DNA of 63,425 nt, filler included. It is 13 parts of 13 records of this genome, joined end to end, with 100 filler letters (N's around TTAATTAATTAA, not from the genome) between each part and the next. Parts side by side here need not be neighbours in the genome. Positions count along the whole stretch, not along the records: positions 13,680 to 17,994 come from SRR15195285_2455; 12 more parts are not named here. One strand, given 5' to 3'. The notes below the pieces were generated by a model. It was not told the origin of the DNA. It made no database searches and worked only from the letters and a program-made list of their open reading frames with translations. The position numbers and the translations under genes were made by a program. Of the stretch, positions 1-63,425 are shown one piece after another (the first letter of the stretch is position 1; each line of letters opens with the position of its first letter).

Positions 1-584
1 ACATGCATTCGTAGGCCGGATCGTTGCTGCGGCGCCCTGGCGCGGGTCTGTGCCGGCGCGCCGGCGTCGCCGTCGCGCGCTGGGCACTTGTATAGCTACG
101 TACGCGTACGAGCCTCCGGCTAGCTGCGAGCCCCTGAGCACACTTCGTGAACATCGGCCGCGCACCCTTGGCCGCAGCAACGTCTGCCACCGACAGGCCG
201 AGTGGTGCAACCATCGCATCGTTAGCCGCAAACTCCATCGCAGCAACCGCCCCATCGATGCTGTTTAAGCTAGCGCGCGCCTAGCCTCTCCCCCTCTTGT
301 ACAGTAGTTTAGCAGGGGTAGGAACAGCCCATCCAACCCGATAGACCGCTGCTATCGGTGTGTCTGCGGCGGTGACCGGGCGGGATTGAGTACAGTAGCT
401 TCGACTGCAGGTAGGCGGGGTATAGACCACGCGTAGAATTTTCAACGTCTGGGGCTCGCGCGAGGGTGCCTGCACATACACCGCGTTGTTGTATGATACG
501 GTATAAGCGGGTGAGGTAGCCACTTGGCTCAAGCGGACTACACGTAGGCGAAGTACAGGTACAACGGCACGGGGCGCAGGCGCG

Positions 585-1688
585 ATGGCGGATCCAACTG
601 AAGACTCGAGTGCGCTCGCCACAGCTCGAGCCACCATTGCTCGGCGGCTCGCAATTGCAGACACAGACGACATGCTGACGCTGCACGAGCAGCAGGGAGG
701 CGGAGGCCTAGACCGCCCACTGCAAGGCTATAACAGTAGATTAGTATCTGCTGGGCGGCGGCTGGTCATCGCCAAGGCCACGCTTCGACGTCTCGGCCAT
801 GACAGCGTCCTGTTTACCCACCTGTCTTCGGATCTTCTCGTATCCGTGGGCTCTGCGGTGACCAGCGTGCCTAGTTTGACCGGCGACTGGCAGGTCCGTG
901 GCGCCTTCCACCACGGCGAGCAGTACCAGTACCGAATGTGGCTTACAGAACACGCTGACGGACGTGTTACTGGCAAGGGCAGGTTTCATGACCATCCACT
1001 GGCACCAACCTTTGTTGTAACGCGCGGGTTGGTAATTCTGAGTGACAATACCGATACCTGGCAGCCTTTCGAAGAAACAGCAAAGCCGTCGACGCGGCAG
1101 CCCGTCCTTCACATGCGACAAGAGAGCAATGAGTTCATCAATTTTTGCTCGCTGGTTTTGAGTCGCGATCGTGCGCAGATGTTGGAGGGCGAATGGATGC
1201 AGCTAGACCTGACCAGCGACGCCGAGGCCTGGGCGGACTATCAGGCTGCTCCTTTTACAGTTCTGAAGCCACATCCTGATCTAGAGAACTTTGGCATGTG
1301 GGGTTGGTGGGGAGCGAGGCGGTCCCACTCAAACCCTCCTGTCCTAAGTGGTCACTGCCCATCGGTAGATCTGTTTGAGCACCTGAGCAAACCCGAGCCA
1401 GCAGTTCGAGTCACTGCTGGAGTCAATGGGAGCACAGCCATGGAACCAGATTCGAAGCTTCCGTGCGCTCCGCCGGAGCCAGGCGTGATCGGGACTCCGC
1501 GCCAGTGGGCTGCCGGTATTCCACTGCGGAGACCACCCACGTGCATATCCGATCCGGTGGTAGAGAAGGGGCAGTGGCCCGATCCGGATCCAGACCCGAC
1601 CGCTGAAGCAGGAGTTCGCCAGCAGCATGATGAGAGGGCAGACCCGCAAGCATGGACACGACGGCGGACGCTGGGCGGATGGCGGTGA
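585..1688 (+). CDS. Hypothetical protein (367 aa), possible F-box-like segment
   Basis: Intact ATG-to-stop ORF with globular composition. LGHDSVLFTHLSSDLLVSVG weakly resembles an F-box-like motif. PDPDPDP tract near the C-terminus. Confidence 0.55.
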   Translation: MADPTEDSSALATARATIARRLAIADTDDMLTLHEQQGGGGLDRPLQGYNSRLVSAGRRLVIAKATLRRLGHDSVLFTHLSSDLLVSVGSAVTSVPSLTGDWQVRGAFHHGEQYQYRMWLTEHADGRVTGKGRFHDHPLAPTFVVTRGLVILSDNTDTWQPFEETAKPSTRQPVLHMRQESNEFINFCSLVLSRDRAQMLEGEWMQLDLTSDAEAWADYQAAPFTVLKPHPDLENFGMWGWWGARRSHSNPPVLSGHCPSVDLFEHLSKPEPAVRVTAGVNGSTAMEPDSKLPCAPPEPGVIGTPRQWAAGIPLRRPPTCISDPVVEKGQWPDPDPDPTAEAGVRQQHDERADPQAWTRRRTLGGWR

Positions 1689-1797
1689 AGCTTTTGCTGT
1701 ATCTCTATCGTACTCAGCCGACCATGAATCAATGTGTCGTACCCATTGCTGCAAACAGTAGATTTACGCAAGGTGCTACTCAATGGCAAATGTAGTC

Positions 1798-4181
1798 TCA
1801 TGGCCGCCATCGCGGGGCCTCACTCCAATGCCTGCTGCCTTGCTGAGGTGTCTCATCCACTGCGGCTGTCTCATCCATCGCATCCGTTGGTCTCTGTGCG
1901 CGTCGTCGTTGGGTGTTTGCCTGGGGACGACTCGAACGATGTGGAGATGGCCGAAGGTGAGCGAACTGCCACTTTTGGCGAACGTCCTCGAGCAAGTCCG
2001 CTTCGCTTTCGCGCACACCTTGTCGCCAGACCGTGTAAGAACTATGGGGCTGGTGAGGTTGTTTTCGCGGGTCACTAACGTCAAGTTTGCTGGTCTGCTG
2101 GTGTTGACGTGGTTGCCGGTGCCGTGGACGTTTATTCGAGTCGTGCTCAGCGCTCAAGAGCAGACCATCCGATCGGATGTTGTCAGCACCCTCAACGCCA
2201 TTGTTTCTACGAGCACTATTCTGTGACGAGTCATTTGTAGAATCATCGCGTTGCGATGATTGCGCCTTGCTGGCAGAGAGCGTGCTGGTATGGGCCCTTG
2301 ATGGTTTGGAGCTTTGCAGCCCACGGCTCCGCCGGCGAGCTTGATACGAATTATCGGGCGAGACCGCTGGCGCTGCGCGTGAACGCACGGCACGCATCGG
2401 AACTGGCGATACCGTTACCGCTGCATGCCATTGTGCGTCTGCTTCATCGTCCATCTGGCGTTGCAGCTGTGCAATCATGTGTGGCGTGGCAACCACCAGC
2501 GGCGTGCTTCCATGCGTCGAAGGTCGCTGCGACTGGTGGGGAAATTGCTCCTCTTGCAGAGGAGACGGAGTGAACCTCCACGACCGCACCTCTGACAACG
2601 GTGAGTGCTGGCGCCAGTCGCTTTTCTCCTCGTCCTTCTGCGTCCGTTCAAGCTGCTGGAAGGCTCCACGGTGCAGCTGCGAGACTGGGTGTTGGTCTGG
2701 TGTTGGTGGTACCTGGTGAATATTGGTCGGCACAGTGTCGTTGTCAGCATCAATGGTGTCTGCGGTTAGCTTCACGACGCCATCCACCGCGGGTGGACTA
2801 GTACGATCACATTCTGGATCTGCAGCTGAGCTCGCTGGGGTCCACATCGCTCCATCTTTGATGACAAACTGTTCTGTGCGATTCATGCTGTGATCAACGT
2901 AGCTGCCATCGGATCGACGATACCTGAAAAAGACGACAACGTATTTCTGAGTCAGCCGTCATCGGCATGACATATGAGGTGCGCGCAAAGGCAGGAACCT
3001 ACGGTGCAAACGCGGTGCCAGTGTCGGCTCTAAACTCCGGTGCCACGAAGGTGTCCCCAACGCCCCCGCGGTCACGCGCCTGTTTCGTATCCGCACGCTT
3101 GCCTCGTGTCGGCGTTCGGTCTCCCCCATGCCGATAAGCGGAGGCCCGAGGTGTGTCATGCTGCCAGCGGGTCTCTTTTGTGTGGAGGTTGTACCAATAG
3201 GTTTTGCCGCGCACTGTATCGTAGCCCTCTTTCCACTCGTCGTCCACTCGTCTCAACGCTGGCGAATGCTTCTCAGATGCCCCATTGTGCGCGTGCTGCT
3301 CGCTGCTATGGTAACAGCGGTCTGTCTGCCGCTGTTTTGGGTGATACTGACGTGCTGCATGCGGCTGGTCGGTGGTTTCGGCAGCAGAGTCAGCAACAGA
3401 CTGTTCGTGAGCCTGCATAGCGCCCTGCATCCTCGTCACTTCTGCCCGTAAACTATCGAGCGCATGTTGCTGCTCCTGAACGAGTGAGCTGGAGTCGAGA
3501 TGCGGATCGGGTGCTCCCGGAGTATTAGCGACACTCTGAGCCACGCCCCTGGCCGCTAGGGAAGCTGCCCTAGCAGCAACTTCAGCTGTAGTGTGCACAG
3601 CAGAGATATCATCGCGGAGGTCGTGTAGAAACTGTCTCACTTCACCGACGGAGATTGACGAAACCTCTTGCCCATCTTGGTCAGAGTCAGACTGGCGCGA
3701 TGCAGTAGGCTCTTGCTGTAGCTGACGCGTGGACGAAGGGCTGATCGGCCCAGCTGACGAAGGCGCGAGGCTGCCGCTGGAACTGTCTAGCTGCGGCGCC
3801 CACTGTGTTTGCCTTGATGGCGAGCCATCTGCGGGCGCAGGGCCATTCCGCGGAGGCGGCGAGCTGAACCGTCGTTCTCTCCTGACAGCGCCCTGCTGAT
3901 CACTGCTTCCTGACCCAGCGAACAGGAACTGTGAGCAGCAGTCAACACAGTACATCCAACAAAAGACTGCTCAAAAATGAGAAGCATTCACAAGCTGGGT
4001 GTGACTACGACCATTGATTAATTCAAGCGGAGTCTATCAGACCGAAGCGAGGGCTCTAGTTTCGGTAGGAACAGTTACGCTGGGTGTCAGTAACGGGCTG
4101 CGCGCCACAGACCACTGCCGAAAGGACAGCCCCAAGGCCAACGGCGAGCGCGAGCCCGACGCTGCTCGACTCTCGCTCCAT
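1798..4181 (-). CDS. WW-domain protein with N-terminal hydrophobic segment and coiled coil (spliced)
   Basis: WW motif EWKEGYDTVRGKTYWYNLHTKETRW. GT-AG intron 2924-3002 joins ORFs 2999..3955 and 1798..2886 in frame (AP|YRRSDG). Likely first exon MERESSSVGLALAVGLGAVLSAVVC from 4181; 5' splicing not fully resolved. Confidence 0.7.
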
Positions 4182-4384
4182 CTCGCCAACTCCCCGTCCC
4201 CGCGCAGGGAGGGGGGGGCAGGAGGGGCCTGAGCGGTACCGCGTGGTCGATACCCCGGGCGCGCGCGCCGCGCGGTATCCGGCGGTAGATCTAGCATACT
4301 AGTAGATCTCTGGGGATAGTACCTGCATAGTACTACTAGTAGTACCGGTAGAGCACCACCGCTCCATCTGAGTCGACACTTCCG

Positions 4385-4484
4385 NNNNNNNNNNNNNNNN
4401 NNNNNNNNNNNNNNNNNNNNNNNNNNNNTTAATTAATTAANNNNNNNNNNNNNNNNNNNNNNNNNNNNNNNNNNNNNNNNNNNN
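4385..4484. other. Artificial contig spacer (44 N + TTAATTAATTAA + 44 N)
   Basis: Identical 100-nt linkers with stops in all six frames also occur at 7643-7742, 13580-13679, 17995-18094, 21136-21235, 27335-27434, 35637-35736, 39661-39760, 43624-43723, 51541-51640, 55574-55673 and 59367-59466. Confidence 0.99.
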
Positions 4485-5777
4485 CGCCGCCGCCGCCGCC
4501 GCAGCAGCAGCAGCTACTAGTACAGTAGGAAAAGCAGCAGCAGGCGCAGCAACCACAGCCGGAGCCACAGCCAGAGCAGCAGCCGCAGCCGCAGCCACAG
4601 CTGGAGCCGGAGCATTCGCAGCGGGAGCCGGAGCTGCAACAGCTGGAGCCGCAGTCGCCGCAGCAGCCGGAGGTAGAGCTACAGCCAGAACCAGAGCTGC
4701 CTGTGCTGCCAATGCCCCGGCTCAACGACGTCGCACTCAGCCCAACAATATACCCACGTGCAGGAGCGAGGAGCGACTGAGAAAGCTGAACTGCAGCGGC
4801 TTGCACCCGAGAAAGCTGAGCACGGGCGTCTTGCAGCTAAGAAGGCTGAGCAGGAGCGAGTATCGGCTGAGAAAAGCTGCTGTGAAGGCTGAGCAAGTTG
4901 AGCAGGAGCGACTAGCAGCTGAGACAGCTGAGGAGGAGCGTGTTGCAGCTGAGAAAGCTGCTGACGAGGATCGTGTTCGATCAGAGCCTGAACCGCAGCA
5001 ATTGTCATCTTTGATGCCACCACCGGCTTCAATTCCACAGCAATCTTTGCCACCTGCAGCAGCTACTGGCAGCACCGTGGACTCGTTGATGGCACTGCTA
5101 GCATAGCCTATGGACACAACGGCTCAGAAACAAGAAAGAGCCACGTGGCAGGCAGAGCAGGAAAGGATTCTCAAAGAAGATGCATTGCGAGCCGAGGCTG
5201 AGTACCGCAAACGAGAGCAAGACCGACAGGTCAGGGCAAAGGAGCGGCAGAAGGAGGCGGAAGCAGCTGCGTCAAAGGAGCTGTCTGCGCGAGAGGAACG
5301 CAGGCGAGAGGCCATGGCAACGAAGCTGAAAGCCGAGGAGGAGCAAGCAAAGCTCACAGCATTGGCCATGGAATCAGAGCGAAGGGCAGTTGCTGCAGCG
5401 CAGGCAGCCATCACTGAAAACCAAGCAAGAACAGAGCAAGTGGACGAAAGACAGAATAGAAACAGACCCAGGAAGAGCAGCGACATGCTGCTGCATCTGC
5501 AGTCGGCGAAGCTGCGGGCGACTACCTGGTCAATCAGCAGCATCAACATCATGGCGACGAACAGACAGAGCCGCTTCCATCGCCTTTGCCGTTGACCCAT
5601 GAGATACGCGCAGGAAGGCGCATACTCGACGAGACCGTAGGCACAACTGCAAACGGGGATGAGGACGAAAGCAACACAACACGCGAACGTGCGGACGACA
5701 CACGACCAGGTGACGACACACCGCCAGATGAAGAGTGGAAAGTGTTGTGGGCTGCAGTGTTCAACGTTTGCACGTGA
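4485..5777 (+). pseudogene. Disrupted Q/E/P-rich and coiled-coil gene
   Basis: Protein-like QPEP and EQERLAAEKA repeats are broken by in-frame TAGs (4526-4528, 5104-5106) and frame changes near 4760, 4873 and 5465. Confidence 0.6.
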
Positions 5778-6501
5778 ATATTGATCCATTTCAATTGCCC
5801 GCCTTGAGATCCGCTCAGTTTAGGAGATTGCCTAGCACAATTATGCCATGTACGTATACCAGGAAGGCATAGTTGTATGCATACCAGTACGTATATAGAT
5901 GTAGGTACCTGTATACGTATTATAGATGCTGATTGCGACCAGGGGCTCCGGGTTTAGGGTTCAGGGCAAAAGCGACGCGCATAGCTGTTTTTGTTTTTGG
6001 GTCTTGGGTTTGGGTGTAGGCGCCGGTCGTGGTTGGTTACGAACAAGTGGTAGGAATCGAAGATCCTTCCCTCAGAGCACCGAAATTTCCGAGACGTCAG
6101 GAGGCTAAACGCATGAAAATCTCGATGTCGTCCGGTTGCTTGCATAGATAACAGTGGCCCGGTGTATATGATAGGCGTTTGACATACTCAATTTGGAATT
6201 TCCGAAGCTCCGACGCGAGTGTCACATCACTCATGGTGTGATCGAGGCCTGCGCGGACCCAAGTGCCACATCTGCGCCCCCCACTCCACATCGACGCTGG
6301 AAAAGATCCGCTACTATGTCACCACTATGTACTTCCTCATGACGGGCAACCGCGTCTCGAGTTGACCGAGGGTCTGAGAGGACATGTTTACCGTACCAAC
6401 CACTTTTTTCATTTGCCAGTTTTGCCGGCGAGGGACCGCACGAGATTTTCTGAGGTCGCTGCTGCAATCGAGTACGATTTGCACCCTTGTGACACTACAG
6501 T

Positions 6502-7642
6502 CTAGCTGGGTGGAACACCTTCCTCTGCCGTTGGCTCTGGCTCTGGCTCTGGCTCTAGTTGTCCAAAGTCACCCGCCAACACGCGGTCGACCTTGCCCCT
6601 TGTTTCGGCCGCAGCCGCCTCTCTTTTGGCCAATGTTTCCCGTGCTTTGAGTAGCGTTGCTCTTATCTGCTCTGGTGTATCAACACCAACGTTTACAGCA
6701 GCATCTTCTCCTCCCGCATACGGCTCCCCACGCTGATCACCGAAACCCGATCGGCCGAAGCAGTCGAAGATCAGCGTTCTATCTTCCACTGTGAATCCAG
6801 CCAGTAGAGCGCCGAACAACTCGCCGGCTTGGGCATTTCCGACCTGGCAACGCAGTGTTTTCTGTGTAAGCGGGCTAGGTCAACGGTAAAGCTGCGCGAG
6901 TGTGGACACACCAGCCCTGGAGGATCCTGCTCAGCAGCTCTCCACGCCACGTCCGTGTTTTCCACAGGGTTTCCGTTATACACAATGTGAACGATTCCCG
7001 TGCCTTTTTTGGCAGCATTCTTTTTCTGTCCCTCGGCCACGACTGTGTTGTAGACTTGCAACCACTTCTTCTCCTGCTTCGCTTGGTCCCAACCAAGGGA
7101 TGATGCTATTGTTCCAATGTCTTCATTTGGATTGAAGCAGAACACTTCGTAGTCGTCGCTTGTGCCGGCCCTTTTTTTCCTGGTGGGACAGCCATCAGTC
7201 AAAACAGCACGTGTGCAAACGCAAAAATTAGATACGAATACGGTCCACAGCGCGTTGAATCTACTCGCGATGCAAGCGGCTTGAGTTGAGCGTGCGAGGC
7301 ACGTGCGCGCCGACTCACGAGAGTTCCTGTTTGAGTTTACTTGCCAGCGCGCCACCACGTCTGTTTGCAGCCGGAATGTTAGGGTCCCCGCCTTCCCCCC
7401 CCCCCCCATGGCGTCGAGACGATGTGCAAAACGTCGGCGTTTTTCATCTTCCGAACCAGATCTTTGCGTTCGCGTTCGTTCGCCTGTTCTTGTGCGGCTG
7501 CAAGTGATCGCTCAGCTTGCCTTACGCGACGGCGCGCCTCGGCCAGCGCATCCTGGGCCGCCTGGTCCTCGGCGCGAGCCTCGGCCAGTAGCTTCTCAGC
7601 GGCAGCCCTCTGCTCGGCCGCCGCCTTCTCCTCCGCCGCCTT
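6502..7642 (-). CDS. Coiled-coil + TIR-like/flavodoxin-fold domain protein, 5' truncated, 3 exons
   Basis: Introns 7180-7318 and 6844-6911 give VLHIVSTPW...GGALASKLKQELS|KK..YEVFCFNPNED...GIVHIVYNG...PGL|VGNAQAGELFGA...EPEPEPEPTAEEGVPPS*. The frame needs one base fewer in the C13 run at 7395-7407. Confidence 0.6.
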
Positions 7643-8070
7643 NNNNNNNNNNNNNNNNNNNNNNNNNNNNNNNNNNNNNNNNNNNNTTAATTAATTAANN
7701 NNNNNNNNNNNNNNNNNNNNNNNNNNNNNNNNNNNNNNNNNNCCACAGACCTGCCGACCCTCACTCCGAGTGAGCACCAGAACCAAACAATCAGTGCTCC
7801 CTACAGGAAGCGAGGGGAGGGTTGTCTGTGCACCCTAAGTGCACACAGAGGGAAAACAGAATGTAACAGGAGAAACGGCATCCCACATCTGTCACTCCGA
7901 TCTGTTTCCGTTCTTATATTAGATCAGATAGATCTAATATTCCTCGAGGAATTGCGCGCGGCCGGCGCTGATTCTGAAATCCCGCGCGGGACCTTATTAT
8001 ACTGTACGCCTTACCCCGGCCGCGCGCTTACTGGCGCGACACATACGTGATACGTAAACATCCGGTGTGC

Positions 8071-11000
8071 ATGGGCATGCTCGTGCCGTGGCAGCTCGTG
8101 CTCCAGCTCAGCGCGCTAGTGCTCCAAGCGGGAGCGACAGCCCAGGCCACTGCGACGATGCAGGGCGGCGACGAGGCGGACGATGCGACGACGGCTGCAC
8201 ACCGGCTTCCCGGCATACGTGTATCGCTTAGCCGGGCGCGCCCAGCGATGACACCGTACCAGCAGCAGTACATGGCCGCAGTGGAGGCGGAAGCCAAGGC
8301 TGCCTCGGATGCTGCAACACCGTTCGTGCTGGCGGCGCTGGAGGACCCTTGGTTCCGTGCCGGCCTCCATGCATGCTGCCCAAGCGTAGCCTCCTTGAAC
8401 AGTGAGAGCCTGCTGCAGCGCTTCCGTGACGAGACTGCCATCAGCGAGATGACGCACAGTTTCGATGTTGACCTCAGCGACTCCGGGGGCCACATGGCAG
8501 GTGGGGTTGGCGGAAAGAACGGCAACTTTCTGGGCGATCCACCGCTGGCAGTTTACATGAACAGTTCGCATTTCTACAATCTCTGGGAGGTCGCGTACCT
8601 AAACATTACGAGCTACCAGGCGTTACACGCGGAAGTCGGAGCTGAGGAGGGCTTGTTCGTGAGTGGCGCGCTGGCTGGCTCGGAAGCACTGCCGCGACTG
8701 TATGAACGATGTTGCATGCACTGCATTGTCGTTGTTGTGTTTGTTGGCTTTCGCAGGGGTTCAGCAGGTTTACCAGCTGCAGCAACACCAGCAACTCAGG
8801 CGGCCCGAAGTGTGTGCCAGCGTCGATCGAGGAGGCGGCGCAGCGTCCGATATGTGAGCCCCCACCTCCCGTCCTCTCCAGGTCGCCAAAGCAGCAGCTT
8901 CCATAATTATCATACTAACCTCGTGGCATCCAACGCGTGACGGCTGGATGGCTGCATGCGTACACAGACACTGTCTTAAACCAGAGAAAAGTCGATGTGG
9001 GCTGCCCCATGTTTGGCAATATCGTCGTTGTATTCGCTACCGAATGGGTCCAAGATATGACAGTGATTGCACCTATGGACACCGGTGCGGAGATGCCTCT
9101 CCCTATGTTTCATGGACGAAACGGTTTGCTGAAGCTCGACACGCCTTGCGAAAACTGACAACGAACAATTTCCGCAGGGTGGTGGACCAGCCACTGCAAC
9201 ACTACAAAGAGCAATGGTGGAAACCACCATAGCCACATTTGCCGCAGCAACACAGACCCGCAGAGCTGCAACCACAGCTGGGGGGAGCATGGCAGCTGTG
9301 GTTGGAACGCAAAGTCTGGGCAGTGTGCCCCATTTGACACATGCAGGAACAGTACCACTCGCACGGTGAGGCTGCGACCGTATGCTGCTTGCTTGCTCCC
9401 TGCCTCCCTCCACAACACAGCTTTCTGTGTGTACGTGCGTGCAATGACAGGGAGTGCGTTCTGTGCAGGCGTGTGCAAATGCGACTGTAGACAATCACGG
9501 CGGACAGAGGCAGAACGATCGTTGTGTGTGGGTCAAGATGTCTTCAGACAACGTGTCGTGTCAACACTGGGGGGATATCCCGTGCAGTGAGAGGGGTCAG
9601 GTCTACCAGACGAACGCAACGCTGTGCAATGCAATTAAAAGCTATGGCAACAGCTGTAGGGTAAGTCGAACCGCCGACCAGTGCTGCGCTGACACTGAAC
9701 GCGTGGCAATTGAATCTTTGAAGCAACTGCCGTCTGGCTGGTCTTATCGGCACTGTGTTCTCACCGTGCCCTAAATGTTGTGTGGTGGAGATAGTTTCGA
9801 AACGATTCCACTGGGACGGGTTGCTTTGAATGGGACTGCACCAAGAATGGCAGTGTCTCGCAAGCAGCCTGCGCCACGTTTGCGAAGGTTCAGCCATGGT
9901 GTCACTGGGATACGCAATCCCACTCGTGCTCAGAGCACGGAGGCTTCAACGAGATGGCGGTGAACTGTGATGTTCAGGGATGGTCCAACGCATCGTGAGT
10001 CAGGGCCACTACTGCCACAGAGCTATCGTGATCGTGTGGCAACTTGCAGTTTGCAGTCGATTTTGTTCTTTTCACAGATCTCTGTTCTGTGCGACTAATT
10101 GCGTGACTGGCAGGGTGGATGAGTATGACTACAACGTACGACAACTCGGCACATTGCGGCACTTCGATCATGTCTTGCTCGAAAATGCTCTCTTCTGGGG
10201 GAACGGTACGCACACAGACTGACTCACACCGCAATTGTTTGATGTGATTGCCAAGATGAAATTACTGCAGCAAGAAGGGCATAGATCTGCTTCTTGTAGA
10301 TTTAAAGACGAACTCAGATGACATTGTTCTTGCCTCGCAGGCTCGTCGTACGAATGCCCGCCTTCGAACAAGTCTAGCAATCCATGGGACAGCCCCACGT
10401 GTGCTGGCAAGGTCAGCTGGTCAGGAAACGAGAGCATAATCGTGGAAACAATTCTGCCTCTATTCGAGCGGATGTTCGCCCCACTAGGGGAGACACCACA
10501 CATCAACAGCAACGGCGTCGGTGGTGCTTCATGGTTTCATTATTCTGAAGCGAATATTGCTGGTAGAATTCCGTACCCAGATGGCATCAAATTCGTCATT
10601 CTGACATTTCCAGATTTCTTTGGCACGGGGAATGTGTCAGAAGTCCGGGAGTGGTGCACGCAGTGGGGCTGGCCGCTCGTGTGTGAGTCGCCTAGCTGTT
10701 GCCGCACACTCGTCCACCGCGAAACCATCCTCCTCCCCCGCACCCCACCCCCACCCCAACCTGCATGTTGACAGCAACCAACTGCCAATTCATGTGTTTG
10801 GATGGTGGTGCCACGTACAGGGGCGCTTGGCACGAATTCTGCCAGTGGCAATGGCTTCGGCGGGGGCGACCAGAAATTCGCCGTCGACGCGAACGACCGC
10901 GTGCTGGATCCGATAGTGCTGAGCAGGGTCGGGGCGGGGAAGAACATGTCGGACAGTGGGACTGATGTGGCGACGCTCGACAAATTCGAGGCGTTGTGGG

Positions 11001-11192
11001 CGAGTGTCAACAGCACCCGCGACGAGATGCTGCCTTCCAATCTACCATCATCAAGCAATGTGGGCGCAGCTCAAAAGGGAGATGCCAAGCGCGGTGCACC
11101 TCCGTACCTTGCACCCAGGGGATTGTGCTGACGTGGACAAGTGCCTTGGGACCAACGGAGATGGGCGTTGTGTCTGCAACGTATTCAAATGA
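8071..11192 (+). CDS. Secreted DUF3626-like protein with Cys-rich insert (multi-exon; frameshift near 3' end)
   Basis: Hydrophobic signal peptide and eight GT-AG introns that splice in frame. Motifs in order: EMTHSF, FYNLWE, AEEGLFG, QRPIYTVLN..GCPMFG, APMDTG, GTLRHFDHVL, YSEANIAG. Confidence 0.65.
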
Positions 11193-11315
11193 CGGGTGTG
11201 CTTGGTGACATGCGAAGTCGTCTTGCGAAGGTAAAACGTGCACCTGATTGTAAGATCCTAGCCGTTTACCTAGGACACTAGGAGGATCGCGTTTGGTGCA
11301 GTCAACACAGTAATT

Positions 11316-11338
11316 GGTTTAGGGTTTTAGGGTTTAGG
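11316..11338 (+). repeat. Short interstitial telomere-like repeat (TTTAGGG/TTTTAGGG)
   Basis: GGTTTAGGGTTTTAGGGTTTAGG between the convergent DUF3626-like and AKR genes. Confidence 0.55.
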
Positions 11339-11722
11339 AGGGATCCGCTTGCTTGGAATGGTTAAGTTTAATGAAAATACATAACTTTAAGTATGACACA
11401 AACTTAGTGTTCAAGGACCTCCGGAAGATGCGCTAGCATCAACCCCCCAGCTAAGGTTAACCATGCGGTAGCCGTCACGTTGGAAACCCACAAACGAGCC
11501 GTACACTGTTTGTACTACTACAGCCGTAGGAATATTCGTGGGCGAGGTGAATGGTGAGAGCGAACCGTTGCTCTGAATCTCGCACTTCTGCAAGAGAGCA
11601 CAGTACTGACGTGTTCTGTCCGAGGAATAAAGCCATTCATTTATGGTACCATCATCATAATCTGGATCGCTAGGCCCTGTGCAGTAAGCAAAAGCACATG
11701 AGGCCGGGCAAAAGGTGTGACA

Positions 11723-12805
11723 TCACAGCACCTTGCAATCACCAGAGCTGCCGTCCGGGTCCCCAGCCACCGGAGGCTTTGTAGCTGCATCTAGCTGCTG
11801 CATCTCGGCGTCCGTGAGCTCCCAATCAAATCTACTCGACGCAACGTTGGCGTGTGTAAGATAGTATAGCGTGCACGAAACAACAAAGAGACGTGCGGAC
11901 GGCCACTCTCGCTCTTACAGATCCATATTCTCGAGCATGTATTCTTTCTGGTGCGTCTTGGGAATCACCGGGATGCCACGCTGGACCTGCCACTTCAAGC
12001 TCACTTGCGCTCCGGACTTGCCGTGCGCCTTGCCGATACCGGTCACCAGCGGGCCGTCGATCAGCTCTGTGGTGCCACACGGCCCACAGAGAGGAGAGAA
12101 AGACTGATACGTGATTCCCTTGTAGGACGGCTGATCGCTCGGCTTGGACGGCACCGGCATGTCAGTCATGTTGACGCCGGAGGTTGTGGGAGCACCCATG
12201 CCGACGTGATACTGCACTTGGTTGACAGCCGGCACGACTGTCGCGATCTCGAGCACATCCGCGATGTGAGCCTCGCAGTAGTGGCTGATCCCGATCGCAC
12301 GCGTCTTACCAGCCTTGTAGAAGTCTTCCAGTGCCTTCCAGCCTGCCTGACGCAGAGCCTTCCCACCTTTGCCTCCCCAGGTCGCGGGGAAGTGGACCAG
12401 CATCATGTCTGTGTACGCGATGCCGAGCTGGTCGAGCGACTGCTCGAGAGTCTTGGTCGCGGAGGCATAATCCAGCCCGCCGGGGATCTTGGACGTCACG
12501 AAGTACGAATCGCGTGGGCGCGACGACGCCTTTAGCGCCTTCGCGATGCCAAGCTGGTTGTTGTAGCCGATGGCAGTGTCGATGTGCGTGTACCCGAGCG
12601 AAAGCGCCAGCGTCACCGCAGCCTCCGCGACAGTGTCGTTGTACTGCCAGGTCCCGATCCCCGTCATCGGGAGCTCCACCGCCTCACCTTTCGCGTCCTT
12701 CCCGATGGTGATAGTGGGGATGTTCGCCGAACCCTTGCTGCTCTCTGGTACCGCAGCAGCAGCGCCTGCCAGCGCGCACAACGCTGTCGCACGCAGCGCC
12801 ATCAT
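11723..12805 (-). CDS. Aldo-keto reductase with signal peptide (2 exons)
   Basis: AKR motifs GIGTWQ, HIDTAIGYNN, FVTSKI, LVHFP, RAIGISHY, VNQVQYH, IPKT. Intron 11832-11918; ends FDWELTDAEM...SGDCKVL*. Confidence 0.93.
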
Positions 12806-12893
12806 GCTCTCCAGCAGCAGAGCGAGCGACGGACGGCGGTGATGGCGGCGCGCGGCGCCGGCGGGCAGCGCGCGCGGACGAAGCCAGCTGTCT

Positions 12894-13579
12894 ATGAGTG
12901 CTACTATTCATAGAGTGACTTCCTGGCCGCAGATGCCTGCCACACACCTTGAGGCGCAGGCGACACAGCATGTGAACAGGCTCACACTATGGCTGCGCAC
13001 GCGGCCGAACCTATACGACTCCTCAGCTGCTGGCGGTGCCAGCAATCTGTTCGTACCACTGGTACACCATGCCTTACTAGTACGCCGTGCAGGTGTCTCG
13101 CTGCCGTTTTTTGTAATCCCTGACAGGCAGCGCGACCACTACGCGTGGAATCGTGTGGCGCAGGTGACTCTCCGTCACCAGTGGGGAGGAGCGATTGTAG
13201 AAGCAGCATGGGAGCGTTTGTGCGCGGAGTGTGGACGTCTGGATGAATGGAGGGCAACATTGCAGCGCTCAGTGGATGCAGTGTGGCACTACGTTCAGTG
13301 GCACACGATGGCAGTCTTGGAGGACCACCTCAGTGGCAGGGTGGAATGGCCATCGGTACAGGACAGCAGCAATAGTGCAATTGCTACGACATCCACAACG
13401 GTGCCAGGGGAAGACGGTGGCTACCTTAATCAGCGGATACAGGAGTCCTTACTAGCAGGCAACCCAACTGTACCGGGCGCCGATGCGCGACAGCACGCAG
13501 TATACCTGGCCGCGCAGCTTGTCACACACCACTGTGGTCCTGTGGTGGCAGTACACGCACCACCACTATCAGCATCGCA
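12894..13579 (+). CDS. Hypothetical protein, 3' truncated by contig end
   Basis: Open frame from an ATG to the spacer, divergent from the AKR; no motif recognised. Confidence 0.45.
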
Positions 13580-13697
13580 NNNNNNNNNNNNNNNNNNNNN
13601 NNNNNNNNNNNNNNNNNNNNNNNTTAATTAATTAANNNNNNNNNNNNNNNNNNNNNNNNNNNNNNNNNNNNNNNNNNNNTCTCAGCTTCCGATACAG

Positions 13698-16117
13698 GTG
13701 ATGTCTTCTTCCAGCGTACCGGAGCTGATGGCGGCATTGCACTCACTCTTGGGATCACCGCCCGATCCAGCGAAATGCGACGCCCTCTTGTTTCAGACAA
13801 AGCCGCTGCAACAGAAGTCCTGCTCCGTCGCAGAGTGTGGGCTGTCAAATGGTTCGGTCCTCTTCCTGGTCGGTGACGCCCGTGCAAAAGATTCTGCACT
13901 TGGGATGCCCCCGGCTGCTCCAGCGCCCAGCGTTCACCAATGGAAACAATTCCGCCATGTGAAGCAAAAATCTCGGAACAAGCACTTGCTTGATGTCGAT
14001 ACCGCGTTGCTGTCCTCCCGGTGGCTGCGCATCAGGGCACCGTCTGGCGCAGAAGCATTTGACGCTGAGATCACAGTGCGCTCACTCAAGGGCAGACAAT
14101 GGCGCTTGGGTGTCTTCAAAGAGCCACCAGGTGGTGGTGCTGGAGAACTCATCGGCGAGTACACGGGCGAGGGTTCTGGTCAGCCTGAGCCACACTACGG
14201 CTCTACTTCGCAAGCACGGGAAGCCATCCGCTTGCAACTCTGTGCTGTGGAGCCACGAAGTGATGACAAGTTGGAGGTTTGCTACAAAGTTCTTGCCAGA
14301 GATCCGTCGCACCCAGCCACCCAGCCAGTAGCAGCGAGCACGGGCACCAATAGTCCATCACAGCAAGCACAGGCACAGATTGAATGGCTGCAGCGACAGG
14401 TGCAACAAAAAATGCAGACGGTTGAGTATCTGCGCCGCGAAGGCATTCCAGCGGTCGAGGTGGAGTCGGAGCTTACTGCAGTGCAGGCACAGCTCACCGC
14501 CCTGCAAGCTGCTGCCCAGAGTCAAGGGGCGATTAGCGACTATCCAGCTGCATCCTTTGTTTATTTGGAGGAACTGCGAGACCAGTTGGCTGCCCCGAAC
14601 AAATTTCCGACTGCATGGGCAGATATTCCACCAGCACAAGGAATTTTTGCACCGTTCACCACCGAACTGGCGATCGCGATGTCTGTGAAACGCCGCTTCA
14701 AATCCAAGGCGAAGCCATTCTGGGTGCAGTTCAGGGTCGCGAGCGGAGCCATCGTGGACTGCGTTATGAAGAGCGGTGACGACTTGCGCCAGGTATTCCA
14801 CTGTAGTCAAGATACGTTCTGCTTTCTTTTCTGCTCACCTGCGCTCCTCTCCCTTGTCTCAATGTCTCCGCAGGATCAGGTAGTATTGGGAATGCTCGAT
14901 TGCTTCAATAGAATTTGGGCCCGCGAGGGGGTGACGCACCAGCTCAATGGTGGTGGGCAGACACCTGTTCGGGCTCCACTCTACCGTTGTGTGGCCTGTG
15001 GCACAGATCGTGGCTTTGTAGAGATGCTTGGTGGAGCGAAGCCGGTCGAAGATCTGGTCGAGAAGAAATCAAGAGGCGAGAACGGCTGGAAGTCAGGTGA
15101 CGAGATTATACCCACCGCAGTTGCTGGCTTCATATCGATTTGGGCGCTTGACCTGCGCGATCGTCACAAAGGCAACGTGCGTGCACATCTAGCGCAGTGG
15201 AATGCAATACTATGTAGCATCAAACATTAGGGCTAGCGCTGTTGTGACTGACATAGGTTACTGACTCAGTGCTAACGTGCGATGTGCAGATGGTTGTGCT
15301 GGAGACCGATCGTGGTCAGCAGTTTGCCAACGTGCGTGCACATCTAGCACAGTGGAATCCAATACTGTGTAGCATCAAATACGATGGCTAGCAATGTTGT
15401 GACCGACTAAATTTCTGACTCAGTGCTAACATGTGTTGTGTAGATTGATTTTGGATGGGTGCGACCTTTTGCTAGCTCGCTTGCAGAACGTGCATGTACT
15501 AGCAGTCCCCACCGCATTGGTCCTGGGTTTCGTCTTGTCGTGCCCTCTGTTTGCATATGCACCTTGTCCTGATTCCCACACTCGTTTACAAAAGGGCGCG
15601 CAATCGCATTGTGTCACAGGTGGAGGAGGGACCGCCTGTCGATACAGGGAGATTTCCGATCCCTGCTGGCTTCCGCTACTTGCTGGACGCGACGTCCCAA
15701 AAGGGCGAATTTTTCGATCTCTGCTGGGATGCAAACCGAGTGTTGTATCGCCACCGCGAAGAGCTGAAGGAGCAATGGTGTTCACTGCTGGTGGAACGTG
15801 GATTGAACGACAAGGTGCTCTTCGATGAAGTTCCTGGTAAGTTGTCACGATCGGTGCCTGTTCTTCCATTTATGAGTTGCAGATTGCTGGATCGTTTTGT
15901 GCTGGTGTGATCTCTGACACACGGTTTCTTGGTGCGGGCCGCCTCGCTGTTCATCCGCGCGCGATGTGTGTCTTCCATGCTGTTGGTTATAGTACGAGTG
16001 CAAGAAAGATTGAATATACCTCATGAAGTTTTGGATAAGGAGCTTGCTGGGACAGTAAAAGGGGCATGGGCCACCTGGTGCAAAGATACCATGCACAAGG
16101 CCGGCGGCTACCTATAG
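13698..16117 (+). CDS. Ubiquitin-like domain + PI3K/PI4K-family kinase domain protein (5' truncated, multi-exon)
   Basis: UBL-like LLFQTKPL..SVAECGLSNGSVLFLV. Kinase motifs FKSKAKP, MKSGDDLRQ|DQ, YRCVACG..GFVEM, LRDRHKGN|, |IDFGW|. Includes 42-nt and 15-nt micro-exons; stop TAG at 16115-16117. Confidence 0.85.
15177..15443 (+). repeat. Two near-identical adjacent introns (15177-15289, 15332-15443), introner-like
   Basis: 113 and 112 nt, about 95/113 identical by manual alignment, both GT...CTAAC...AG, flanking the 42-nt exon MVVLETDRGQQFAN. Confidence 0.9.
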
Positions 16118-17900
16118 GTGTGTTCAACAGCCGACTGTGCTTTGTCGAATACTGTTGGCCCCCAACGGCTCTCACGCTCGCCGCCATGGGTTTGTTCAAC
16201 AGCTGACTGTGCTTTGTCGAGCACTGTTGGTCCCCAACGGCTCTCACGTTTGTCGTTGAGCGGGTGTGGTGCAGCTGCTGTGGACCCCCACATTCCAGCT
16301 GCAACTTGCTCGCACGGCAAGAGACGCGAGTATTCGGTCGGTGAGACCGCTACCAGACCATGAGTCATAGCTTTGACCGCAAATACCTTGTCAAGAGTCA
16401 ACAGCACCACAGGGCCTCTGCCTCTGTGCTGACGATGTGAGAAATACACTGCACACGCGAGTATGTGATCGTCATTCACAGCCCCCCGTTGCCGCGTGAT
16501 ATACTCTTCTTGCTGGTCTGGCCTGCATGACAACATAGCAGAGAACCCAGCACAGTCATGCGGAGACACATCGAATCAAGGATATTTATTAGCATGGTGG
16601 GTTGGTGAGCGATGGCTTACCGTTGGCCGATCATCCACGGTACTCTAGCTGCAAACGCATCGTGAATGAAGCTGACCGCGCGCCTCGCGCGGCGGGCCAA
16701 ATTTTCATCGACGTTCTTCTTCAGGCCGTCAAGCTCTTGGAGCACCACCATCGGGAGGACAAGATTGAGTCCCACCGGAGGATGCCTATTATCGCCATTG
16801 GAGCTGCAAGCCAAGGTGCCGCTACATCTCCTACCCACCAAGCGTGTGAGCGCAGTAAGTTCACGCTCATCCAACAAGACACAGGTATCGAGCACTGCCA
16901 GATCGGGCTCCGGCTCCGGCTGTTTCTCTCTGTCGGCGTCGGGCTGCGACTCCCGCTCAACTTCCGGCTCGGCACAAGCCGAGGCTTTCGTATCCTGTTG
17001 CGAGCAGTCTGTACGCACAATTGCGGTCAGCTTGGTCGAGCCGATCTGAACAACATCTCCGGTAGCCAGGGCAACCGGTTGGCTCCACTTGCGGCTGGCG
17101 CTCAGGCGCCGACCGTTGAGAAGCGTGCCTCCTTTACTGCCAGCATCCGTCAGCCACAGTGAGCCGTCCGCACTCACGCCTAGCTGGGCATGCGTTGAGC
17201 TCACTTCACGGTCTTTCAGAACGATGAAGTGGGCCGTGGACATGGCAGAGTTGGGCTGTGCCTTACGCCCGATCGCGACGAAGCCAGCGCCATTCACTAG
17301 TGCTGCACTCGGCACGCGGAGCTGGGTGCCCGGATCTAGCGACGCGACGTCAGTCTGCACGACTTGAAGGCACGGGCCGACTCCAGCGGCGTCCCACCCA
17401 CCAGCCGCGGGATGCTTGAAGTCCGACCAACTACAGATGGCTGGCTTATTGGTCGCTGCGCCGTGGACCACCGCAGCGGTATGCGTGTGCTTCTTCTGCC
17501 CACTGGATGTCTTGGCACCGACCTTAAATGAGACTTTTGAGCCGAAAAGCCCGGCGCCTTTCTTTGAGTCCAGCTCAGCCGCTTGAAAGTCAGACCAGGC
17601 CTTCGCGCTCGACTCTGCCTGCCACGTCAGCTCCTGCTTCTGCTGCCATGTGTTGCCCGCCTTCTGCTGCCAAGCGTTGTTCTTCTTCTGCTCGCGCCGC
17701 TGCTCTCCCGCCGCCGGTACAAACCCAGCCTGGCTCACAGCTGCCGCGGGCACCTCCCTCGACCCGAGCCGGATGCTCGCGATCGAGTCCGCCAAATCTT
17801 CCAGCTCGAGCTCCGGGTCCTCTGCCTCTGCCTCTGCCGCTGCCGCTGCCTCCGCCGCCGCTTCCACCGCTGCTGCGCTCCCATCACGGGCCCTCATCAT
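16108..17900 (-). CDS. FHA + PIN (Swt1-like) ribonuclease domain protein (2 exons)
   Basis: FHA: IGR...VSSTHAQL...LTDAGSKGGTLLNG...GDVVQIG. PIN: VLDTCVLL, LPMVVLQELDGLK, NDDHILACA, LLTLDK. Intron 16523-16620. Confidence 0.88.
16121..16248. repeat. 72-bp tandem duplication in the FHA-PIN C-terminus
   Basis: TGTTCAACAGcCGACTGTGCTTTGTCGA...CCCCAACGGCTCTCACG starts at 16121 and 16193; encodes RESRWGPTVxDKAQSAVE twice. Confidence 0.9.
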
Positions 17901-18267
17901 GGTATGATATATCGCGCAAGCCCTGCCTGCCTGCCTGCGCACCGCACCGCTCTCAACACGGGACTCACAGAATGGTAGTATTTTCCAATACAGANNNNNN
18001 NNNNNNNNNNNNNNNNNNNNNNNNNNNNNNNNNNNNNNTTAATTAATTAANNNNNNNNNNNNNNNNNNNNNNNNNNNNNNNNNNNNNNNNNNNNGACCCG
18101 GGAATCGCCTTGTGGTGGCCCGAGCTCGAGCGAGCGCGCGCGCGTCTTCCGCGTCCACCGCCGCGAGTACATACGCAGTACCATGTACGTATTGAGGGAA
18201 GGCAGCTAGTCGCCTTCGGTGAGGGCTCTGGACATCCACCGTCACTGCCAACCTTGGGTGCACCCAT

Positions 18268-20901
18268 ATGGGTCGCGTGATGGAACGGGTCGCGCACTGC
18301 CACGGCTGCACGCAGTTGGTCGCGGCCCGCGGTGGCGCCGTCGTGACCCTTTCCTTGCTTTCCGTTGCACTCCTGACGCTGGGCATGCTGCTGCTCAGTG
18401 GGCAGCAGCTACTGCTCGGAGCCATACCGATCGACAATGACTTCATGACAAATTTTGCGCTGCACGACTCGCATCAGTATGAGTCGTGGAAGCAATGGGA
18501 AGAACACTTTCCCGCTCCACGCTCAGTCGAGCTGCTGCTGGAAGCAGACGACATCCTGCAACCGGCCGTGATGGCTGCAGCTAGGCAACTCGAGAGCGAC
18601 GTAGAGGACTTGGTTGTCACGTTCCAGGGACGGAACTACGGTTGGGCAGATGTGTGCCACCGTGCGTGCTCAGACGGACCGTGCACGAGTACGTCGCTAT
18701 TTGCAGGGACAGGCCCGTGGGCAGATGCTACTATGACACTACCGACTACACGCAGCGACATCGTCGACACTCTGACTGTAGTAGGCAGCACCGCTGCTGG
18801 AGCTGGGCTGCTGCGGCTGACCGTTGGGCTCGCTGCTGGGCCGTGGACTAGTGCAACGAGCTACTCGTCCGTGTTTTATCTCACTGAGCATTGGTCGGTC
18901 GGTGACGAGACCTCCAATCCAGGCATCGAGTGGGAGCTAGCATTCATCGAGCGCATGGCCAGGTACAACCACCCACCGGAGCTGACTGCCGTGCACTACC
19001 GAGCATCCCGTTCTTTCTCGGACGAGATTCTGGATGTGGTGCAGGGAGACTTGCTGCTGTTCTTGCCTACAGCGGTCATCATGGTAATGTACAGTACTGT
19101 TGTGCTCCGGAAAAACTCGCCAATACAGGATACCACGCAAACGCTGTTGGCTGCATCCTCATTACTTTCGCCAATGATGGCGACGCCAGCCAGTTGGGGT
19201 ATCATGGGTTATCTTCACCTCAACATCAACGTTCTTTGCATTATGGCACCTTTCATTGCGTTGGCGGTTGGAATTGACAACTCTTTTGTGATGATCAGTT
19301 TTGTTCAGCGCCTGGAATTGACCGATGCACAGGATGTGCCAAAAGCGGTGCGAGAGGCAATGACAGAGGCAGGACCAGCCATCTTCCTTACAATGATCAC
19401 GGATGTGATCGCCTTCTTGGTCGCCACGCTGACGAATGTCGGCATGCTCAAGGGTTTTGTGAACTTTTGCTTGCTAATGTCACTTGCTCTCGGGCTGAAC
19501 TACATGCTGCAGGTGACCATGTTCACTGCACTCATCTCACTCGACTTGCAGCGCAAGCTCGCCAAAAACAGTAGAGACAAGCCAACAGAGGAACTTGTGA
19601 GTGACGACAATGCTCAGCAGTCCCACTCAATCGCAGCCTCATCCAATATCAACTCTGGTGAACGTGAACTGGGTGGCCTACGCAAGTTTTTCGGAGGGCG
19701 ATATGCTCACTGGCTGAGTCGACCTGTCGTTTCGCTCACGGTAGTGCTCAGCGCCATTTGTGTCCTGGCTATAAGTCTCTACTGCGCTACTCTGGCTGAC
19801 GTTGGCATGCCTGACAATTACTTCCTGCTTGATGATGCTGATCTGGCAAAGTGGAATGATGCTAACGATCGATTATTTGGGGGTGGGCTGGCTCCAGTCT
19901 CCGTGCTTGCAGATATTGACTACAGGTTGCAGTCTCATGTCAGTGCCACGGAAGGTGTCGTATCGAAGCTTGTCGCGCGGCAAGACGTCGTGATAGCAGA
20001 TTCTTGGCTGGCTGCTTATCAGCAATGGCGAAACCAACTGGCAAGTGCAGGTGTGCCAGCGACAGACGAACTCACGTCATTAGGAGAGTTCCTTGAGGTC
20101 TTTCCAGATTACCGACAGGATGTGATGGACCAAAGTACTGCTGTCTCTCCACCTGTTTTTGTGTCAGACGTGAGCTTGTCGCGGCTCGTTGTTTTTCAAC
20201 TGCAGCTGCCACCGTCGTCCGAAGTAGATTTGAGGCTAAGTCAGTACAACTCCATTATGAAGGAGTTTAGTGACCTTCCATTCGACACAACCGTTGCGAG
20301 TCCGGTGTTTGCCTTGCATATTGGTCGCATCGAGCGCATGCGAGGACTAATATTCTCAACAGTTGGGTTTACAATCGCAGCTGTATTTGGAGCGCTGCTC
20401 ATGTTCATTCCGCCATCCGCCGCCGCCATATGTGCTCTGAATATCTGCTTCGTCGTTGGCGATGTGCTTGGCAGTGTTTACTATCTTGGAGCAAGCTTTA
20501 ATGCTATTACGTTTACGACGTGTGTGATGGCGGTAGGATTTTGTGTGGACTATTCGGTCCACGTCATCCACTTCTACAGCCATGCCAACGCAGCTACCTC
20601 ACAGGGGCGCGTCACAACTGCATTGTTCTTGTGCGGACCGGATGTACTACACGGGGCGGCGACAACGTTTCTCGGCACCGGGTTGCTGCTAGTGGGAAAT
20701 TCGTATGCTTTTCGGGTCTTTGCACGAATGACGGTCGCGGTGGTTTTGATCGGTGCTGTGCACGGTCTGCTCGTCTTGCCTGCGTTCCTGGCGCTAGTCG
20801 GCGACCACCTCGAGTGCTGTCATCGTGGTACCCGTGTTGAGCCGACACAAGATATTGCCAGAGGTCCAAGAGGCACACATACTACAGAAGATAAGCCGTA
20901 G
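18268..20901 (+). CDS. Patched/NPC1-family sterol-sensing RND membrane protein
   Basis: 877-aa intronless ORF with a 1+5/1+5 TM pattern. SSD motifs PFIALAVGIDNSF and GPAIFLTMITDVIAF; second-half GFCVDYSVH and HGLLVLPAFL. Confidence 0.92.
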   Translation: MGRVMERVAHCHGCTQLVAARGGAVVTLSLLSVALLTLGMLLLSGQQLLLGAIPIDNDFMTNFALHDSHQYESWKQWEEHFPAPRSVELLLEADDILQPAVMAAARQLESDVEDLVVTFQGRNYGWADVCHRACSDGPCTSTSLFAGTGPWADATMTLPTTRSDIVDTLTVVGSTAAGAGLLRLTVGLAAGPWTSATSYSSVFYLTEHWSVGDETSNPGIEWELAFIERMARYNHPPELTAVHYRASRSFSDEILDVVQGDLLLFLPTAVIMVMYSTVVLRKNSPIQDTTQTLLAASSLLSPMMATPASWGIMGYLHLNINVLCIMAPFIALAVGIDNSFVMISFVQRLELTDAQDVPKAVREAMTEAGPAIFLTMITDVIAFLVATLTNVGMLKGFVNFCLLMSLALGLNYMLQVTMFTALISLDLQRKLAKNSRDKPTEELVSDDNAQQSHSIAASSNINSGERELGGLRKFFGGRYAHWLSRPVVSLTVVLSAICVLAISLYCATLADVGMPDNYFLLDDADLAKWNDANDRLFGGGLAPVSVLADIDYRLQSHVSATEGVVSKLVARQDVVIADSWLAAYQQWRNQLASAGVPATDELTSLGEFLEVFPDYRQDVMDQSTAVSPPVFVSDVSLSRLVVFQLQLPPSSEVDLRLSQYNSIMKEFSDLPFDTTVASPVFALHIGRIERMRGLIFSTVGFTIAAVFGALLMFIPPSAAAICALNICFVVGDVLGSVYYLGASFNAITFTTCVMAVGFCVDYSVHVIHFYSHANAATSQGRVTTALFLCGPDVLHGAATTFLGTGLLLVGNSYAFRVFARMTVAVVLIGAVHGLLVLPAFLALVGDHLECCHRGTRVEPTQDIARGPRGTHTTEDKP

Positions 20902-21236
20902 GTGTCGTTGTAATCAATCGATCGAATCAATTTGCGGTCACTCACGTCGAAGCCCATTAGCAGGCTGCGCGCTCGCGTAGCTCAGTTTCCTATAGTCATC
21001 ACAGCCGCATTGATGTTCTACACAAACACCATCAACACTTCCCACCGTACACAATAGAGGGGTTTTGGACACAATAGGGATGGTTTCTACTGCACCCGGC
21101 CAAAATAGGGACGTTTTCACCGATCTCGCAAAAGTNNNNNNNNNNNNNNNNNNNNNNNNNNNNNNNNNNNNNNNNNNNNTTAATTAATTAANNNNNNNNN
21201 NNNNNNNNNNNNNNNNNNNNNNNNNNNNNNNNNNNG

Positions 21237-24200
21237 CCGGAGCCGGAGCCGGAGCCGGAGCTGCTGTACAGCGCACGAGAAGTGCAGCAGCGTGGCAGTG
21301 TGGTGCTCAACTCGGAGGTTGGGTACAACTCTGTCGACAGCTCGCCGTATGCGGACAAGGGGAATGCGTGGGGGCACTTCACCGTTGAAGGCAACGCGGC
21401 GGTTGAGCCGGAGCACGACACGACAGCGACTGTGAGTGCGCAGCTCGGCGAGTCTCTGGCGGCGCGCATCGTCTACATGAATCCGGAGACGCGTCCTCAA
21501 GAGCACGTCACCACGGCCGAAGAACTGGTCCGGAACCTACTACGTGCAGGCACTGTGCGCGACGACACAGTTGTGTGGATGCCTGACTACGAACAGCATC
21601 TACTGGTCGATGTGATCGACCTGGATGCAGCGCGAGAAGCGACCGACGATGAGCTCGAAGAAGTGTTGCAAATGCTGCTGTCCCAGCTTCGGAAACTGCC
21701 GCGCTCTTCCACCAAAAGCTTTCCAAGTCAATCTGGCGCCACGCCTACGCTTCTACCGCCATTTGCAGTGACAATCCACGAGCCTGGCCCGCTGGGGATC
21801 AGCTGGACAAGCCGTACGAACGCCTCACCGCCTGAAATCGAGCGGGTGGCGCCGGGTTCCATCGCTGCCCGAGTGCCGCAGCTGCAACGCGGTATGGTCC
21901 TACTGAGTGTCGAAGGCGAGCCACTTCATGGACTGGCGCTTGCTGCAATGCTTGCTTCAATCGATCAGCATTCAGAGCGGCCACTTTTGCTTGGATTCGC
22001 GGAGCCTGCAGCTGGGATCAGCGACGAGCACATCGGCGTGCTTGCGGTGGGAGAGATTCTTGCACCTGCATATCGCAATCTGCGCTCACGATCCTCTCAG
22101 GCGGTGGAGGTCTTTCGCCACGCAGCCAGGGAGCTGCGGCTGGAAGAGGAGAAGAGATTTGTCACCGCCGCAGATCCGCGATTGGCGACACAAATGACGC
22201 TGTCTCGATACGAGGATACGGTTGTAGCGGTTGAGCTCAAGGCAGGCACAAAGTTGCTCGTGAAGGCTGACTATCGTCCGTCGTTCGACGGCGCGATCCC
22301 AGTGCAGAAGGGTCAAGAAGTTGTAGCGCTGGACACACGGCATGCGGAATGGTGGAACGTCGACGCTGGCGGACGCCATGGGTACGTGCCGAAGACCTTC
22401 CTTGATCCTTTGCGCAGTCCGTTCATGTGCATGGTACGGCTGCCGAAGCCGTACGACCATGTCGAAACTGGCCTGGCCTGCCACGCGAACACGACTGCAC
22501 AGCAGCCGCTCGATGCGGCCTTGCGGCGCCTCAAGTCTCTACTCAATTCAGGTGGATCTGCACCGACTGAGGACATGCGCAAAACCATGAAGACTGATAC
22601 CCCCGCGGCGATACCACTAGATTCTGCTGCATACACTCTGAAAGTTGCTGGGTTTGATGACTACGTGGCTGGTCCGGGCACCCGTTTGGTCGACGTGCCC
22701 ACGATTCGTCAGCAGATGAGTCAGCGCGCTGGTGATGCGACGTGGCGGCTGGCACTGCACCTGGTTCAGCTGCCGGAGGTTCTGCCGTCTCCCTTGAGCC
22801 CATCGCAGTCTACCGTTGCGGCTGCGCTGGAGGCTGGCGCTCTTTCTTCGTCTAGTACACCCACTGAGCTGTCCGATGGAGTTGCACGGCCCCACGAAAT
22901 TCCAGCATGGTGGCGCGACACGGCTGATATCAACTCCACCCTGTCCGTCAGAGTCCAGGCAATTCTGGGCATCCAGCCTGGCGATCACGCCACCTACGAG
23001 CCTGCAGTGAACTTTGCGGACGGCTTTTGGGGCAGCAAACTAGTATCCAATGTGCCCATTGGCGACATTTACGTTGAGTGCGTGATACACTGCGGCAACC
23101 GAGTCATCGGGTCTTCCGACACACAAACTAAGTCCCGTTGCGCCACGGTTGAGAAGCAAAAGAAGCCAAGTGGCAAGTCTCCGGACCCACGTTACATTTT
23201 TGAGGAAGATCTCGACACCAACGCTCGCGTGCTCGAGCTACCTCGGAAGGCGCGACTGATCTTCAAGATACGCTCGGTGCGCGCCAAGCACGAAACAGAC
23301 AATGGCAACACCGTCGCATGGGGTGCGCTGCCGCTGTTCGATTTCAGAGGACAGCTGAATACGGGTGTGAAGGAGTTGTGCCTGTGGCCTGTTGGGCTGC
23401 ACAACCCAGATATGCATGAGCGTGGTGAGTGGCTGTACTCGAAGCGTGAGGGTGCACTAGGTACAGCTCAGAACCTACACCACAAGAATCCGATTGTTTT
23501 AGTGGTGAACGTGAACTCCCCACCGAGCTCACCAGCAGACACCACCGGTGTTCCCGCAAGTGGCGCCGCTTCGCCATCAGAGCGTGTGGCAGGATCTGAC
23601 TCAATTTATCACAGCGATGTTTTCCGAAAAGTTCAACTAACTTTTCATAGTGACGGCGATATTTCGTTTGTCCACCCCGTACCTGATGGCACTCATGGTG
23701 TCGACACCACCCTTGGTGACATCACGGCCCTAGCGCTGCATGAGCCGTCCTCCTCAGTGTCTGAAGAGCTTGCGGCAGTGGATGCAGAAGAGGCTGCATT
23801 CCGCAGGGCCCTCGAGTTTCCTGTGGCGCTCTATCAAAACCAGACTCTTCCGCTGACCCCAGAGACTGCAGCAATGCCTTCTTGCGCACACAACGTCGAG
23901 ATGCCGACATGGTCTGATCACGCTGGCAGGCCAATCTTTCCTGTATCAAATATCCGACCGACACTCGCGACTGCTGCATTGCAGGAGCACGTGCAGGAGC
24001 TTGACATGACAGAAATTCACTTTGACTTGGCGTTGCGTGCATACCTGAACTCGTTTGACCTCACAAATTGGCTAGAGCCGACGAGGATTACACAAGCCAT
24101 CGAGATTTTCATCGAGCGCTATTGCGAGTGCAACCCACAGCACTGGACGGCATGGCGGCCGATGGCACAAAGACTTGCGATGGAAACGATCCGCCTGCAC

Positions 24201-26582
24201 AGCAACATGGAGACAGTCTCACGACACGATTACATTGCCGCTGTGGGTGCATCGGAGAATGGCAGCGCGACTGAGCTGGCATTGGCAAAGTACATCGGTG
24301 CCATGTATGACCGAATTACTGGAGCAGGTGTGGCACTGAGAGACGACGACGCAACGTGGGATCAGAACTACAGCGTGGGTATGTACGGGCAAGTTGATCA
24401 CGATGAGCGAGCACTTCAACTTAAGAGCGCAGTTGAGCTTATGATCAACGGAAGCCAGATTCTCGACACTGGTTGGGAGTGGAAAGCAGGCTCGCGTTGG
24501 TCAGTCGACCGCAAGCAAGTGGTTGACACTGACAAGGACGGCTGGAGCTATGCTGCTGATTGGCAGAGCTGCTGGTACTCGTCTCAGAACGACGTCATTT
24601 GGAAAGAGGCAGAAATGAACGACCGCAATTGCACGCAAGTCGTGCGGCGGCGCCGGTGGGTCCGTCCTCGCGTAGACCATCCGATTACCGATGTTGGCCT
24701 GGCCGAGGAGGTTGTGGAAAGCTTGCGTGATGCGATGGGTGTAGCCGCATCGCGTCTTGCGCGTGTAAGCTCGCGCTGGCAACCAGAGCAACTCCCGGAT
24801 GAGGAGCGCGGTGTTGCTGGCCCAGCGGCAGATCATGGCTGGCGCTCGCTGCACGACTTTACAGCTTTCCGTGCGGTGCTCAAGTCTGACGCGCTCTGGG
24901 AACCGCTCGATGCGCAACAGTCGGATGTCGTGTTCTACTACCGTCAACGTTTGCGAAACCTGCCAGAGATGACACCGAAGCTGCTACTCTGCGTAGACTG
25001 GCAGCAGACGCGTCAAGTCGAGCGCGCACTGCGATGCCTCTCTGAACACGCGCCAGTTCCATGGCACATCGCTCTCCAGCTACTGGACGCTAGATATCCC
25101 CACTCATCCGTTCGGCTCTATGCAGTCCATTCTCTTCGATCGGTCACAGATGAGCAGCTGATGGACTTTCTGCTGCAGCTAGTGCAGACGCTCAAGTATG
25201 AGAGCCACCATGATAACCCGGTTGCACGCTTCCTGCTCAATCGTGCTCTAAGCTGCCCACGACATATCGGCCATCGGCTCTTCTGGACATTGCGATCTGA
25301 ACTGCATGACCCAATGCTGATGGAGCGATTTGGTCTGCTCCAAGAAGAATATCTGAAGGGCCTGCGAGCGCCTGACTTCGCCCGTATCAATAGAGAATCA
25401 AAAATGCTCTCCGTGCTGATCGACTTGGCAGCACGCGTGAAGGCGCATGACCGCAGGAACACAGAGCATGCTGCAGCAAGGCAGACGGAGTTCTTGCGAG
25501 CGGAGCTCACGCGCCTAGGAGACGCCTCAGCGGACGAGTCAGGACTGCCGCCGACCTTCACCCTCCCACTCGACCCCTCTTTTGAGGCCTGTGGCCTACT
25601 GGCAGAGAAATGTAAGGTGATGGGATCAGCACAACGTCCGTTGTGGCTTGAGTTTCAAAATGCCGACCCATATGGTGACCCGCTTGCAGTCATCCTCAAA
25701 ACAGGTGACGATCTGCGGCAAGACATCTTGACGCTGCAGATGCTCAAAATTATCGATCAAATATGGAAGGCTGAAGGACTGAATCTCTGGCTTGTACCGT
25801 ACCGGTGCGTTGCTACAGGTGAGGAGCAGGGGATGCTTGAGGTCGTTCCTGGGAAGACGCTCCTCCAAATCATGCGCGAAGGCTCTGGAACTACATCGCG
25901 AGGCTTCATCACATCCACGACGTGGCTGTCGAACTGGCTCCGGGCCCAGAACCCTTCTCCAGAAGCGTACGAGGAGGCGAAGGCGCGATTTCTGCTGTCA
26001 AATGCTGGCTACTGTGTGGTACAGCACGTGCTTGGGATCGGCGATCGCCACCCGTCAAACATTATGGTCAAACCTAATGGGAACCTGTTCCATATCGATT
26101 TCGGTCACTTTCTCGGCCATTTCAAGTACGCGGTGAAGTCTATCGGCGTGCTCAGGTACCCCAGCACTGTCCTCCTCTTCCCTTCCTTGTCTCGCACCTG
26201 TTTTCTGCGATCGCAATGGCCGTGACAACGGCTGTTCGTTCGATTTTGTAGGGAGACGTCGCTACCGTTTACAGACGCTCATGTTGAGGTTCTCGGTGGT
26301 CGAGATTCGGCTGGCTTTCGCAAGTTCGTCGAAACATGCTGCGAAGCGTTCTGCGTGTTGCGGCGCCATCGCGATCTCTTCGTTGGGTTGTTTTCGATGA
26401 TGCTCGGCACAGGTATTCCGGAGCTGCAGTCCCACAAGGACCTGGCGTACCTGAATGAGAGCCTCATGCCAGAGGCTAGCGAGGCCGAAGCCAAAAAGTT
26501 CTTCGCTGGGAAAATCTTTGAGGCTCTGGAAAATTTCCGAGATCGAGTGAATCTCGATCTTGCCCACGCGCTGAAGCATTGA
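21237..26582 (+). CDS. Class I-like phosphoinositide 3-kinase with GYF_2, PDZ, SH3, RBD, C2, Sec7-like, DysF, helical and kinase domains (5' truncated)
   Basis: Kinase: CKVMGSAQRPLWL, KTGDDLRQDILTLQM, LGIGDRHPSNIM, LFHIDFGHFLG. Helical: ALQLLD...LLQLVQTLKYE. Intron 26156-26251, then an exon ending AHALKH*. Confidence 0.93.
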
Positions 26583-26645
26583 GCTAGGTTGGAGTACCTC
26601 GGTACATAATGTGACGTATGTTGTTTCATTTAGCCACCGGGCTCT

Positions 26646-27334
26646 TCACCACGGGCGCACAACATTCTCTTGCAGGTCCCAGCCGCCCGTCACGTTGACT
26701 CTGGTCGTCAGACCGGTGTCCGCGTGACTTGCGAAGCCGCACGACAAAATGTACCTGCGCGACCCAAGAGGGCACATTCAGTTTGAAATGAGGTTCATTC
26801 GGGCCTACGCAACAATGCGCGAACTCGAATGTATATAGAAGTGCTGCCTCACACGCCGGGATGTACACGGAGGACCATGTCGTCTCCCGGGAAAGCAAGA
26901 TCGTCAGCGCGCACCGGCATCGTCACGCTCATTGTTCCATGCGCGGGAACAACCACTCGAGCAAATGCGGCCAGACGTTTCCATGGACGGACATGGCGTG
27001 TTACTCCAGTTGGGTCTTGAATGTACAGCTGAACTACTGCAGGGCTGGTGCGACCTGATGTTTCCGTCACCTTCACCGTTGCCACCACGCTTGCCGTATC
27101 ATTGCGCGGCGAGAATGTCGCTTCCTGAGATTACACAAATGACATATAGATATCTTAGAGTGCTCTGGGACTGACTGCAAATATACTGTCTGCAATGTAC
27201 AAGAGATAGACTGCATAGCCTGCAGCTCCGAATCTACCTATCGTAGATAGAGGCTTGAGGCGTACTAAGTGTGCAAGCACATGGTGTCCGTAGGACATTC
27301 CTTCACCGAAATGAAATAAAGGCACCTGTTCGTA
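26646..27334 (-). CDS. 3' end of a glycoside hydrolase family 3 gene (Fn3-like domain)
   Basis: PLFHFGEGMSY, then VVQLYIQDP...RPWKRLAAFARV...DDLAF...PGV|YILSCG across two introns. Confidence 0.85.
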
Positions 27335-27434
27335 NNNNNNNNNNNNNNNNNNNNNNNNNNNNNNNNNNNNNNNNNNNNTTAATTAATTAANNNNNNNNNN
27401 NNNNNNNNNNNNNNNNNNNNNNNNNNNNNNNNNN

Positions 27435-27518
27435 GCAGAACTGCGGGCGGATAAGGAGGTGGTGGATGCCGCCATTAACCAGAATGCGATGGCCGCACGG
27501 CACGCACGTGGCCCTTAG
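27435..27518 (+). CDS. 3' end of a DUF4116-repeat protein
   Basis: AELRADKEVVDAAINQNAMAARHA* matches the DUF4116 unit ELxxDKEVVLAAVxQNGxALxYA. Confidence 0.7.
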   Translation, partial: AELRADKEVVDAAINQNAMAARHARGP

Positions 27519-28237
27519 CAATGTTATAGCGTACCCATAACGTGATCTATCGTCGGTCTGGTGGGCGCGCGAATGCTAAAATCAGATGAAATCAGCGATT
27601 CTCCCAGGTAGCATTAGTATGTAATTGGTATGTACCGGTGTGCAACACCCGGCCATTTGACCATGTCGTCTAAGTTATTGCACACAGCACGTCAGCCGCC
27701 TGTCGCCGACACTGATTCTATTTAAACTCCTGGAAAGCGAACGAGATCGCGTCCGCTGTCATGGGTACGTCTCAGGGCAATGGATGTGCTATCCTGGCAG
27801 CGCTGGTGACGGTGATTGCCATGTCGCATTGGCTGCTTTGTTCTCGAGCATTGGCCTTTTGAACTTTCCTCTACCTCACAGGTACCGGTAGTATCGGTAT
27901 TCATCACGATTCTCTGTATGAAATACAAGCGCCGGAGTGTATCATGAATAGTGTGTACACGCTCACGGATTGCCAAAATTGCGGTGCCGACGGTGGGAAA
28001 ATTGCATGAACGGTCGTCGTGTGGGACAGCCGGCGTTGCGATGGATTAGCCGTTATCGGCGGGCTGGATGGGCATGGCCCCCTCCCATACAACTGGCTGG
28101 GGCATCCGCTGCGCCCGTGGCAAGGTGGGATAGGGTAGGAGCGGGCTGTGGGGCTGTCGGGGTAAGAGCGGTTGTAGTCGGGGTCCCACTGGGCAGACGA
28201 CTGCACGTGCTGAGCGATTCGATCTTTTTGAGCGACG

Positions 28238-31200
28238 ATGACGGAAGCGAGCGGCGGCACAAGCTTCCACATGCCTGGTGTGGTGGATCAGGTGGTCGAG
28301 CAATCTCAGTCGCGGCTCCCGCTCAATCAGGAGGGCGATGGTAGGGAATCTCCACGGCCAGGGAACGTGGCATTTAGGAAGAAACCATCCGCCGACAGCC
28401 GCAGCAGCATCGGGCAACGGACGAGCACAACCGGCCGCTCCGGCGCAGGAAATGGCGGTGGACACATGCCTTCGGTCACGCATCACATGAAGCCAAAGCT
28501 CATGAGTATGCTCAACCCATGGGGAGGTGAGAGCCACCCTATGGCGGAGGTCAAGGGAGCGCTTACCGTGACCGTTAAGACGGGTCCCATGGAAGGTGCG
28601 GGTACGGACTCGCGCATCTGGATGCGAATCCACGGCAAAGAAAAGGACTGCTATAGTCCAGTCTTCGAGCTCGAGCACGGCCGCAATCGCCACTCTTTCT
28701 CAAGAGGGCAGCTTTTCAAGTTTGATCTCTCGGCGCCGTACCCCCATGTTAGCTTGAGAGACGACGTTGATGAAATCAAACGATCTGGGGAGAACATCAC
28801 GCCGCTGTGCAAGGATATCAAGCAAATAGAGGTCTGGCGTGATGACGGGCGTGACGTTGCGCTCGACGGCGAAGATCCATCGTGGTTCCTGTCGCGCGTC
28901 ACCATCGAGGAACCGCACACGGGTGAACACTGGGATTTCATCTATGACAACTGGGTAGAAATGACAATGAACGAGCGAGCACTGAAGGCAATCGATGCTC
29001 CCGACCAAGATATCGTAGACCAGGAAACGGCGATGGCTAGGATTGCCGCCTGTCCACCAGGCGCGAAACTGGAGCACGTAGTCCGGTATGACACAATGCG
29101 GCTTGAAAAGCTCGGAGGGCTGGTTAACGTTAGCAATGCTGAGACAGAATTACAGTGGTGGACTGCGGGTGATGGGGTGCGACACTATATTCTCTTCGCG
29201 ACAATAGACAAGATCATCAGCCTGCTAATCATTTTCACCATTGTATGCGACATCTTTCGCGAAGAAGTCGTTAAGGAGTGCGTCGTTCTGCAGCTAGATC
29301 ATATTGATGACCCAGATATCGCTGGTTGTGATTGGGCTAGTGGGGCTGCCTCGCTTTACCCTTGGCTGCTGGGATTGGACCTCTTCATCCTGGTTATATT
29401 TCTGCTGGAGCTGGTATTCCGCTTTTTGTTGAAGTACTGGGGGATGCGGAACGTTTTTGCTCATGTCCTCAAGGGCTATAATCGCAGGTACCGCAAGCTT
29501 GGGCTGGAGGCTTTCAAAAAGAACGGGATACGTCGCAGTGATCCACAGCGCACCAAACACCCATGGTTCATGACGCTGTATGCCCCGGGCAACGAGCAGT
29601 TCAGAAAAGAGTACGAAGATGTCATGGATGGTGATTTGCATGCGCGACAACGGATCCCTTTCAACTTTTTGGCCAGCGAGTCGATGTATGTGGTCATATT
29701 TGAGCTAGTCATAGTCGTGGCCGCTTTTAGCACACAAGCCGTATACATTGCTATATCCGATGGAACAATCAATAAGGACCTGACCGGCAACGACATAGCG
29801 AAGGTGGTTAGCATTATGCGAGTCATTCGGGTCACCCGAATCGTCACACGGATTAACAAGCTGCGCCAACTGGTGGTGGCCCTAGCTATGGCTTTCACAG
29901 GAGTGCTGTGGATCTTGGTACTTGTTCTGGTTGGCTCGTATGCGTACGCTATTGTGGGTGTGATGTCGTTTCGGACCGACGTCACAAACAGCGCAATTAT
30001 AGAGACTGAAGACTGCGACAGCGCCTGCGTTGCCGAAAATCTGGACGGACTCTTTGGTGACCTGTGGAGTGCAGGCAAGACGCTGTTTTTCAACGTCCTT
30101 TTGGGCGATAACATCGGTGATGTGCTTCAAGTAGGATATTCTGGTCCTGGTAGAAACTGGATCTATGTCTACGTGATCTCGTACTTGGTCATCTGTGTCT
30201 TTTTGCTTATGGAGGCCGTCACTGGCTACATTGTGGACATCATCAGCAGCAAGTACCAGCAACAACGCGCTGTTGATGCTCTTCCTTTTGCGGCAGTCGC
30301 ACGCGTTCGCGTGGTTGATTGGTACGAGTCGCTCAAGCTTCATCCTAACAAGAAACCGGACCGAACAGGCGAGCAGCAGTGGCTAGGAGCATGGATGAAT
30401 GCTGCCATCAAAACAGGCAAGATCAACATCACCAGCGTCGATCATGTCCGTCGTATGCTCCGACAGATCAAGAAATACAACCTTGAGTACGCGCAAATGG
30501 AGTTTGAGCCTACAGCGGGATGTGCTGACTTCGAGCCGTCCGATTGGCTGATCGGTGTGCGTTCTGAGGCAGAGATGACGCGTCTACTTGAGCACGGATT
30601 CACTTACTGGGACAAGAGCGACAAGGGGGCACCAAGAAACCCAACCCCGTGGGAACATGAACTGGATCCGGAAACTGACGGCCCTATTACGCTGACAATT
30701 CCAGTGAGCCGTGAGAATGAAGGAGACCTCATCCAACTCGTCGGTCTTCGCACACCGTCGTTTGCTGTAGAGGAGCATGTGATGGAGGCTTTTCAGGAGT
30801 ACGGTGTTGTGCTCAAGGTGGAGCGAGAGAAATGGGATCTTCCGGAGGACCCGCAAAACCCAGAGGAGATTGCTGAGCTTGAGCAGACGCACACTCTTCT
30901 GTGGAGGGTTCGTTTGTATATGAACGAAAAGCAATTCCCAGTGCTTCCTGTGGAAGAATTCCCCACCGGGCCACAAGCGCAACTGCGGCGCCGTGGAATG
31001 CTCGACTGCCAAGCCATTGAGATTTATGGCCAGATGTGCCCGATTCTGCCTGAACGACTCGAGCGGCCGCACCAAAAGACAAAGAGACAGTCAGATCAAC
31101 AAGACGACACTGGCCTGGCGAAAGTTCTTCCACGTTTCTTGATGTCCGAGCTCTTCGAGTTCGCGCAGACTTTCACACCTGACGAAGAGGACCACCAGGA

Positions 31201-33358
31201 TAGAATCGAAGATGCTCTTGATAGTGTCCTGCCGAAGGAAGCCCTCATCGAGCATCTCATGACACCGCGTGCTGTGCTTCAGATTATACAGGTACCCGCC
31301 GGACAGCCTTTTCCAGGGCAGCCTATCTCAGAGGCAAGCAAAAGACTGGAGAAGAGCAAGTCTGCATCTGGCCCAAGGCAAACATTTGCTCAGCTGAGTT
31401 GGAGCGAGCTGCAGGTTCACGTTGAGCATTTCCGTTCGCTGGGGCTCATCAAGAGCGAGGATGAGGCTGCTGTTGATGCGAGCAACAACCCGAAGGAGGC
31501 TTGGATTGATATCTTATGCCAGCTTGAGGCCGAAGAGAGTAAGTACACTCGCGGTTTCGGATGGAAATCCAAATGGGACCAGCTTCGCGAGGCTACAGAA
31601 AACCTGAAAATCAGCCTCTATATGACCTGTGCCGGCATCAGAGAGCTCACAGGCCCACAGCTTCAGACGCGCGCGCTTGAGGATTCTGGAGTAACGGTGG
31701 ACGAACTGGATGCCGCCGTTGCCTACGAAATGTGGCTGCGCGCGGACAACGAAGACACAGAAGATGACGTTCGGAAGGAGTTAACCCCTCTGCTGGAAGA
31801 AATTTTGGATCAAGTGATTCACTATCTATACCCAGATGGAATGGCTGAAGGAGGCTTGACACACGCAATTCCTGGAAGACAGCTGATGTCGCCATCAGGT
31901 GCATACGAGGACGATCTGACGCCTACGGAACAGGCATATCTAAGCACGTCTTGTTTTAGTGCCGTGCCACTGAAAGATCTGACCCCAGAGTTAGTGCCGA
32001 TGGAATGTTTCTTCTTGTTTTGGGACAGCACAGCGAACAAGTTTACGTCGAACTACATGAAGGATTGCCCAATCCTCAGGCATCGAGAGGTGGCAAAGCA
32101 GATAATAGCTCTTGTTGAACGTGAAGATCGACCAGTGTTGGAAAAGATGGAAATCGTGGCAGCAAAGCGGGAGGGGGCACTGAAAGCAATCTTGCGCCAT
32201 TTCGATATTGGTGGCACCACGATGGCAGAGCTTGATAAGCATATTGAGAACATTAGCAACTCATCGCGCAGTCATTCTGATACACTGTCTCAATTTACAA
32301 TATCTGAGCTTTATAAACTGGCCAAGGACGAGCAGCTGCATCGCAAGTTTGTGAACTATAAGCGAGAGAGGGGTAGAATTATCCAGGCGATCGTCCAGCA
32401 TGAGACCAAGCTCCACAAGTCTTCAGCCAGTGAAAGAAGGTTTCTAAAAGAAGTGTCCCTTGCAAGTCTGACCGACGAACTACACCAAAGATCGACTGCT
32501 GAGCTACAAGAAATTGCCAAAGAAGAGTTAGGTTGGGTTGCCGATGAAAAGCAGGACCAACTGCAGGCGGCCCTAGATTCTGAAAATCCGAAAAAAGTCC
32601 TAATCTGGCGGCTGCTCGAGGCGGGGGCTCACCCCGCACCAACCTCTGATTCGGAAGGGTTTGAAGAGATTGCCACCAAAGGATTCAGTCTTGCACTAAA
32701 GGTTCCACAAGACAGCTGGGAACAGACAGAGAAGGAGCTGCGTGAGCTCGCCCAACAGAAACACAGTCCAAACATCCAAAAATTGCTGGACCAGGCTTAC
32801 CACAAGGTACGCAGCACCAGACACCAGATGGGCTTGCCGGGGCAAACTGGTGCGATGCATGCACCCACAACACTCGCTCCCTGGGCAAGTCAGATGCAGA
32901 ACGACCTGGCGAAGGTATATGAGCGAAGCGAAAAACTAGACCGACACACGGTGCGCCTGATTTGCGTTGCAAGCACTATTTCGTTGATTCTGACGCGCGT
33001 TAGGAAACTGCTACCGTTGCTCTGCATCCTTAATGTCTAACGCTACACATGTTGCATGTGTACACTACCCAGACCAAGCTGCACGATAAGGTGGCTTTCA
33101 TGAGTAACGATCTTGGCAAAATCCTCAGGGATCACGGTCGAGCGATCACGGGTGCGTCTACTCTACTGGAAGCTTTGCGTCAGCCCATAGATACGGCGAA
33201 TCGTTTACGGTAGTCGAGCAAAAGTGTCGCAGCAACTGTGTCGAACTTCTAGTAGCTTGCACTCTGCACTGTGCTTAGCCACACATCTGCACGCGTTGTG
33301 CTCAGACACACACAAAACCATCGAGGAGGACGAGGGTTACGACGTGGTGCATGGATGA
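28238..33358 (+). CDS. PLAT/LH2 + single-domain 6TM voltage-gated cation channel with long cytosolic tail
   Basis: PLAT: TVKTG..GAGTDSRI...SWFLSRVTI...WDFIYDNWV. S4: MRVIRVTRIVTRINKLR. Pore: FGDLWSAGKTLF..LLGDNIG, then S6. Two short terminal exons after 32950. Confidence 0.88.
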
Positions 33359-33615
33359 GGGCACGGGCATGAACGCTGAGCAATACTGGCCCACGTGTAT
33401 AGGTCGTGACCGCACGAGTTCACAACGAGCTCGCGCACTGCTACAGGCAGCAGTGCCCTGTACCTGAGTACATAGTGCGGCATTTAGGCACACGTCGCTG
33501 AATGTCGTAAGCATGCAGGGATATGCCTGTGCACAGCACTATGATCGGAACGAAGAGTCCGTAGCCGACTACAAGTAGCAATTTGCTGATACCTTTGCGT
33601 GTGCCAGCGATATTT

Positions 33616-35079
33616 CTACCCACTGCTTGCCAACGATACGATCAAGCTTACTAGTGCTTGTTTCGGGTCGTCATTGTCTTCAGCCTCGTCGATCATCTCT
33701 TCGTCCGCACCTTCGGCATCCGCTCGCTTCCGCAGCGCCGACAGGCGCAGCCCGACCAGCTCTTCACGTAGCACTGCTACACGACGGGCCTCTGCCTGGA
33801 TCTGCGCTGCTTCAGCTGCTGCTGCTGCTGCCGCTACTGCTGCTGTCGTCTCCACTCCCAGCGCTTGGCCACTCTCTGGCAGGTTGGTACTCAGTGCAGT
33901 TGGCATCTCTCCGCCAAGCGAGTTGGACGCGAGCACTAACAGCTGCTGCCCGATTCGCTCGGCTAGTTGGCGCTCCCACTGGTCGCAGGGTTTCCGTCGT
34001 TCCTCTTCTGCTTGAAGGTGTTCGATTATCCCCGCGGACATAGCGTTGGCGACTTTCACCTCCAAGCCACCGAGAAACGCAGAAACTGTCCGGTTTGCAG
34101 ACCAGTCTCCACTGTTCTGGCCGACGACGGCCGGAATTGTTGTCTCTGCTTCGGGCTCCAGTGGCAGCAACTCGCCGGCGGCAAAGCAACGTGCAATATA
34201 CTCGAGTGCACTCTGCTCATCGTGCAAGGTCCTGGTGCAGGTCACAGCCTGCATTGCGCGCTGGAGCAATGGCCGGATGCAACGGGTGCATGCCGTCACC
34301 GAGGTCGTGACGACAGGTGCATCAATCGGCAGAATCGGTGGCTCAGCCTCGAGCTCCTGGTGCCGATGCTGAAGCTGAGCGAGTCGCTCCGCGTACGGCT
34401 GTGGAGGCGGTGGTGGAGGAGGAGCGCCTGCTAGCTCGCGCGTAATGCTGGGGCTCATGAGCATTTCCATGATGTCATCATCCAGCTCGTCATCCGTGCC
34501 TGTCAACCCGTGATCGGCTCGATGCTCTAGATCGAACTCGACTCGCCTGCCCGCTGCTGACATGGCACGCATCTCAGCACGAGCTAGATTCGCACGACGA
34601 CGTGCTTGAATTCGCGTTGCAGCAGCATGTTGTCGGTGTCGTTCCGCACGAACAGCTGCGCGGGCCTGTTTCCCTCTCACTGCAGCTTGAACTTTCACCG
34701 CAGATGCAGCAGCCTCGGCGGCCTCTTGCCTCTCAACCCGGGCTGTCGCCGCCAGAGCCTGGGCTTGTGCTCGGCTCTCGGAGGGCAGTTTCACTTCCAG
34801 GCTGTCAAGTCGTCGCTGCACCTCTACCGCCTTTTTCTCGAGTGCCTGCCGAACCGAGCGTGGTGTGCCCATGTCGGTCGAGAGCGTGTCCATCAGCTCC
34901 TTTGCTATCCGGTACTCCCCCGCGGCGAGCGCGCCGTCGCCCGCCCGCCCGCTGGAGCTGAACGAGCGCTCTAGCGCCATCCCATTCTTGATGCGGCTGA
35001 CGCCCTCCTTCATGAGCGGCGACGGCGGCGGCTTCTTCGGTTGCCTGCCAGCACTGGCCGTGCGACGTGGCGTGGTCAT
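33616..35079 (-). CDS. MIT-like + 2 IQ motifs + RIIa/Dpy-30-like + C-terminal helical module protein
   Basis: IQ motifs VKVQAAVRGKQAR and TRIQARRRANLAR. N-terminal three-helix pattern (AGEYRIAKELM...LEKKAVEVQRRL) and IRPLLQRAM..ALEYIARCF; the MIT and RIIa calls are weak. Confidence 0.7.
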   Translation of the reverse strand: MTTPRRTASAGRQPKKPPPSPLMKEGVSRIKNGMALERSFSSSGRAGDGALAAGEYRIAKELMDTLSTDMGTPRSVRQALEKKAVEVQRRLDSLEVKLPSESRAQAQALAATARVERQEAAEAAASAVKVQAAVRGKQARAAVRAERHRQHAAATRIQARRRANLARAEMRAMSAAGRRVEFDLEHRADHGLTGTDDELDDDIMEMLMSPSITRELAGAPPPPPPPQPYAERLAQLQHRHQELEAEPPILPIDAPVVTTSVTACTRCIRPLLQRAMQAVTCTRTLHDEQSALEYIARCFAAGELLPLEPEAETTIPAVVGQNSGDWSANRTVSAFLGGLEVKVANAMSAGIIEHLQAEEERRKPCDQWERQLAERIGQQLLVLASNSLGGEMPTALSTNLPESGQALGVETTAAVAAAAAAAEAAQIQAEARRVAVLREELVGLRLSALRKRADAEGADEEMIDEAEDNDDPKQALVSLIVSLASSG

Positions 35080-35736
35080 GCGATCGGAGGCAGCACGAGG
35101 CAGGTGTGGCACGAGGCAGACAGCGTCCGCTCGCAGCGTGGACGGTTCGTGAACACTGTTCGCTGTGCCCCCAAAATCGGCGGTGAAGCTCTCGATCACT
35201 AACGCTTTGCTTGCTTGCCCGTACCGCGAGTATCCGCGCGAGAGCGGCGCTCGCGCGTGCTGCCGGCGCTCCGATACTCGAGACTCGTACGGCGCATTAG
35301 GAATAGCCGCGCGCGCGGGGGCGCGGGATCGATAGATCCCAACGCCTCGTTTGCATATTACAATCTGGGCACTGCACGCGCTTTTGATCAGCCGCAGTTA
35401 CGGTATATCATCATATACATGTTTGACAACCATGGCACGTATATTGCATTCAAATATCGTACAGCGCGCTAAAGGCCGATAGCGCCTGCGTCGTCAGGGT
35501 GCGGTACCGTGTACGTGTTCATGGACGATTTCAGATTTTACACGCGAGGTGCAGCACCGCGCGAAAAACGGCCAGATTGTGTGTACACACGAAAATCCCG
35601 TACTCTAACCGAACGCGCCCCAGCTAGCTGCGACGGNNNNNNNNNNNNNNNNNNNNNNNNNNNNNNNNNNNNNNNNNNNNTTAATTAATTAANNNNNNNN
35701 NNNNNNNNNNNNNNNNNNNNNNNNNNNNNNNNNNNN

Positions 35737-37193
35737 TGGCTCTGGCTCTGGCTCTGGCTCCGGTCCCGGTTCCGGTTCCGGCGCCAGAGTTGAAAGGACG
35801 GGACCATCTGGATGCGCTGCATCCCATTCGTTGATCATTTTGGCACAGTCCTGGCCGCCATCGACACCCGTTGCATTCGTGGCCGCGGTTTCTGCTGTCT
35901 GTCCCTCCATATCTTCATGACGCCAGTCTGCACCTTCCAAGAGCAATTCCTGAACGGCACCGGCATGCCCTTGCGTAGCTGCAAGATGAAGTGGAGTCGA
36001 GTCTGTGGCGTCTCCTTGATTCAGATCCGCACCCAACCGTGCTAGTTCCTCAATCACTGATACATGACCACAGTGCGCCGCCTTGAGCAGTGGGGTCCAT
36101 CCCTCGTGCTCCCCACTCCCACACCCATTGATGTCAGCAGTAGCTGCAACCAAGCGCGATATCTCGGCCAAATCTCTCCGCCCAGACGCAGTAATCATCA
36201 TATTTACTGAAACCTCTGGATTCTCTTCGACCCATGTCTGCTCAGCGGCAAGCTTCGCGCGCCGGGATCCTTCTAACGCAGCTGCAGCGTCGGCTGCCGC
36301 AGCCGCGGCGGTGGCAGCCTCTGCTTGACGGTCGTCCAGAATGCTTTGCAGATGTGCAATGGACTGTATGTTTTGTCCAGCTTGTTTGAACTTGTTCATT
36401 AGCGCACGCGCCTTCTCAGCCGCAGCCTGCGCAGCTTTTGCAGCCTCGGCAGCAGCCTCCGCCTGGTCTTGCATGCGGCGCTGCTCCTCGTCTGCCCGGC
36501 GGCGCGAGGCGTCGGGGGCAGGGAGAGTGACCTCGGGGGCAGAGACATTCGGCTGGCTACTCTGAGCAATTGCAGCCAGCAGCCGGAATGGAGTGTCTGC
36601 AGCCTCAACTGTTCCACGCCATGGCTGCTCTGGTGGGAGTAGCCGCGGAGGGGACGGCTTGGTGCTTTGAAGTGGGGGCGTGGGAGGGCCATTTTCGAAC
36701 GTTTTGATTGGTGAGCTGGTCCGGGTCCAGCTCGTTTCTCCAGTCCTCTTGTTCACCCAGTACGGTCGCATGTACTGCATGGACATCCGCTCCTCCCACA
36801 ACTGTGGGTCTAGTGTTGGTACATGCTGACCACTCCGTGGCGAAGGGACGAAACCGTGGTTTTGGCGTATCGTTGCGACGACGGCTACGCTTCGTCCGCC
36901 TTGCTCTTCGCCCTTCACGGTGGCACGAGCGCTTGTGAGCGTCGACTGTACCTGCTCCACGCATGATAAACCTTGATCAGCAGCCAAAACAGGAAGGTAC
37001 AGGATGCCAGGCACAACGGTTGATCCACAGAATTGTGAAGCTGAGTCTAGCGAGGTACCGAGGGCCGGGTGCCCCCGGGCAGCTGCCACCAACACAGCGG
37101 CGGTGGTGACTTCTCCTCGGGGTCCTCCACACTGTGTGACTGCTGTGAGCTCTTCTTCGCCTGAGGGGCCAGAGCGGGCAGCTGCACCGCCAT
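35737..37193 (-). CDS. WW + ankyrin-repeat protein (3' truncated)
   Basis: WW: WEERMS...YWVNKRTGETSWTR. ANK: GWTPLLKAAHCGH and STPLHLAATQGH. Ends in an EPEPEP tract at the contig edge. Confidence 0.85.
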
Positions 37194-37455
37194 GCTGCTG
37201 CCTTGGACGACGGAGCGTTTCGTTCCCTCGTTTCGGCTCGCGCGCCGCGTGCGCGGCGGCCGCGCGCGGTCGTCCCTGCTGTACATGTACGTCCCAACTC
37301 CAATTAGATCCCCTATATATGCACTCTGGTCAGTAGTATTTACCGGCGGGACTACCGGCGCGCGGCGGTACATCGGTATAGCACGAGTACCAGGCCGCGC
37401 ACGCAGCATACTCGCGCTGGCGTGCCCCATACTGCCGGCGCACGCTCAGCTGCTG

Positions 37456-38283
37456 ATGCTGGCGAGGGCGGCGCTGCGAAAAGCGTGCCTACTGGCGGTG
37501 GTGTTAGCAGCTCAACCCGACGTGCAGGTCGCGGAGAGCAGCACCGCTAGTCCGAATGAGCGGCCAGCCGCGGGGCGAGGTAGTAGTGCTCGGCGGCCGG
37601 CCGCCTGCAAGATCGAACAGTGGGAACGCAGGGAAATCAAGAGCTGCTCGAGGCTGTTCCTACACTATGCACAGCTGGGCGATGATGGTGCCACGGAGTT
37701 GGCCGAAGCCCTGCGTGGCTCACAGGTAACGTCGCTCTCCTTATTCGGCTGCGGAATAGGCGACCGTGGTGCGATCGCGCTAGCAGCGGCGATGGAGCAG
37801 ATAGACTCTCCTCTCAGGCTAGAGATACTCAACCTCGGAGGCAATCGCATCGGCGATGCAGGCGCAGAGGCGCTGGGGCACGCGCTGCAGTTTTATGCTG
37901 CTCTGACGGAGTTGAACCTGGCGGACAACAGCGCAATCACTGACGTCGGAGTGAAGGCGATTGCGGTGGGCCTCGACCCAGCGTACACCGAGTGCGCACT
38001 GAAGACGCTCAATTTGTGGGGGGTCGGAAAGCTGACGCGGTCGGGTGTTGTTGCTCTGACTGAAGCCTGCGAAACGCATCAATCGCTAGTGACTGTGATT
38101 TTGCAGCCGGCAGAAGGCATTGACCTGGATCTGGAAGAGCGGATGCAGAAAGCGCTTGGGCAGAACAAGAAGATGCAGAAATACGGCCTCGATGCGGCGA
38201 AGACGCCGGTGACGATGAGCCACCAACAGTCCACCACGATGAAAACCAATCTCATGGCCAAGAGTAAAAGGGATGAGCTTTGA
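37456..38283 (+). CDS. RI-like (NLRC3-type) LRR protein with signal peptide and C-terminal RDEL
   Basis: LRRs LGDDGATELAEAL, IGDRGAIALAAAM, LNLGGNRIGDAGAEALGHAL. Hydrophobic N-terminus; ends KRDEL*. Confidence 0.85.
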   Translation: MLARAALRKACLLAVVLAAQPDVQVAESSTASPNERPAAGRGSSARRPAACKIEQWERREIKSCSRLFLHYAQLGDDGATELAEALRGSQVTSLSLFGCGIGDRGAIALAAAMEQIDSPLRLEILNLGGNRIGDAGAEALGHALQFYAALTELNLADNSAITDVGVKAIAVGLDPAYTECALKTLNLWGVGKLTRSGVVALTEACETHQSLVTVILQPAEGIDLDLEERMQKALGQNKKMQKYGLDAAKTPVTMSHQQSTTMKTNLMAKSKRDEL

Positions 38284-38334
38284 CTCCGAGGGTGGGGAAT
38301 GAGACGCAAACTTGGTCCCTCTTTGTTTACCGCT

Positions 38335-39261
38335 TTAGAGCAGCCCCAAAAGAAAATCTTTGAACGCCTGAAACATCCATCGGGGAGTGTTCTGTGGGTC
38401 ATCAGGAGCCCACACATCAATGCCCCCTATCTGTCGCTGCTCAAGGTAGTGAAGCCACTCAACGATCTTGTCCGTCGTCCAGCCGCAGGTGGGTGGATCT
38501 GGTGGTTTGCACTGGTTAGACACACCCAAATGGACAGCGCCTGGGGAAAAGCCAGCGGCCAGAATTTGCTCGGTACTTTGTCGGAGAGCAGTTAGGTTCT
38601 GCCCCTGGTACCAGCTACTCATGGTCGTAACGGAGTCCAGCGCAGTGTGGGTGGGCGCGAACGCACTGTACTTGTCCAAGATCCCCCAGCTTGCTAGGTC
38701 ACAGGAGGACTCCATCGATTTCTCATGCATTCCAACGCTCAGCTCGTGTAAGAAGCTGGCATAAGCAGCGACATGGTCTGCGGTATAGTTCTTGCTCGGT
38801 TCGTAGTCCACAATCACGCCATCGATTTGCTGGTCGGCAGCCCAAGACACAAGATCGGGTATCGCCGCCCTTGCTGCGTCCACCCCTTCAGCGCTCATCG
38901 ACGAGGGCTTCAGATTCGCGCATACATGCACTGTCAGATTGTGCTTGCGGTACTGCTCGACCAGACCGCTAATGTCTGTGCCAGAAAACCCGCTGGCTCC
39001 AGCGGTATAATCGATTGTCGGGTCATTGCAGCACAGAATGACACCTGTAATGTAGTCCGTCACGGGAGTGCCAGCGTTTCGCTCCACGATCATCAGGTTT
39101 GCTGCCGGGTCCCTTCGTGACCAGTACATGCGCACGGCACGCGAGTGGGGTACCGTCCTTGTTTTGCCCAGCCCGGCTCGGTGTGTCTCGTCGCTGCCCG
39201 CAATTGCCTGGCGAGGAATCATCGCCATCGGCAGCAGCAGCAGCACCAGCAGTGGTGCCAT
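38335..39261 (-). CDS. Secreted GH18-like TIM-barrel glycoside hydrolase
   Basis: Signal peptide MAPLLVLLLLPM, IDGVIVDYEP catalytic-like strand, TMSSWY, GGIDVW. Confidence 0.75.
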   Translation of the reverse strand: MAPLLVLLLLPMAMIPRQAIAGSDETHRAGLGKTRTVPHSRAVRMYWSRRDPAANLMIVERNAGTPVTDYITGVILCCNDPTIDYTAGASGFSGTDISGLVEQYRKHNLTVHVCANLKPSSMSAEGVDAARAAIPDLVSWAADQQIDGVIVDYEPSKNYTADHVAAYASFLHELSVGMHEKSMESSCDLASWGILDKYSAFAPTHTALDSVTTMSSWYQGQNLTALRQSTEQILAAGFSPGAVHLGVSNQCKPPDPPTCGWTTDKIVEWLHYLEQRQIGGIDVWAPDDPQNTPRWMFQAFKDFLLGLL

Positions 39262-39897
39262 TCGCAGCGGCCGAGCAGTGTGTCGACTGACGATCAACCG
39301 CCCGGGGTGGAGGCTCAGATTGCTGCGGCGGGAGGCAGGGGCGTGCAGTGGCGTGCGGTGGCAGCTACCCCTGGGCGCGCGAGCTCACAGTGCACGCAGG
39401 TTCAACGCCGTCACGGCGGGTGCCCGGCGTTCGCGTTCCTCCGGCCACGCACTCACCGACGGCGCGCGGGGCGCGTCAATCAGTCAAGCCGTCAACCGTC
39501 AAGGCGCGATGTAGCATGTACTTGTATCGTGAATCGTCGCCTGCCTATCGAGTAAAGTACCGTACTAACTACTATGATCTATGCGTAGATCTACAGTACC
39601 GGTAGGGGGTAGTGGTACGGTCGATCAACATACTGTGTGTTTCCCATGTTCTGAGACTTCNNNNNNNNNNNNNNNNNNNNNNNNNNNNNNNNNNNNNNNN
39701 NNNNTTAATTAATTAANNNNNNNNNNNNNNNNNNNNNNNNNNNNNNNNNNNNNNNNNNNNTCCTGACTTGCATTTCCCGCATGCGTAAGCCGCCAGCTAG
39801 CATACTCTAGAGTAGGATTGACGCTTGACGGTTGTGCACCCACGCACGGTCGCCGGTCGCCCCGAATCCTCGCCGACCGTGCGTGGGTCGGGCACGG

Positions 39898-42800
39898 ATG
39901 GCGGGCGGCAAGCGGCAGAGCAAGCCGCAGCAGAGCAAGCCGCAGCTGCCGGCTCGGGAGACGCGGAACGAGCTGCCCGATGAATCCAGCGGCGGCTTGG
40001 CGGCGGCAGCGCTCGTCGCTGGACTACTCGCAATGGCGGTGGGCACTGCAGCGTACCTACTCCGACTATCGAGCTGTTCTCTTGAGCACGGAATCCTGTA
40101 CTACTGTGACTGCTGTTTAAGGTCGTCGTTGGTGGGAGCAGGTACTACTGGCGGATGCGCGAGCCACTGCCAGCTGCATCGCCGACACGAGGCGCGCCAG
40201 CAGATCCACCGGCGAACTTGAGCAGTGCCTTCTCGGAGCTGCCGCCGTCCGCCCGCGCGGTGCAGCTGTCGCGTGATCTGGGCTACCTAGAGCAGGAGCA
40301 GCAGAAGCAGCTGGAGGGACTGATCGAAGTACAGCGCGAACTGGATCAGCTGCCTATCGACTGTTTTGTATGTCGCGTCGCCGCGATGGAGGGCTTTGCA
40401 GCAGCAGTACAGCTGGGATTGGAGTCTGGAGACCAGCTGCAGTCTGAGGGGGATGCTGAAATGCGACTCGGCACAACGTTGCGCAGGCTGTGTACGAGGA
40501 TTCGTGGTCTTCAGGTGCTCGGCATAATGGATCGCAGGATGAGAGCCCTGCGTGGCCGCTGCAAGGAGCTGTGGGCACAGCCGTCCCGGCTGTCGCGTCT
40601 CTCAGCGCTGTCGGGCGCGCTTGCTGTGTCCGCCGCTGGCATGAGCTTGGCAAGCACTCGCGATGGGCCGCCAGTACAGGGCGTTGGGCCGTCTGTGGAC
40701 GAGTTGTGTGCTGAGGTGTGCCCGGCTGAGCAGCCATGTGGCAGCGGGCTCGATGGCTGGGCTGCGGTGCTAGAAGTGGTGCTCGGGCGCGAGCCTCTTG
40801 GCGCTGCTCTGTTGGCAAACTCGAGCCGAGCGTTTCCAGATATGATGGCCAACTCGCTGCTCTTTTTTGCGGCAGCAAAGAGCGACGTACACGTATTGAG
40901 GGTGATGATGGCGATCAGTCCCGCCTCACCGAGTACACTACAGTGTCATGGGGCCCATGCAGCATGTCTTCAGGGACTTGGCGCTCCGCTGGCAGCTCTG
41001 ATGACAGCACCTTCGATCAAGCAGCAGCTTCAGCTCCTCAAGGCAATCATGCCCCATGTCTTTCAGCAGCCAACAGGCGCGACAGACATCGAGGCGTTCT
41101 TACGCATCACCCGAGCGCGGCTTACTGTGCGAATTGACGACGAGGGTGGCGGTGCAGTGAACGACACCGCTTTACACGTCGCTGCTTATGGGTATGATCA
41201 CGAAGGAATATTGTCCCTGCTGCTGCGGGACGGTGGCAACATGATCGACACGGCCGACTCGCATGGCCGTACCGCATTACACTACGCAGCAGATGCTCAG
41301 GACCAAGTTGCTGCCCTGGTCAATGTGTTTGCCGAGCCACCAGCGGGAACGACGCCTGTGTCAGCTCAGCGCACGGTGCCTGCGGTGCGCATGGCAGCGG
41401 ATCACTTACAGTCTGAGGTAGTATCAGCGCTATCAGCTGCACAGCTGGCTACCGTCCGCCTGCTACTTGCGTACGGCGCCGACCCAAACGCACAGGCAAC
41501 GCTGTCCGGAAGTACTCCACTGCATCTCGCAGCTCGCTCGGGCGCAACAGCAGTGGTGGAGTTACTGGTGCAGCACGCTGGTCGCAGTGCACTCGAATCG
41601 CGAAACCGACACGGTTGGACGCCTTTGATGCTCGCCGCTTCCCTCGGCCATGCGCACACTTGCAGGGTGTTGCTGCGACTCGGGGCTCGCGCCGACGCGC
41701 GAAATGCTATGGGCCGCGATGCAAGCTGGTATGCAGGAGCAGCGGCGTCGGCAATGGGTCCGAAGGACGCCCAGGCACTGTTTGGGCCAATTCAACGACC
41801 GTTGCCGCGAATTTTGTTGGCCCGGCGCAGCAACGCGACGGAATCTGATCTTCACAGTAGCATAAGCGGGGCAGGCGTAAACCTGAGCGCGAGCGTAAGT
41901 GGAGGTTGGGGGGCCCACGATGAAACTGATACAACTACTAACTCTGGAGGATTTGCAGCTATGTTCGGCCTGACTGATAGCGACATGGAGAGCAGCCCTC
42001 GCGATGGCGGTGATGGATTGTCAGATTTGCTAGGGCTATGCGACGTCGATGTGAGGTCCAAAAGCCTTGATCCTGCGGTGTTTGAGTCAGACTACCTCCT
42101 GGCCTCCCGACCAGTGCTAATTCAGGGGGCTGCAGATGAAATACCAGCGCGACGACTGGGTGGTGGGGGGTGGAATTGGCAGAGGGCCGAGTTTTTTGCA
42201 CGGGTCGGACAGGAAGTGTTCAATGTACAAAAGCTCCCGATGTGGAAGGGCAAGCTGCTGCGAGAGCAATCGACAGCCGCTGGGATAGCGATGGAGGGTG
42301 GCGAGGACGACATCACTCTGGCCGAGTACTTTGATAGCTACGCTCGACACCGGTACAAGAGACCACTGTCGTGGAATGGTCCTCGCAACCAAAGCTTGTG
42401 GTCAGAGATGGAACACGATCTGACGTGGCCAGCTGCGGTGTCAGCCCCAACAGTACGGCGACCTGGTTCTGGAGACGGGTACTTTGGTCTGTTCATGGGC
42501 CCTCAAGGTTCTGGCGTCACGATGCACCACCACAAGTCTGCCTGGAACGCATTACTCTTCGGTCTCAAGCTCTGGGTCTTGACACCGCCGCATGCCTCGG
42601 CATTTCGCAGAGACGAAATGGCAGCGGACTCATTCTCTTCTGAAGGTCATGGGTGGTTGCGTGCTGCATTGGCTAGAGCTCAGCGGGAACCAGGCGTACA
42701 CAAAGCATCTGGCGTTCACTCGTCGGAAGAAGAAAACGGGACAGGACGGCGGCATCTGTTTTGTGTGCAACGCGAAGGCGACGTACTATTTGTGCCTCAC

Positions 42801-42983
42801 GGGTGGGGCCACTCCACCCTCAACCTCCGCGAGTCTATCGGCGTCGCTAACTTCTTTTTGGACGAGGACGCTGTTGGCTACCGCCCGAGCAAAATTTTCC
42901 ACTCCAACCGAGGGATTCGCTCGCTGCAAACGGCACTCGGGGTAACCGCCCCTTCCGACTTTGATCCCGATGGCCACCCTTGA
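39898..42983 (+). CDS. Membrane-anchored ankyrin-repeat + JmjC (JMJD8-like HxH) protein with saposin-like Cys pattern
   Basis: TM exon joined by intron 40053-40141. ANK: TALHVAA, GRTALHYAA, STPLHLAA, GWTPLMLAA. JmjC: FMGPQGSGVTMHHH..WNALLFGLKLW...QREGDVLFVPHGWGHSTLNL. Confidence 0.88.
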
Positions 42984-43810
42984 GAGGTTGCCCCATGCAG
43001 CTGCAGAGACGGTGATTCTGGCTACCCAGGTTGGCGGCTGCTACGGTTGCACTGCTTTATGCGTTTAATCGTTCCCATGGTCGTGCTATGAGAAGATGGG
43101 TGAATTATGCTAGCGACTGTGAATAAGTTAAGTAGCACGTACTCGCAAAAATAATGTACGATTTGAATGGTTGCGTTGCCCCTGTTGGCCTCCGTTTGCC
43201 CCCCAGCTCCGGAGACCGCAGATCGGGCTCGAGGTCGGAAAGTTGCTGCCACAAGACTTCTAGCCAACGTGGCAGCGCGCACTGGTCGTTGTTTCCCAAA
43301 CCTAAACCCACGGTCGCGACCGTAGTTTCCGAAACTAGAGTGTGCAGGGCTCGCCCACGACCTCAAGCAGACGCCAAAACTGACAAAACCGCATGAGGTC
43401 CGTTCTCGCAGCCACCTCCAGTTTTCGCGAGTGATCGCGATCCTGACTGCACCATTACATGTATCGGACAGAACCCTGAGAGCCCCTTGGGCCTCAACAT
43501 TTTGGGTTGTACCAAGCGCACGGTGGCACGAATCAAACAGTCTACCACCTTGGTAGTATGCGGCGTGCAGTTTCAAGTGTACTAGATTACCTTCTCCGTA
43601 AGATTAATATGACTTCGAATTTCNNNNNNNNNNNNNNNNNNNNNNNNNNNNNNNNNNNNNNNNNNNNTTAATTAATTAANNNNNNNNNNNNNNNNNNNNN
43701 NNNNNNNNNNNNNNNNNNNNNNNCCCCCCCCCCCCCCCCCCCCCCTCCCCCCTGTTAGCCGATACTTGCAGTATAATGATACTGCAAAGATCGTGACTTC
43801 ATGCTTGTAG

Positions 43811-46090
43811 GCAGACCAACGGTGCATTTACAGGCATGCAAGCTTCCGGGCTCTATCGTGCTTGGCCAGGACTTTACCAATGCCGAACCGAGAACCAGTG
43901 CTCAGGGTGCTCGGACCCCCGCTTTCGCGGTTGGTAAGATTGTCCTTGGTACATATTCTACTTGTCCTATTGCCTCCCGTGACAATCTAAACGCTGTAGG
44001 TACGCCTCTGCGGCCTCTGGCGCGAAAGATGTCGTCATCGTGATCGATTCTTCGGGGAGCATGAAGACATCACATCGGATGGACCACGCGAAGATGGCAG
44101 CTTCGTGGATTATCAACACACTTTCCGAGACGGACTACGCGATGGTTGTCTCATTCAATTCCGAGTCTACATCCGAGGCTACTAACTTACTCCAGTACGC
44201 TCGCGCCAAGTTGCCGGGTTGATCGTTTGTCGTTTGCGCTCGCTTCTTACCTTGTTCCCTGTCCATATGAGTGTGAATCGACACATGTCCATACCCCGCG
44301 TATGTCTCATATACGCAATCTGATTTGACTGCCTTCTGGATGCAGAATGAACGCTCTGAATCGTGCACGGCTGAAGGATTTTGTCAGCACGCTTGAGCCA
44401 AGCGGTGGAACAGACTTCAAGGCTGGCTTTAGCATGGCGTTTGACATCCTCGATGAGGCTGAGAGGATGGGCGAGACTTCGAACTGCCAATCTGTGATCT
44501 TGTTCATGACGGACGGTGACGCTCCTGACCCGAGCACCATTGTTAACAGTCGCAACGGTGGTCCCTATCATTCGACCCACCCGAACACCGAAGCTGGTCG
44601 ATATACTCGGATCTTCACGTATGCGTTCGGCGAAGGTGCAGAGACGGGTTCAATGCGAAGTGTCGCGTGCGAGAATGGTGGTGTCTTTCATCAAATCACA
44701 GACGATGACGGCCCGCGTCTCAAGGAAATCATGGCCAACTACTTCGTACGTACACAGTAGTTTTCCCACTCTATTGGGAAACGTCACGGCCAAAGCGCAT
44801 ATTCAACGCCAAAGTGTGCTGGGGTATTCTAGACTACTACGACTTTTTTTGAGTAGGATTTTCTAATGTGCCTTTTCTGGCGCATGACCCTCGCTGCAGG
44901 TATATATGGCGTCTGGTCTTGTTAGCTGGGAATCTGATGCACTGCCTCCTGTGCGATGGGTTGACGACTGGGAGGACGGTCAAGGACGCGGGCACATGGC
45001 CGGGGCTTGCTCACCCACCTTCGACTTCAGTGACGGTAAAGAAACTTGTTGACATTTCGCCGACAAAGCCACGCATCCACCAGCTTCAATTGTACATCGA
45101 TTTGCAGATTTCACTTCCAAGCTATCTTGCAGATTTCTGAGCAACTGTTCGTGCCTGTTGCCGCGTGCAATTGCAGACCCTCCATTTTTACTTGGTGTGC
45201 ACTGCCTCAACATCAACTATGAAAAATTCGAGGAGCTACCCGGTTTTGACATGGCCATGGCGACCGCTCGCACGGACCGCCAGAAGTGTGAGGATGTCAG
45301 GCTCAGCTGGCAGCAGCTGGAAAATCTTCGCGGGAAATCTGCCTTCACATATACATGCGACCGCGGTCTCAGCGGGTCATCGCCAGGAACTCCCACGGGG
45401 GCAACCGATGACGACGAGTGCCCATGCTCGTACAGCAGAAAGATTGCGTCACAATTACCAGGATATGAAGATGTGTGGGACGAGGATACGTGTGAGCTTG
45501 ACGAGGGCGGTTCCTGCTGCAACATGTGGTTCTCGAATAAGGAATTTCCGGGCGAGTGCACTTTTGAGCCCAATTTTTGGTTCTGGGTTGTAGTGGTTCT
45601 TGGTGCAGTCGCCACGATGTGTTGCCTTGCAAAGCTCTATGAAAAATGCGATTTAAAAAGACGCTGGCATGGGAGAGCAGCTAGACGGCGGGAAGCTAGA
45701 CGGCAGGAAGCAGCTAGACGGCAGGAAGCTAAACGGCAGGAAGCTGAACGGCAGGAAGCTGAACGGAAGGAAGCTGAGGAGAGGGAGAGATTGGACAGAA
45801 GGCTGAAAGAAGCTGAACGGAAATCGAAAGAGGCGAAGATAAAGGAACTGGAACGGGAACAAGAGGAAGCCGCAAACCGTTCTCAACAAGAGGAAGCTGC
45901 AAGAGCTGCCCAAATGCAGTTTGCTATGGAGGGTATGGAGGGGGTTCCGCCAGATGGTCATGCCAAGGACACAGCAGTGCCAGTAGCGATGGTGGTCCCT
46001 GTTACGACAGCGATGGTGGTCCCTTCGATCCCTGTTGCGACGCTACAGGCACCAGCGTCGGCCTCTAACGTCGAGGCACACAATCCATGA
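43811..46090 (+). CDS. alpha2delta/CACHD1-like VWA type I membrane protein (5' truncated, multi-exon)
   Basis: GLYRAWPG..DPRFRGW|YASAASGAKDVVIVIDSSGSM (MIDAS), ILFMTDG, RIFTYAFG, VACENGG. TM FWFWVVVVLGAV, then RRQEA repeats. Four in-frame GT-AG introns. Confidence 0.85.
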
Positions 46091-46202
46091 GATAAGCCAA
46101 GCATGCTAATGGGTCGAGTAACGACGCAAACTCCATTCGTGATCAGTTTATGATCAGAAAATGATATTGACTACGGTACCTGTCATTACTCTAACACTGC
46201 AA

Positions 46203-49200
46203 CTAGGGTAGGGAGCCAGCGATAGACTCCACGACCCGTGTGTTGTCATTCGCTAGGTTCACTTGAATAATTTGGCTAGGTGGTGGGTGAACCATCTTCC
46301 TGGAAACAGCGTTGGCACCAAAGCGCACCTCCCTGAACACACGCGAGTGCGACTTTTGTTAAGCCACATCGATGTATCAAGGCAAGATGGCGCAAGCTAC
46401 ACGGAAGACGCCGTACATTTGGATCCTGGTGCCATTTGATAGCCTAATTTCAGAGACGCGAACAGAAGATTTCCCGCTGTTCGAGCATCAGTGTACACAC
46501 GCGCACACAAAGTACAGCAAACATGCAGCACATGCCGGGTGAACATCAGTGTCGAAAAGCAAATGACAAGATGCACTTCTCAATCTGACCTATTACGCGC
46601 GTCAAAAATGAGCCGGTTGTCATTTGCTGAGTAAGGGTGCCGCTGCCCATCGGGTCCGACGTGGCAGAATCCAAAAAGCGGTGGAGGCTGCCGGCCGATG
46701 GCCACTGTCGGTCTGCGTTGCGGCTCTCCGCTAGTGTGTTGTCTACTGGGGGTGCTGCTGCTGCCAGGCAGGATCCCTGCTTGTTGTCGATTGCGGAACC
46801 TTTTGATTCCACCTCGATTCGGATCAAAGGCTCCACGGTAGTAGCGGACTCGGTAGCGAGGGTCTGCGAAGATCGCAGCGGTGCTTGTCAGTGTAGCCAA
46901 ACAAAAAGCAAGCGGACGGATACTCACAAGCCCGCCCATTCTCATAGACAATCCAGACTTGAGACCTTGGGCAGGTGGCATTCTTAACCCAGGTTCCATC
47001 AGGTTGTCGCTGGTCGGTCTGCGTGTAGCCACGCACAGTATTGCATTTGAAATTTCCCCGCATCGCAGGGCTCCTGGTGCACTTGTCCACGCCATCTTTG
47101 GTCTTTACAACACCTACTGCACTGCAGCCGTCGATTGTCGGAGGTGTCTTAAGCTCGTGACAAGTTTGCTGCATTTCTTGGCTATCGTCCCTGTCCATCT
47201 CGATCGTGTTTCCAATTAGGAGACTCACCAACATCATCTCGCACTCGTCATATTGCATGCCCTTACTTGCCCCACCGTCCTGCAGGGTGCTGGCCTTCGT
47301 TGCATAATTGTGGCTATATCCAGCTGTTTCTGCAATGCGCCATCACAGCCACAGTTGTCACACTCTCCAGTGAGTCACCGACAACGAGGTTCATTACAGG
47401 ACAAGCGAATGGAGCCGGACGTACCCGCGAAATACAATCCGCGACCCCATTGGCCCTGGCTTGCAAACTGCATCCTATCAACCAGACATAGATCAAGAGT
47501 AAGGCAGAGCGTTCGAGTGAGCCAGGCAGACAGGCAGCAAATATGATCTGAACTGTGCTTGTTGCTCACATGAAGCCATCCTGGCGATCTAGGTAGATAT
47601 TTGAACAGTCGAATGCACCTGTCCCATGCCAACCGAGCACCTCTTTGATCTTCCCATCCTGACCAAAAGCGTTCGGTGCTTTTGGGGCTGGACCACCGCT
47701 TCGTGGAACAGGTCCATTGCTCTTTTGCAGCCGCTTTTTCTGGCTCTCGAAGTATGTGTATAAATCTGGGTTTTGGATTCTGTGCAGCTCAGTGATCCAT
47801 GCATCGCGCATGCCCTGTGGATTGGACGAACGGTTAGTTTTCGGGTCGACGCGCGCAAATTCAGCATTCGGGGCGCGCGTCAGATACTCGTACACGTCCC
47901 AGAATTCGGCTTCGCTCTCATGCACTCGTATCAGACCATCCTTCGGCAACTGCACTATCCGCTTGCCGTTGGGGGCGGTATCGTCGTCTAGCTCCACAGC
48001 ATTGCGTGGATCGAGCTCCCATTCTTCAGGATAGCTTATGTTCTGCTTCTCGAGCTCCATACTGGCCGCTTGAGCTTCCAGAGCCGCTGCCATTGTTTCT
48101 TGGGCCCGTTTCGCAGCATCCTCACGCTTCCGTGCGTTCTTTCTCTTTGAATATCGCCGCTTGAGCATAGCACCAGCGACAAAGCAGACCAGTATGGCAG
48201 CAAAAACAGCGTAGATCCTATAGGACTTCTCGACGATCCGCCCACCACATCCACATGCACACTGTGCATCAGGGCACTCACACGCACCCTCCACTGTGCA
48301 TTCGCCGCCCGCCAGTTCACAATCACATGAGCCTAGGTCGCCGGCGCATTCATCATCTAAACCTTGCACTGGGCACACGGCGATTGCGTGCCAGATCATT
48401 GAGACCCCACGGCGTCCAGCAGAAGCCACTCCAGAAGACGTGGTGACATCATTGCGGTCAGTTTGGATATGTACATCGAGTGGAGTGGTCGTCTGGATGT
48501 CAATGTGGGCACGCACAGGGCACATCTCGTCAATGCATTCTCCCGTCTGCCAAGAGTGGCTACATTCCGAACTCCTTGAACACGCTTGATTTCTGAGCAC
48601 GACAACGGTGGTATCGTAGCTTATAGCAACACGGTCTCCCGCATTTGCAGGTTCCAAGTCGAAAGTGTTAATCAGCAGCCGAGTGCCGACGTGCGTTCCT
48701 GCTGACAGCGTCGCGGTCTCAAAGCGACAGTCTGTCATGGCGGGAATCGAGATCGTGTCAGCATTACTTTGGATCAAGCCGGCGGTCTTTCCTGGGTATC
48801 GCAGAGGTCCTGGGGAGCAAGTGGGTGTGGCACAGTCTATACCTGCCCAGCCCGGGTTGCAAACGCATCTTGCCTGAGTGGCAACATCTTCACATTGGCC
48901 AGAGGCTGTAGAGCATTGTGCTGCACAGACAAACGACCTGGTGGTGTAATCCGCAGTGAAGCCACTCCTCCTGCCCTTGTCATCAGTAGTGTAGTACAGA
49001 CTTGCCACACCGTTAATGGAGGGAACGACGACTGTCCTAATTTTGTGTCCTGTTAGTCTAGAGTACACCTCTGCGTTTGTACCTGTTCCTGCTCTCACTT
49101 CTAGCCAGTCAAATGTGTCCTCCAGGTCAACCTCAATGTTGAATACTACGATGGTTTCGAACGTATGGACTTCAAACAGACAAGACGCCGAGTTCGCGTA

Positions 49201-51148
49201 GCGATGTGTACTCTCCAATGAGCTAGCAGCTGATCTAAATGTGCCACTCGGAGTGCTTGATATCACCTTGCCCATGCAACCCGCAAGTGAACAATCGGCT
49301 CCCGTCCAGCCAGTATCGCACTCACACAAACTTCGTGGATGGCCGAAGAGCGACTTCTCAATACACCTCCCATGGCCGGAGCAACTCACGTGATTGGTAC
49401 AGCCTGGATGGGATCGATTGAAGCTGAGCTCCCATCTACACACCACGTTGATTCAGTTCAAGAACGAAAAGTGAATGATGGTCCACACGATAGTGGTCCA
49501 CACGAGATGCGTGGGAAAGAAGGGGGTCTCACCCATCGCCTTGAGGCAAATTGTAACACTCCTCTGTGTTTGAATCCGTGACGAACTCGACGAGAATGGA
49601 GCCGGCAGATCGGAGTGGTGGAATCTCTGGATCAATCCCTTGCAACTGTGCAAGGAGTGGACCTGTTGGCTCCCCGTAATCGTTGACTGTATCTCCTTCG
49701 TACAGGCGGACAAAGTCCCCAGACCACACGCGAAACGATGTGAACGTAACTTCGACTAGATTTGCATTCCCCGTGGCTGCAGGAATCCTAAAAATGCAGT
49801 GCATGTTGTTCTCGTACGAGGCGCCGACCACACCTACCGGCACCGTAGGTTTGTCTGTGAGCGAGCCTGTGACATCGTTGCCAAATGGATTTATGAAACG
49901 AAGATCGCCAGTGCGGGGGTCGCAGCTACCCATTTCGCTCGAGCCGATGAGCCTCGGTATCGTCGTGGTGCCCGTGCCAGCCAATGTGTCGAGGGTGACA
50001 GAGTGCATGCCACTGGCAGCAAAAAGCACGCTAGAGTCGATCATCTCTTCGAAGAAATGTGCCGTGTTTGTGGAGGATGGGTAATGCTTGCCTGACGGCA
50101 CTATCGCAGCAAGACCCTTTTGTTCCATGAAGAACGCCGACGTAGCCCCGATTGCATCGGCAAGTCCGCTGATAGGCCGTGTCTCGTAATGATCGCAGGA
50201 CTCTGGATGAGCGAGGTAATGGCAACCCAGTTGCGTTTGGGTGGAGTAGAAATTCTTGCTAGCCATGTCTTTATGCAGGTCTGACCTAAGCTCCATCGTC
50301 GACGTCAGCTCTCGAGGTCGAGAAGAGGAAAGAAACTGCAAGATCGAGGCCAAGAATGTCGCATTTCCAGGTTGGCTTGCGTCCCATGCTGCGTCGGCGG
50401 CCAGCCAGCTATCATCTAGCAGCATTTTCACCCGGGCGATATGCTCCAACAACCCAGGGTGACTGGCGGAGAAATTTTCGTGCGCCGCGATAACAATGAA
50501 CGTTTCCTCGCCCCAGCTTTTCAAGTCGCCCGAGTCGACTATGACTGTCCCGCCAGTGGCCTTTAGGTGGAGAAAACCTTCGCCCCAGACGTATGCGCCA
50601 TCGATAGCTTCTGCGTCCCAAGCCGCAACCAAGGCCGCCGGCGACATATTGACCAACGTTACGCACGAGAAATCTCGTTCAGAGGGACACGCCGTGTGCT
50701 GGCAGATAGACAGTTGCAGCTTGTCGAGCAGGAAGAGCAGGTGGTAGTGGGCCGTTGAGCCGAAAGGGCTGGCTAGACACTCCCCCAACATCTCGAGTGG
50801 CCCATGCGTTTCGCGGACGGCCAGGCCTTGGCTCGATCCGTGCCCGTGTGCCATTTGGAAGGTGGTCGCACGCACGCCGCGCGAGTTGGAGATGGCAGCC
50901 GGTGTGGAGCCAAGCAGCGAGACATCGAGGTCGCCCTGGTCGAGCCTGGAGACGGCGTAACTACCCGAGGACTGTGGGTAGCATCCCACCTCGTATTCGT
51001 CGGTATCTAGCCAGTGGCGTGCGCAGGCCACAGCGAATGGCATCGACTCCGAGAAGTAGCCGAGGCGCACCAATGTCTTCTGCGCCGCTGATTCTCGGCC
51101 CTGTAGCAGCACCAATTGCGCAGCTGCAATGCTAAGGCCAGTGCGCAT
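46203..51148 (-). CDS. Type I membrane protein: TauA-like solute-binding domain, CUB/EGF repeats, TM, PARP-type ART domain, WWE (about 1465 aa, 7 exons)
   Basis: Exons 51148-49533, 49435-47570, 47474-47425, 47329-46928, 46863-46590, 46476-46417 and 46332-46203 total 4398 nt, all GT-AG and in frame. ART motifs RIQNPDLY, WHGT, GRGLYFAE..YS.NYA, VWIVYENGRAYP.Y. Confidence 0.85.
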
Positions 51149-52051
51149 CACACTCCGCACACAACGCAACCCAGGTCTGAGCTAGCCCGACGCACCCGAT
51201 ACGCGAGCCCAGTAGTGTACACACGCTAGCGCCGTGGCGTCGCGGGCGCGCGTACACAACCGCGCCACGCGTACGACGCGCGTATAATCGTGTATGCGCA
51301 AACGAGCCAACGCCGATTTGATGGCATGCGCATGCACGCTGTGGTTCACGCGCTGTGGCTCGCCGGATCAAACTGCGGGAAATGGAAGTCATAATGGACA
51401 ATCCGGCGCTTGGGCGCGATTCAGTGATTTTCGAGTCATTCTTTCGTACAAAGTTATGATCGAGTGGCCTGATCCGAAAACCTCAGAAATAACATTAATA
51501 TAACAGTAATAAGTAGATACACAGAGAGAGTTGCCAGCCCNNNNNNNNNNNNNNNNNNNNNNNNNNNNNNNNNNNNNNNNNNNNTTAATTAATTAANNNN
51601 NNNNNNNNNNNNNNNNNNNNNNNNNNNNNNNNNNNNNNNNCTCGCGCGAGTTGCCGCCGGATTTGGTGCAGTTTTTTCGCTTGATGAACAACTTGTCGCT
51701 TGCCAAGGAAGCGGCTGATGCAGGACGAAACGAATCTGCGGGGAGGAGCGTGTCCACTGACGGAAGCTTTGTATAGGCTTCATTGTTGCCGTAGCATACT
51801 GGTAGCACATCAGGCTGAGGTATTATTAGCCGGTAAAGTCAATGTTGATAGCTGTCATCCACTTCGCATTCATCAGGATAACTGGTGGTGCATGCGGGGG
51901 AGGTTACTGAACCACAATCGGTGGTGATTCGTCATCAAAAGAGTACAATAACAACAACGCGATACAACTGACCGCAAGCGGACAACCCCTATGCATCGTG
52001 AACACAAAGGGCATGAGCCCCCTCCCCCCCCCCGCCCTCTTCTCCCTCTCT

Positions 52052-53370
52052 CTACGCGAAGTCACGGTCGGGGAAGAGCGGCGGCGCCACCATCGCCCAG
52101 ATGTAGATCACGTAACAGAGCCAACTCGAGACAATTTTGAGCCACACGGAGAGCGTCGAATCCGTAAGGTTAATATCTCTTTCGGCTTGTCCCTCAGGTG
52201 TTTCGCTGACAATCTCGCCCCACCTCGTCAGCAGCATAGCGCAGTAGCACGCAGCCAGCGCAAACATGACGTGAAACTGTGTGTACGAGTACGTCACGCC
52301 GCCCTCCGCCTCTGACTCGTCGTCGGCCTTCTCGCCGGTCTCCTCCCCATTCTCGTTGACCGGGGCGGCCAGCAGTGGGGCCTCGGTGTCGCCGCTGTCC
52401 ATCGGTGAGGCGAAGAACGTGTTTGAACCGCTACGGATCGCGGTCCAGAGGATGGAGACGAAAACAAAGAACAGGCCCACCGTCTTCATCCAGCCGGAAC
52501 CGTGTTCGATCCCCAAGACGTGACAGTTCATGCCCCATTTGTCATCATCTGCCGCGGGGCTGTTAATCATTGCCGAAAAAACCAGGTAGCATGCGTAGGC
52601 CGAAACGATGCCCGACTGGAATACTCCGTTTCTGTGCCCGGCACCGTTCGGAGCGTCGCGAACGAAGTTCGAGATCGAGCACGCGGAAACGATCAGCATG
52701 AAGATCATGTTGATCAGGCCTGCCATGACGCCGATCCAGCAGCCTTCTTCGTGGTTGTTGTTCACGAGCACGATTGCCACGAACGTGAAGATGCAGAAGC
52801 CGTACGAGCCAAGGCACAGCAACATCGTCAGCCAGTTCCACCAGATGATGGGTCTGCCGAAGCAGGCGGCCTCGCAGCACGCGCTGTCGCCGTTCTCTTC
52901 GTCTTCGCCCAGCTGGAGTAGGTCTTCGTACATGTCGAAGCTGAAGGCGCAGAGGTACATAAGCTGGAGGAAAATGAACAGGAACGCGCCCGCCTTGAAC
53001 CACTCTCCCACGTCGATGACAAGCTCCCCGGGCAGGAAAAACATCGCGATAACGAGCCCCAGGAACAGCGGGATCTTCACGCACCAGAGCTCGTTCTGGA
53101 GCTTGGATCGCACGTCCGACGTGCTGCGCACGCCGCACAGGCAGCACGCGAGGACGGAGTGGAAAACGAACACGCCCATCATGACGCGGTACACCGCCAA
53201 CGCGCCAACTGTCTGTAATGGTACCTGTGGCACCTGCCCTTCGACCAGTCCGCCCCACCAGCGGTCGCTCAACGCTCCCTTGATCCCCGTTGCTACGCTG
53301 TCCGTCAACATGAGGGCCGACGCCAAGATCGCGATGAACAGCAGGATGGCATACACCATGCGCGTCGCTG
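52052..53370 (-). CDS. SERINC: Serine incorporator (Serinc/TDE/TMS) family membrane protein, N-terminus unresolved
   Basis: TRMVYA, GALAVYRV, RSKLQNELWCVK, GAFLFIFLQL, YSYTQFHVMFALA..Y.AMLLTRW, WLKIVSSW...APPLFPDRDFA. Confidence 0.92.
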
Positions 53371-55109
53371 CGATGAAATACACACACCAAGCAGGCACAC
53401 AAGAGTGGGTTGTCGTAGAAGCCGCCCGTGTACCCAAGCACGCATGCGACTACAACTACTAACGCAAGCGGTGCGGCGATAGTGTACGGCAGGCTGACAA
53501 TACCAGCAAGCCTACTTCGCTTTGACCGGTTGACGGACTGTAGCTGATCGTCGGCCATGGTATGCTGCAGACCATAGTCGGGATTGCCAGTTGCCACTTG
53601 TAGGAGCTGGCGTTTGCCTGATGCGCGGGACTCCGAAGGGACAATTTGTGGCGCCACGCGGGACTTCGAATCCACAAGCGAAAAGGTGACACACGCAGGC
53701 TGTGTGCCTGCGGGCGCTCCAAACTTCAGCAAAATCTGGAGGCACACTCCACATGGACTAGCGCGTGCGCAGATTTGACCCACTTCCGCAGCACTAGACC
53801 TCTGCCGGATCATGTGATTGCGAAACTTCGAAGAGCAATCGCCACAGTATGGATGCCCACTATAGCCGAACTTTCGCCTGTGCAGACAAAAGCAATGCCG
53901 TTAGCTCACGATTCATTCACGACTGAAACTGATCGGGCGATTCAAGTTTCTGATTGCCACAGCAGGAAACGCAGGGCACACAATCGGCCAAACGATCTGC
54001 TTGTCTCACCAGAACTTCCCGAGGCTGCGCCTCTCACAAGACTTGGCACAGTACGGGCAAGATGCCATTTCCTCCTTTTGGGAACCGCGGGCTTCCTCCT
54101 GTGGCCGTGGCCGTGATGATGCGCACTCATCTATGCGAGCATATGCCTCCTGGTGGGTGCAGGCAAAGTGGCTGAGCACCGCGGTGCAGGTGCTGCAAGG
54201 TCCGTCCCGATAACACCTCTCCACGGAGACGGTTCGCTTGATCATGTGGGCACGAAAGACGGATGCACAACGCGAGCAATACGGTGGCCCACCGTAGCCG
54301 AACTTTCCCCAGTGGAATCCGAGGCGATGGTGACCCTCGCAATCCCGCTGGCACAGCGGACACGTAATTGTCTCGTCGGCGGCGCCGATGTTCATCGCAA
54401 GGCCCACGGCGGGATTCGTTGCGTGGATGGTGCGCGGGCCACTTTGACTTGGGCCGTACGTCGGATGGTGGCTCGGCTCGATCGTGATCAAGTGGTCGCA
54501 GCGAGCGGTGACAGCAGTTGGCAGCGAGCTGGGCGGCCGAGCTGCCAGCGTCTGGCAGATGCGTCCTTGCTGTGCGTGCTGCAAGGTCGTTCGTGCAGCA
54601 ACTGGTGGATCAACCGCGACCATGTCCGTACCGACCGCTGTTCTCCCACTCAGTACAGAAATGCCACAGGGGTCCCTGGGGTTGGCGGTGTTCGACTCGT
54701 CAATAGCCTCGCTTTTCAGCGCCAACGCAGACGCGTCCCACGCAAGCGATGGTGCGGGAACTCCAGAGCTTGATGCCCAGTACGCTGCCCCCCCGAGCGT
54801 AGGTGCCGCCGCACCGCCAGAGGGTGCCGTACGTCTGCTCATGGGAAGGTCAAGCTCCCACGGACTCTCAGAACCGTCCAGCCACTCACTTGCGTCTGTT
54901 TCTGAAGTCCCACCCGCGGCGAGGATGGAAAAGCGATCCGCATCGCCTCCACTATTAGTACCCATCGTCGACCACCCAGCAGAATCGTTGCAATCGAGCA
55001 CTGCTGGATCGCCAGCGTCGCCTGGCCTCGACGACGGCCCCCAAAAATTGTTTTCAATGGCACACCACATTGTGTCTGGATCACCGGGCGGAGTGTCACG
55101 CGCTTCCAT
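53371..55109 (-). CDS. Tandem Cys/His Zn-finger protein with basic motif and TM segment (3' end unresolved)
   Basis: Intron 53878-54009 joins ORF 54006..55109 in frame to ORF 52563..53813. Two copies of CxxCxxxC...WxKFGYxGxPYCxxCxSxFRxHMI...CxRxxPCxxC, then KRSR and LALVVVVACVLG. Confidence 0.7.
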
Positions 55110-55924
55110 TAGAGCTCACGCGCTCCAACTAGAGCTGCAGCCAGCACCCCCGGGGGCCCGGGCCGGGCCGCGGCGGGCGCAGGGCGATGACCTGGCGTGC
55201 GGGACTCCTACACTGCTACTCCTACTGCGCGAACCAACAGCAACACGCTCTCGGTGCGCCGTGTACACGGTGTTGTGGCGGGTGCTGCCCAAGCCGCATT
55301 CGCACTGCAAAGTGCAATATTCAATACCGGTACCGGTACCGGTAATTCGAATTATCACGCCCGTCGACTGCGTCATGCGTGACGTCTGACGAACCGCCGC
55401 TGGGATCCTTGGCTCGAACGATGCGCCGCGGCACGGGCCCCGCGCCGCAGACACGCGAATTGGTTTTGGAACTTTCCGCGCCGCTCCAAGACAATGTCTA
55501 CTAGATCTAGTACCGGTACACGTTCCCAGCCGACCGCCGACCCCCGAAATCGGCTGTCAGCACAAACTCAGATNNNNNNNNNNNNNNNNNNNNNNNNNNN
55601 NNNNNNNNNNNNNNNNNTTAATTAATTAANNNNNNNNNNNNNNNNNNNNNNNNNNNNNNNNNNNNNNNNNNNNCCGGCGCGTTGAACGGAAGTGTCGACT
55701 CATCCAGATGGAGCGCAGGAGCGGTGAAGAAGGACGGACAATTCGGACAAATGCGACGATGACGGATGTTCGTGTTGCATCATCGATCATGCAGTCGAAT
55801 CAGATGCGGCATGAGCCGGCCGGCGCGGCCCGCGCGCGCCTCCGTACCGAGTTTACGTAGGACCCGCGCGCGGCGCCGGCGCCGCGGGCGGCGTACGTAC
55901 AGTACCACCCGGGCTGCTTGGGCG

Positions 55925-57188
55925 ATGGGCGCAGCGGGCGTCCTGGTGCGTGTGTTGTCGCCCGCGCTCCTCGCACAGCTGGGGCTGGCGGAGGAGGCAG
56001 GCCCGCTGCCTGTCATCCCGGAGCCGAGCGCTTGGAACGACACAGCGTGCCACTCGGTGAGTGTGTGGTTCTCGCGTCTGGGACTGCCATAGACTGCACG
56101 TGGGGAGCAGAACAGCGGATCTTTCGCCCTGCCCATACGATTGACTGGCGGTCGTGTTGCTGTGTGCGTGCAGCCGCTTGAGGAAGGCTGCCTCTCGTGC
56201 TGCGAGCCCGATGTTCCACCACCCACGGCCGGGCAGCAGGCCGACCCAGGTCCTTGGGTGGAGTTGAAATGGACAGGCAACTGCACGGGCTGCGTGCCGG
56301 GCGCGCCTTGTGAAAAGGGCAACTGCCCGTGCGGCAACTGCTTCCCCGGGGTCCTGCCCTGGTGGAATGAAATCGAGGAACATCCAAACGGCCCACCCGC
56401 TGGCTGCAAACCGTGCTCACGCTGCAAGGAACGCGACCTGACCGATTTCCGTGAAATCGAGTTCGGCACCTGCCCCCCCGGTGACGTGGGGGATCCCCTC
56501 TGCCAGCCTGACGGCAGCTGTGACTGCTCCAAGGCGCAGCCGCCGAATGAAGGCGACTGCCCTGCGCCCGCGCCCGGCGTTTTGTCGTGCACATGCTGGT
56601 GCGACTACGCGCAAAAGATTCGGGACTGGTGCCAGCTTGATCCCACTCCCACGGTTTTCCAAGGCCCGTGCGCCTACGATCGCATGGTTGCCCAGAGCAA
56701 GAATGAAGAGTTCACTTACGAATGCGACGACCAAGGCTACTACAAACTAGTTCAGTGTGGCCCAAAGGCACCGCCACCTCTCGCTCCGTCCCCACCGCAG
56801 GCACTGAGTGTCACTAACAGCGCGGAAACGACGACGGCAGAGTCGGGAGAGATGTGCTGGTGTAGCGAGCCAAGTGCGTCTTCTTCTACCTCTCCAGCAA
56901 TGCGCTTGAACTTGTGAACTTGTGGTGACCCCTCCTGACTCTTCGCGTGGTTCGCTGAATCTATTGTGTGCAGGCTACGGCATTCAGAATGGCACGTCTG
57001 CAGTGCCGAAGGCGGATGGCAAGGCCCCGGACTGCGTGCATACCTTGCAGTGCGAGCTTCTCAACATTCAGACATGCAAGACCATCGGTAGTGACTTCTG
57101 CAACTGGACAGTCATTCCGTTTGACAACGGCACTTTGTGTGCGCCTACCAAGGGTGGACCCATTGCTGGTGGCATAGTACATCTGTGA
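55925..57188 (+). CDS. Secreted Cys-rich protein with thyroglobulin type-1 repeat (3 exons)
   Basis: Hydrophobic N-terminus; ECDDQGYYKLVQC...CWCSEP|NG...GT...PDC. Confidence 0.75.
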
Positions 57189-57498
57189 ATCCATTTCAAT
57201 TTGGGAGGGTATCCACCGTACCAGGAAAGGACATGGCTAGAGTACCTGTCATCTACTCCGCCCAGCAGCAGCGAAGAGGGCGCATACCTTGCCATCGGGT
57301 ATCAGCGTCGCCTTCTGCCCCCATGACACCCTAGATCACAAGATCAGACGGAGGAAGCGCTTGCAAACGACCTGCGAAATTTGACACTTGGAAGGGATAT
57401 TGCGTATCGATGCGTATGCTTTGCTAGAGGTTCATGCAGCAGCGCACTGCCCGCTGCTGCCTTCCCACACCAGCAAAATCATCATCGTATTGCGCCAG

Positions 57499-59094
57499 CT
57501 ACCCCTTGCAAGCTGGCTGTGCGATGACCAGCTTTACGTCATTGTGCTCGCCGCGCCGCATGCTCTTCTTCGGCTCAAGCTGCTCGTATGACAGGACCGA
57601 CAGTCCCGCCTTCGTAAGCAGAGGCTCGCGGTATTCTCGTCTCCCTAATGTAACCAGCACCATGGCGCCGCGTCCTGCTTGCTGCAGGGCAGTGGCGCAG
57701 CCAGTCAGGTATGCTAGAGCTCCCGCTGCATGTGGGCTGTCTGCATCGGTGATCCATGTATCCTCTGGACGCTCGCGCTCTGCGACCGCTGTATACAGCC
57801 ACGCAAACCACCTCAGATAAAGATTCAGCGAGTCTGCCCAAGACAGCCAGCAAGTGAAGTGAACAGCCCACCGCACGTTTGACGAGGAACGCATCTAAAC
57901 AGCCCTTGTCGACAATGACGTTGACGCCCATGTCTGCACCGTCAAAGCTGCTCCAATCAGTCAAATCCCCCACCAGCCACTGCACAATAGTCAGGTCAGG
58001 TGGATAGCGTTTCCGCATCCGATCTACGACTGACTCAACATAATCCACCGCGACAATGTGGCACTCCTTGCCCAGCCTACTGCCCTTGGCAGCCTGTGTC
58101 TTCACAGCCGCTTCAAGCTCAACGGGCAGCGGGGAATTACCGTTCCCTGTGATTAACACAGTCGGTTTGCCATCGCTTTCGACGCCGGCGAGCGTGTCCA
58201 GCACGGTGCCCTCGATCGTGTCCCAACCGCAGTACCAGTCGAACTTCTCTTCGGCGTCAAACCGTCTTTCCCAGTAATCTTGGCCACCTTCAGCAATCAG
58301 CTCCAGTGACGGTGTGGCCAGCCGCTGCAAAGCTTCTCCTTCGCTGACGTCTGCACATGGCCACACGATCGAGTATGTTCGCTGCGACTGCTCGTCGAAG
58401 ATCGCAGCAAAACCTACGTTTGGAGCCCCGTCCCCGCCCACTGGAACCAGCGTAATTCCTACGATCAGCATGGGTGACCAGCACGCGCGGCTGAACTCAA
58501 GCAGGTGGGCAGTAGGGCTGAGCAAGTTGACAGGCTGCTGCCAGAAGGGGGAGGGGGCTTACGCGAGCCGAACTCGTCCGCGATGTAGTGCATCTGACTC
58601 CCTGCGGCCGATCCGTCCGCCGCGGCGAACTTGATTGGATGGGCGAGGGGCGCGATCAGAGCCAGCAGCGTATCCGCGTCGGGTGCCGGCTCGCCCTCTT
58701 CTGCGGTGCCCAGCAGCAGCCAGAGCCGCGCTGCTAGCTCCGGAGTGCTAGCCATCTGTGCTCGAGCATCCACCGCGCTGGGTATGAGCCAGACGTGATC
58801 GGACAGCCAGACGTCGCTCTCGCTCGCGATATCCCGCGCCGCCGCCACGAACCACGAGTCCCGCGCTGTATCGCACCCGTCCGTCCAGCCGAAGCCGATC
58901 GACTCGCCGGCGTCGAACTGCTGCAGTCGCAGCTTGCGCGCGAGCGGCGCGGCCAGCCCCGCGGGCAAACCGATCGAGCGCAGCTGCGCAGCGTGCGCCG
59001 TGCACCACGCTGTGTCAGCCGCCAGCTCCGGCGAGAGCACGCCGCTGAACGGCGAGACCTCATCCGCCGGCTCAGGCTCCGGCTGCTGCTGCAT
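57499..59094 (-). CDS. TTLL12-type N-terminal SET-like domain fused to METTL13/EEF1AKMT4-type class I methyltransferase (3 exons)
   Basis: HAAQLRSIGLP..KL..QFDAGE, WLSDHVW, YIADEFGS|RI, YSIVWP..V.EGE, then YWERRF..FDWY, LITGNGNS, AVDY, IVDKGCLDAF. Introns 58459-58562 and 57789-57876. Confidence 0.8.
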
Positions 59095-59661
59095 CTCGCC
59101 GAGGTGGCCCGGCCAGCTGGCCACGGCTGCTCTCGAGGCGCTGCAGTGGATGCCGCCTAACAACAACGAACACGCTCAGCGTGACACGCGCAGCACGCGC
59201 ATCGGCACGCGCCTCGCGATCGGTATCGTAGCGCGCCGCCGCGATGCGTGCGCGCGCGCGCGGGTACGACGGTACGTCGGTACGCGACCCGCGTACCCCA
59301 GGGTATGCGCGGTCCGCGGTGCAGTGCCTCAGGAAGAGGCATTTCGGAAATTCTTGTCGAGAATTCNNNNNNNNNNNNNNNNNNNNNNNNNNNNNNNNNN
59401 NNNNNNNNNNTTAATTAATTAANNNNNNNNNNNNNNNNNNNNNNNNNNNNNNNNNNNNNNNNNNNNACTCACCTGGGCACTGCAGTCTGATCGACGACGC
59501 GTCTGGCGCACGACCGCGGCACGATCGACCGGCGCGCGCACGTTCCGCGATCGGATCATCGCCCGAGTAGGCCGCCTATCGATCGCGTGGGGGCGTGCTT
59601 CCAGGAAGGTCTACCGACAGTAGCGACGTCAGGAAGGTCTACAGTAGCGAGCAGCGCAGCG

Positions 59662-61408
59662 ATGAGCAGCAAGGCGACTCAGAGTCGCACGAAGAAGTCG
59701 AAGGGTGACCTCCAGCGCAAGCTGCTCGAGAGAGACCGCGCCAGAGACACACCGGCGCCGGGCCTGACCGAGCACGAAAAGTGCGTGCAAAACGATTCTC
59801 CATCAGGGCCTGCTGCACGGCACTGCACTGCTGATGACCGATGGCTCTCACTGTTCATTGGCACTATCCAATTGTTCCCTATGGCTCGGAAGGGCACATC
59901 TGTCGCTCGGTACAGACATGCTCTGCACGAGGCGATCATTTGGTGACTATAGTGGTGGTCTGCTCGCGTGCTCGGTTTGTCTTATTCCAGGTACCTGTTT
60001 GACATCAATGGCTACCTGGTGGTGAAGAAGGCCCTGACAGACGAGCAGTTACAGGACTGTCGGGAGCGGCTGGCCGAACGTCTGCAACGTGAGCCGAGCA
60101 CTGGGCGCTTCGGCTCGGGGCGCACCGCCAACACAAAGGGGCACAAGGGCTCCGACCGAACCCGTCTCACGACGGATGAATCGGGCGAACAGGAGCAGTC
60201 CTGGAGCTCCCCATCGCTCGTTGAGTGGGGCGGCGCCTTCATCGATCTCATCGACCTGCCCACCATCGCACCGAAGCTCAGCTCACTGTTCGGCGACGCG
60301 CCGTATCGTATGGACCACGACTGTACGTCCCACCACCACCCTCTTGCCGTTGTGGTCTCGGTGACTCCGACCTTCCTCGTCTGTCTCACAAAGGAACGCC
60401 CGTGTGCATCGTCAGACCTGAACGTCCACAACAGTGAGCAGCCAGGCGGCCTGTATTTGCATGGGGGAGGACAGGGTGCAGGTGGCCCTTCGGACCTCGT
60501 CGGTCCGTCCGACGGTGGCCAGTGCTACTACCGGTACTCGAATGGCAAATTCTTTGTGAGACTCACGCGGCTGAATGACAAGAGTATGCCGTGCGCGATA
60601 TTCATTCTACCACGAGATTTTCACCGCGCTTGCATCCCGTACTGTGCTATGCAGAATGGGCTCATTGCGGTGGCATTCGAGCTAGAGACGGTGCAGCCCG
60701 GACACGGCGTGAGCCACTGGCTCACTAGCTTGCCTGATATTGCGCCCTGCCTTTGTGCTCACTTTGTGACCACTGCTGTTCAGGGGTTCGCATGTGTCGC
60801 TGGCTCACACAAGGCCAACGTGGAGCTCCCACGCGACTGGAAGACGCCCGGAAAGACACAAGCCGATGCTCCAGACTGCGTCCACAGGGTTGCTGTGGAG
60901 GCAGGTGACGCTATCATCTGTGAGACTTCATTGTTTGACTTGTTCCTCATCCGTCTCACAGACCACACTTGGCACAGCGGACTGATCGTATTCTTGCATG
61001 TACTGTTCGAGTCTGACAGTCACGGAAGCATGCGCGCACGGGACTCTGCCCTGGGAAGGGCCGCCTGGCACGTGTCGCCACACCGCATTCTGTAAGCGCA
61101 ACACGATCACCCTGTTCCGGAGCCTCCATTTAGACGGGGAAACAATTCTGAGGATTACCTGCACTGCAACAGACAAATACTGTCCCCACGCTGTCGCGTG
61201 GGCTCCAGTTTACTACAACTCAGATGACTATGAGCACCTACGTGAGGGCGGCTTGACGGAGTTTCAGCGCGAGCTGCTTCTACCTCCATCTGCATTTGGG
61301 CCGCGGACGGCTGTTTGGGAAGTCGCACAGGCGGAGCGGCGTGAGCTGATGGAGCTGCGAGAAAGAGTGGCAGCGCTAGAGCAAGAGAAGCAGGAAAGCA
61401 AACTTTGA
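59662..61408 (+). CDS. Phytanoyl-CoA dioxygenase (PhyH) family protein (7 exons)
   Basis: K|YLFDINGYLVVKKAL, LHGG, G|GFACVAGSHK, AGDAII|FTEACAHGTLPW, RHTAF|YKY; all introns GT-AG and in frame. Confidence 0.88.
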
Positions 61409-61622
61409 TGTGATAGGGAGTGCCCAGATCGCATGGAAGAAGTTGGTAGGAACTAGTTGCTTCAAATACACCAAACGACGTTCGCTCCTTTCACTCCATA
61501 GCTCCGAACCCACCTCGCACGAACATGCTCGTCCACCTTCCTACGACCTATGTGTAGACGAACAGATCTGATTCGGAAGCCACACCAGTTTACAAAACGA
61601 GCGAGATCTGCAGCTGCCATAG

Positions 61623-63234
61623 CTACGATGCATCGTCAAACCAATCGACGAGCTTAAATACTCGATTGTCGAAATGATAAGTTTGCTCGGTCTTGGACCA
61701 GTGCGCGCCTCCAATACACAAGAGCAGACCTGCAGCAGACCACGCCGCGCCCCAGCTTTGCGAGGTTGGAAGCTCCGGCCCAGAACGCCAAATTCGGGAG
61801 CTAGGATTGTAGCACCATGTGTGCGTCACATCCACTCCACCAATGATCCAGACGCAGCCTTCGTGTGCAGCAACTTGAGCGCTGCCCACACCATCCGCTC
61901 CATTCGGCAGTGGCGGGAGTTTCTCCCACTTCCCGTCCCAGCTGCGAACCGGAAACAATCACTCATACTTTAGCATCAACGGTGCACGTGGTGATACAAA
62001 GCTGTAGCACGGACAGATTCAGAATCACCATATGTAAAGCGATGAGTTTGTAGATGCCGACTCACCTACTAGCTGCCGCTGGATCGAACGCAAACACGCC
62101 ACCACGATCCACGACGAACATCTTCTCATCGAGTACGCAACTTGCTCCTGCCCCCGCACCTGATGGGAGCTTCCCTTCTACCCTCCACTGATTTTCGGAT
62201 GGATGAATCGACTCTACCACGTCACTGCTTCCCATAACGTAAATCCTGCCATCAACTGCCCCGGCGACGCATGCAGACCGCGCATAATTGAGAGACGGGG
62301 CACTACGCCAGCCTCTGGTCACGACGTTGTAGACGACACAGCTATCTTGCGGCGTGCGACTGTTTGGAATGCCGTCGGAGGAACAGCAGCCACCGACTAC
62401 CCATAACTCCTCGTCCAGCGCCGCCAGCCCGTTGTAGCAGCGAGAGCCAGGGCCCGTGGCGTGTAACCTTCCACGTGGACCACGGTCGAAGGACAAAGCC
62501 GGCATCTTGTCAGGAACCACCGACCATGCATCGCTTGCGTCTACAGCCGTTGGGTCATCCAACACCCATAGCTCGTCGAACTCTGCCATCCGAGCAGGGA
62601 AGCCCCGGTACCATAGCGCGCCGCCGGACACGTACACCTTTCCACAGCACTCGGCAGCGTAGATGTCGTGGTTGCCACACGGCAGGCGACCACCACATAC
62701 CTCCCAGCGAGCACCGGCTGGCTGAGCAGGTACTGATCTCGCAACAGAAGCCAACCCTTCTGCATCCATCGATACTTCCAGTCGAGAGCCAGAGCTCAGT
62801 GTAATGATCGCGCAGTCGCACGTCCCAGAGCGGACGAGTGAAGCGATCGAGCCGTCTGGTAGCGATTCGGAGTCGAACACGCGCCACACGGTGTGCCTGT
62901 CGTCGGGAGCGCTGTACTCAACTCCACCTCCGCGCCCTGGTGGGCCGTAATGAGGACCACGAGGGTTCAGGCGAAAGAGTCCTCGCGCCCCGTCGGTGAT
63001 CCACACATACCCGTTGTCGTCCACAGCCAGGCCTGCGACTCCATCACACGCCACCGGCGTCGGCACCGGTACAGCGGCTGATGAGCCCGCTGGCTTCACC
63101 ACCAGCGTCTGGCGGCTCGAGTCGGTGCTCCAGCTGTTGCCGTAGTTGTCTACAGTGCCTTCTTCCCCTGCGCTGCCAACCACGTGCCCACTGATCGAGG
63201 CCAGGCGCCTCTGCAGAGGCCACTGCATCATCAT
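61623..63234 (-). CDS. Kelch-repeat beta-propeller protein (2 exons)
   Basis: KVYVSGG, LWVVGG..YNVVTRGW, RIYVMG, VWIIGG..YNPSSRIW, LLCIGG; intron below about 62065. Confidence 0.85.
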
Positions 63235-63425
63235 CGCCCGTCGCCCGGGCGCGCGACGCCCTGCGCCGGCGTGCACCGCGCGCCCGCGCGCCGACGACGG
63301 GCCGCCGGCCACAGCGATACTGTGATATGATACAGTAAGATACAGCGGTATTTTCGGGCTTTTTCAACACTTTTTAAAAAAAGAAAGAGATGAGATACGT
63401 GGTTTGGTGCGTCACCGGAAATGTC

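Follow-up and report, generated by a model that had tools for sequence, protein, structure and literature searches.

How do two introns that resemble each other along their whole length come to flank a 42-nt exon in the catalytic core of a kinase gene, when the surrounding exons are not duplicates of one another? The gene in question lies within positions 13,680–17,994, which come from SRR15195285_2455, of a 63,425-nt stretch of DNA (the window) made up of 13 short contigs joined by linkers. The source organism is a marine heterotrophic protist, probably belonging to Picozoa. In the first-pass annotation, the two introns, here called A and B, were read as the outcome of a recent copying event involving structured introns, with either a mobile family or a local hop behind it.

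The host gene is a MIT/ubiquitin-like/PI3_PI4-kinase gene. Removal of five GT..AG introns (Table 1) leaves a reading frame of 1815 nt with a single stop at its end, and the spliced product, in the order DRHKGN–MVVLETDRGQQFAN–IDFGW, is colinear with homologues P0003, P0005, P0004 and P0018. It contains all of the motifs expected of a PI3/PI4-kinase-like protein, namely GDDLRQ, DRHxxN and DFG. The PF00454 match on a single exon (E 4e-4) lies below the curated cut-off of Pfam, and homologues P0002–P0005 carry precomputed PF00454; a weak ubiquitin-like match in the upstream exon (Pfam PF00240, E 2e-4) is also below the curated cut-off. Orthologous ORFs P0006–P0008 stop at the same GDDLRQ junction, and at the site of intron 1 P0003 and P0005 are contiguous (GDDLRQ|DQVV). 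The closest DNA orthologue, L001, has 97% protein identity. Exon 2 differs from it by 28 synonymous and 3 non-synonymous codons (97% amino acid identity), exon 3 is identical at 41 of 42 nt, and exons 2–5 taken together show 43 synonymous and 8 non-synonymous codon differences; judged from the sequence, the reading frame across A and B is intact and under purifying selection. Introns 1 and 3 have no kinship to A and B and are, respectively, 86% and 71% identical to the L001 introns at the same places.

Table 1. Features of the kinase gene and of its twin introns (positions along the window).
Feature	Position	Strand	Description
Upstream exon	13680..14792	+	partial, starts at contig edge; ends in kinase motif GDDLRQ (translation)
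Intron 1	14793..14873	+	81 nt, phase 0, GTATTC..GCAG; in frame without stop in the window
Exon 2	14874..15176	+	101 aa, ends in catalytic-loop motif DRHKGN; Pfam PF00454 match
Intron A	15177..15289	+	113 nt, phase 0, GTGCGT..CTAAC..TGCAG; predicted lineage-specific copy
Exon 3	15290..15331	+	42 nt, MVVLETDRGQQFAN, between catalytic loop and DFG motif
Intron B	15332..15443	+	112 nt, phase 0, GTGCGT..CTAAC..TGTAG; older intron, presumed template
Exon 4	15444..15458	+	15 nt, IDFGW (DFG motif)
Intron 3	15459..15619	+	161 nt, GTGCGA..CACAG
Exon 5	15620..15836	+	colinear with P0003, P0004, P0005 and P0018
Intron 4	15837..15992	+	156 nt, phase 1, GTAAGT..TATAG
Last exon	15993..16117	+	TAG stop at end
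5′ arm, terminal inverted repeat of A	15182..15189	+	TGCACATC; also at 15337
3′ arm, terminal inverted repeat of A	15281..15288	+	GATGTGCA
AACGTGCG	15174..15181	+	donor junction of A; recurs at 15274–15281 and 15329–15336 (B donor junction)
TAGCAC and GTGCTA	15345 (TAGCAC); 15269 and 15423 (GTGCTA)		

Introns A and B lie 155 nt apart in direct orientation and align with 95 matches, 17 mismatches and one gap column (BLASTN: 84.1% over 113 columns, E 4e-30). Beyond the introns, the repeat includes the last 4 nt of the preceding exon (CAAC) and the first 2 nt of the following one (AT), and in full it pairs 15173–15291 with 15328–15445 at 84.9% identity over 119; the flanks read GGCAAC|ATGGTT at A and GCCAAC|ATTGAT at B. 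Each intron has full splice signals, from a GTGCGT donor to a YAG acceptor with CTAAC 14 nt upstream of it, and the copied unit is essentially the whole intron from GT to AG. The sequence thus bears out what had been noted at first pass about the lengths, the identity of about 84%, the phase and the CAAC|AT context, and likewise about the 8-nt inverted repeat of A, the TAGCAC and GTGCTA elements of B and the recurrence of AACGTGCG 100 nt downstream of its place at the donor junction of A. The flanking exons encode distinct kinase motifs and are not duplicates, as had been claimed, and this agrees with their colinearity with the homologues.

A similar picture could arise if a fragmented assembly had collapsed or duplicated a repeat, and the assembly, with a window strung together from 13 short contigs by linkers, is indeed of draft quality. 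Against this, a single 3226-nt metagenome contig of another run (X1, record 1) extends over 14600–16000 with the same arrangement of both introns, differing in three letters and two gaps (three substitutions and a 2-nt deletion of its own). In a third run, X3, records 9 and 12 together cover all of B and all but 4 nt of A in overlapping pieces; moreover, the two copies differ at 17 sites. As an independent contig carries both introns, the twin arrangement is real DNA, and the assembly artefact that the first-pass annotation had named as a threat to its reading is hardly credible. Among the contigs of RNA runs X14 and X15, which leave the gene partly without RNA cover, no spliced joint was found. 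All five are colinear with the genome and four of the five include some intron sequence: one spans the whole of A, one enters A by 72 nt, and intron 3, intron 4 and 8 nt of intron 1 are also represented. Since they contain intron sequence, these contigs look like DNA or pre-mRNA, and the result says nothing on splicing or expression. If A were left unspliced, translation would stop 17 codons in; both A and B are presumably spliced.

Orthologues from public metagenomes distinguish the two positions. Of the eight relatives covering the A site, one, P0010, has an intron there, with DRHKGN followed by VRVHCCQW.. (VRAHLAQW.. in A). In the other seven (L001/P0009, P0011, P0012, P0014, L002, L004/P0018 and P0004), DRHxGN runs straight into MV(V/L)..; P0015 is identical to P0011. 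At the DNA level, exon 3 follows the DRHxGN codons directly in L001, L002 and L004, with no break, and an L002-like contig (run X3, record 11) joins 15176 to 15290 and lacks A. The B site is occupied in five of the seven relatives reaching it (L001, P0011, P0012, P0014 and L002). The L001 intron at this site is 79% identical to B, and that of L002 keeps the 3′ block CTGACTCAGT.CTA, with 75.8% identity between 15415–15471 and L002 2717–2778 (E 2e-6). This conservation in L001 and L002 shows, at the level of sequence comparison, that the B-site intron predates the split from the two sequenced sister lineages. Because the B site is mostly occupied, with homologous introns in L001 and L002, and the A site is empty in seven relatives out of eight, A appears to be a lineage-specific copy of the older B. 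One position is ancestral and the other lineage-specific, as in a same-gene duplication; with exons that are not duplicates, the scoring of presence and absence proposed at first pass thereby upholds the intron-copying event.

The age of the copy is less easily reconciled with that annotation. A differs from B at 17 sites and from the L001 B-site intron at 16, and B and its L001 orthologue, with 23 differences, are the furthest apart; this argues against an old A that was later lost in L001. Being no closer to its own B than to the L001 intron, A leaves a template taken from B after the split unproven by sequence. Orthologous introns of the window and L001 differ by 14–29%, and A and B by 15%, about two thirds of the intron divergence to the nearest sequenced relative, so that ‘recent’ does not describe the event well. 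Worked out by hand, the three branches measure about 5 (A), about 12 (B) and about 11 (L001 B-site intron); a molecular-clock reading of the short A branch was dropped, the split of 5 versus 12 being not significant.

The same counts bear on an explanation in which both positions are old, A was lost repeatedly, and A and B were homogenised by gene conversion in the window lineage. Relatives differ greatly in where this gene has its introns, so that losses are plausible, and P0010 shows an A-site intron beyond a single strain. Nevertheless, loss would be demanded in seven of eight relatives, L001, the closest, included; conversion between unrelated introns separated by 42 nt would presuppose that they were already similar; and the likeness of A to the L001 B-site intron equals its likeness to its neighbour B, unlike the outcome of recent conversion with the window B. 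Homogenised ancient positions, which the first-pass annotation had held up against its own reading, fail on the lack of A in L001 and L002 and on the difference counts, and this history is improbable. Still less probable is that an intron and its adjoining exon were duplicated together as a 155-bp tandem segment and that the two exons later became different. Such a segmental duplication would account for the spacing and the direct orientation, and half of the same-gene intron duplications described in fungi are given as segmental (PMC3609843), but the sequence beside each copy is unduplicated, DRHKGN, MVVLETDRGQQFAN and IDFGW being distinct, universally conserved parts of the kinase core. In addition, L001 has the identical exon set without A, and homology extends no further than 4 nt and 2 nt past the intron ends. 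Tandem genomic duplication, in which a new intron consists of duplicated exon sequence between duplicated AGGT motifs, does not fit either: A matches intron B rather than exon sequence, and its junctions are AAC|GT and AG|AT.

In the remaining explanation, A and B would belong to a dispersed introner family (a non-autonomous DNA transposon or else introner-like elements) with further copies in unrelated genes, and A would have come to lie beside B by ordinary transposition. It draws on the terminal inverted repeat of A, which fewer than 1% of 2000 shuffles equal (p = 0.0075), on the complete splice signals that each intron brings, on a 38-nt partial match in X3 and on the presence, in L004 of the same group, of at least five introns of one inverted-repeat family in the same gene; inverted repeats are reported for 72 of 177 published introner families (PMC9860276). 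The repeat is, however, degenerate both in B (6 nt, p = 0.13) and in the B-site intron of L001 (6 nt, p = 0.11); in B, palindromic TGCA belonging to the splice signals makes up part of it. No direct repeats that might represent a target-site duplication are seen by eye outside the 8-nt inverted repeat of A, the flanks being GTGCG and G. The motif AACGTGCG overlaps the donor consensus, and its copy at 15274–15281 overlaps the branch-site-like CTAAC; the counterpart of this pair in L001 is CCAACGTAC / CCAACGTGC. Nor does the folding favour a mobile element: shuffled sequences fold at least as well as A in 47 of 200 cases (z = −0.78) and as B in 59 of 200 (z = −0.50), and none of 27 predicted pairs is compensatory. 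The description of the introns as ‘structured’ is accordingly not supported.

Searches for further copies weigh against such a family as well. As first noted, the 63-kb window holds no third copy; the next BLASTN matches are 10–23 nt long with E ≥ 0.76, and self-BLAST reveals no dispersed copy. In L001–L004, no non-colinear match to A or B lies outside the orthologous site, and the core of the L004 family has no match in the window with up to three mismatches. At 80% likeness, three X1 and nine X3 contigs fall on a 1.4-kb stretch, none covering only an intron. One 176-nt X3 contig matches just 15318–15355 (14 nt of exon and the initial 24 nt of B) and shows no similarity to either side of it; it could be a partial third copy. 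The intron read-through peptide (VRAHLAQWN..) was compared with a 5.8-billion-protein index (proteins of 78–2000 aa, with phase-0 copies visible only), and a single candidate sharing 5-residue words was found, P0009, which is the orthologue. An HMMER scan of 1.84 billion representatives gave five matches with E ≤ 0.001, rejected as unrelated repeat proteins with a chance LAQWNPI..SIKY; the scan was weak in that it did not return the orthologue P0009. The intron pattern has no match in prokaryote genome contigs and viral contigs, collections not expected to hold the host eukaryote. The lack of a third copy in the window, four loci, two metagenomes and two protein databases makes membership of an introner family unlikely, and A and B are probably not detectable members of one; the sequence covered, 63 kb together with metagenome contigs and protein indexes, can miss diverged or unassembled copies. 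From the earlier choice between a mobile family and a local hop, the local hop is favoured, the mobile introner-like family finding no third copy wherever searched.

The most plausible account is, consequently, that A is a full-length, same-orientation copy of B inserted 155 nt upstream, a non-segmental same-gene intron duplication by local transposition, and we consider this likely. The insertion site of A and the donor site of B have the common junction AAC|AT, at which two routes can be envisaged. Excised B may have reverse-spliced into the nearby AAC|AT site of the transcript, and reverse transcription and recombination would then have carried the copy into the gene. Alternatively, a break at the A site may have been repaired at the DNA level, with 4 + 2 nt of microhomology and B copied as filler. 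The two routes appear about equally likely, and the sequences show no direct trace of an RNA intermediate. The exon flank before A is GGC AAC in the window, GGG AAT in L001 and L004, and GGA AAC in L002, and the window form resembles the GCC AAC before B. Co-transfer of the exon flank would point to a DNA-level copy, a hint rather than evidence, as about a quarter of the codons differ synonymously anyway.

Two observations concern intron mobility in relatives. L004, probably a picozoan, possesses a true introner family with inverted repeats, comprising at least five introns of the same kinase gene, including one that lies 5 nt away from the A site; the group is thus prone to mobile introns. 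The core of this family has no match in viral contigs, and three matches in bacterial genomes (L005–L007) were taken as chance for an 18-mer. In a sister lineage, a putative second same-gene copy, with intron 1 as its donor, lies about 224 nt further downstream, at TCAG|G (the WKSG site of P0012/P0002). There the donor site seems to be empty, as P0012 and P0002 seem to be without the donor intron (the contigs may be DNA or RNA); an empty donor site is a prediction of the reverse-splicing, cDNA-mediated route. It is possible, though doubtful, that in this group ordinary introns repeatedly change place or leave copies inside the gene they belong to, at sites with a 5–6 nt match to the donor junction; this kinase gene would supply two independent events. 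If true, this would, together with the newly seen introner family, make the group a natural system where intron gain by either proposed route is under way and can be dated.

The origin of new spliceosomal introns is still debated; a 2012 review counts just 14 unambiguous ‘intron transposition’ events, none of them demonstrated in living cells (PMC3443670). The event proposed here is of a known kind, yet the origin of an intron is seldom recorded so cleanly; the donor intron, its new copy and orthologues whose target site is empty are all in hand, from uncultured marine plankton. The case separates a local copy from an introner burst, which a sister lineage shows in the same gene, and the common CAAC|AT junction offers a concrete, testable clue to mechanism. 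For annotation, it is relevant that an essential-looking kinase can accommodate, within its catalytic core, a 42-nt exon framed by twin introns.

An introner family is defined by tens to thousands of similar copies in unrelated genes of one genome. Introners and introner-like elements are described from Micromonas, Aureococcus, fungi and many marine protists (PMC9860276, PMC3609843). As in these, the copied unit of A and B is a whole intron with its own splice signals, the presence of A varies between close relatives, and there is a short terminal inverted repeat; unlike in these, the 63 kb, metagenome contigs and protein indexes revealed no abundance of A and B copies across unrelated genes, and the pair has neither a target-site duplication nor an extra-stable fold. 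Intron gain by break repair is resembled in that the new intron sits at a site with short identity to its source (CAAC, AT) and that the insert could be filler DNA from 155 nt away. That process classically leaves the new intron between short direct repeats, which A lacks, and the filler would here be an entire, putatively functional intron.

Same-gene intron duplication is also known from Oikopleura and C. elegans. With known re-insertion pairs, which are explained by local re-insertion of an excised intron, A and B share the occurrence of look-alike introns in one gene of a lineage with rapid intron turnover. They differ in being older (15% diverged), in sites that share 6 nt (CAAC|AT) instead of a generic splice-site context, and in that a DNA-level route is equally open. 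The closest parallel in form is provided by the non-segmental same-gene duplications of near-identical introns described in fungi; these resemble ordinary introns in length and free energy, whereas introner-like elements differ in both, and the authors’ reading was a possible ‘intron transposition within the same transcript’ (PMC3609843). Like them, A and B are two similar introns of one gene with unduplicated flanking exons, and their length and predicted folding match those of ordinary introns (PMC3609843). Unlike the fungal pairs, A and B are 84% identical rather than near-identical and belong to a marine heterotrophic protist, probably of Picozoa, and both the donor intron and the intron-free orthologous site have been identified.

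The 13 contigs of 3–8 kb that make up the window are joined by N44-TTAATTAATTAA-N44 linkers, so genes on either side of a linker are not physically linked. The contig at 13680–17994 carries, on the + strand, the 3′ two thirds of a kinase gene, whose product has a PI3_PI4-kinase core and a weak ubiquitin-like match; an MIT domain (PF04212, precomputed annotation) is also present in full-length relatives. Once five GT..AG introns are removed, a 1815-nt frame with a single terminal stop is obtained. The spliced product (..GDDLRQ/DQVV..DRHKGN/MVVLETDRGQQFAN/IDFGW/VEEGPP..) is colinear with the homologous proteins P0003 and P0005, which are without these interruptions, and with P0004 and P0018, which have other ones. 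Intron 1, 81 nt in length, is in frame and stop-free in the window's lineage, and its retention would add 27 residues inside GDDLRQ/DQVV; relatives have stops or frameshifts at this intron. A 72-nt tandem duplication with copies 87–90% identical covers the final four bases of the kinase CDS, including the TAG stop, and extends into the presumed 3′ UTR. Another contig contains an overlapping direct repeat.

Coordinates of the features in the window and in the loci of its relatives
Feature	Sequence	Position	Strand or remark
Linkers	window	4385–4484, 7643–7742, 13580–13679 and nine more
Kinase intron 1	window	14793–14873	+
Kinase intron A	window	15177–15289	+
Kinase intron B	window	15332–15443	+
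Kinase introns after B	window	15459–15619, 15837–15992	+
Tandem duplication	window	16114–16255	72-nt unit
Direct repeat	window	4760–4963 (4760–4882 vs 4850–4963)	offset ~90 nt, 74% over 124 nt
X3 record, longer	window	15303–15487	
X3 record, shorter	window	15318–15355	
Intron family copies	L004	351–483, 857–997, 1073–1207, 1451–1570, 1601–1730	
Weaker family copy	L004	590–795	
Antisense family copy	L004	157–299	opposite orientation; 96.6% over 29 nt
Related core, intron 1	L003	1624–1765	
Second same-gene intron copy	P0012 and P0002	L002 2066–2160	read-through match to intron 1

Alignment of intron A (113 nt) with intron B (112 nt) gives 95 matches, 17 mismatches and one gap (BLASTN E 4e-30); the similarity takes in the CAAC before and the AT after each intron and ends there. 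The motifs reported for the pair in the first-pass annotation are all present where it had placed them, and AACGTGCG is additionally found at the donor junction of B. Its remark that the 63-kb window holds no third copy was confirmed by BLASTN and self-comparison. Only 0.75% of 2000 shuffles do as well as the 8-nt terminal inverted repeat of A. The repeat is just 6 nt long in B (p = 0.13) and in the orthologous intron of L001, the closest DNA orthologue (p = 0.11), and the palindromic TGCA of the local splice consensus accounts for part of the signal. GTGCG donors are frequent in the gene and its relatives (intron 3 of the window, several introns of loci L001, L002 and L004), so that share of the A/B similarity is splice consensus only. 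A special RNA fold, hinted at earlier, was not borne out: A (z = -0.78) and B (z = -0.50) fold no better than their own shuffles, and compensatory changes were found in 0 of the 27 predicted pairs.

The stretch is found in 13 DNA and six RNA runs labelled seawater or marine metagenome. A single 3226-nt contig of DNA run X1 spans 14600–16000, its own differences being three substitutions and a 2-nt deletion, and in DNA run X3 the stretch is covered by overlapping contigs; the twin arrangement is therefore not an assembly error, which disposes of the collapsed or duplicated assembly considered in the first-pass annotation. All five contigs from RNA runs X14 and X15 are colinear with the genome and four contain some intron sequence, so they look like DNA or pre-mRNA. 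Intron A is whole in one of them, and another extends 72 nt into it; the remaining intron-bearing contigs contain introns 3 and 4 as well as 8 nt of intron 1. With A unspliced, the protein would end 17 codons on, and exon codon differences from L001 comprise 43 synonymous and eight non-synonymous changes; we infer that the introns are spliced.

The history of the two sites was drawn from ORF fragments in public protein collections and from four DNA loci. Gene callers translate metagenome contigs through introns, and the fragments thus reveal what follows each exon. Eight relatives cover the A site and one, P0010, has an intron there, with a read-through (VRVHCCQW..) resembling that of A (VRAHLAQW..). 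DRHxGN runs straight into MV(V/L).. in L001/P0009 (97% aa identity to the window's protein), P0011 (= P0015), P0012, P0014, L002, L004/P0018 and P0004. A low-depth X3 contig has 15176 joined to 15290; its upstream part resembles an L002-specific intron. The B site is reached by seven relatives and holds an intron in five (L001, P0011, P0012, P0014 and L002); identity to B is 79% for the L001 intron, and the L002 intron retains the 3′ block CTGACTCAGT.CTA. This distribution, together with the conservation of the B sequence in L001 and L002, indicates that B is the older intron and A the newer one.

Intron A differs from B at 17 sites and from the L001 B-site intron at 16, so that it resembles its neighbour no more than it does the L001 intron, and B differs from the L001 intron at 23. 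Of the three pairs, the two orthologous B introns have diverged most, which argues against an old A lost from L001. The three branches (~5, 12 and 11, by hand calculation) would fit a copying event not long after the lineages of the window and L001 separated. The event is thus recent, as first proposed, in a relative sense only: A and B differ by 15%, against 14% (intron 1), 21% (B) and 29% (intron 3) for orthologous introns of the window and L001. Hardly any two relatives (P0014, P0018/L004, L002, P0004) have the same intron positions in the kinase gene: examples follow SRG, WKSG or IIPTA, lie within DTG/RFPIP or precede the A site by 5 nt. Such variation points to a very rapid turnover of introns in these lineages.

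That A and B belong to a low-copy or diverged intron family is the less likely reading: only two copies were found across the window, the four loci, X1/X3 and the protein indexes. One X3 contig, the shorter record in the table, matches just 14 nt of exon 3 and the first 24 nt of B. The four loci hold no third copy outside orthologous sites; at 80% likeness, three contigs of X1 and nine of X3 were matched, none restricted to an intron, at a depth of about 7-fold for the organism's contigs in these metagenomes. When the intron read-through peptide was run against a word index of 5.8 billion proteins, the orthologue was the only candidate, and a HMMER scan of 1.84 billion representatives gave only chance matches to repeat proteins. 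Both X3 records are diverged and low-depth, containing part of exon 3 and B and being unlike the window further upstream; they may be relatives with other exon 3 intron positions, a partial third copy or chimeric contigs. The evidence supports the local hop offered as one option in the first-pass annotation, in the form of a same-gene intron duplication whose donor is identified and for which orthologous sites are empty.

What was copied is exactly one intron; the copy keeps the orientation of its source and lies 155 nt away from it, and both sites read CAAC/AT, unlike the generic AG/G splice-site context. By reverse splicing, excised B could have entered a similar junction close by, with reverse transcription and then recombination as the next steps; this would account for the exact borders. 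In templated DNA repair, a break would have been mended via 4+2-nt microhomology with B as filler; this would account for the shared flanks and perhaps for a synonymous difference just before A, where the window reads GGC AAC and its relatives GGG AAT or GGA AAC. The two routes are about equally probable. As the inverted repeat has no flanking target-site duplication, a transposon hop of the cut-and-paste type is less likely.

ORFs P0012 and P0002 contain a 90-nt in-frame insert after GENGWKSG, translating as ALAATMRPFFAAHLCSLSHC..., the peptide that the clade's intron 1 gives in frame +2 (19 of 23 residues against L002 2066–2134; E 3e-9, small database). It lies about 224 nt downstream of the usual intron-1 site, which is empty in these ORFs, and TCAG/G is common to donor and target sites. 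Judging by this match, the insert is a second event of this kind, in the kinase gene of a sister lineage; donor loss possibly accompanied it, the source contigs being either DNA or RNA.

The kinase gene of L004 has seven introns, at least five of which share a common core (..CCAAGACAGGCTCGGGAC..) and GAAACGCC/GGCGTTTC-type terminal inverted repeats. The 16-mer AAGACAGGCTCGGGAC has four exact copies in this family, and one family copy lies 5 nt upstream of the A site; the family core is absent from the window. By these sequence features, the L004 set is a true introner family, and its host lineage is probably picozoan. The source name of ORF P0016 is COSAG06, which an excerpt of a preprint (10.1101/2025.05.06.652364) lists among picozoan co-assembled single-cell genomes. 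L004 belongs to the COSAG06 lineage and has about 80–90% aa identity in shared exons, so the window's organism is probably a picozoan or close to one. A literature search found no paper linking Picozoa and introners, and Picozoa are unmentioned in a PMC9860276 supplement.

The term 'introner', applied to A and B in the first-pass annotation, is not supported: introners are defined by copy number, and only two copies were found in the data searched; fungal introner-like elements are distinguished by a fold that A and B do not show. The pair fits the non-segmental same-gene intron duplications of PMC3609843, in which the duplicated introns resemble ordinary ones in length and folding energy. Excerpts of that paper describe 82 cases from 24 fungi, roughly half being non-segmental, and three C. 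elegans cases. A further match is provided by four pairs of introns within single genes of Oikopleura, ascribed to reverse splicing in excerpts of PMC3879977 and PMC4122922. A and B are a well-documented new case of a known, rare kind, the same-gene intron duplication.

Follow-up and report, generated by a model that had tools for sequence, protein, structure and literature searches.

At positions 51148-46203, on the minus strand of the window (the whole stretch of DNA that was analysed, 63,425 nucleotides long), seven exons join into a 4398-nt frame of 1465 amino acids with a single terminal stop (Table 1). The predicted protein begins with a signal-peptide-like segment followed by a TauA-like solute-binding domain, CUB and EGF modules and a Cys-rich stretch; a single transmembrane (TM) helix with adjoining basic residues then leads through a helical linker to an ADP-ribosyltransferase (ART) domain and a tail.

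Table 1. Exons, introns and protein modules of the gene, with positions counted from the first nucleotide of the window.
Feature	Position	Strand	Remarks
Exon 1	49533..51148	-	aa 1-539
TauA-like solute-binding domain	~51076-50084	-	exon 1
CUB-like module 1	~49822-49562	-	exon 1; Pfam CUB 19.2 bits, cut-off 21.4
Intron 1	49436..49532	-	97 nt, GT..AG
Exon 2	47570..49435	-	aa 540-1160
EGF 1	49374-49270	-	exon 2
CUB 2	49206-48928	-	exon 2
EGF 2	48921-48796	-	exon 2
TM helix	48216-48163	-	IYAVFAAILVCFVAGAML, then basic KRRYSKRK
ART domain, N-terminal half	from ~48033	-	exon 2; YPEEW, RIQNPDLY, WHGT
Intron 2	47475..47569	-	95 nt, GT..AG
Exon 3	47425..47474	-	50 nt, (M)QFASQGQWGRGLYFA, contains Y1175; alignment to relatives
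Intron 3	47330..47424	-	95 nt, GT..AG; spliced in RNA
Exon 4	46928..47329	-	aa 1178-1311; alignment with P0031, P0043, P0010, P0009
Intron 4	46864..46927	-	64 nt, GT..AG
Exon 5	46590..46863	-	end of ART domain (YPRYRVRYYRG), low-complexity linker, start of WWE-like tail FCHVGPDGQRHPYSANDNRLIFDARN
Intron 5	46477..46589	-	113 nt, GT..AG; chosen by colinearity with P0055
Exon 6	46417..46476	-	60 nt, SGKSSVRVSEIRLSNGTRIQ(M)
Intron 6	46333..46416	-	84 nt, GT..AG; colinearity with P0055
Exon 7	46203..46332	-	EVRFGANAVSRKMVHPPPSQIIQVNLANDNTRVVESIAGSLP, then stop TAG

Gene structure and read support

The initial annotation had proposed six GT-AG introns within one frame of this length, and the spliced model bears this out, all six introns having the expected borders and database relatives being colinear across all six junctions. 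At intron 1, relatives P0123 (to which exon 1 is 68% identical), P0001 and P0002 are continuous over the junction ..PQGDG|W.., and relatives have uninterrupted DGFMMQFAS and ENGRAYPxY at introns 2 and 4, respectively. The last two introns are fixed by colinearity with relative P0055, whose tail (..FEVRFGSKAVSAKL..MIQVNMDTQMTRVVEEV) is matched by exon 7. The P0055-colinear model took the place of both a five-intron model (4305 nt), wrong at its 3' end, and a 93-nt exon bounded by a GC donor.

RNA supports one junction out of six, through a single contig. This oligo-dT contig (run X17, depth 3) joins 47329 exactly to 47425, showing that intron 3 is spliced, and its alignment ends at 47474; the joint was not found in DNA run X1. 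RNA cover is partial: no contig was found over introns 1, 4, 5 or 6 or over exons 5-7, so that the junctions there rest on homology only. The RNA check for which the initial annotation had called thus succeeded at intron 3 but yielded no contig at intron 1, the junction that it had singled out. Run X17 also has a 33-nt match at 48829-48861, whose ends are loose on both sides and which was regarded as unrelated.

The evidence supports the ectodomain and ART parts being one gene, as originally claimed. The end of the ectodomain, the TM helix and the first half of the ART domain form a single open exon (exon 2), and the same join recurs in an independent metagenome contig from another organism (L001, 63% identity), which carries the Cys-rich end, the TM helix, KRKHSKRK and the N-terminal half of the ART domain. 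An RNA contig (47879-48291) spans the TM helix region. It might be supposed that two genes have been fused through a wrong gene model or a chimeric assembly, since the window was assembled from short pieces with linkers between them and no single read or contig crosses the whole gene. The open exon, L001 and the RNA contig all argue against such an artefact, as do the depth of run X1, present in 30 of the 30 bins of the stretch, and the dozens of relatives that share the architecture; this explanation is very improbable and close to refuted.

The putative sensor and the membrane topology

The N-terminus MRTGLSIAAAQLVLLQGRESAA, judged by eye, is signal-peptide-like, with a 12-residue hydrophobic core and SAA|Q. 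A 70-aa N-terminal piece used as a query gave no match. The TauA-like nature of the following domain, proposed in the initial annotation, is supported. Exon 1 matches Pfam NMT1_2 (E 3.9e-7) and the NCBIfam model TIGR01729 (E 4.1e-31), the latter with 108.5 bits against an equivalog cut-off of 304.25, which makes the domain a relative of TauA and not an equivalog. The solved structure of TauA (6ssy) is matched with E 4.2e-24, and with E 3.3e-32 when a profile is used. An AlphaFold2 model of exon 1, made from an alignment of only four rows, was unusable (mean pLDDT 34.3).

In TauA, taurine is contacted by Gln30, Gly61, Gly79, Glu106, Thr132 and Asp205 (PMC6906117). The window domain lacks the full set: Gly61, Gly79 and Thr132 are kept as Gly62, Gly80 and Thr132, and Trp176 is kept as well, but Gln30, Glu106 and Asp205 are replaced by Phe32, Gln107 and Ile218, so that three of the seven pocket positions checked are changed (the 21-residue offset between the numbering of the PDB chain and that of the paper was inferred). 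Both acidic residues that hold the amine of taurine are lost and taurine is therefore unlikely as the ligand. The same binding-protein family includes E. coli TauA, which binds taurine for the TauABC importer. Unlike this free periplasmic protein, the window domain is fused into what appears to be a membrane receptor.

The CUB-EGF-CUB-EGF-CUB series described at first is partly recovered. Both EGF modules and the second CUB hold (in exon 2, EGF_Teneurin scores 33.9 bits and CUB 27.5 bits), whereas the first CUB falls below its cut-off, and for the third, which would lie in the further CUB-like and Cys-rich stretch of exon 2 after EGF 2, no Pfam match was found in the window.

A hydropathy scan detects one TM helix (score 2.24), flanked by three K/R in the 15 residues before it and nine in the 15 after. 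Moreover, 41 cysteines lie in the 923-aa ectodomain, as against eight in the 501-aa cytosolic part. These features favour a type I, single-pass topology and agree with the original placement of the ART domain inside the cell.

The ART domain and its tail

The residues predicted to form the NAD+ site are H1142, Y1175, Y1186 and V1302. RIQNPDLY starts at residue 1091, WHGT includes H1142, and GRGLYFAETAGYSHNYA contains Y1175 and Y1186, the second of these within ETAGYSHNYA in exon 4. The same exon encodes MMLVSLLIG, IEMDRD, NTVRGYTQTD and SQVWIVYENGRA (V1302), with SQVWIVYENGRAYPRY carrying this last residue. A family ART profile based on 63 proteins from databases, with window rows left out, matches three window reading frames colinearly among 1479 six-frame pieces: profile positions 36-98 (E 1.6e-18), 99-117 (E 1.6e-6, exon 3) and 114-211 (E 4.7e-23, exon 4). 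The spliced protein scores 203.8 bits.

Membership of the PARP family rests on relatives and profiles, since the separate window exons have no PARP (or WWE) match in Pfam at E 0.1. Exon 4 alone has no match among solved structures at E 10. Exon 2 matches PARP14 with E 0.007, and a profile that includes the window exons reaches PARP12 (E 1.5e-7) and PARP14 (E 3.9e-5). Ten relatives were scanned against PF00644 (cut-off 26.7): P0030 (37 bits), P0010 (32.1) and P0031 (29.2), which are 45-58% identical to the window protein, pass; four are below the cut-off and three have no PARP match. The match to PF00644 anticipated for the C-terminal region thus fails for the separate exons, and membership is supported by the score of the spliced protein on the family profile, by the PARP12 and PARP14 matches and by these three relatives. 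An AlphaFold2 model was made of relative P0055, not of the window protein. Its pLDDT is mostly 80-96 in the ART core, and it resembles PARP15, PARP10, PARP12 and PARP14 (target TM-scores 0.74-0.78, E about 1e-10).

The histidine and tyrosine of the triad are kept in all 63 relatives. At the third position, 57 of them have V and six have I, and V1302 corresponds in the alignment to the Ile in IFVIFE of PARP12. Together with the motifs, found where the initial annotation had placed them, this supports a PARP12/14/15-like domain with the H-Y-V triad characteristic of mono-ARTs, as judged by homology. H-Y-V alone does not prove activity. The ART domain might instead bind NAD+ or ADP-ribose, or act as a scaffold, with no transfer, as in PARP13 or plant RCD1/SRO; the absence of the catalytic Glu and the long inserts relative to human PARPs are compatible with such a pseudoenzyme receptor. 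Its NAD+-site His and Tyr would then have been kept without exception among relatives of 23-45% overall identity. The active mono-ARTs PARP10, 12, 14 and 15 also have a hydrophobic third residue, and it is the His that has been lost in the inactive PARP13 and PARP9. A pseudoenzyme is accordingly considered improbable.

The WWE end reported previously holds for the family, whereas the window protein shows no significant match. In diatom relatives, WWE (PF02825) follows the ART domain with 46.8 bits (P0057) and 54.6 bits (P0069), and relative P0054, with 23.6 bits, exceeds the cut-off of 21.1. When compared with a profile of the WWE domains in the family (58 sequences), the window tail reaches -0.1 bits, and hhalign aligns it with WWE in the correct register with a probability of 13.8% (P 0.002). 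In the P0055 model, pLDDT is 50-59 in the tail. The window tail may be a degenerate, weakly WWE-like sequence, the resemblance being not significant.

A family of receptor-like PARPs

The search for ectodomain-TM-PARP proteins advised by the initial annotation was productive: a single search gave 59 relatives, most of them with the order ANF_receptor, TM, PARP, WWE, and the cytosolic part as a query gave 50. Those with names come from diatoms and Picozoa. Dozens of these proteins are in public databases with names assigned automatically, for instance 'Poly [ADP-ribose] polymerase' or 'polymerase 11'; examples are UniRef A0A7S2I1X7, Seminavis robusta 'polymerase 11', Fragilaria crotonensis MHU86_11628 and Picozoa sp. 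COSAG04 P0110. The idea that the class might be unique to the window gene is thereby excluded. The family occurs in ecologically dominant marine plankton.

In a tree, a single clade with an SH-aLRT of 100 unites 50 receptor-type ART domains, and within it the window protein belongs to a nine-row clade (SH-aLRT 99) with ANF, PBP6 and Cache-like partners. A strongly hydrophobic helix is present in 51 of the 59 proteins scanned, lying about 120-180 residues before the HGT motif in those that bear ANF_receptor. By its domain content, the family is one in which the same cytosolic module is combined with interchangeable sensors (ANF_receptor/Peripla_BP_6, Cache-like or TauA-like). The diatom and Picozoa ANF_receptor-TM-PARP-WWE proteins share this module and the predicted topology with the window protein, and their ART domains fall in the one clade. 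They differ in having a sensor of the type-I periplasmic-binding fold, in place of the TauA-like type-II fold with CUB/EGF, and, in the diatom members, a clear WWE domain in place of the degenerate tail.

Our preferred reading, to which we give a probability of about 0.6, is that a single gene for a type I membrane protein couples a solute-binding ectodomain through one TM helix to an ART domain, resulting in ligand-controlled mono-ADP-ribosylation. The ligand that closes the binding domain would be a small anionic solute, probably a sulfonate or some other oxyanion that lacks an amino group. The change would be transmitted through the single helix and the linker, probably in a dimer, and would alter the extent to which the receptor or cortical targets are mono-ADP-ribosylated; modified partners might be read or recruited by the WWE or WW tails found in family members. 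A complex prediction for two copies of P0110 residues 591-930 gave a median of 0.48 against 0.37 for the control and no verdict, so that dimerisation stays inferred.

Alternatively, the protein may be a constitutive membrane-anchored enzyme, its ectodomain serving adhesion or nutrient capture and its ART domain acting free of ligand control, as in PARP16. CUB and EGF modules are indeed typical of adhesion and matrix proteins (profile matches include cubilin and MASP-2), and paralogue P0001 has the same ectodomain with a short tail and lacks the ART domain, which implies that the ectodomain can function without ART output. Constitutive activity seems unlikely all the same, because members of the ART clade occur with three or more small-molecule sensor folds that are unrelated to one another, a pattern typical of signalling receptors, and the spacing from TM helix through linker to ART domain is nearly constant across the family.

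A broader proposal can be made tentatively, at slightly less than even odds: diatoms, Picozoa and their relatives would possess undescribed surface receptors in which solute binding at interchangeable ectodomains leads directly to cytosolic mono-ADP-ribosylation, the window gene being a sulfonate- or oxyanion-sensing member. The TauA-like sensor suggests that dissolved organic sulfur or related anions are what is sensed; such compounds are major currencies between phytoplankton and bacteria. PARP-family ADP-ribosylation is known from inside the cell, where it responds to DNA damage, stress and infection, and no surface receptor is known to us to have it as its direct output. In the available text of early surveys, diatoms are reported as having no PARPs (PMC2964712), and the receptor-PARP expansion has therefore been overlooked.

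The window gene, which comes from a marine protist, thus appears to be a member of a sizeable receptor-like PARP family for which no published description was found. The claim that no receptor-PARP class has been described is consistent with our literature search, in which coverage of subscription journals was thin. Sponge and Rhizaria TM-bearing PARPs are described by Perina et al. 2014, in the text available, only as TM plus PARP (PMC4245714) and would differ from the window protein in having no ligand-binding ectodomain. PARP16 is likewise membrane-attached, but it is tail-anchored and has no ectodomain.

The solved structures nearest to the receptor-type ART domain are those of PARP12, PARP14, PARP15 and PARP10. 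These human enzymes share with it the P-x-W..EYW lead-in, RIQN, HGT, GxGxYFA..YSxxY, YPEY and the triad H-Y-hydrophobic. They are soluble, however, and have their macro, zinc-finger or WWE domains N-terminal to the catalytic domain, whereas the window ART domain is preceded by a signal-peptide-like segment, a putative sensor ectodomain and a TM helix, has long inserts (for example between IEMDRD and NTVRG) and has relatives with WWE after it.

The overall layout, with signal peptide, ligand-binding ectodomain, one TM helix, helical linker and enzyme, is that of the receptor guanylyl cyclases and receptor kinases, and the ANF_receptor fold of many relatives is the sensor of the natriuretic-peptide receptor cyclases. 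The likeness to receptor cyclases and kinases is one of analogy only, with no homology claimed, the output enzyme being an unrelated ADP-ribosyltransferase. If our reading is correct, the combination of sensor ectodomains with a conserved mono-ART would represent a new eukaryotic signalling logic, and a third kind of single-pass enzyme-linked receptor would stand beside the receptor kinases and receptor cyclases.

Structure and integrity of the gene

Read from stop to stop, the minus strand shows a pair of long open frames along with several short ones. An early model joining them through five GT..AG introns (4305 nt) was rejected at its 3' end by the tail of the related database protein P0055 (..NGQALRFEVRFGSKAVSAKLNQVPDSGMIQVNMDTQMTRVVEEV), which demands a 60-nt exon and a last exon starting at 46332 (see Table). 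Corrected in this way by colinearity, the model removes six GT..AG introns (97, 95, 95, 64, 113 and 84 nt) to leave a frame of 4398 nt, the intron number and frame length proposed in the initial annotation; it encodes 1465 aa. Intron 1 is confirmed because the relatives P0123, P0001 and P0002 read through PQGDG/W. Introns 2 to 4 are confirmed by alignment with intron-free database proteins, the relatives being unbroken across DKQDGFMMQFASxGQWGRGLYFAE..YS and VWIVYENGRAYPxYxVRYYRG.

The splicing is supported in two independent ways. An ADP-ribosyltransferase (ART) domain profile of the family, built without the window sequence, matched three different reading frames in colinear order among 1479 six-frame pieces (profile positions 36-98, 99-117 and 114-211; E 1.6e-18, 1.6e-6 and 4.7e-23). 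Moreover, a contig from an oligo-dT RNA run links 47329 to 47425 on the minus strand, skipping 95 nt with GT..AG ends, and its alignment ends at 47474, the start of exon 3; this joint is absent from the DNA run X1. Other RNA contigs fall in exons 1 and 2, and introns 1, 4, 5 and 6 have no RNA contig cover.

The end of the Cys-rich ectodomain, the transmembrane (TM) helix, the basic stretch and the first half of the ART domain all lie within exon 2, so that their join requires no splicing. It is very unlikely that a chimeric assembly or a fused gene model produced this layout, given the position of the join, an RNA contig from a second study that covers the TM helix, a metagenome contig (L001, 63% identical) with the same Cys-rich end, TM helix YLTYVIMFCILVCFVLGACL, KRKHSKRK and N-terminal half of the ART domain, and dozens of relatives with the same layout. 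The main observation of the initial annotation, a single spliced receptor-ART gene, is confirmed, and the probability that the receptor-PARP architecture is real is about 0.9. In L001 an additional intron follows directly on the TM helix and the basic stretch; at that point window exon 2 is uninterrupted.

The DNA is eukaryotic and many marine metagenome runs contain near-identical sequence. Twelve linkers, each of 44 N, TTAATTAATTAA and 44 N, the central element giving stops in all six frames, make the window a chain of 13 separate pieces, so that genes flanking a linker are not necessarily genome neighbours; the receptor-PARP gene lies entirely within one piece. Among named relatives, predicted proteins from Picozoa single-cell genomes (EukProt) come nearest to the encoded protein, and this protein similarity makes a picozoan, or something closely related to one, the probable source. 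Of these proteins, P0123 is 68% identical to exon 1, and P0110 belongs to the P0053 cluster.

Table. Positions of the gene, its transcript evidence, the linkers and other open frames
Feature	Position	Strand	Remarks
Receptor-PARP gene	51148-46203	-	seven exons
Exons 1-7	51148-49533, 49435-47570, 47474-47425, 47329-46928, 46863-46590, 46476-46417, 46332-46203	-
Piece containing the gene	43724-51540
TM helix	48216-48163	-	aa 946-963
RNA contig, exon 1	50522-50816
RNA contigs, exon 2	47621-47771, 47879-48291		the latter covers the TM helix
L001 region with additional intron	1-1560 (of L001)
Linkers 1-6	4385-4484, 7643-7742, 13580-13679, 17995-18094, 21136-21235, 27335-27434
Linkers 7-12	35637-35736, 39661-39760, 43624-43723, 51541-51640, 55574-55673, 59367-59466
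PI3-kinase with internal Arf-GEF Sec7 domain (unusual pairing)	21192-26225	+	single 1677-aa open frame; SH3_2, PI3K_C2, Sec7, PI3Ka, PI3_PI4_kinase
Polycystin-like channel layout	28232-33040	+	1602-aa open frame; PLAT then Ion_trans
ORF converging on the receptor-PARP gene	45053-46090	+	345 aa; one hydrophobic stretch FWFWVVVVLGAVATMCCLAKLY; long charged repeat RRQEAxRQEAE..; no Pfam match at E 1e-4
Serinc (serine incorporator) gene	52052-53449	-	one 465-aa open frame, E 9.1e-85; next piece, past linker

Ectodomain and membrane topology

Residues 25-355 match the taurine-binding protein family, both in NCBIfam (TIGR01729, E 4.1e-31; 108.5 bits, far under the equivalog cut-off of 304) and against the solved TauA of E. 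coli (6ssy, E 4.2e-24, or E 3.3e-32 when a three-sequence profile was used); a further stretch, matched weakly (0.5 bits), extends to the C-terminal helix. The TauA-like binding domain recognized earlier is thereby borne out. Ligand contacts reported in PMC6906117 were mapped through the alignments, taking the PDB chain index and the numbering of the paper to differ by 21, as the comparison suggests. The positions of Gly61, Gly79, Thr132 and Trp176 are kept in the window, and three are altered (Gln30 to Phe32, Glu106 to Gln107 and Asp205 to Ile218). In TauA, Glu106 and Asp205 hold the taurine amino group and E106A abolishes binding. Since both residues are changed, the pocket has probably lost amine recognition while retaining the main-chain anion cradle, which makes a sulfonate or other amine-free oxyanion a candidate ligand. 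At position 205 the paralogue P0001 keeps Asp and P0002 has Asn.

The CUB-EGF-CUB-EGF-CUB order proposed for the following region holds in part: both EGF modules (the first at 33.9 bits) and the second CUB (27.5 bits) are detected, the first CUB scores 19.2 bits, under its cut-off, and the window shows no detected third CUB. Further matches of the three-sequence profile used against TauA are cubilin and the CUB-EGF-CUB segment of MASP-2. Of the 923 aa of the ectodomain, 41 are Cys; for exon 1 the alignment was too shallow for a usable AlphaFold2 model (pLDDT 34.3).

A hydropathy scan finds a single TM helix, as had been claimed. There are three K/R in the 15 residues before it and nine in the 15 after, and the N-terminus, a 12-residue hydrophobic core followed by SAA/Q, is signal-peptide-like by eye. 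Together these features give a predicted type-I protein with a cytosolic ART domain.

The ART domain and the C-terminal tail

The cytosolic part of exon 2 alone (157 aa) gave a weak PARP14 match (E 0.007), which falls in the expected part of the domain. The same piece, in a full HMMER search of 1.84 billion representatives, retrieved 50 relatives with E <=0.001, of which 28 reach <=1e-10. When 10 of the 50 were scanned with Pfam, P0030 (37 bits), P0010 (32.1) and P0031 (29.2) passed the PF00644 cut-off of 26.7, four scored under it and three had no PARP match. A profile of eight relatives and two window exons matched solved PARP12 (1.5e-7), PARP14 (3.9e-5) and also PARP15; against the family profile, the window protein after splicing reaches 203.8 bits. 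The AlphaFold2 model of P0055 (67-row alignment) has pLDDT mostly 80-96 across the ART core, and target TM-scores of 0.74-0.78 against the catalytic domains of PARP15, PARP10, PARP12 and PARP14.

In the PARP12 alignment, WHGT supplies the triad His, GLYFA the Tyr, and V1302 corresponds to the Ile of PARP12 IFVIFE, in agreement with the earlier H-Y-V assignment. All 63 relatives compared, which share 23-45% identity with P0055, have the His and the Tyr; in third place 57 have Val and six have Ile. This degree of conservation favours a working NAD+ site. A hydrophobic third triad residue is that of mono-ADP-ribosylating PARPs.

Diatom relatives have a clear WWE domain after the ART domain, as in P0057 (ANF_receptor 42-383, PARP 525-701, WWE 753-823). 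The window tail (aa 1377-1460) is found in the equivalent position and is similar to that of P0055, which is modelled with low confidence. For the WWE-like end of the initial annotation the evidence is weak: against a profile built from 58 family WWE domains the tail scores -0.1 bits, and hhalign gives it 13.8% probability (P 0.002, right register). It is best called a possible degenerate WWE domain rather than a WWE domain.

Module shuffling and a possible signalling role

A search with the cytosolic part of P0031 yielded 59 proteins of 622-1980 aa, about 45 with ANF_receptor and PARP, about 40 of these also with WWE. Among the named sources are Helicotheca tamesis (UniRef 'Poly [ADP-ribose] polymerase'), Fragilaria crotonensis, Seminavis robusta ('polymerase 11'), a Pseudo-nitzschia gene model, MMETSP transcripts and Picozoa. 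A strongly hydrophobic helix is present in 51 of the 59 proteins scanned, lying about 120-180 residues upstream of the HGT motif in ANF_receptor-bearing members. In a tree of 60 ART domains (P0009, P0030, P0116 and P0117, truncated or near-duplicates, left out), the 50 domains of receptor type fall into a single clade (SH-aLRT 100), separate from the soluble WWE-WWE-PARP and multi-TM forms. The window domain belongs to a 9-row clade (99) whose members have ANF, Peripla_BP_6 or Cache-like ectodomains. In P0101 and P0102, four or five TM helices are predicted ahead of the WWE and PARP domains; the ART domains of both cluster with those of the soluble WWE-WWE-PARP proteins, away from the single-pass receptors.

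The TauA-CUB-EGF ectodomain also occurs with other C-terminal parts: ANF_receptor, a TM helix and a short tail in P0001 (1456 aa), and, in P0002 (1978 aa), a multi-TM block plus a long C-terminal region in which Pfam finds nothing at E 0.01. Such shuffling of sensor and output is the pattern expected of signalling receptors.

The initial interpretation, a surface receptor converting small-molecule binding into mono-ADP-ribosylation, is partly supported: the architecture, topology cues and conserved NAD+ site stand, and the tail as WWE is weak. Solute binding would close the TauA-like domain, and the single helix and the helical linker would carry the signal across the membrane, probably within a dimer by analogy with receptor cyclases, so changing mono-ADP-ribosylation of the receptor or nearby proteins; WWE or WW tails of family members may read or recruit partners. 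This explanation as a whole, mechanism included, seems somewhat better than an even bet; that ligand binding controls ADP-ribosylation is a tentative proposal, at or just under even odds.

In the full-text literature, with subscription journals mostly outside its scope, no PARP-type receptor with a ligand-binding ectodomain was found described, in keeping with the earlier view of an undescribed class. Since the family sequences are already public under automatic names, the window protein is rated as a predicted PARP-family mono-ART in an undescribed receptor architecture, a family member and not a singleton. One PARP evolution survey has diatoms appearing to lack PARPs (PMC2964712); a second gives only Thalassiosira oceanica, with at least two, and mentions TM-plus-PARP proteins in a sponge and Rhizaria (PMC4245714).
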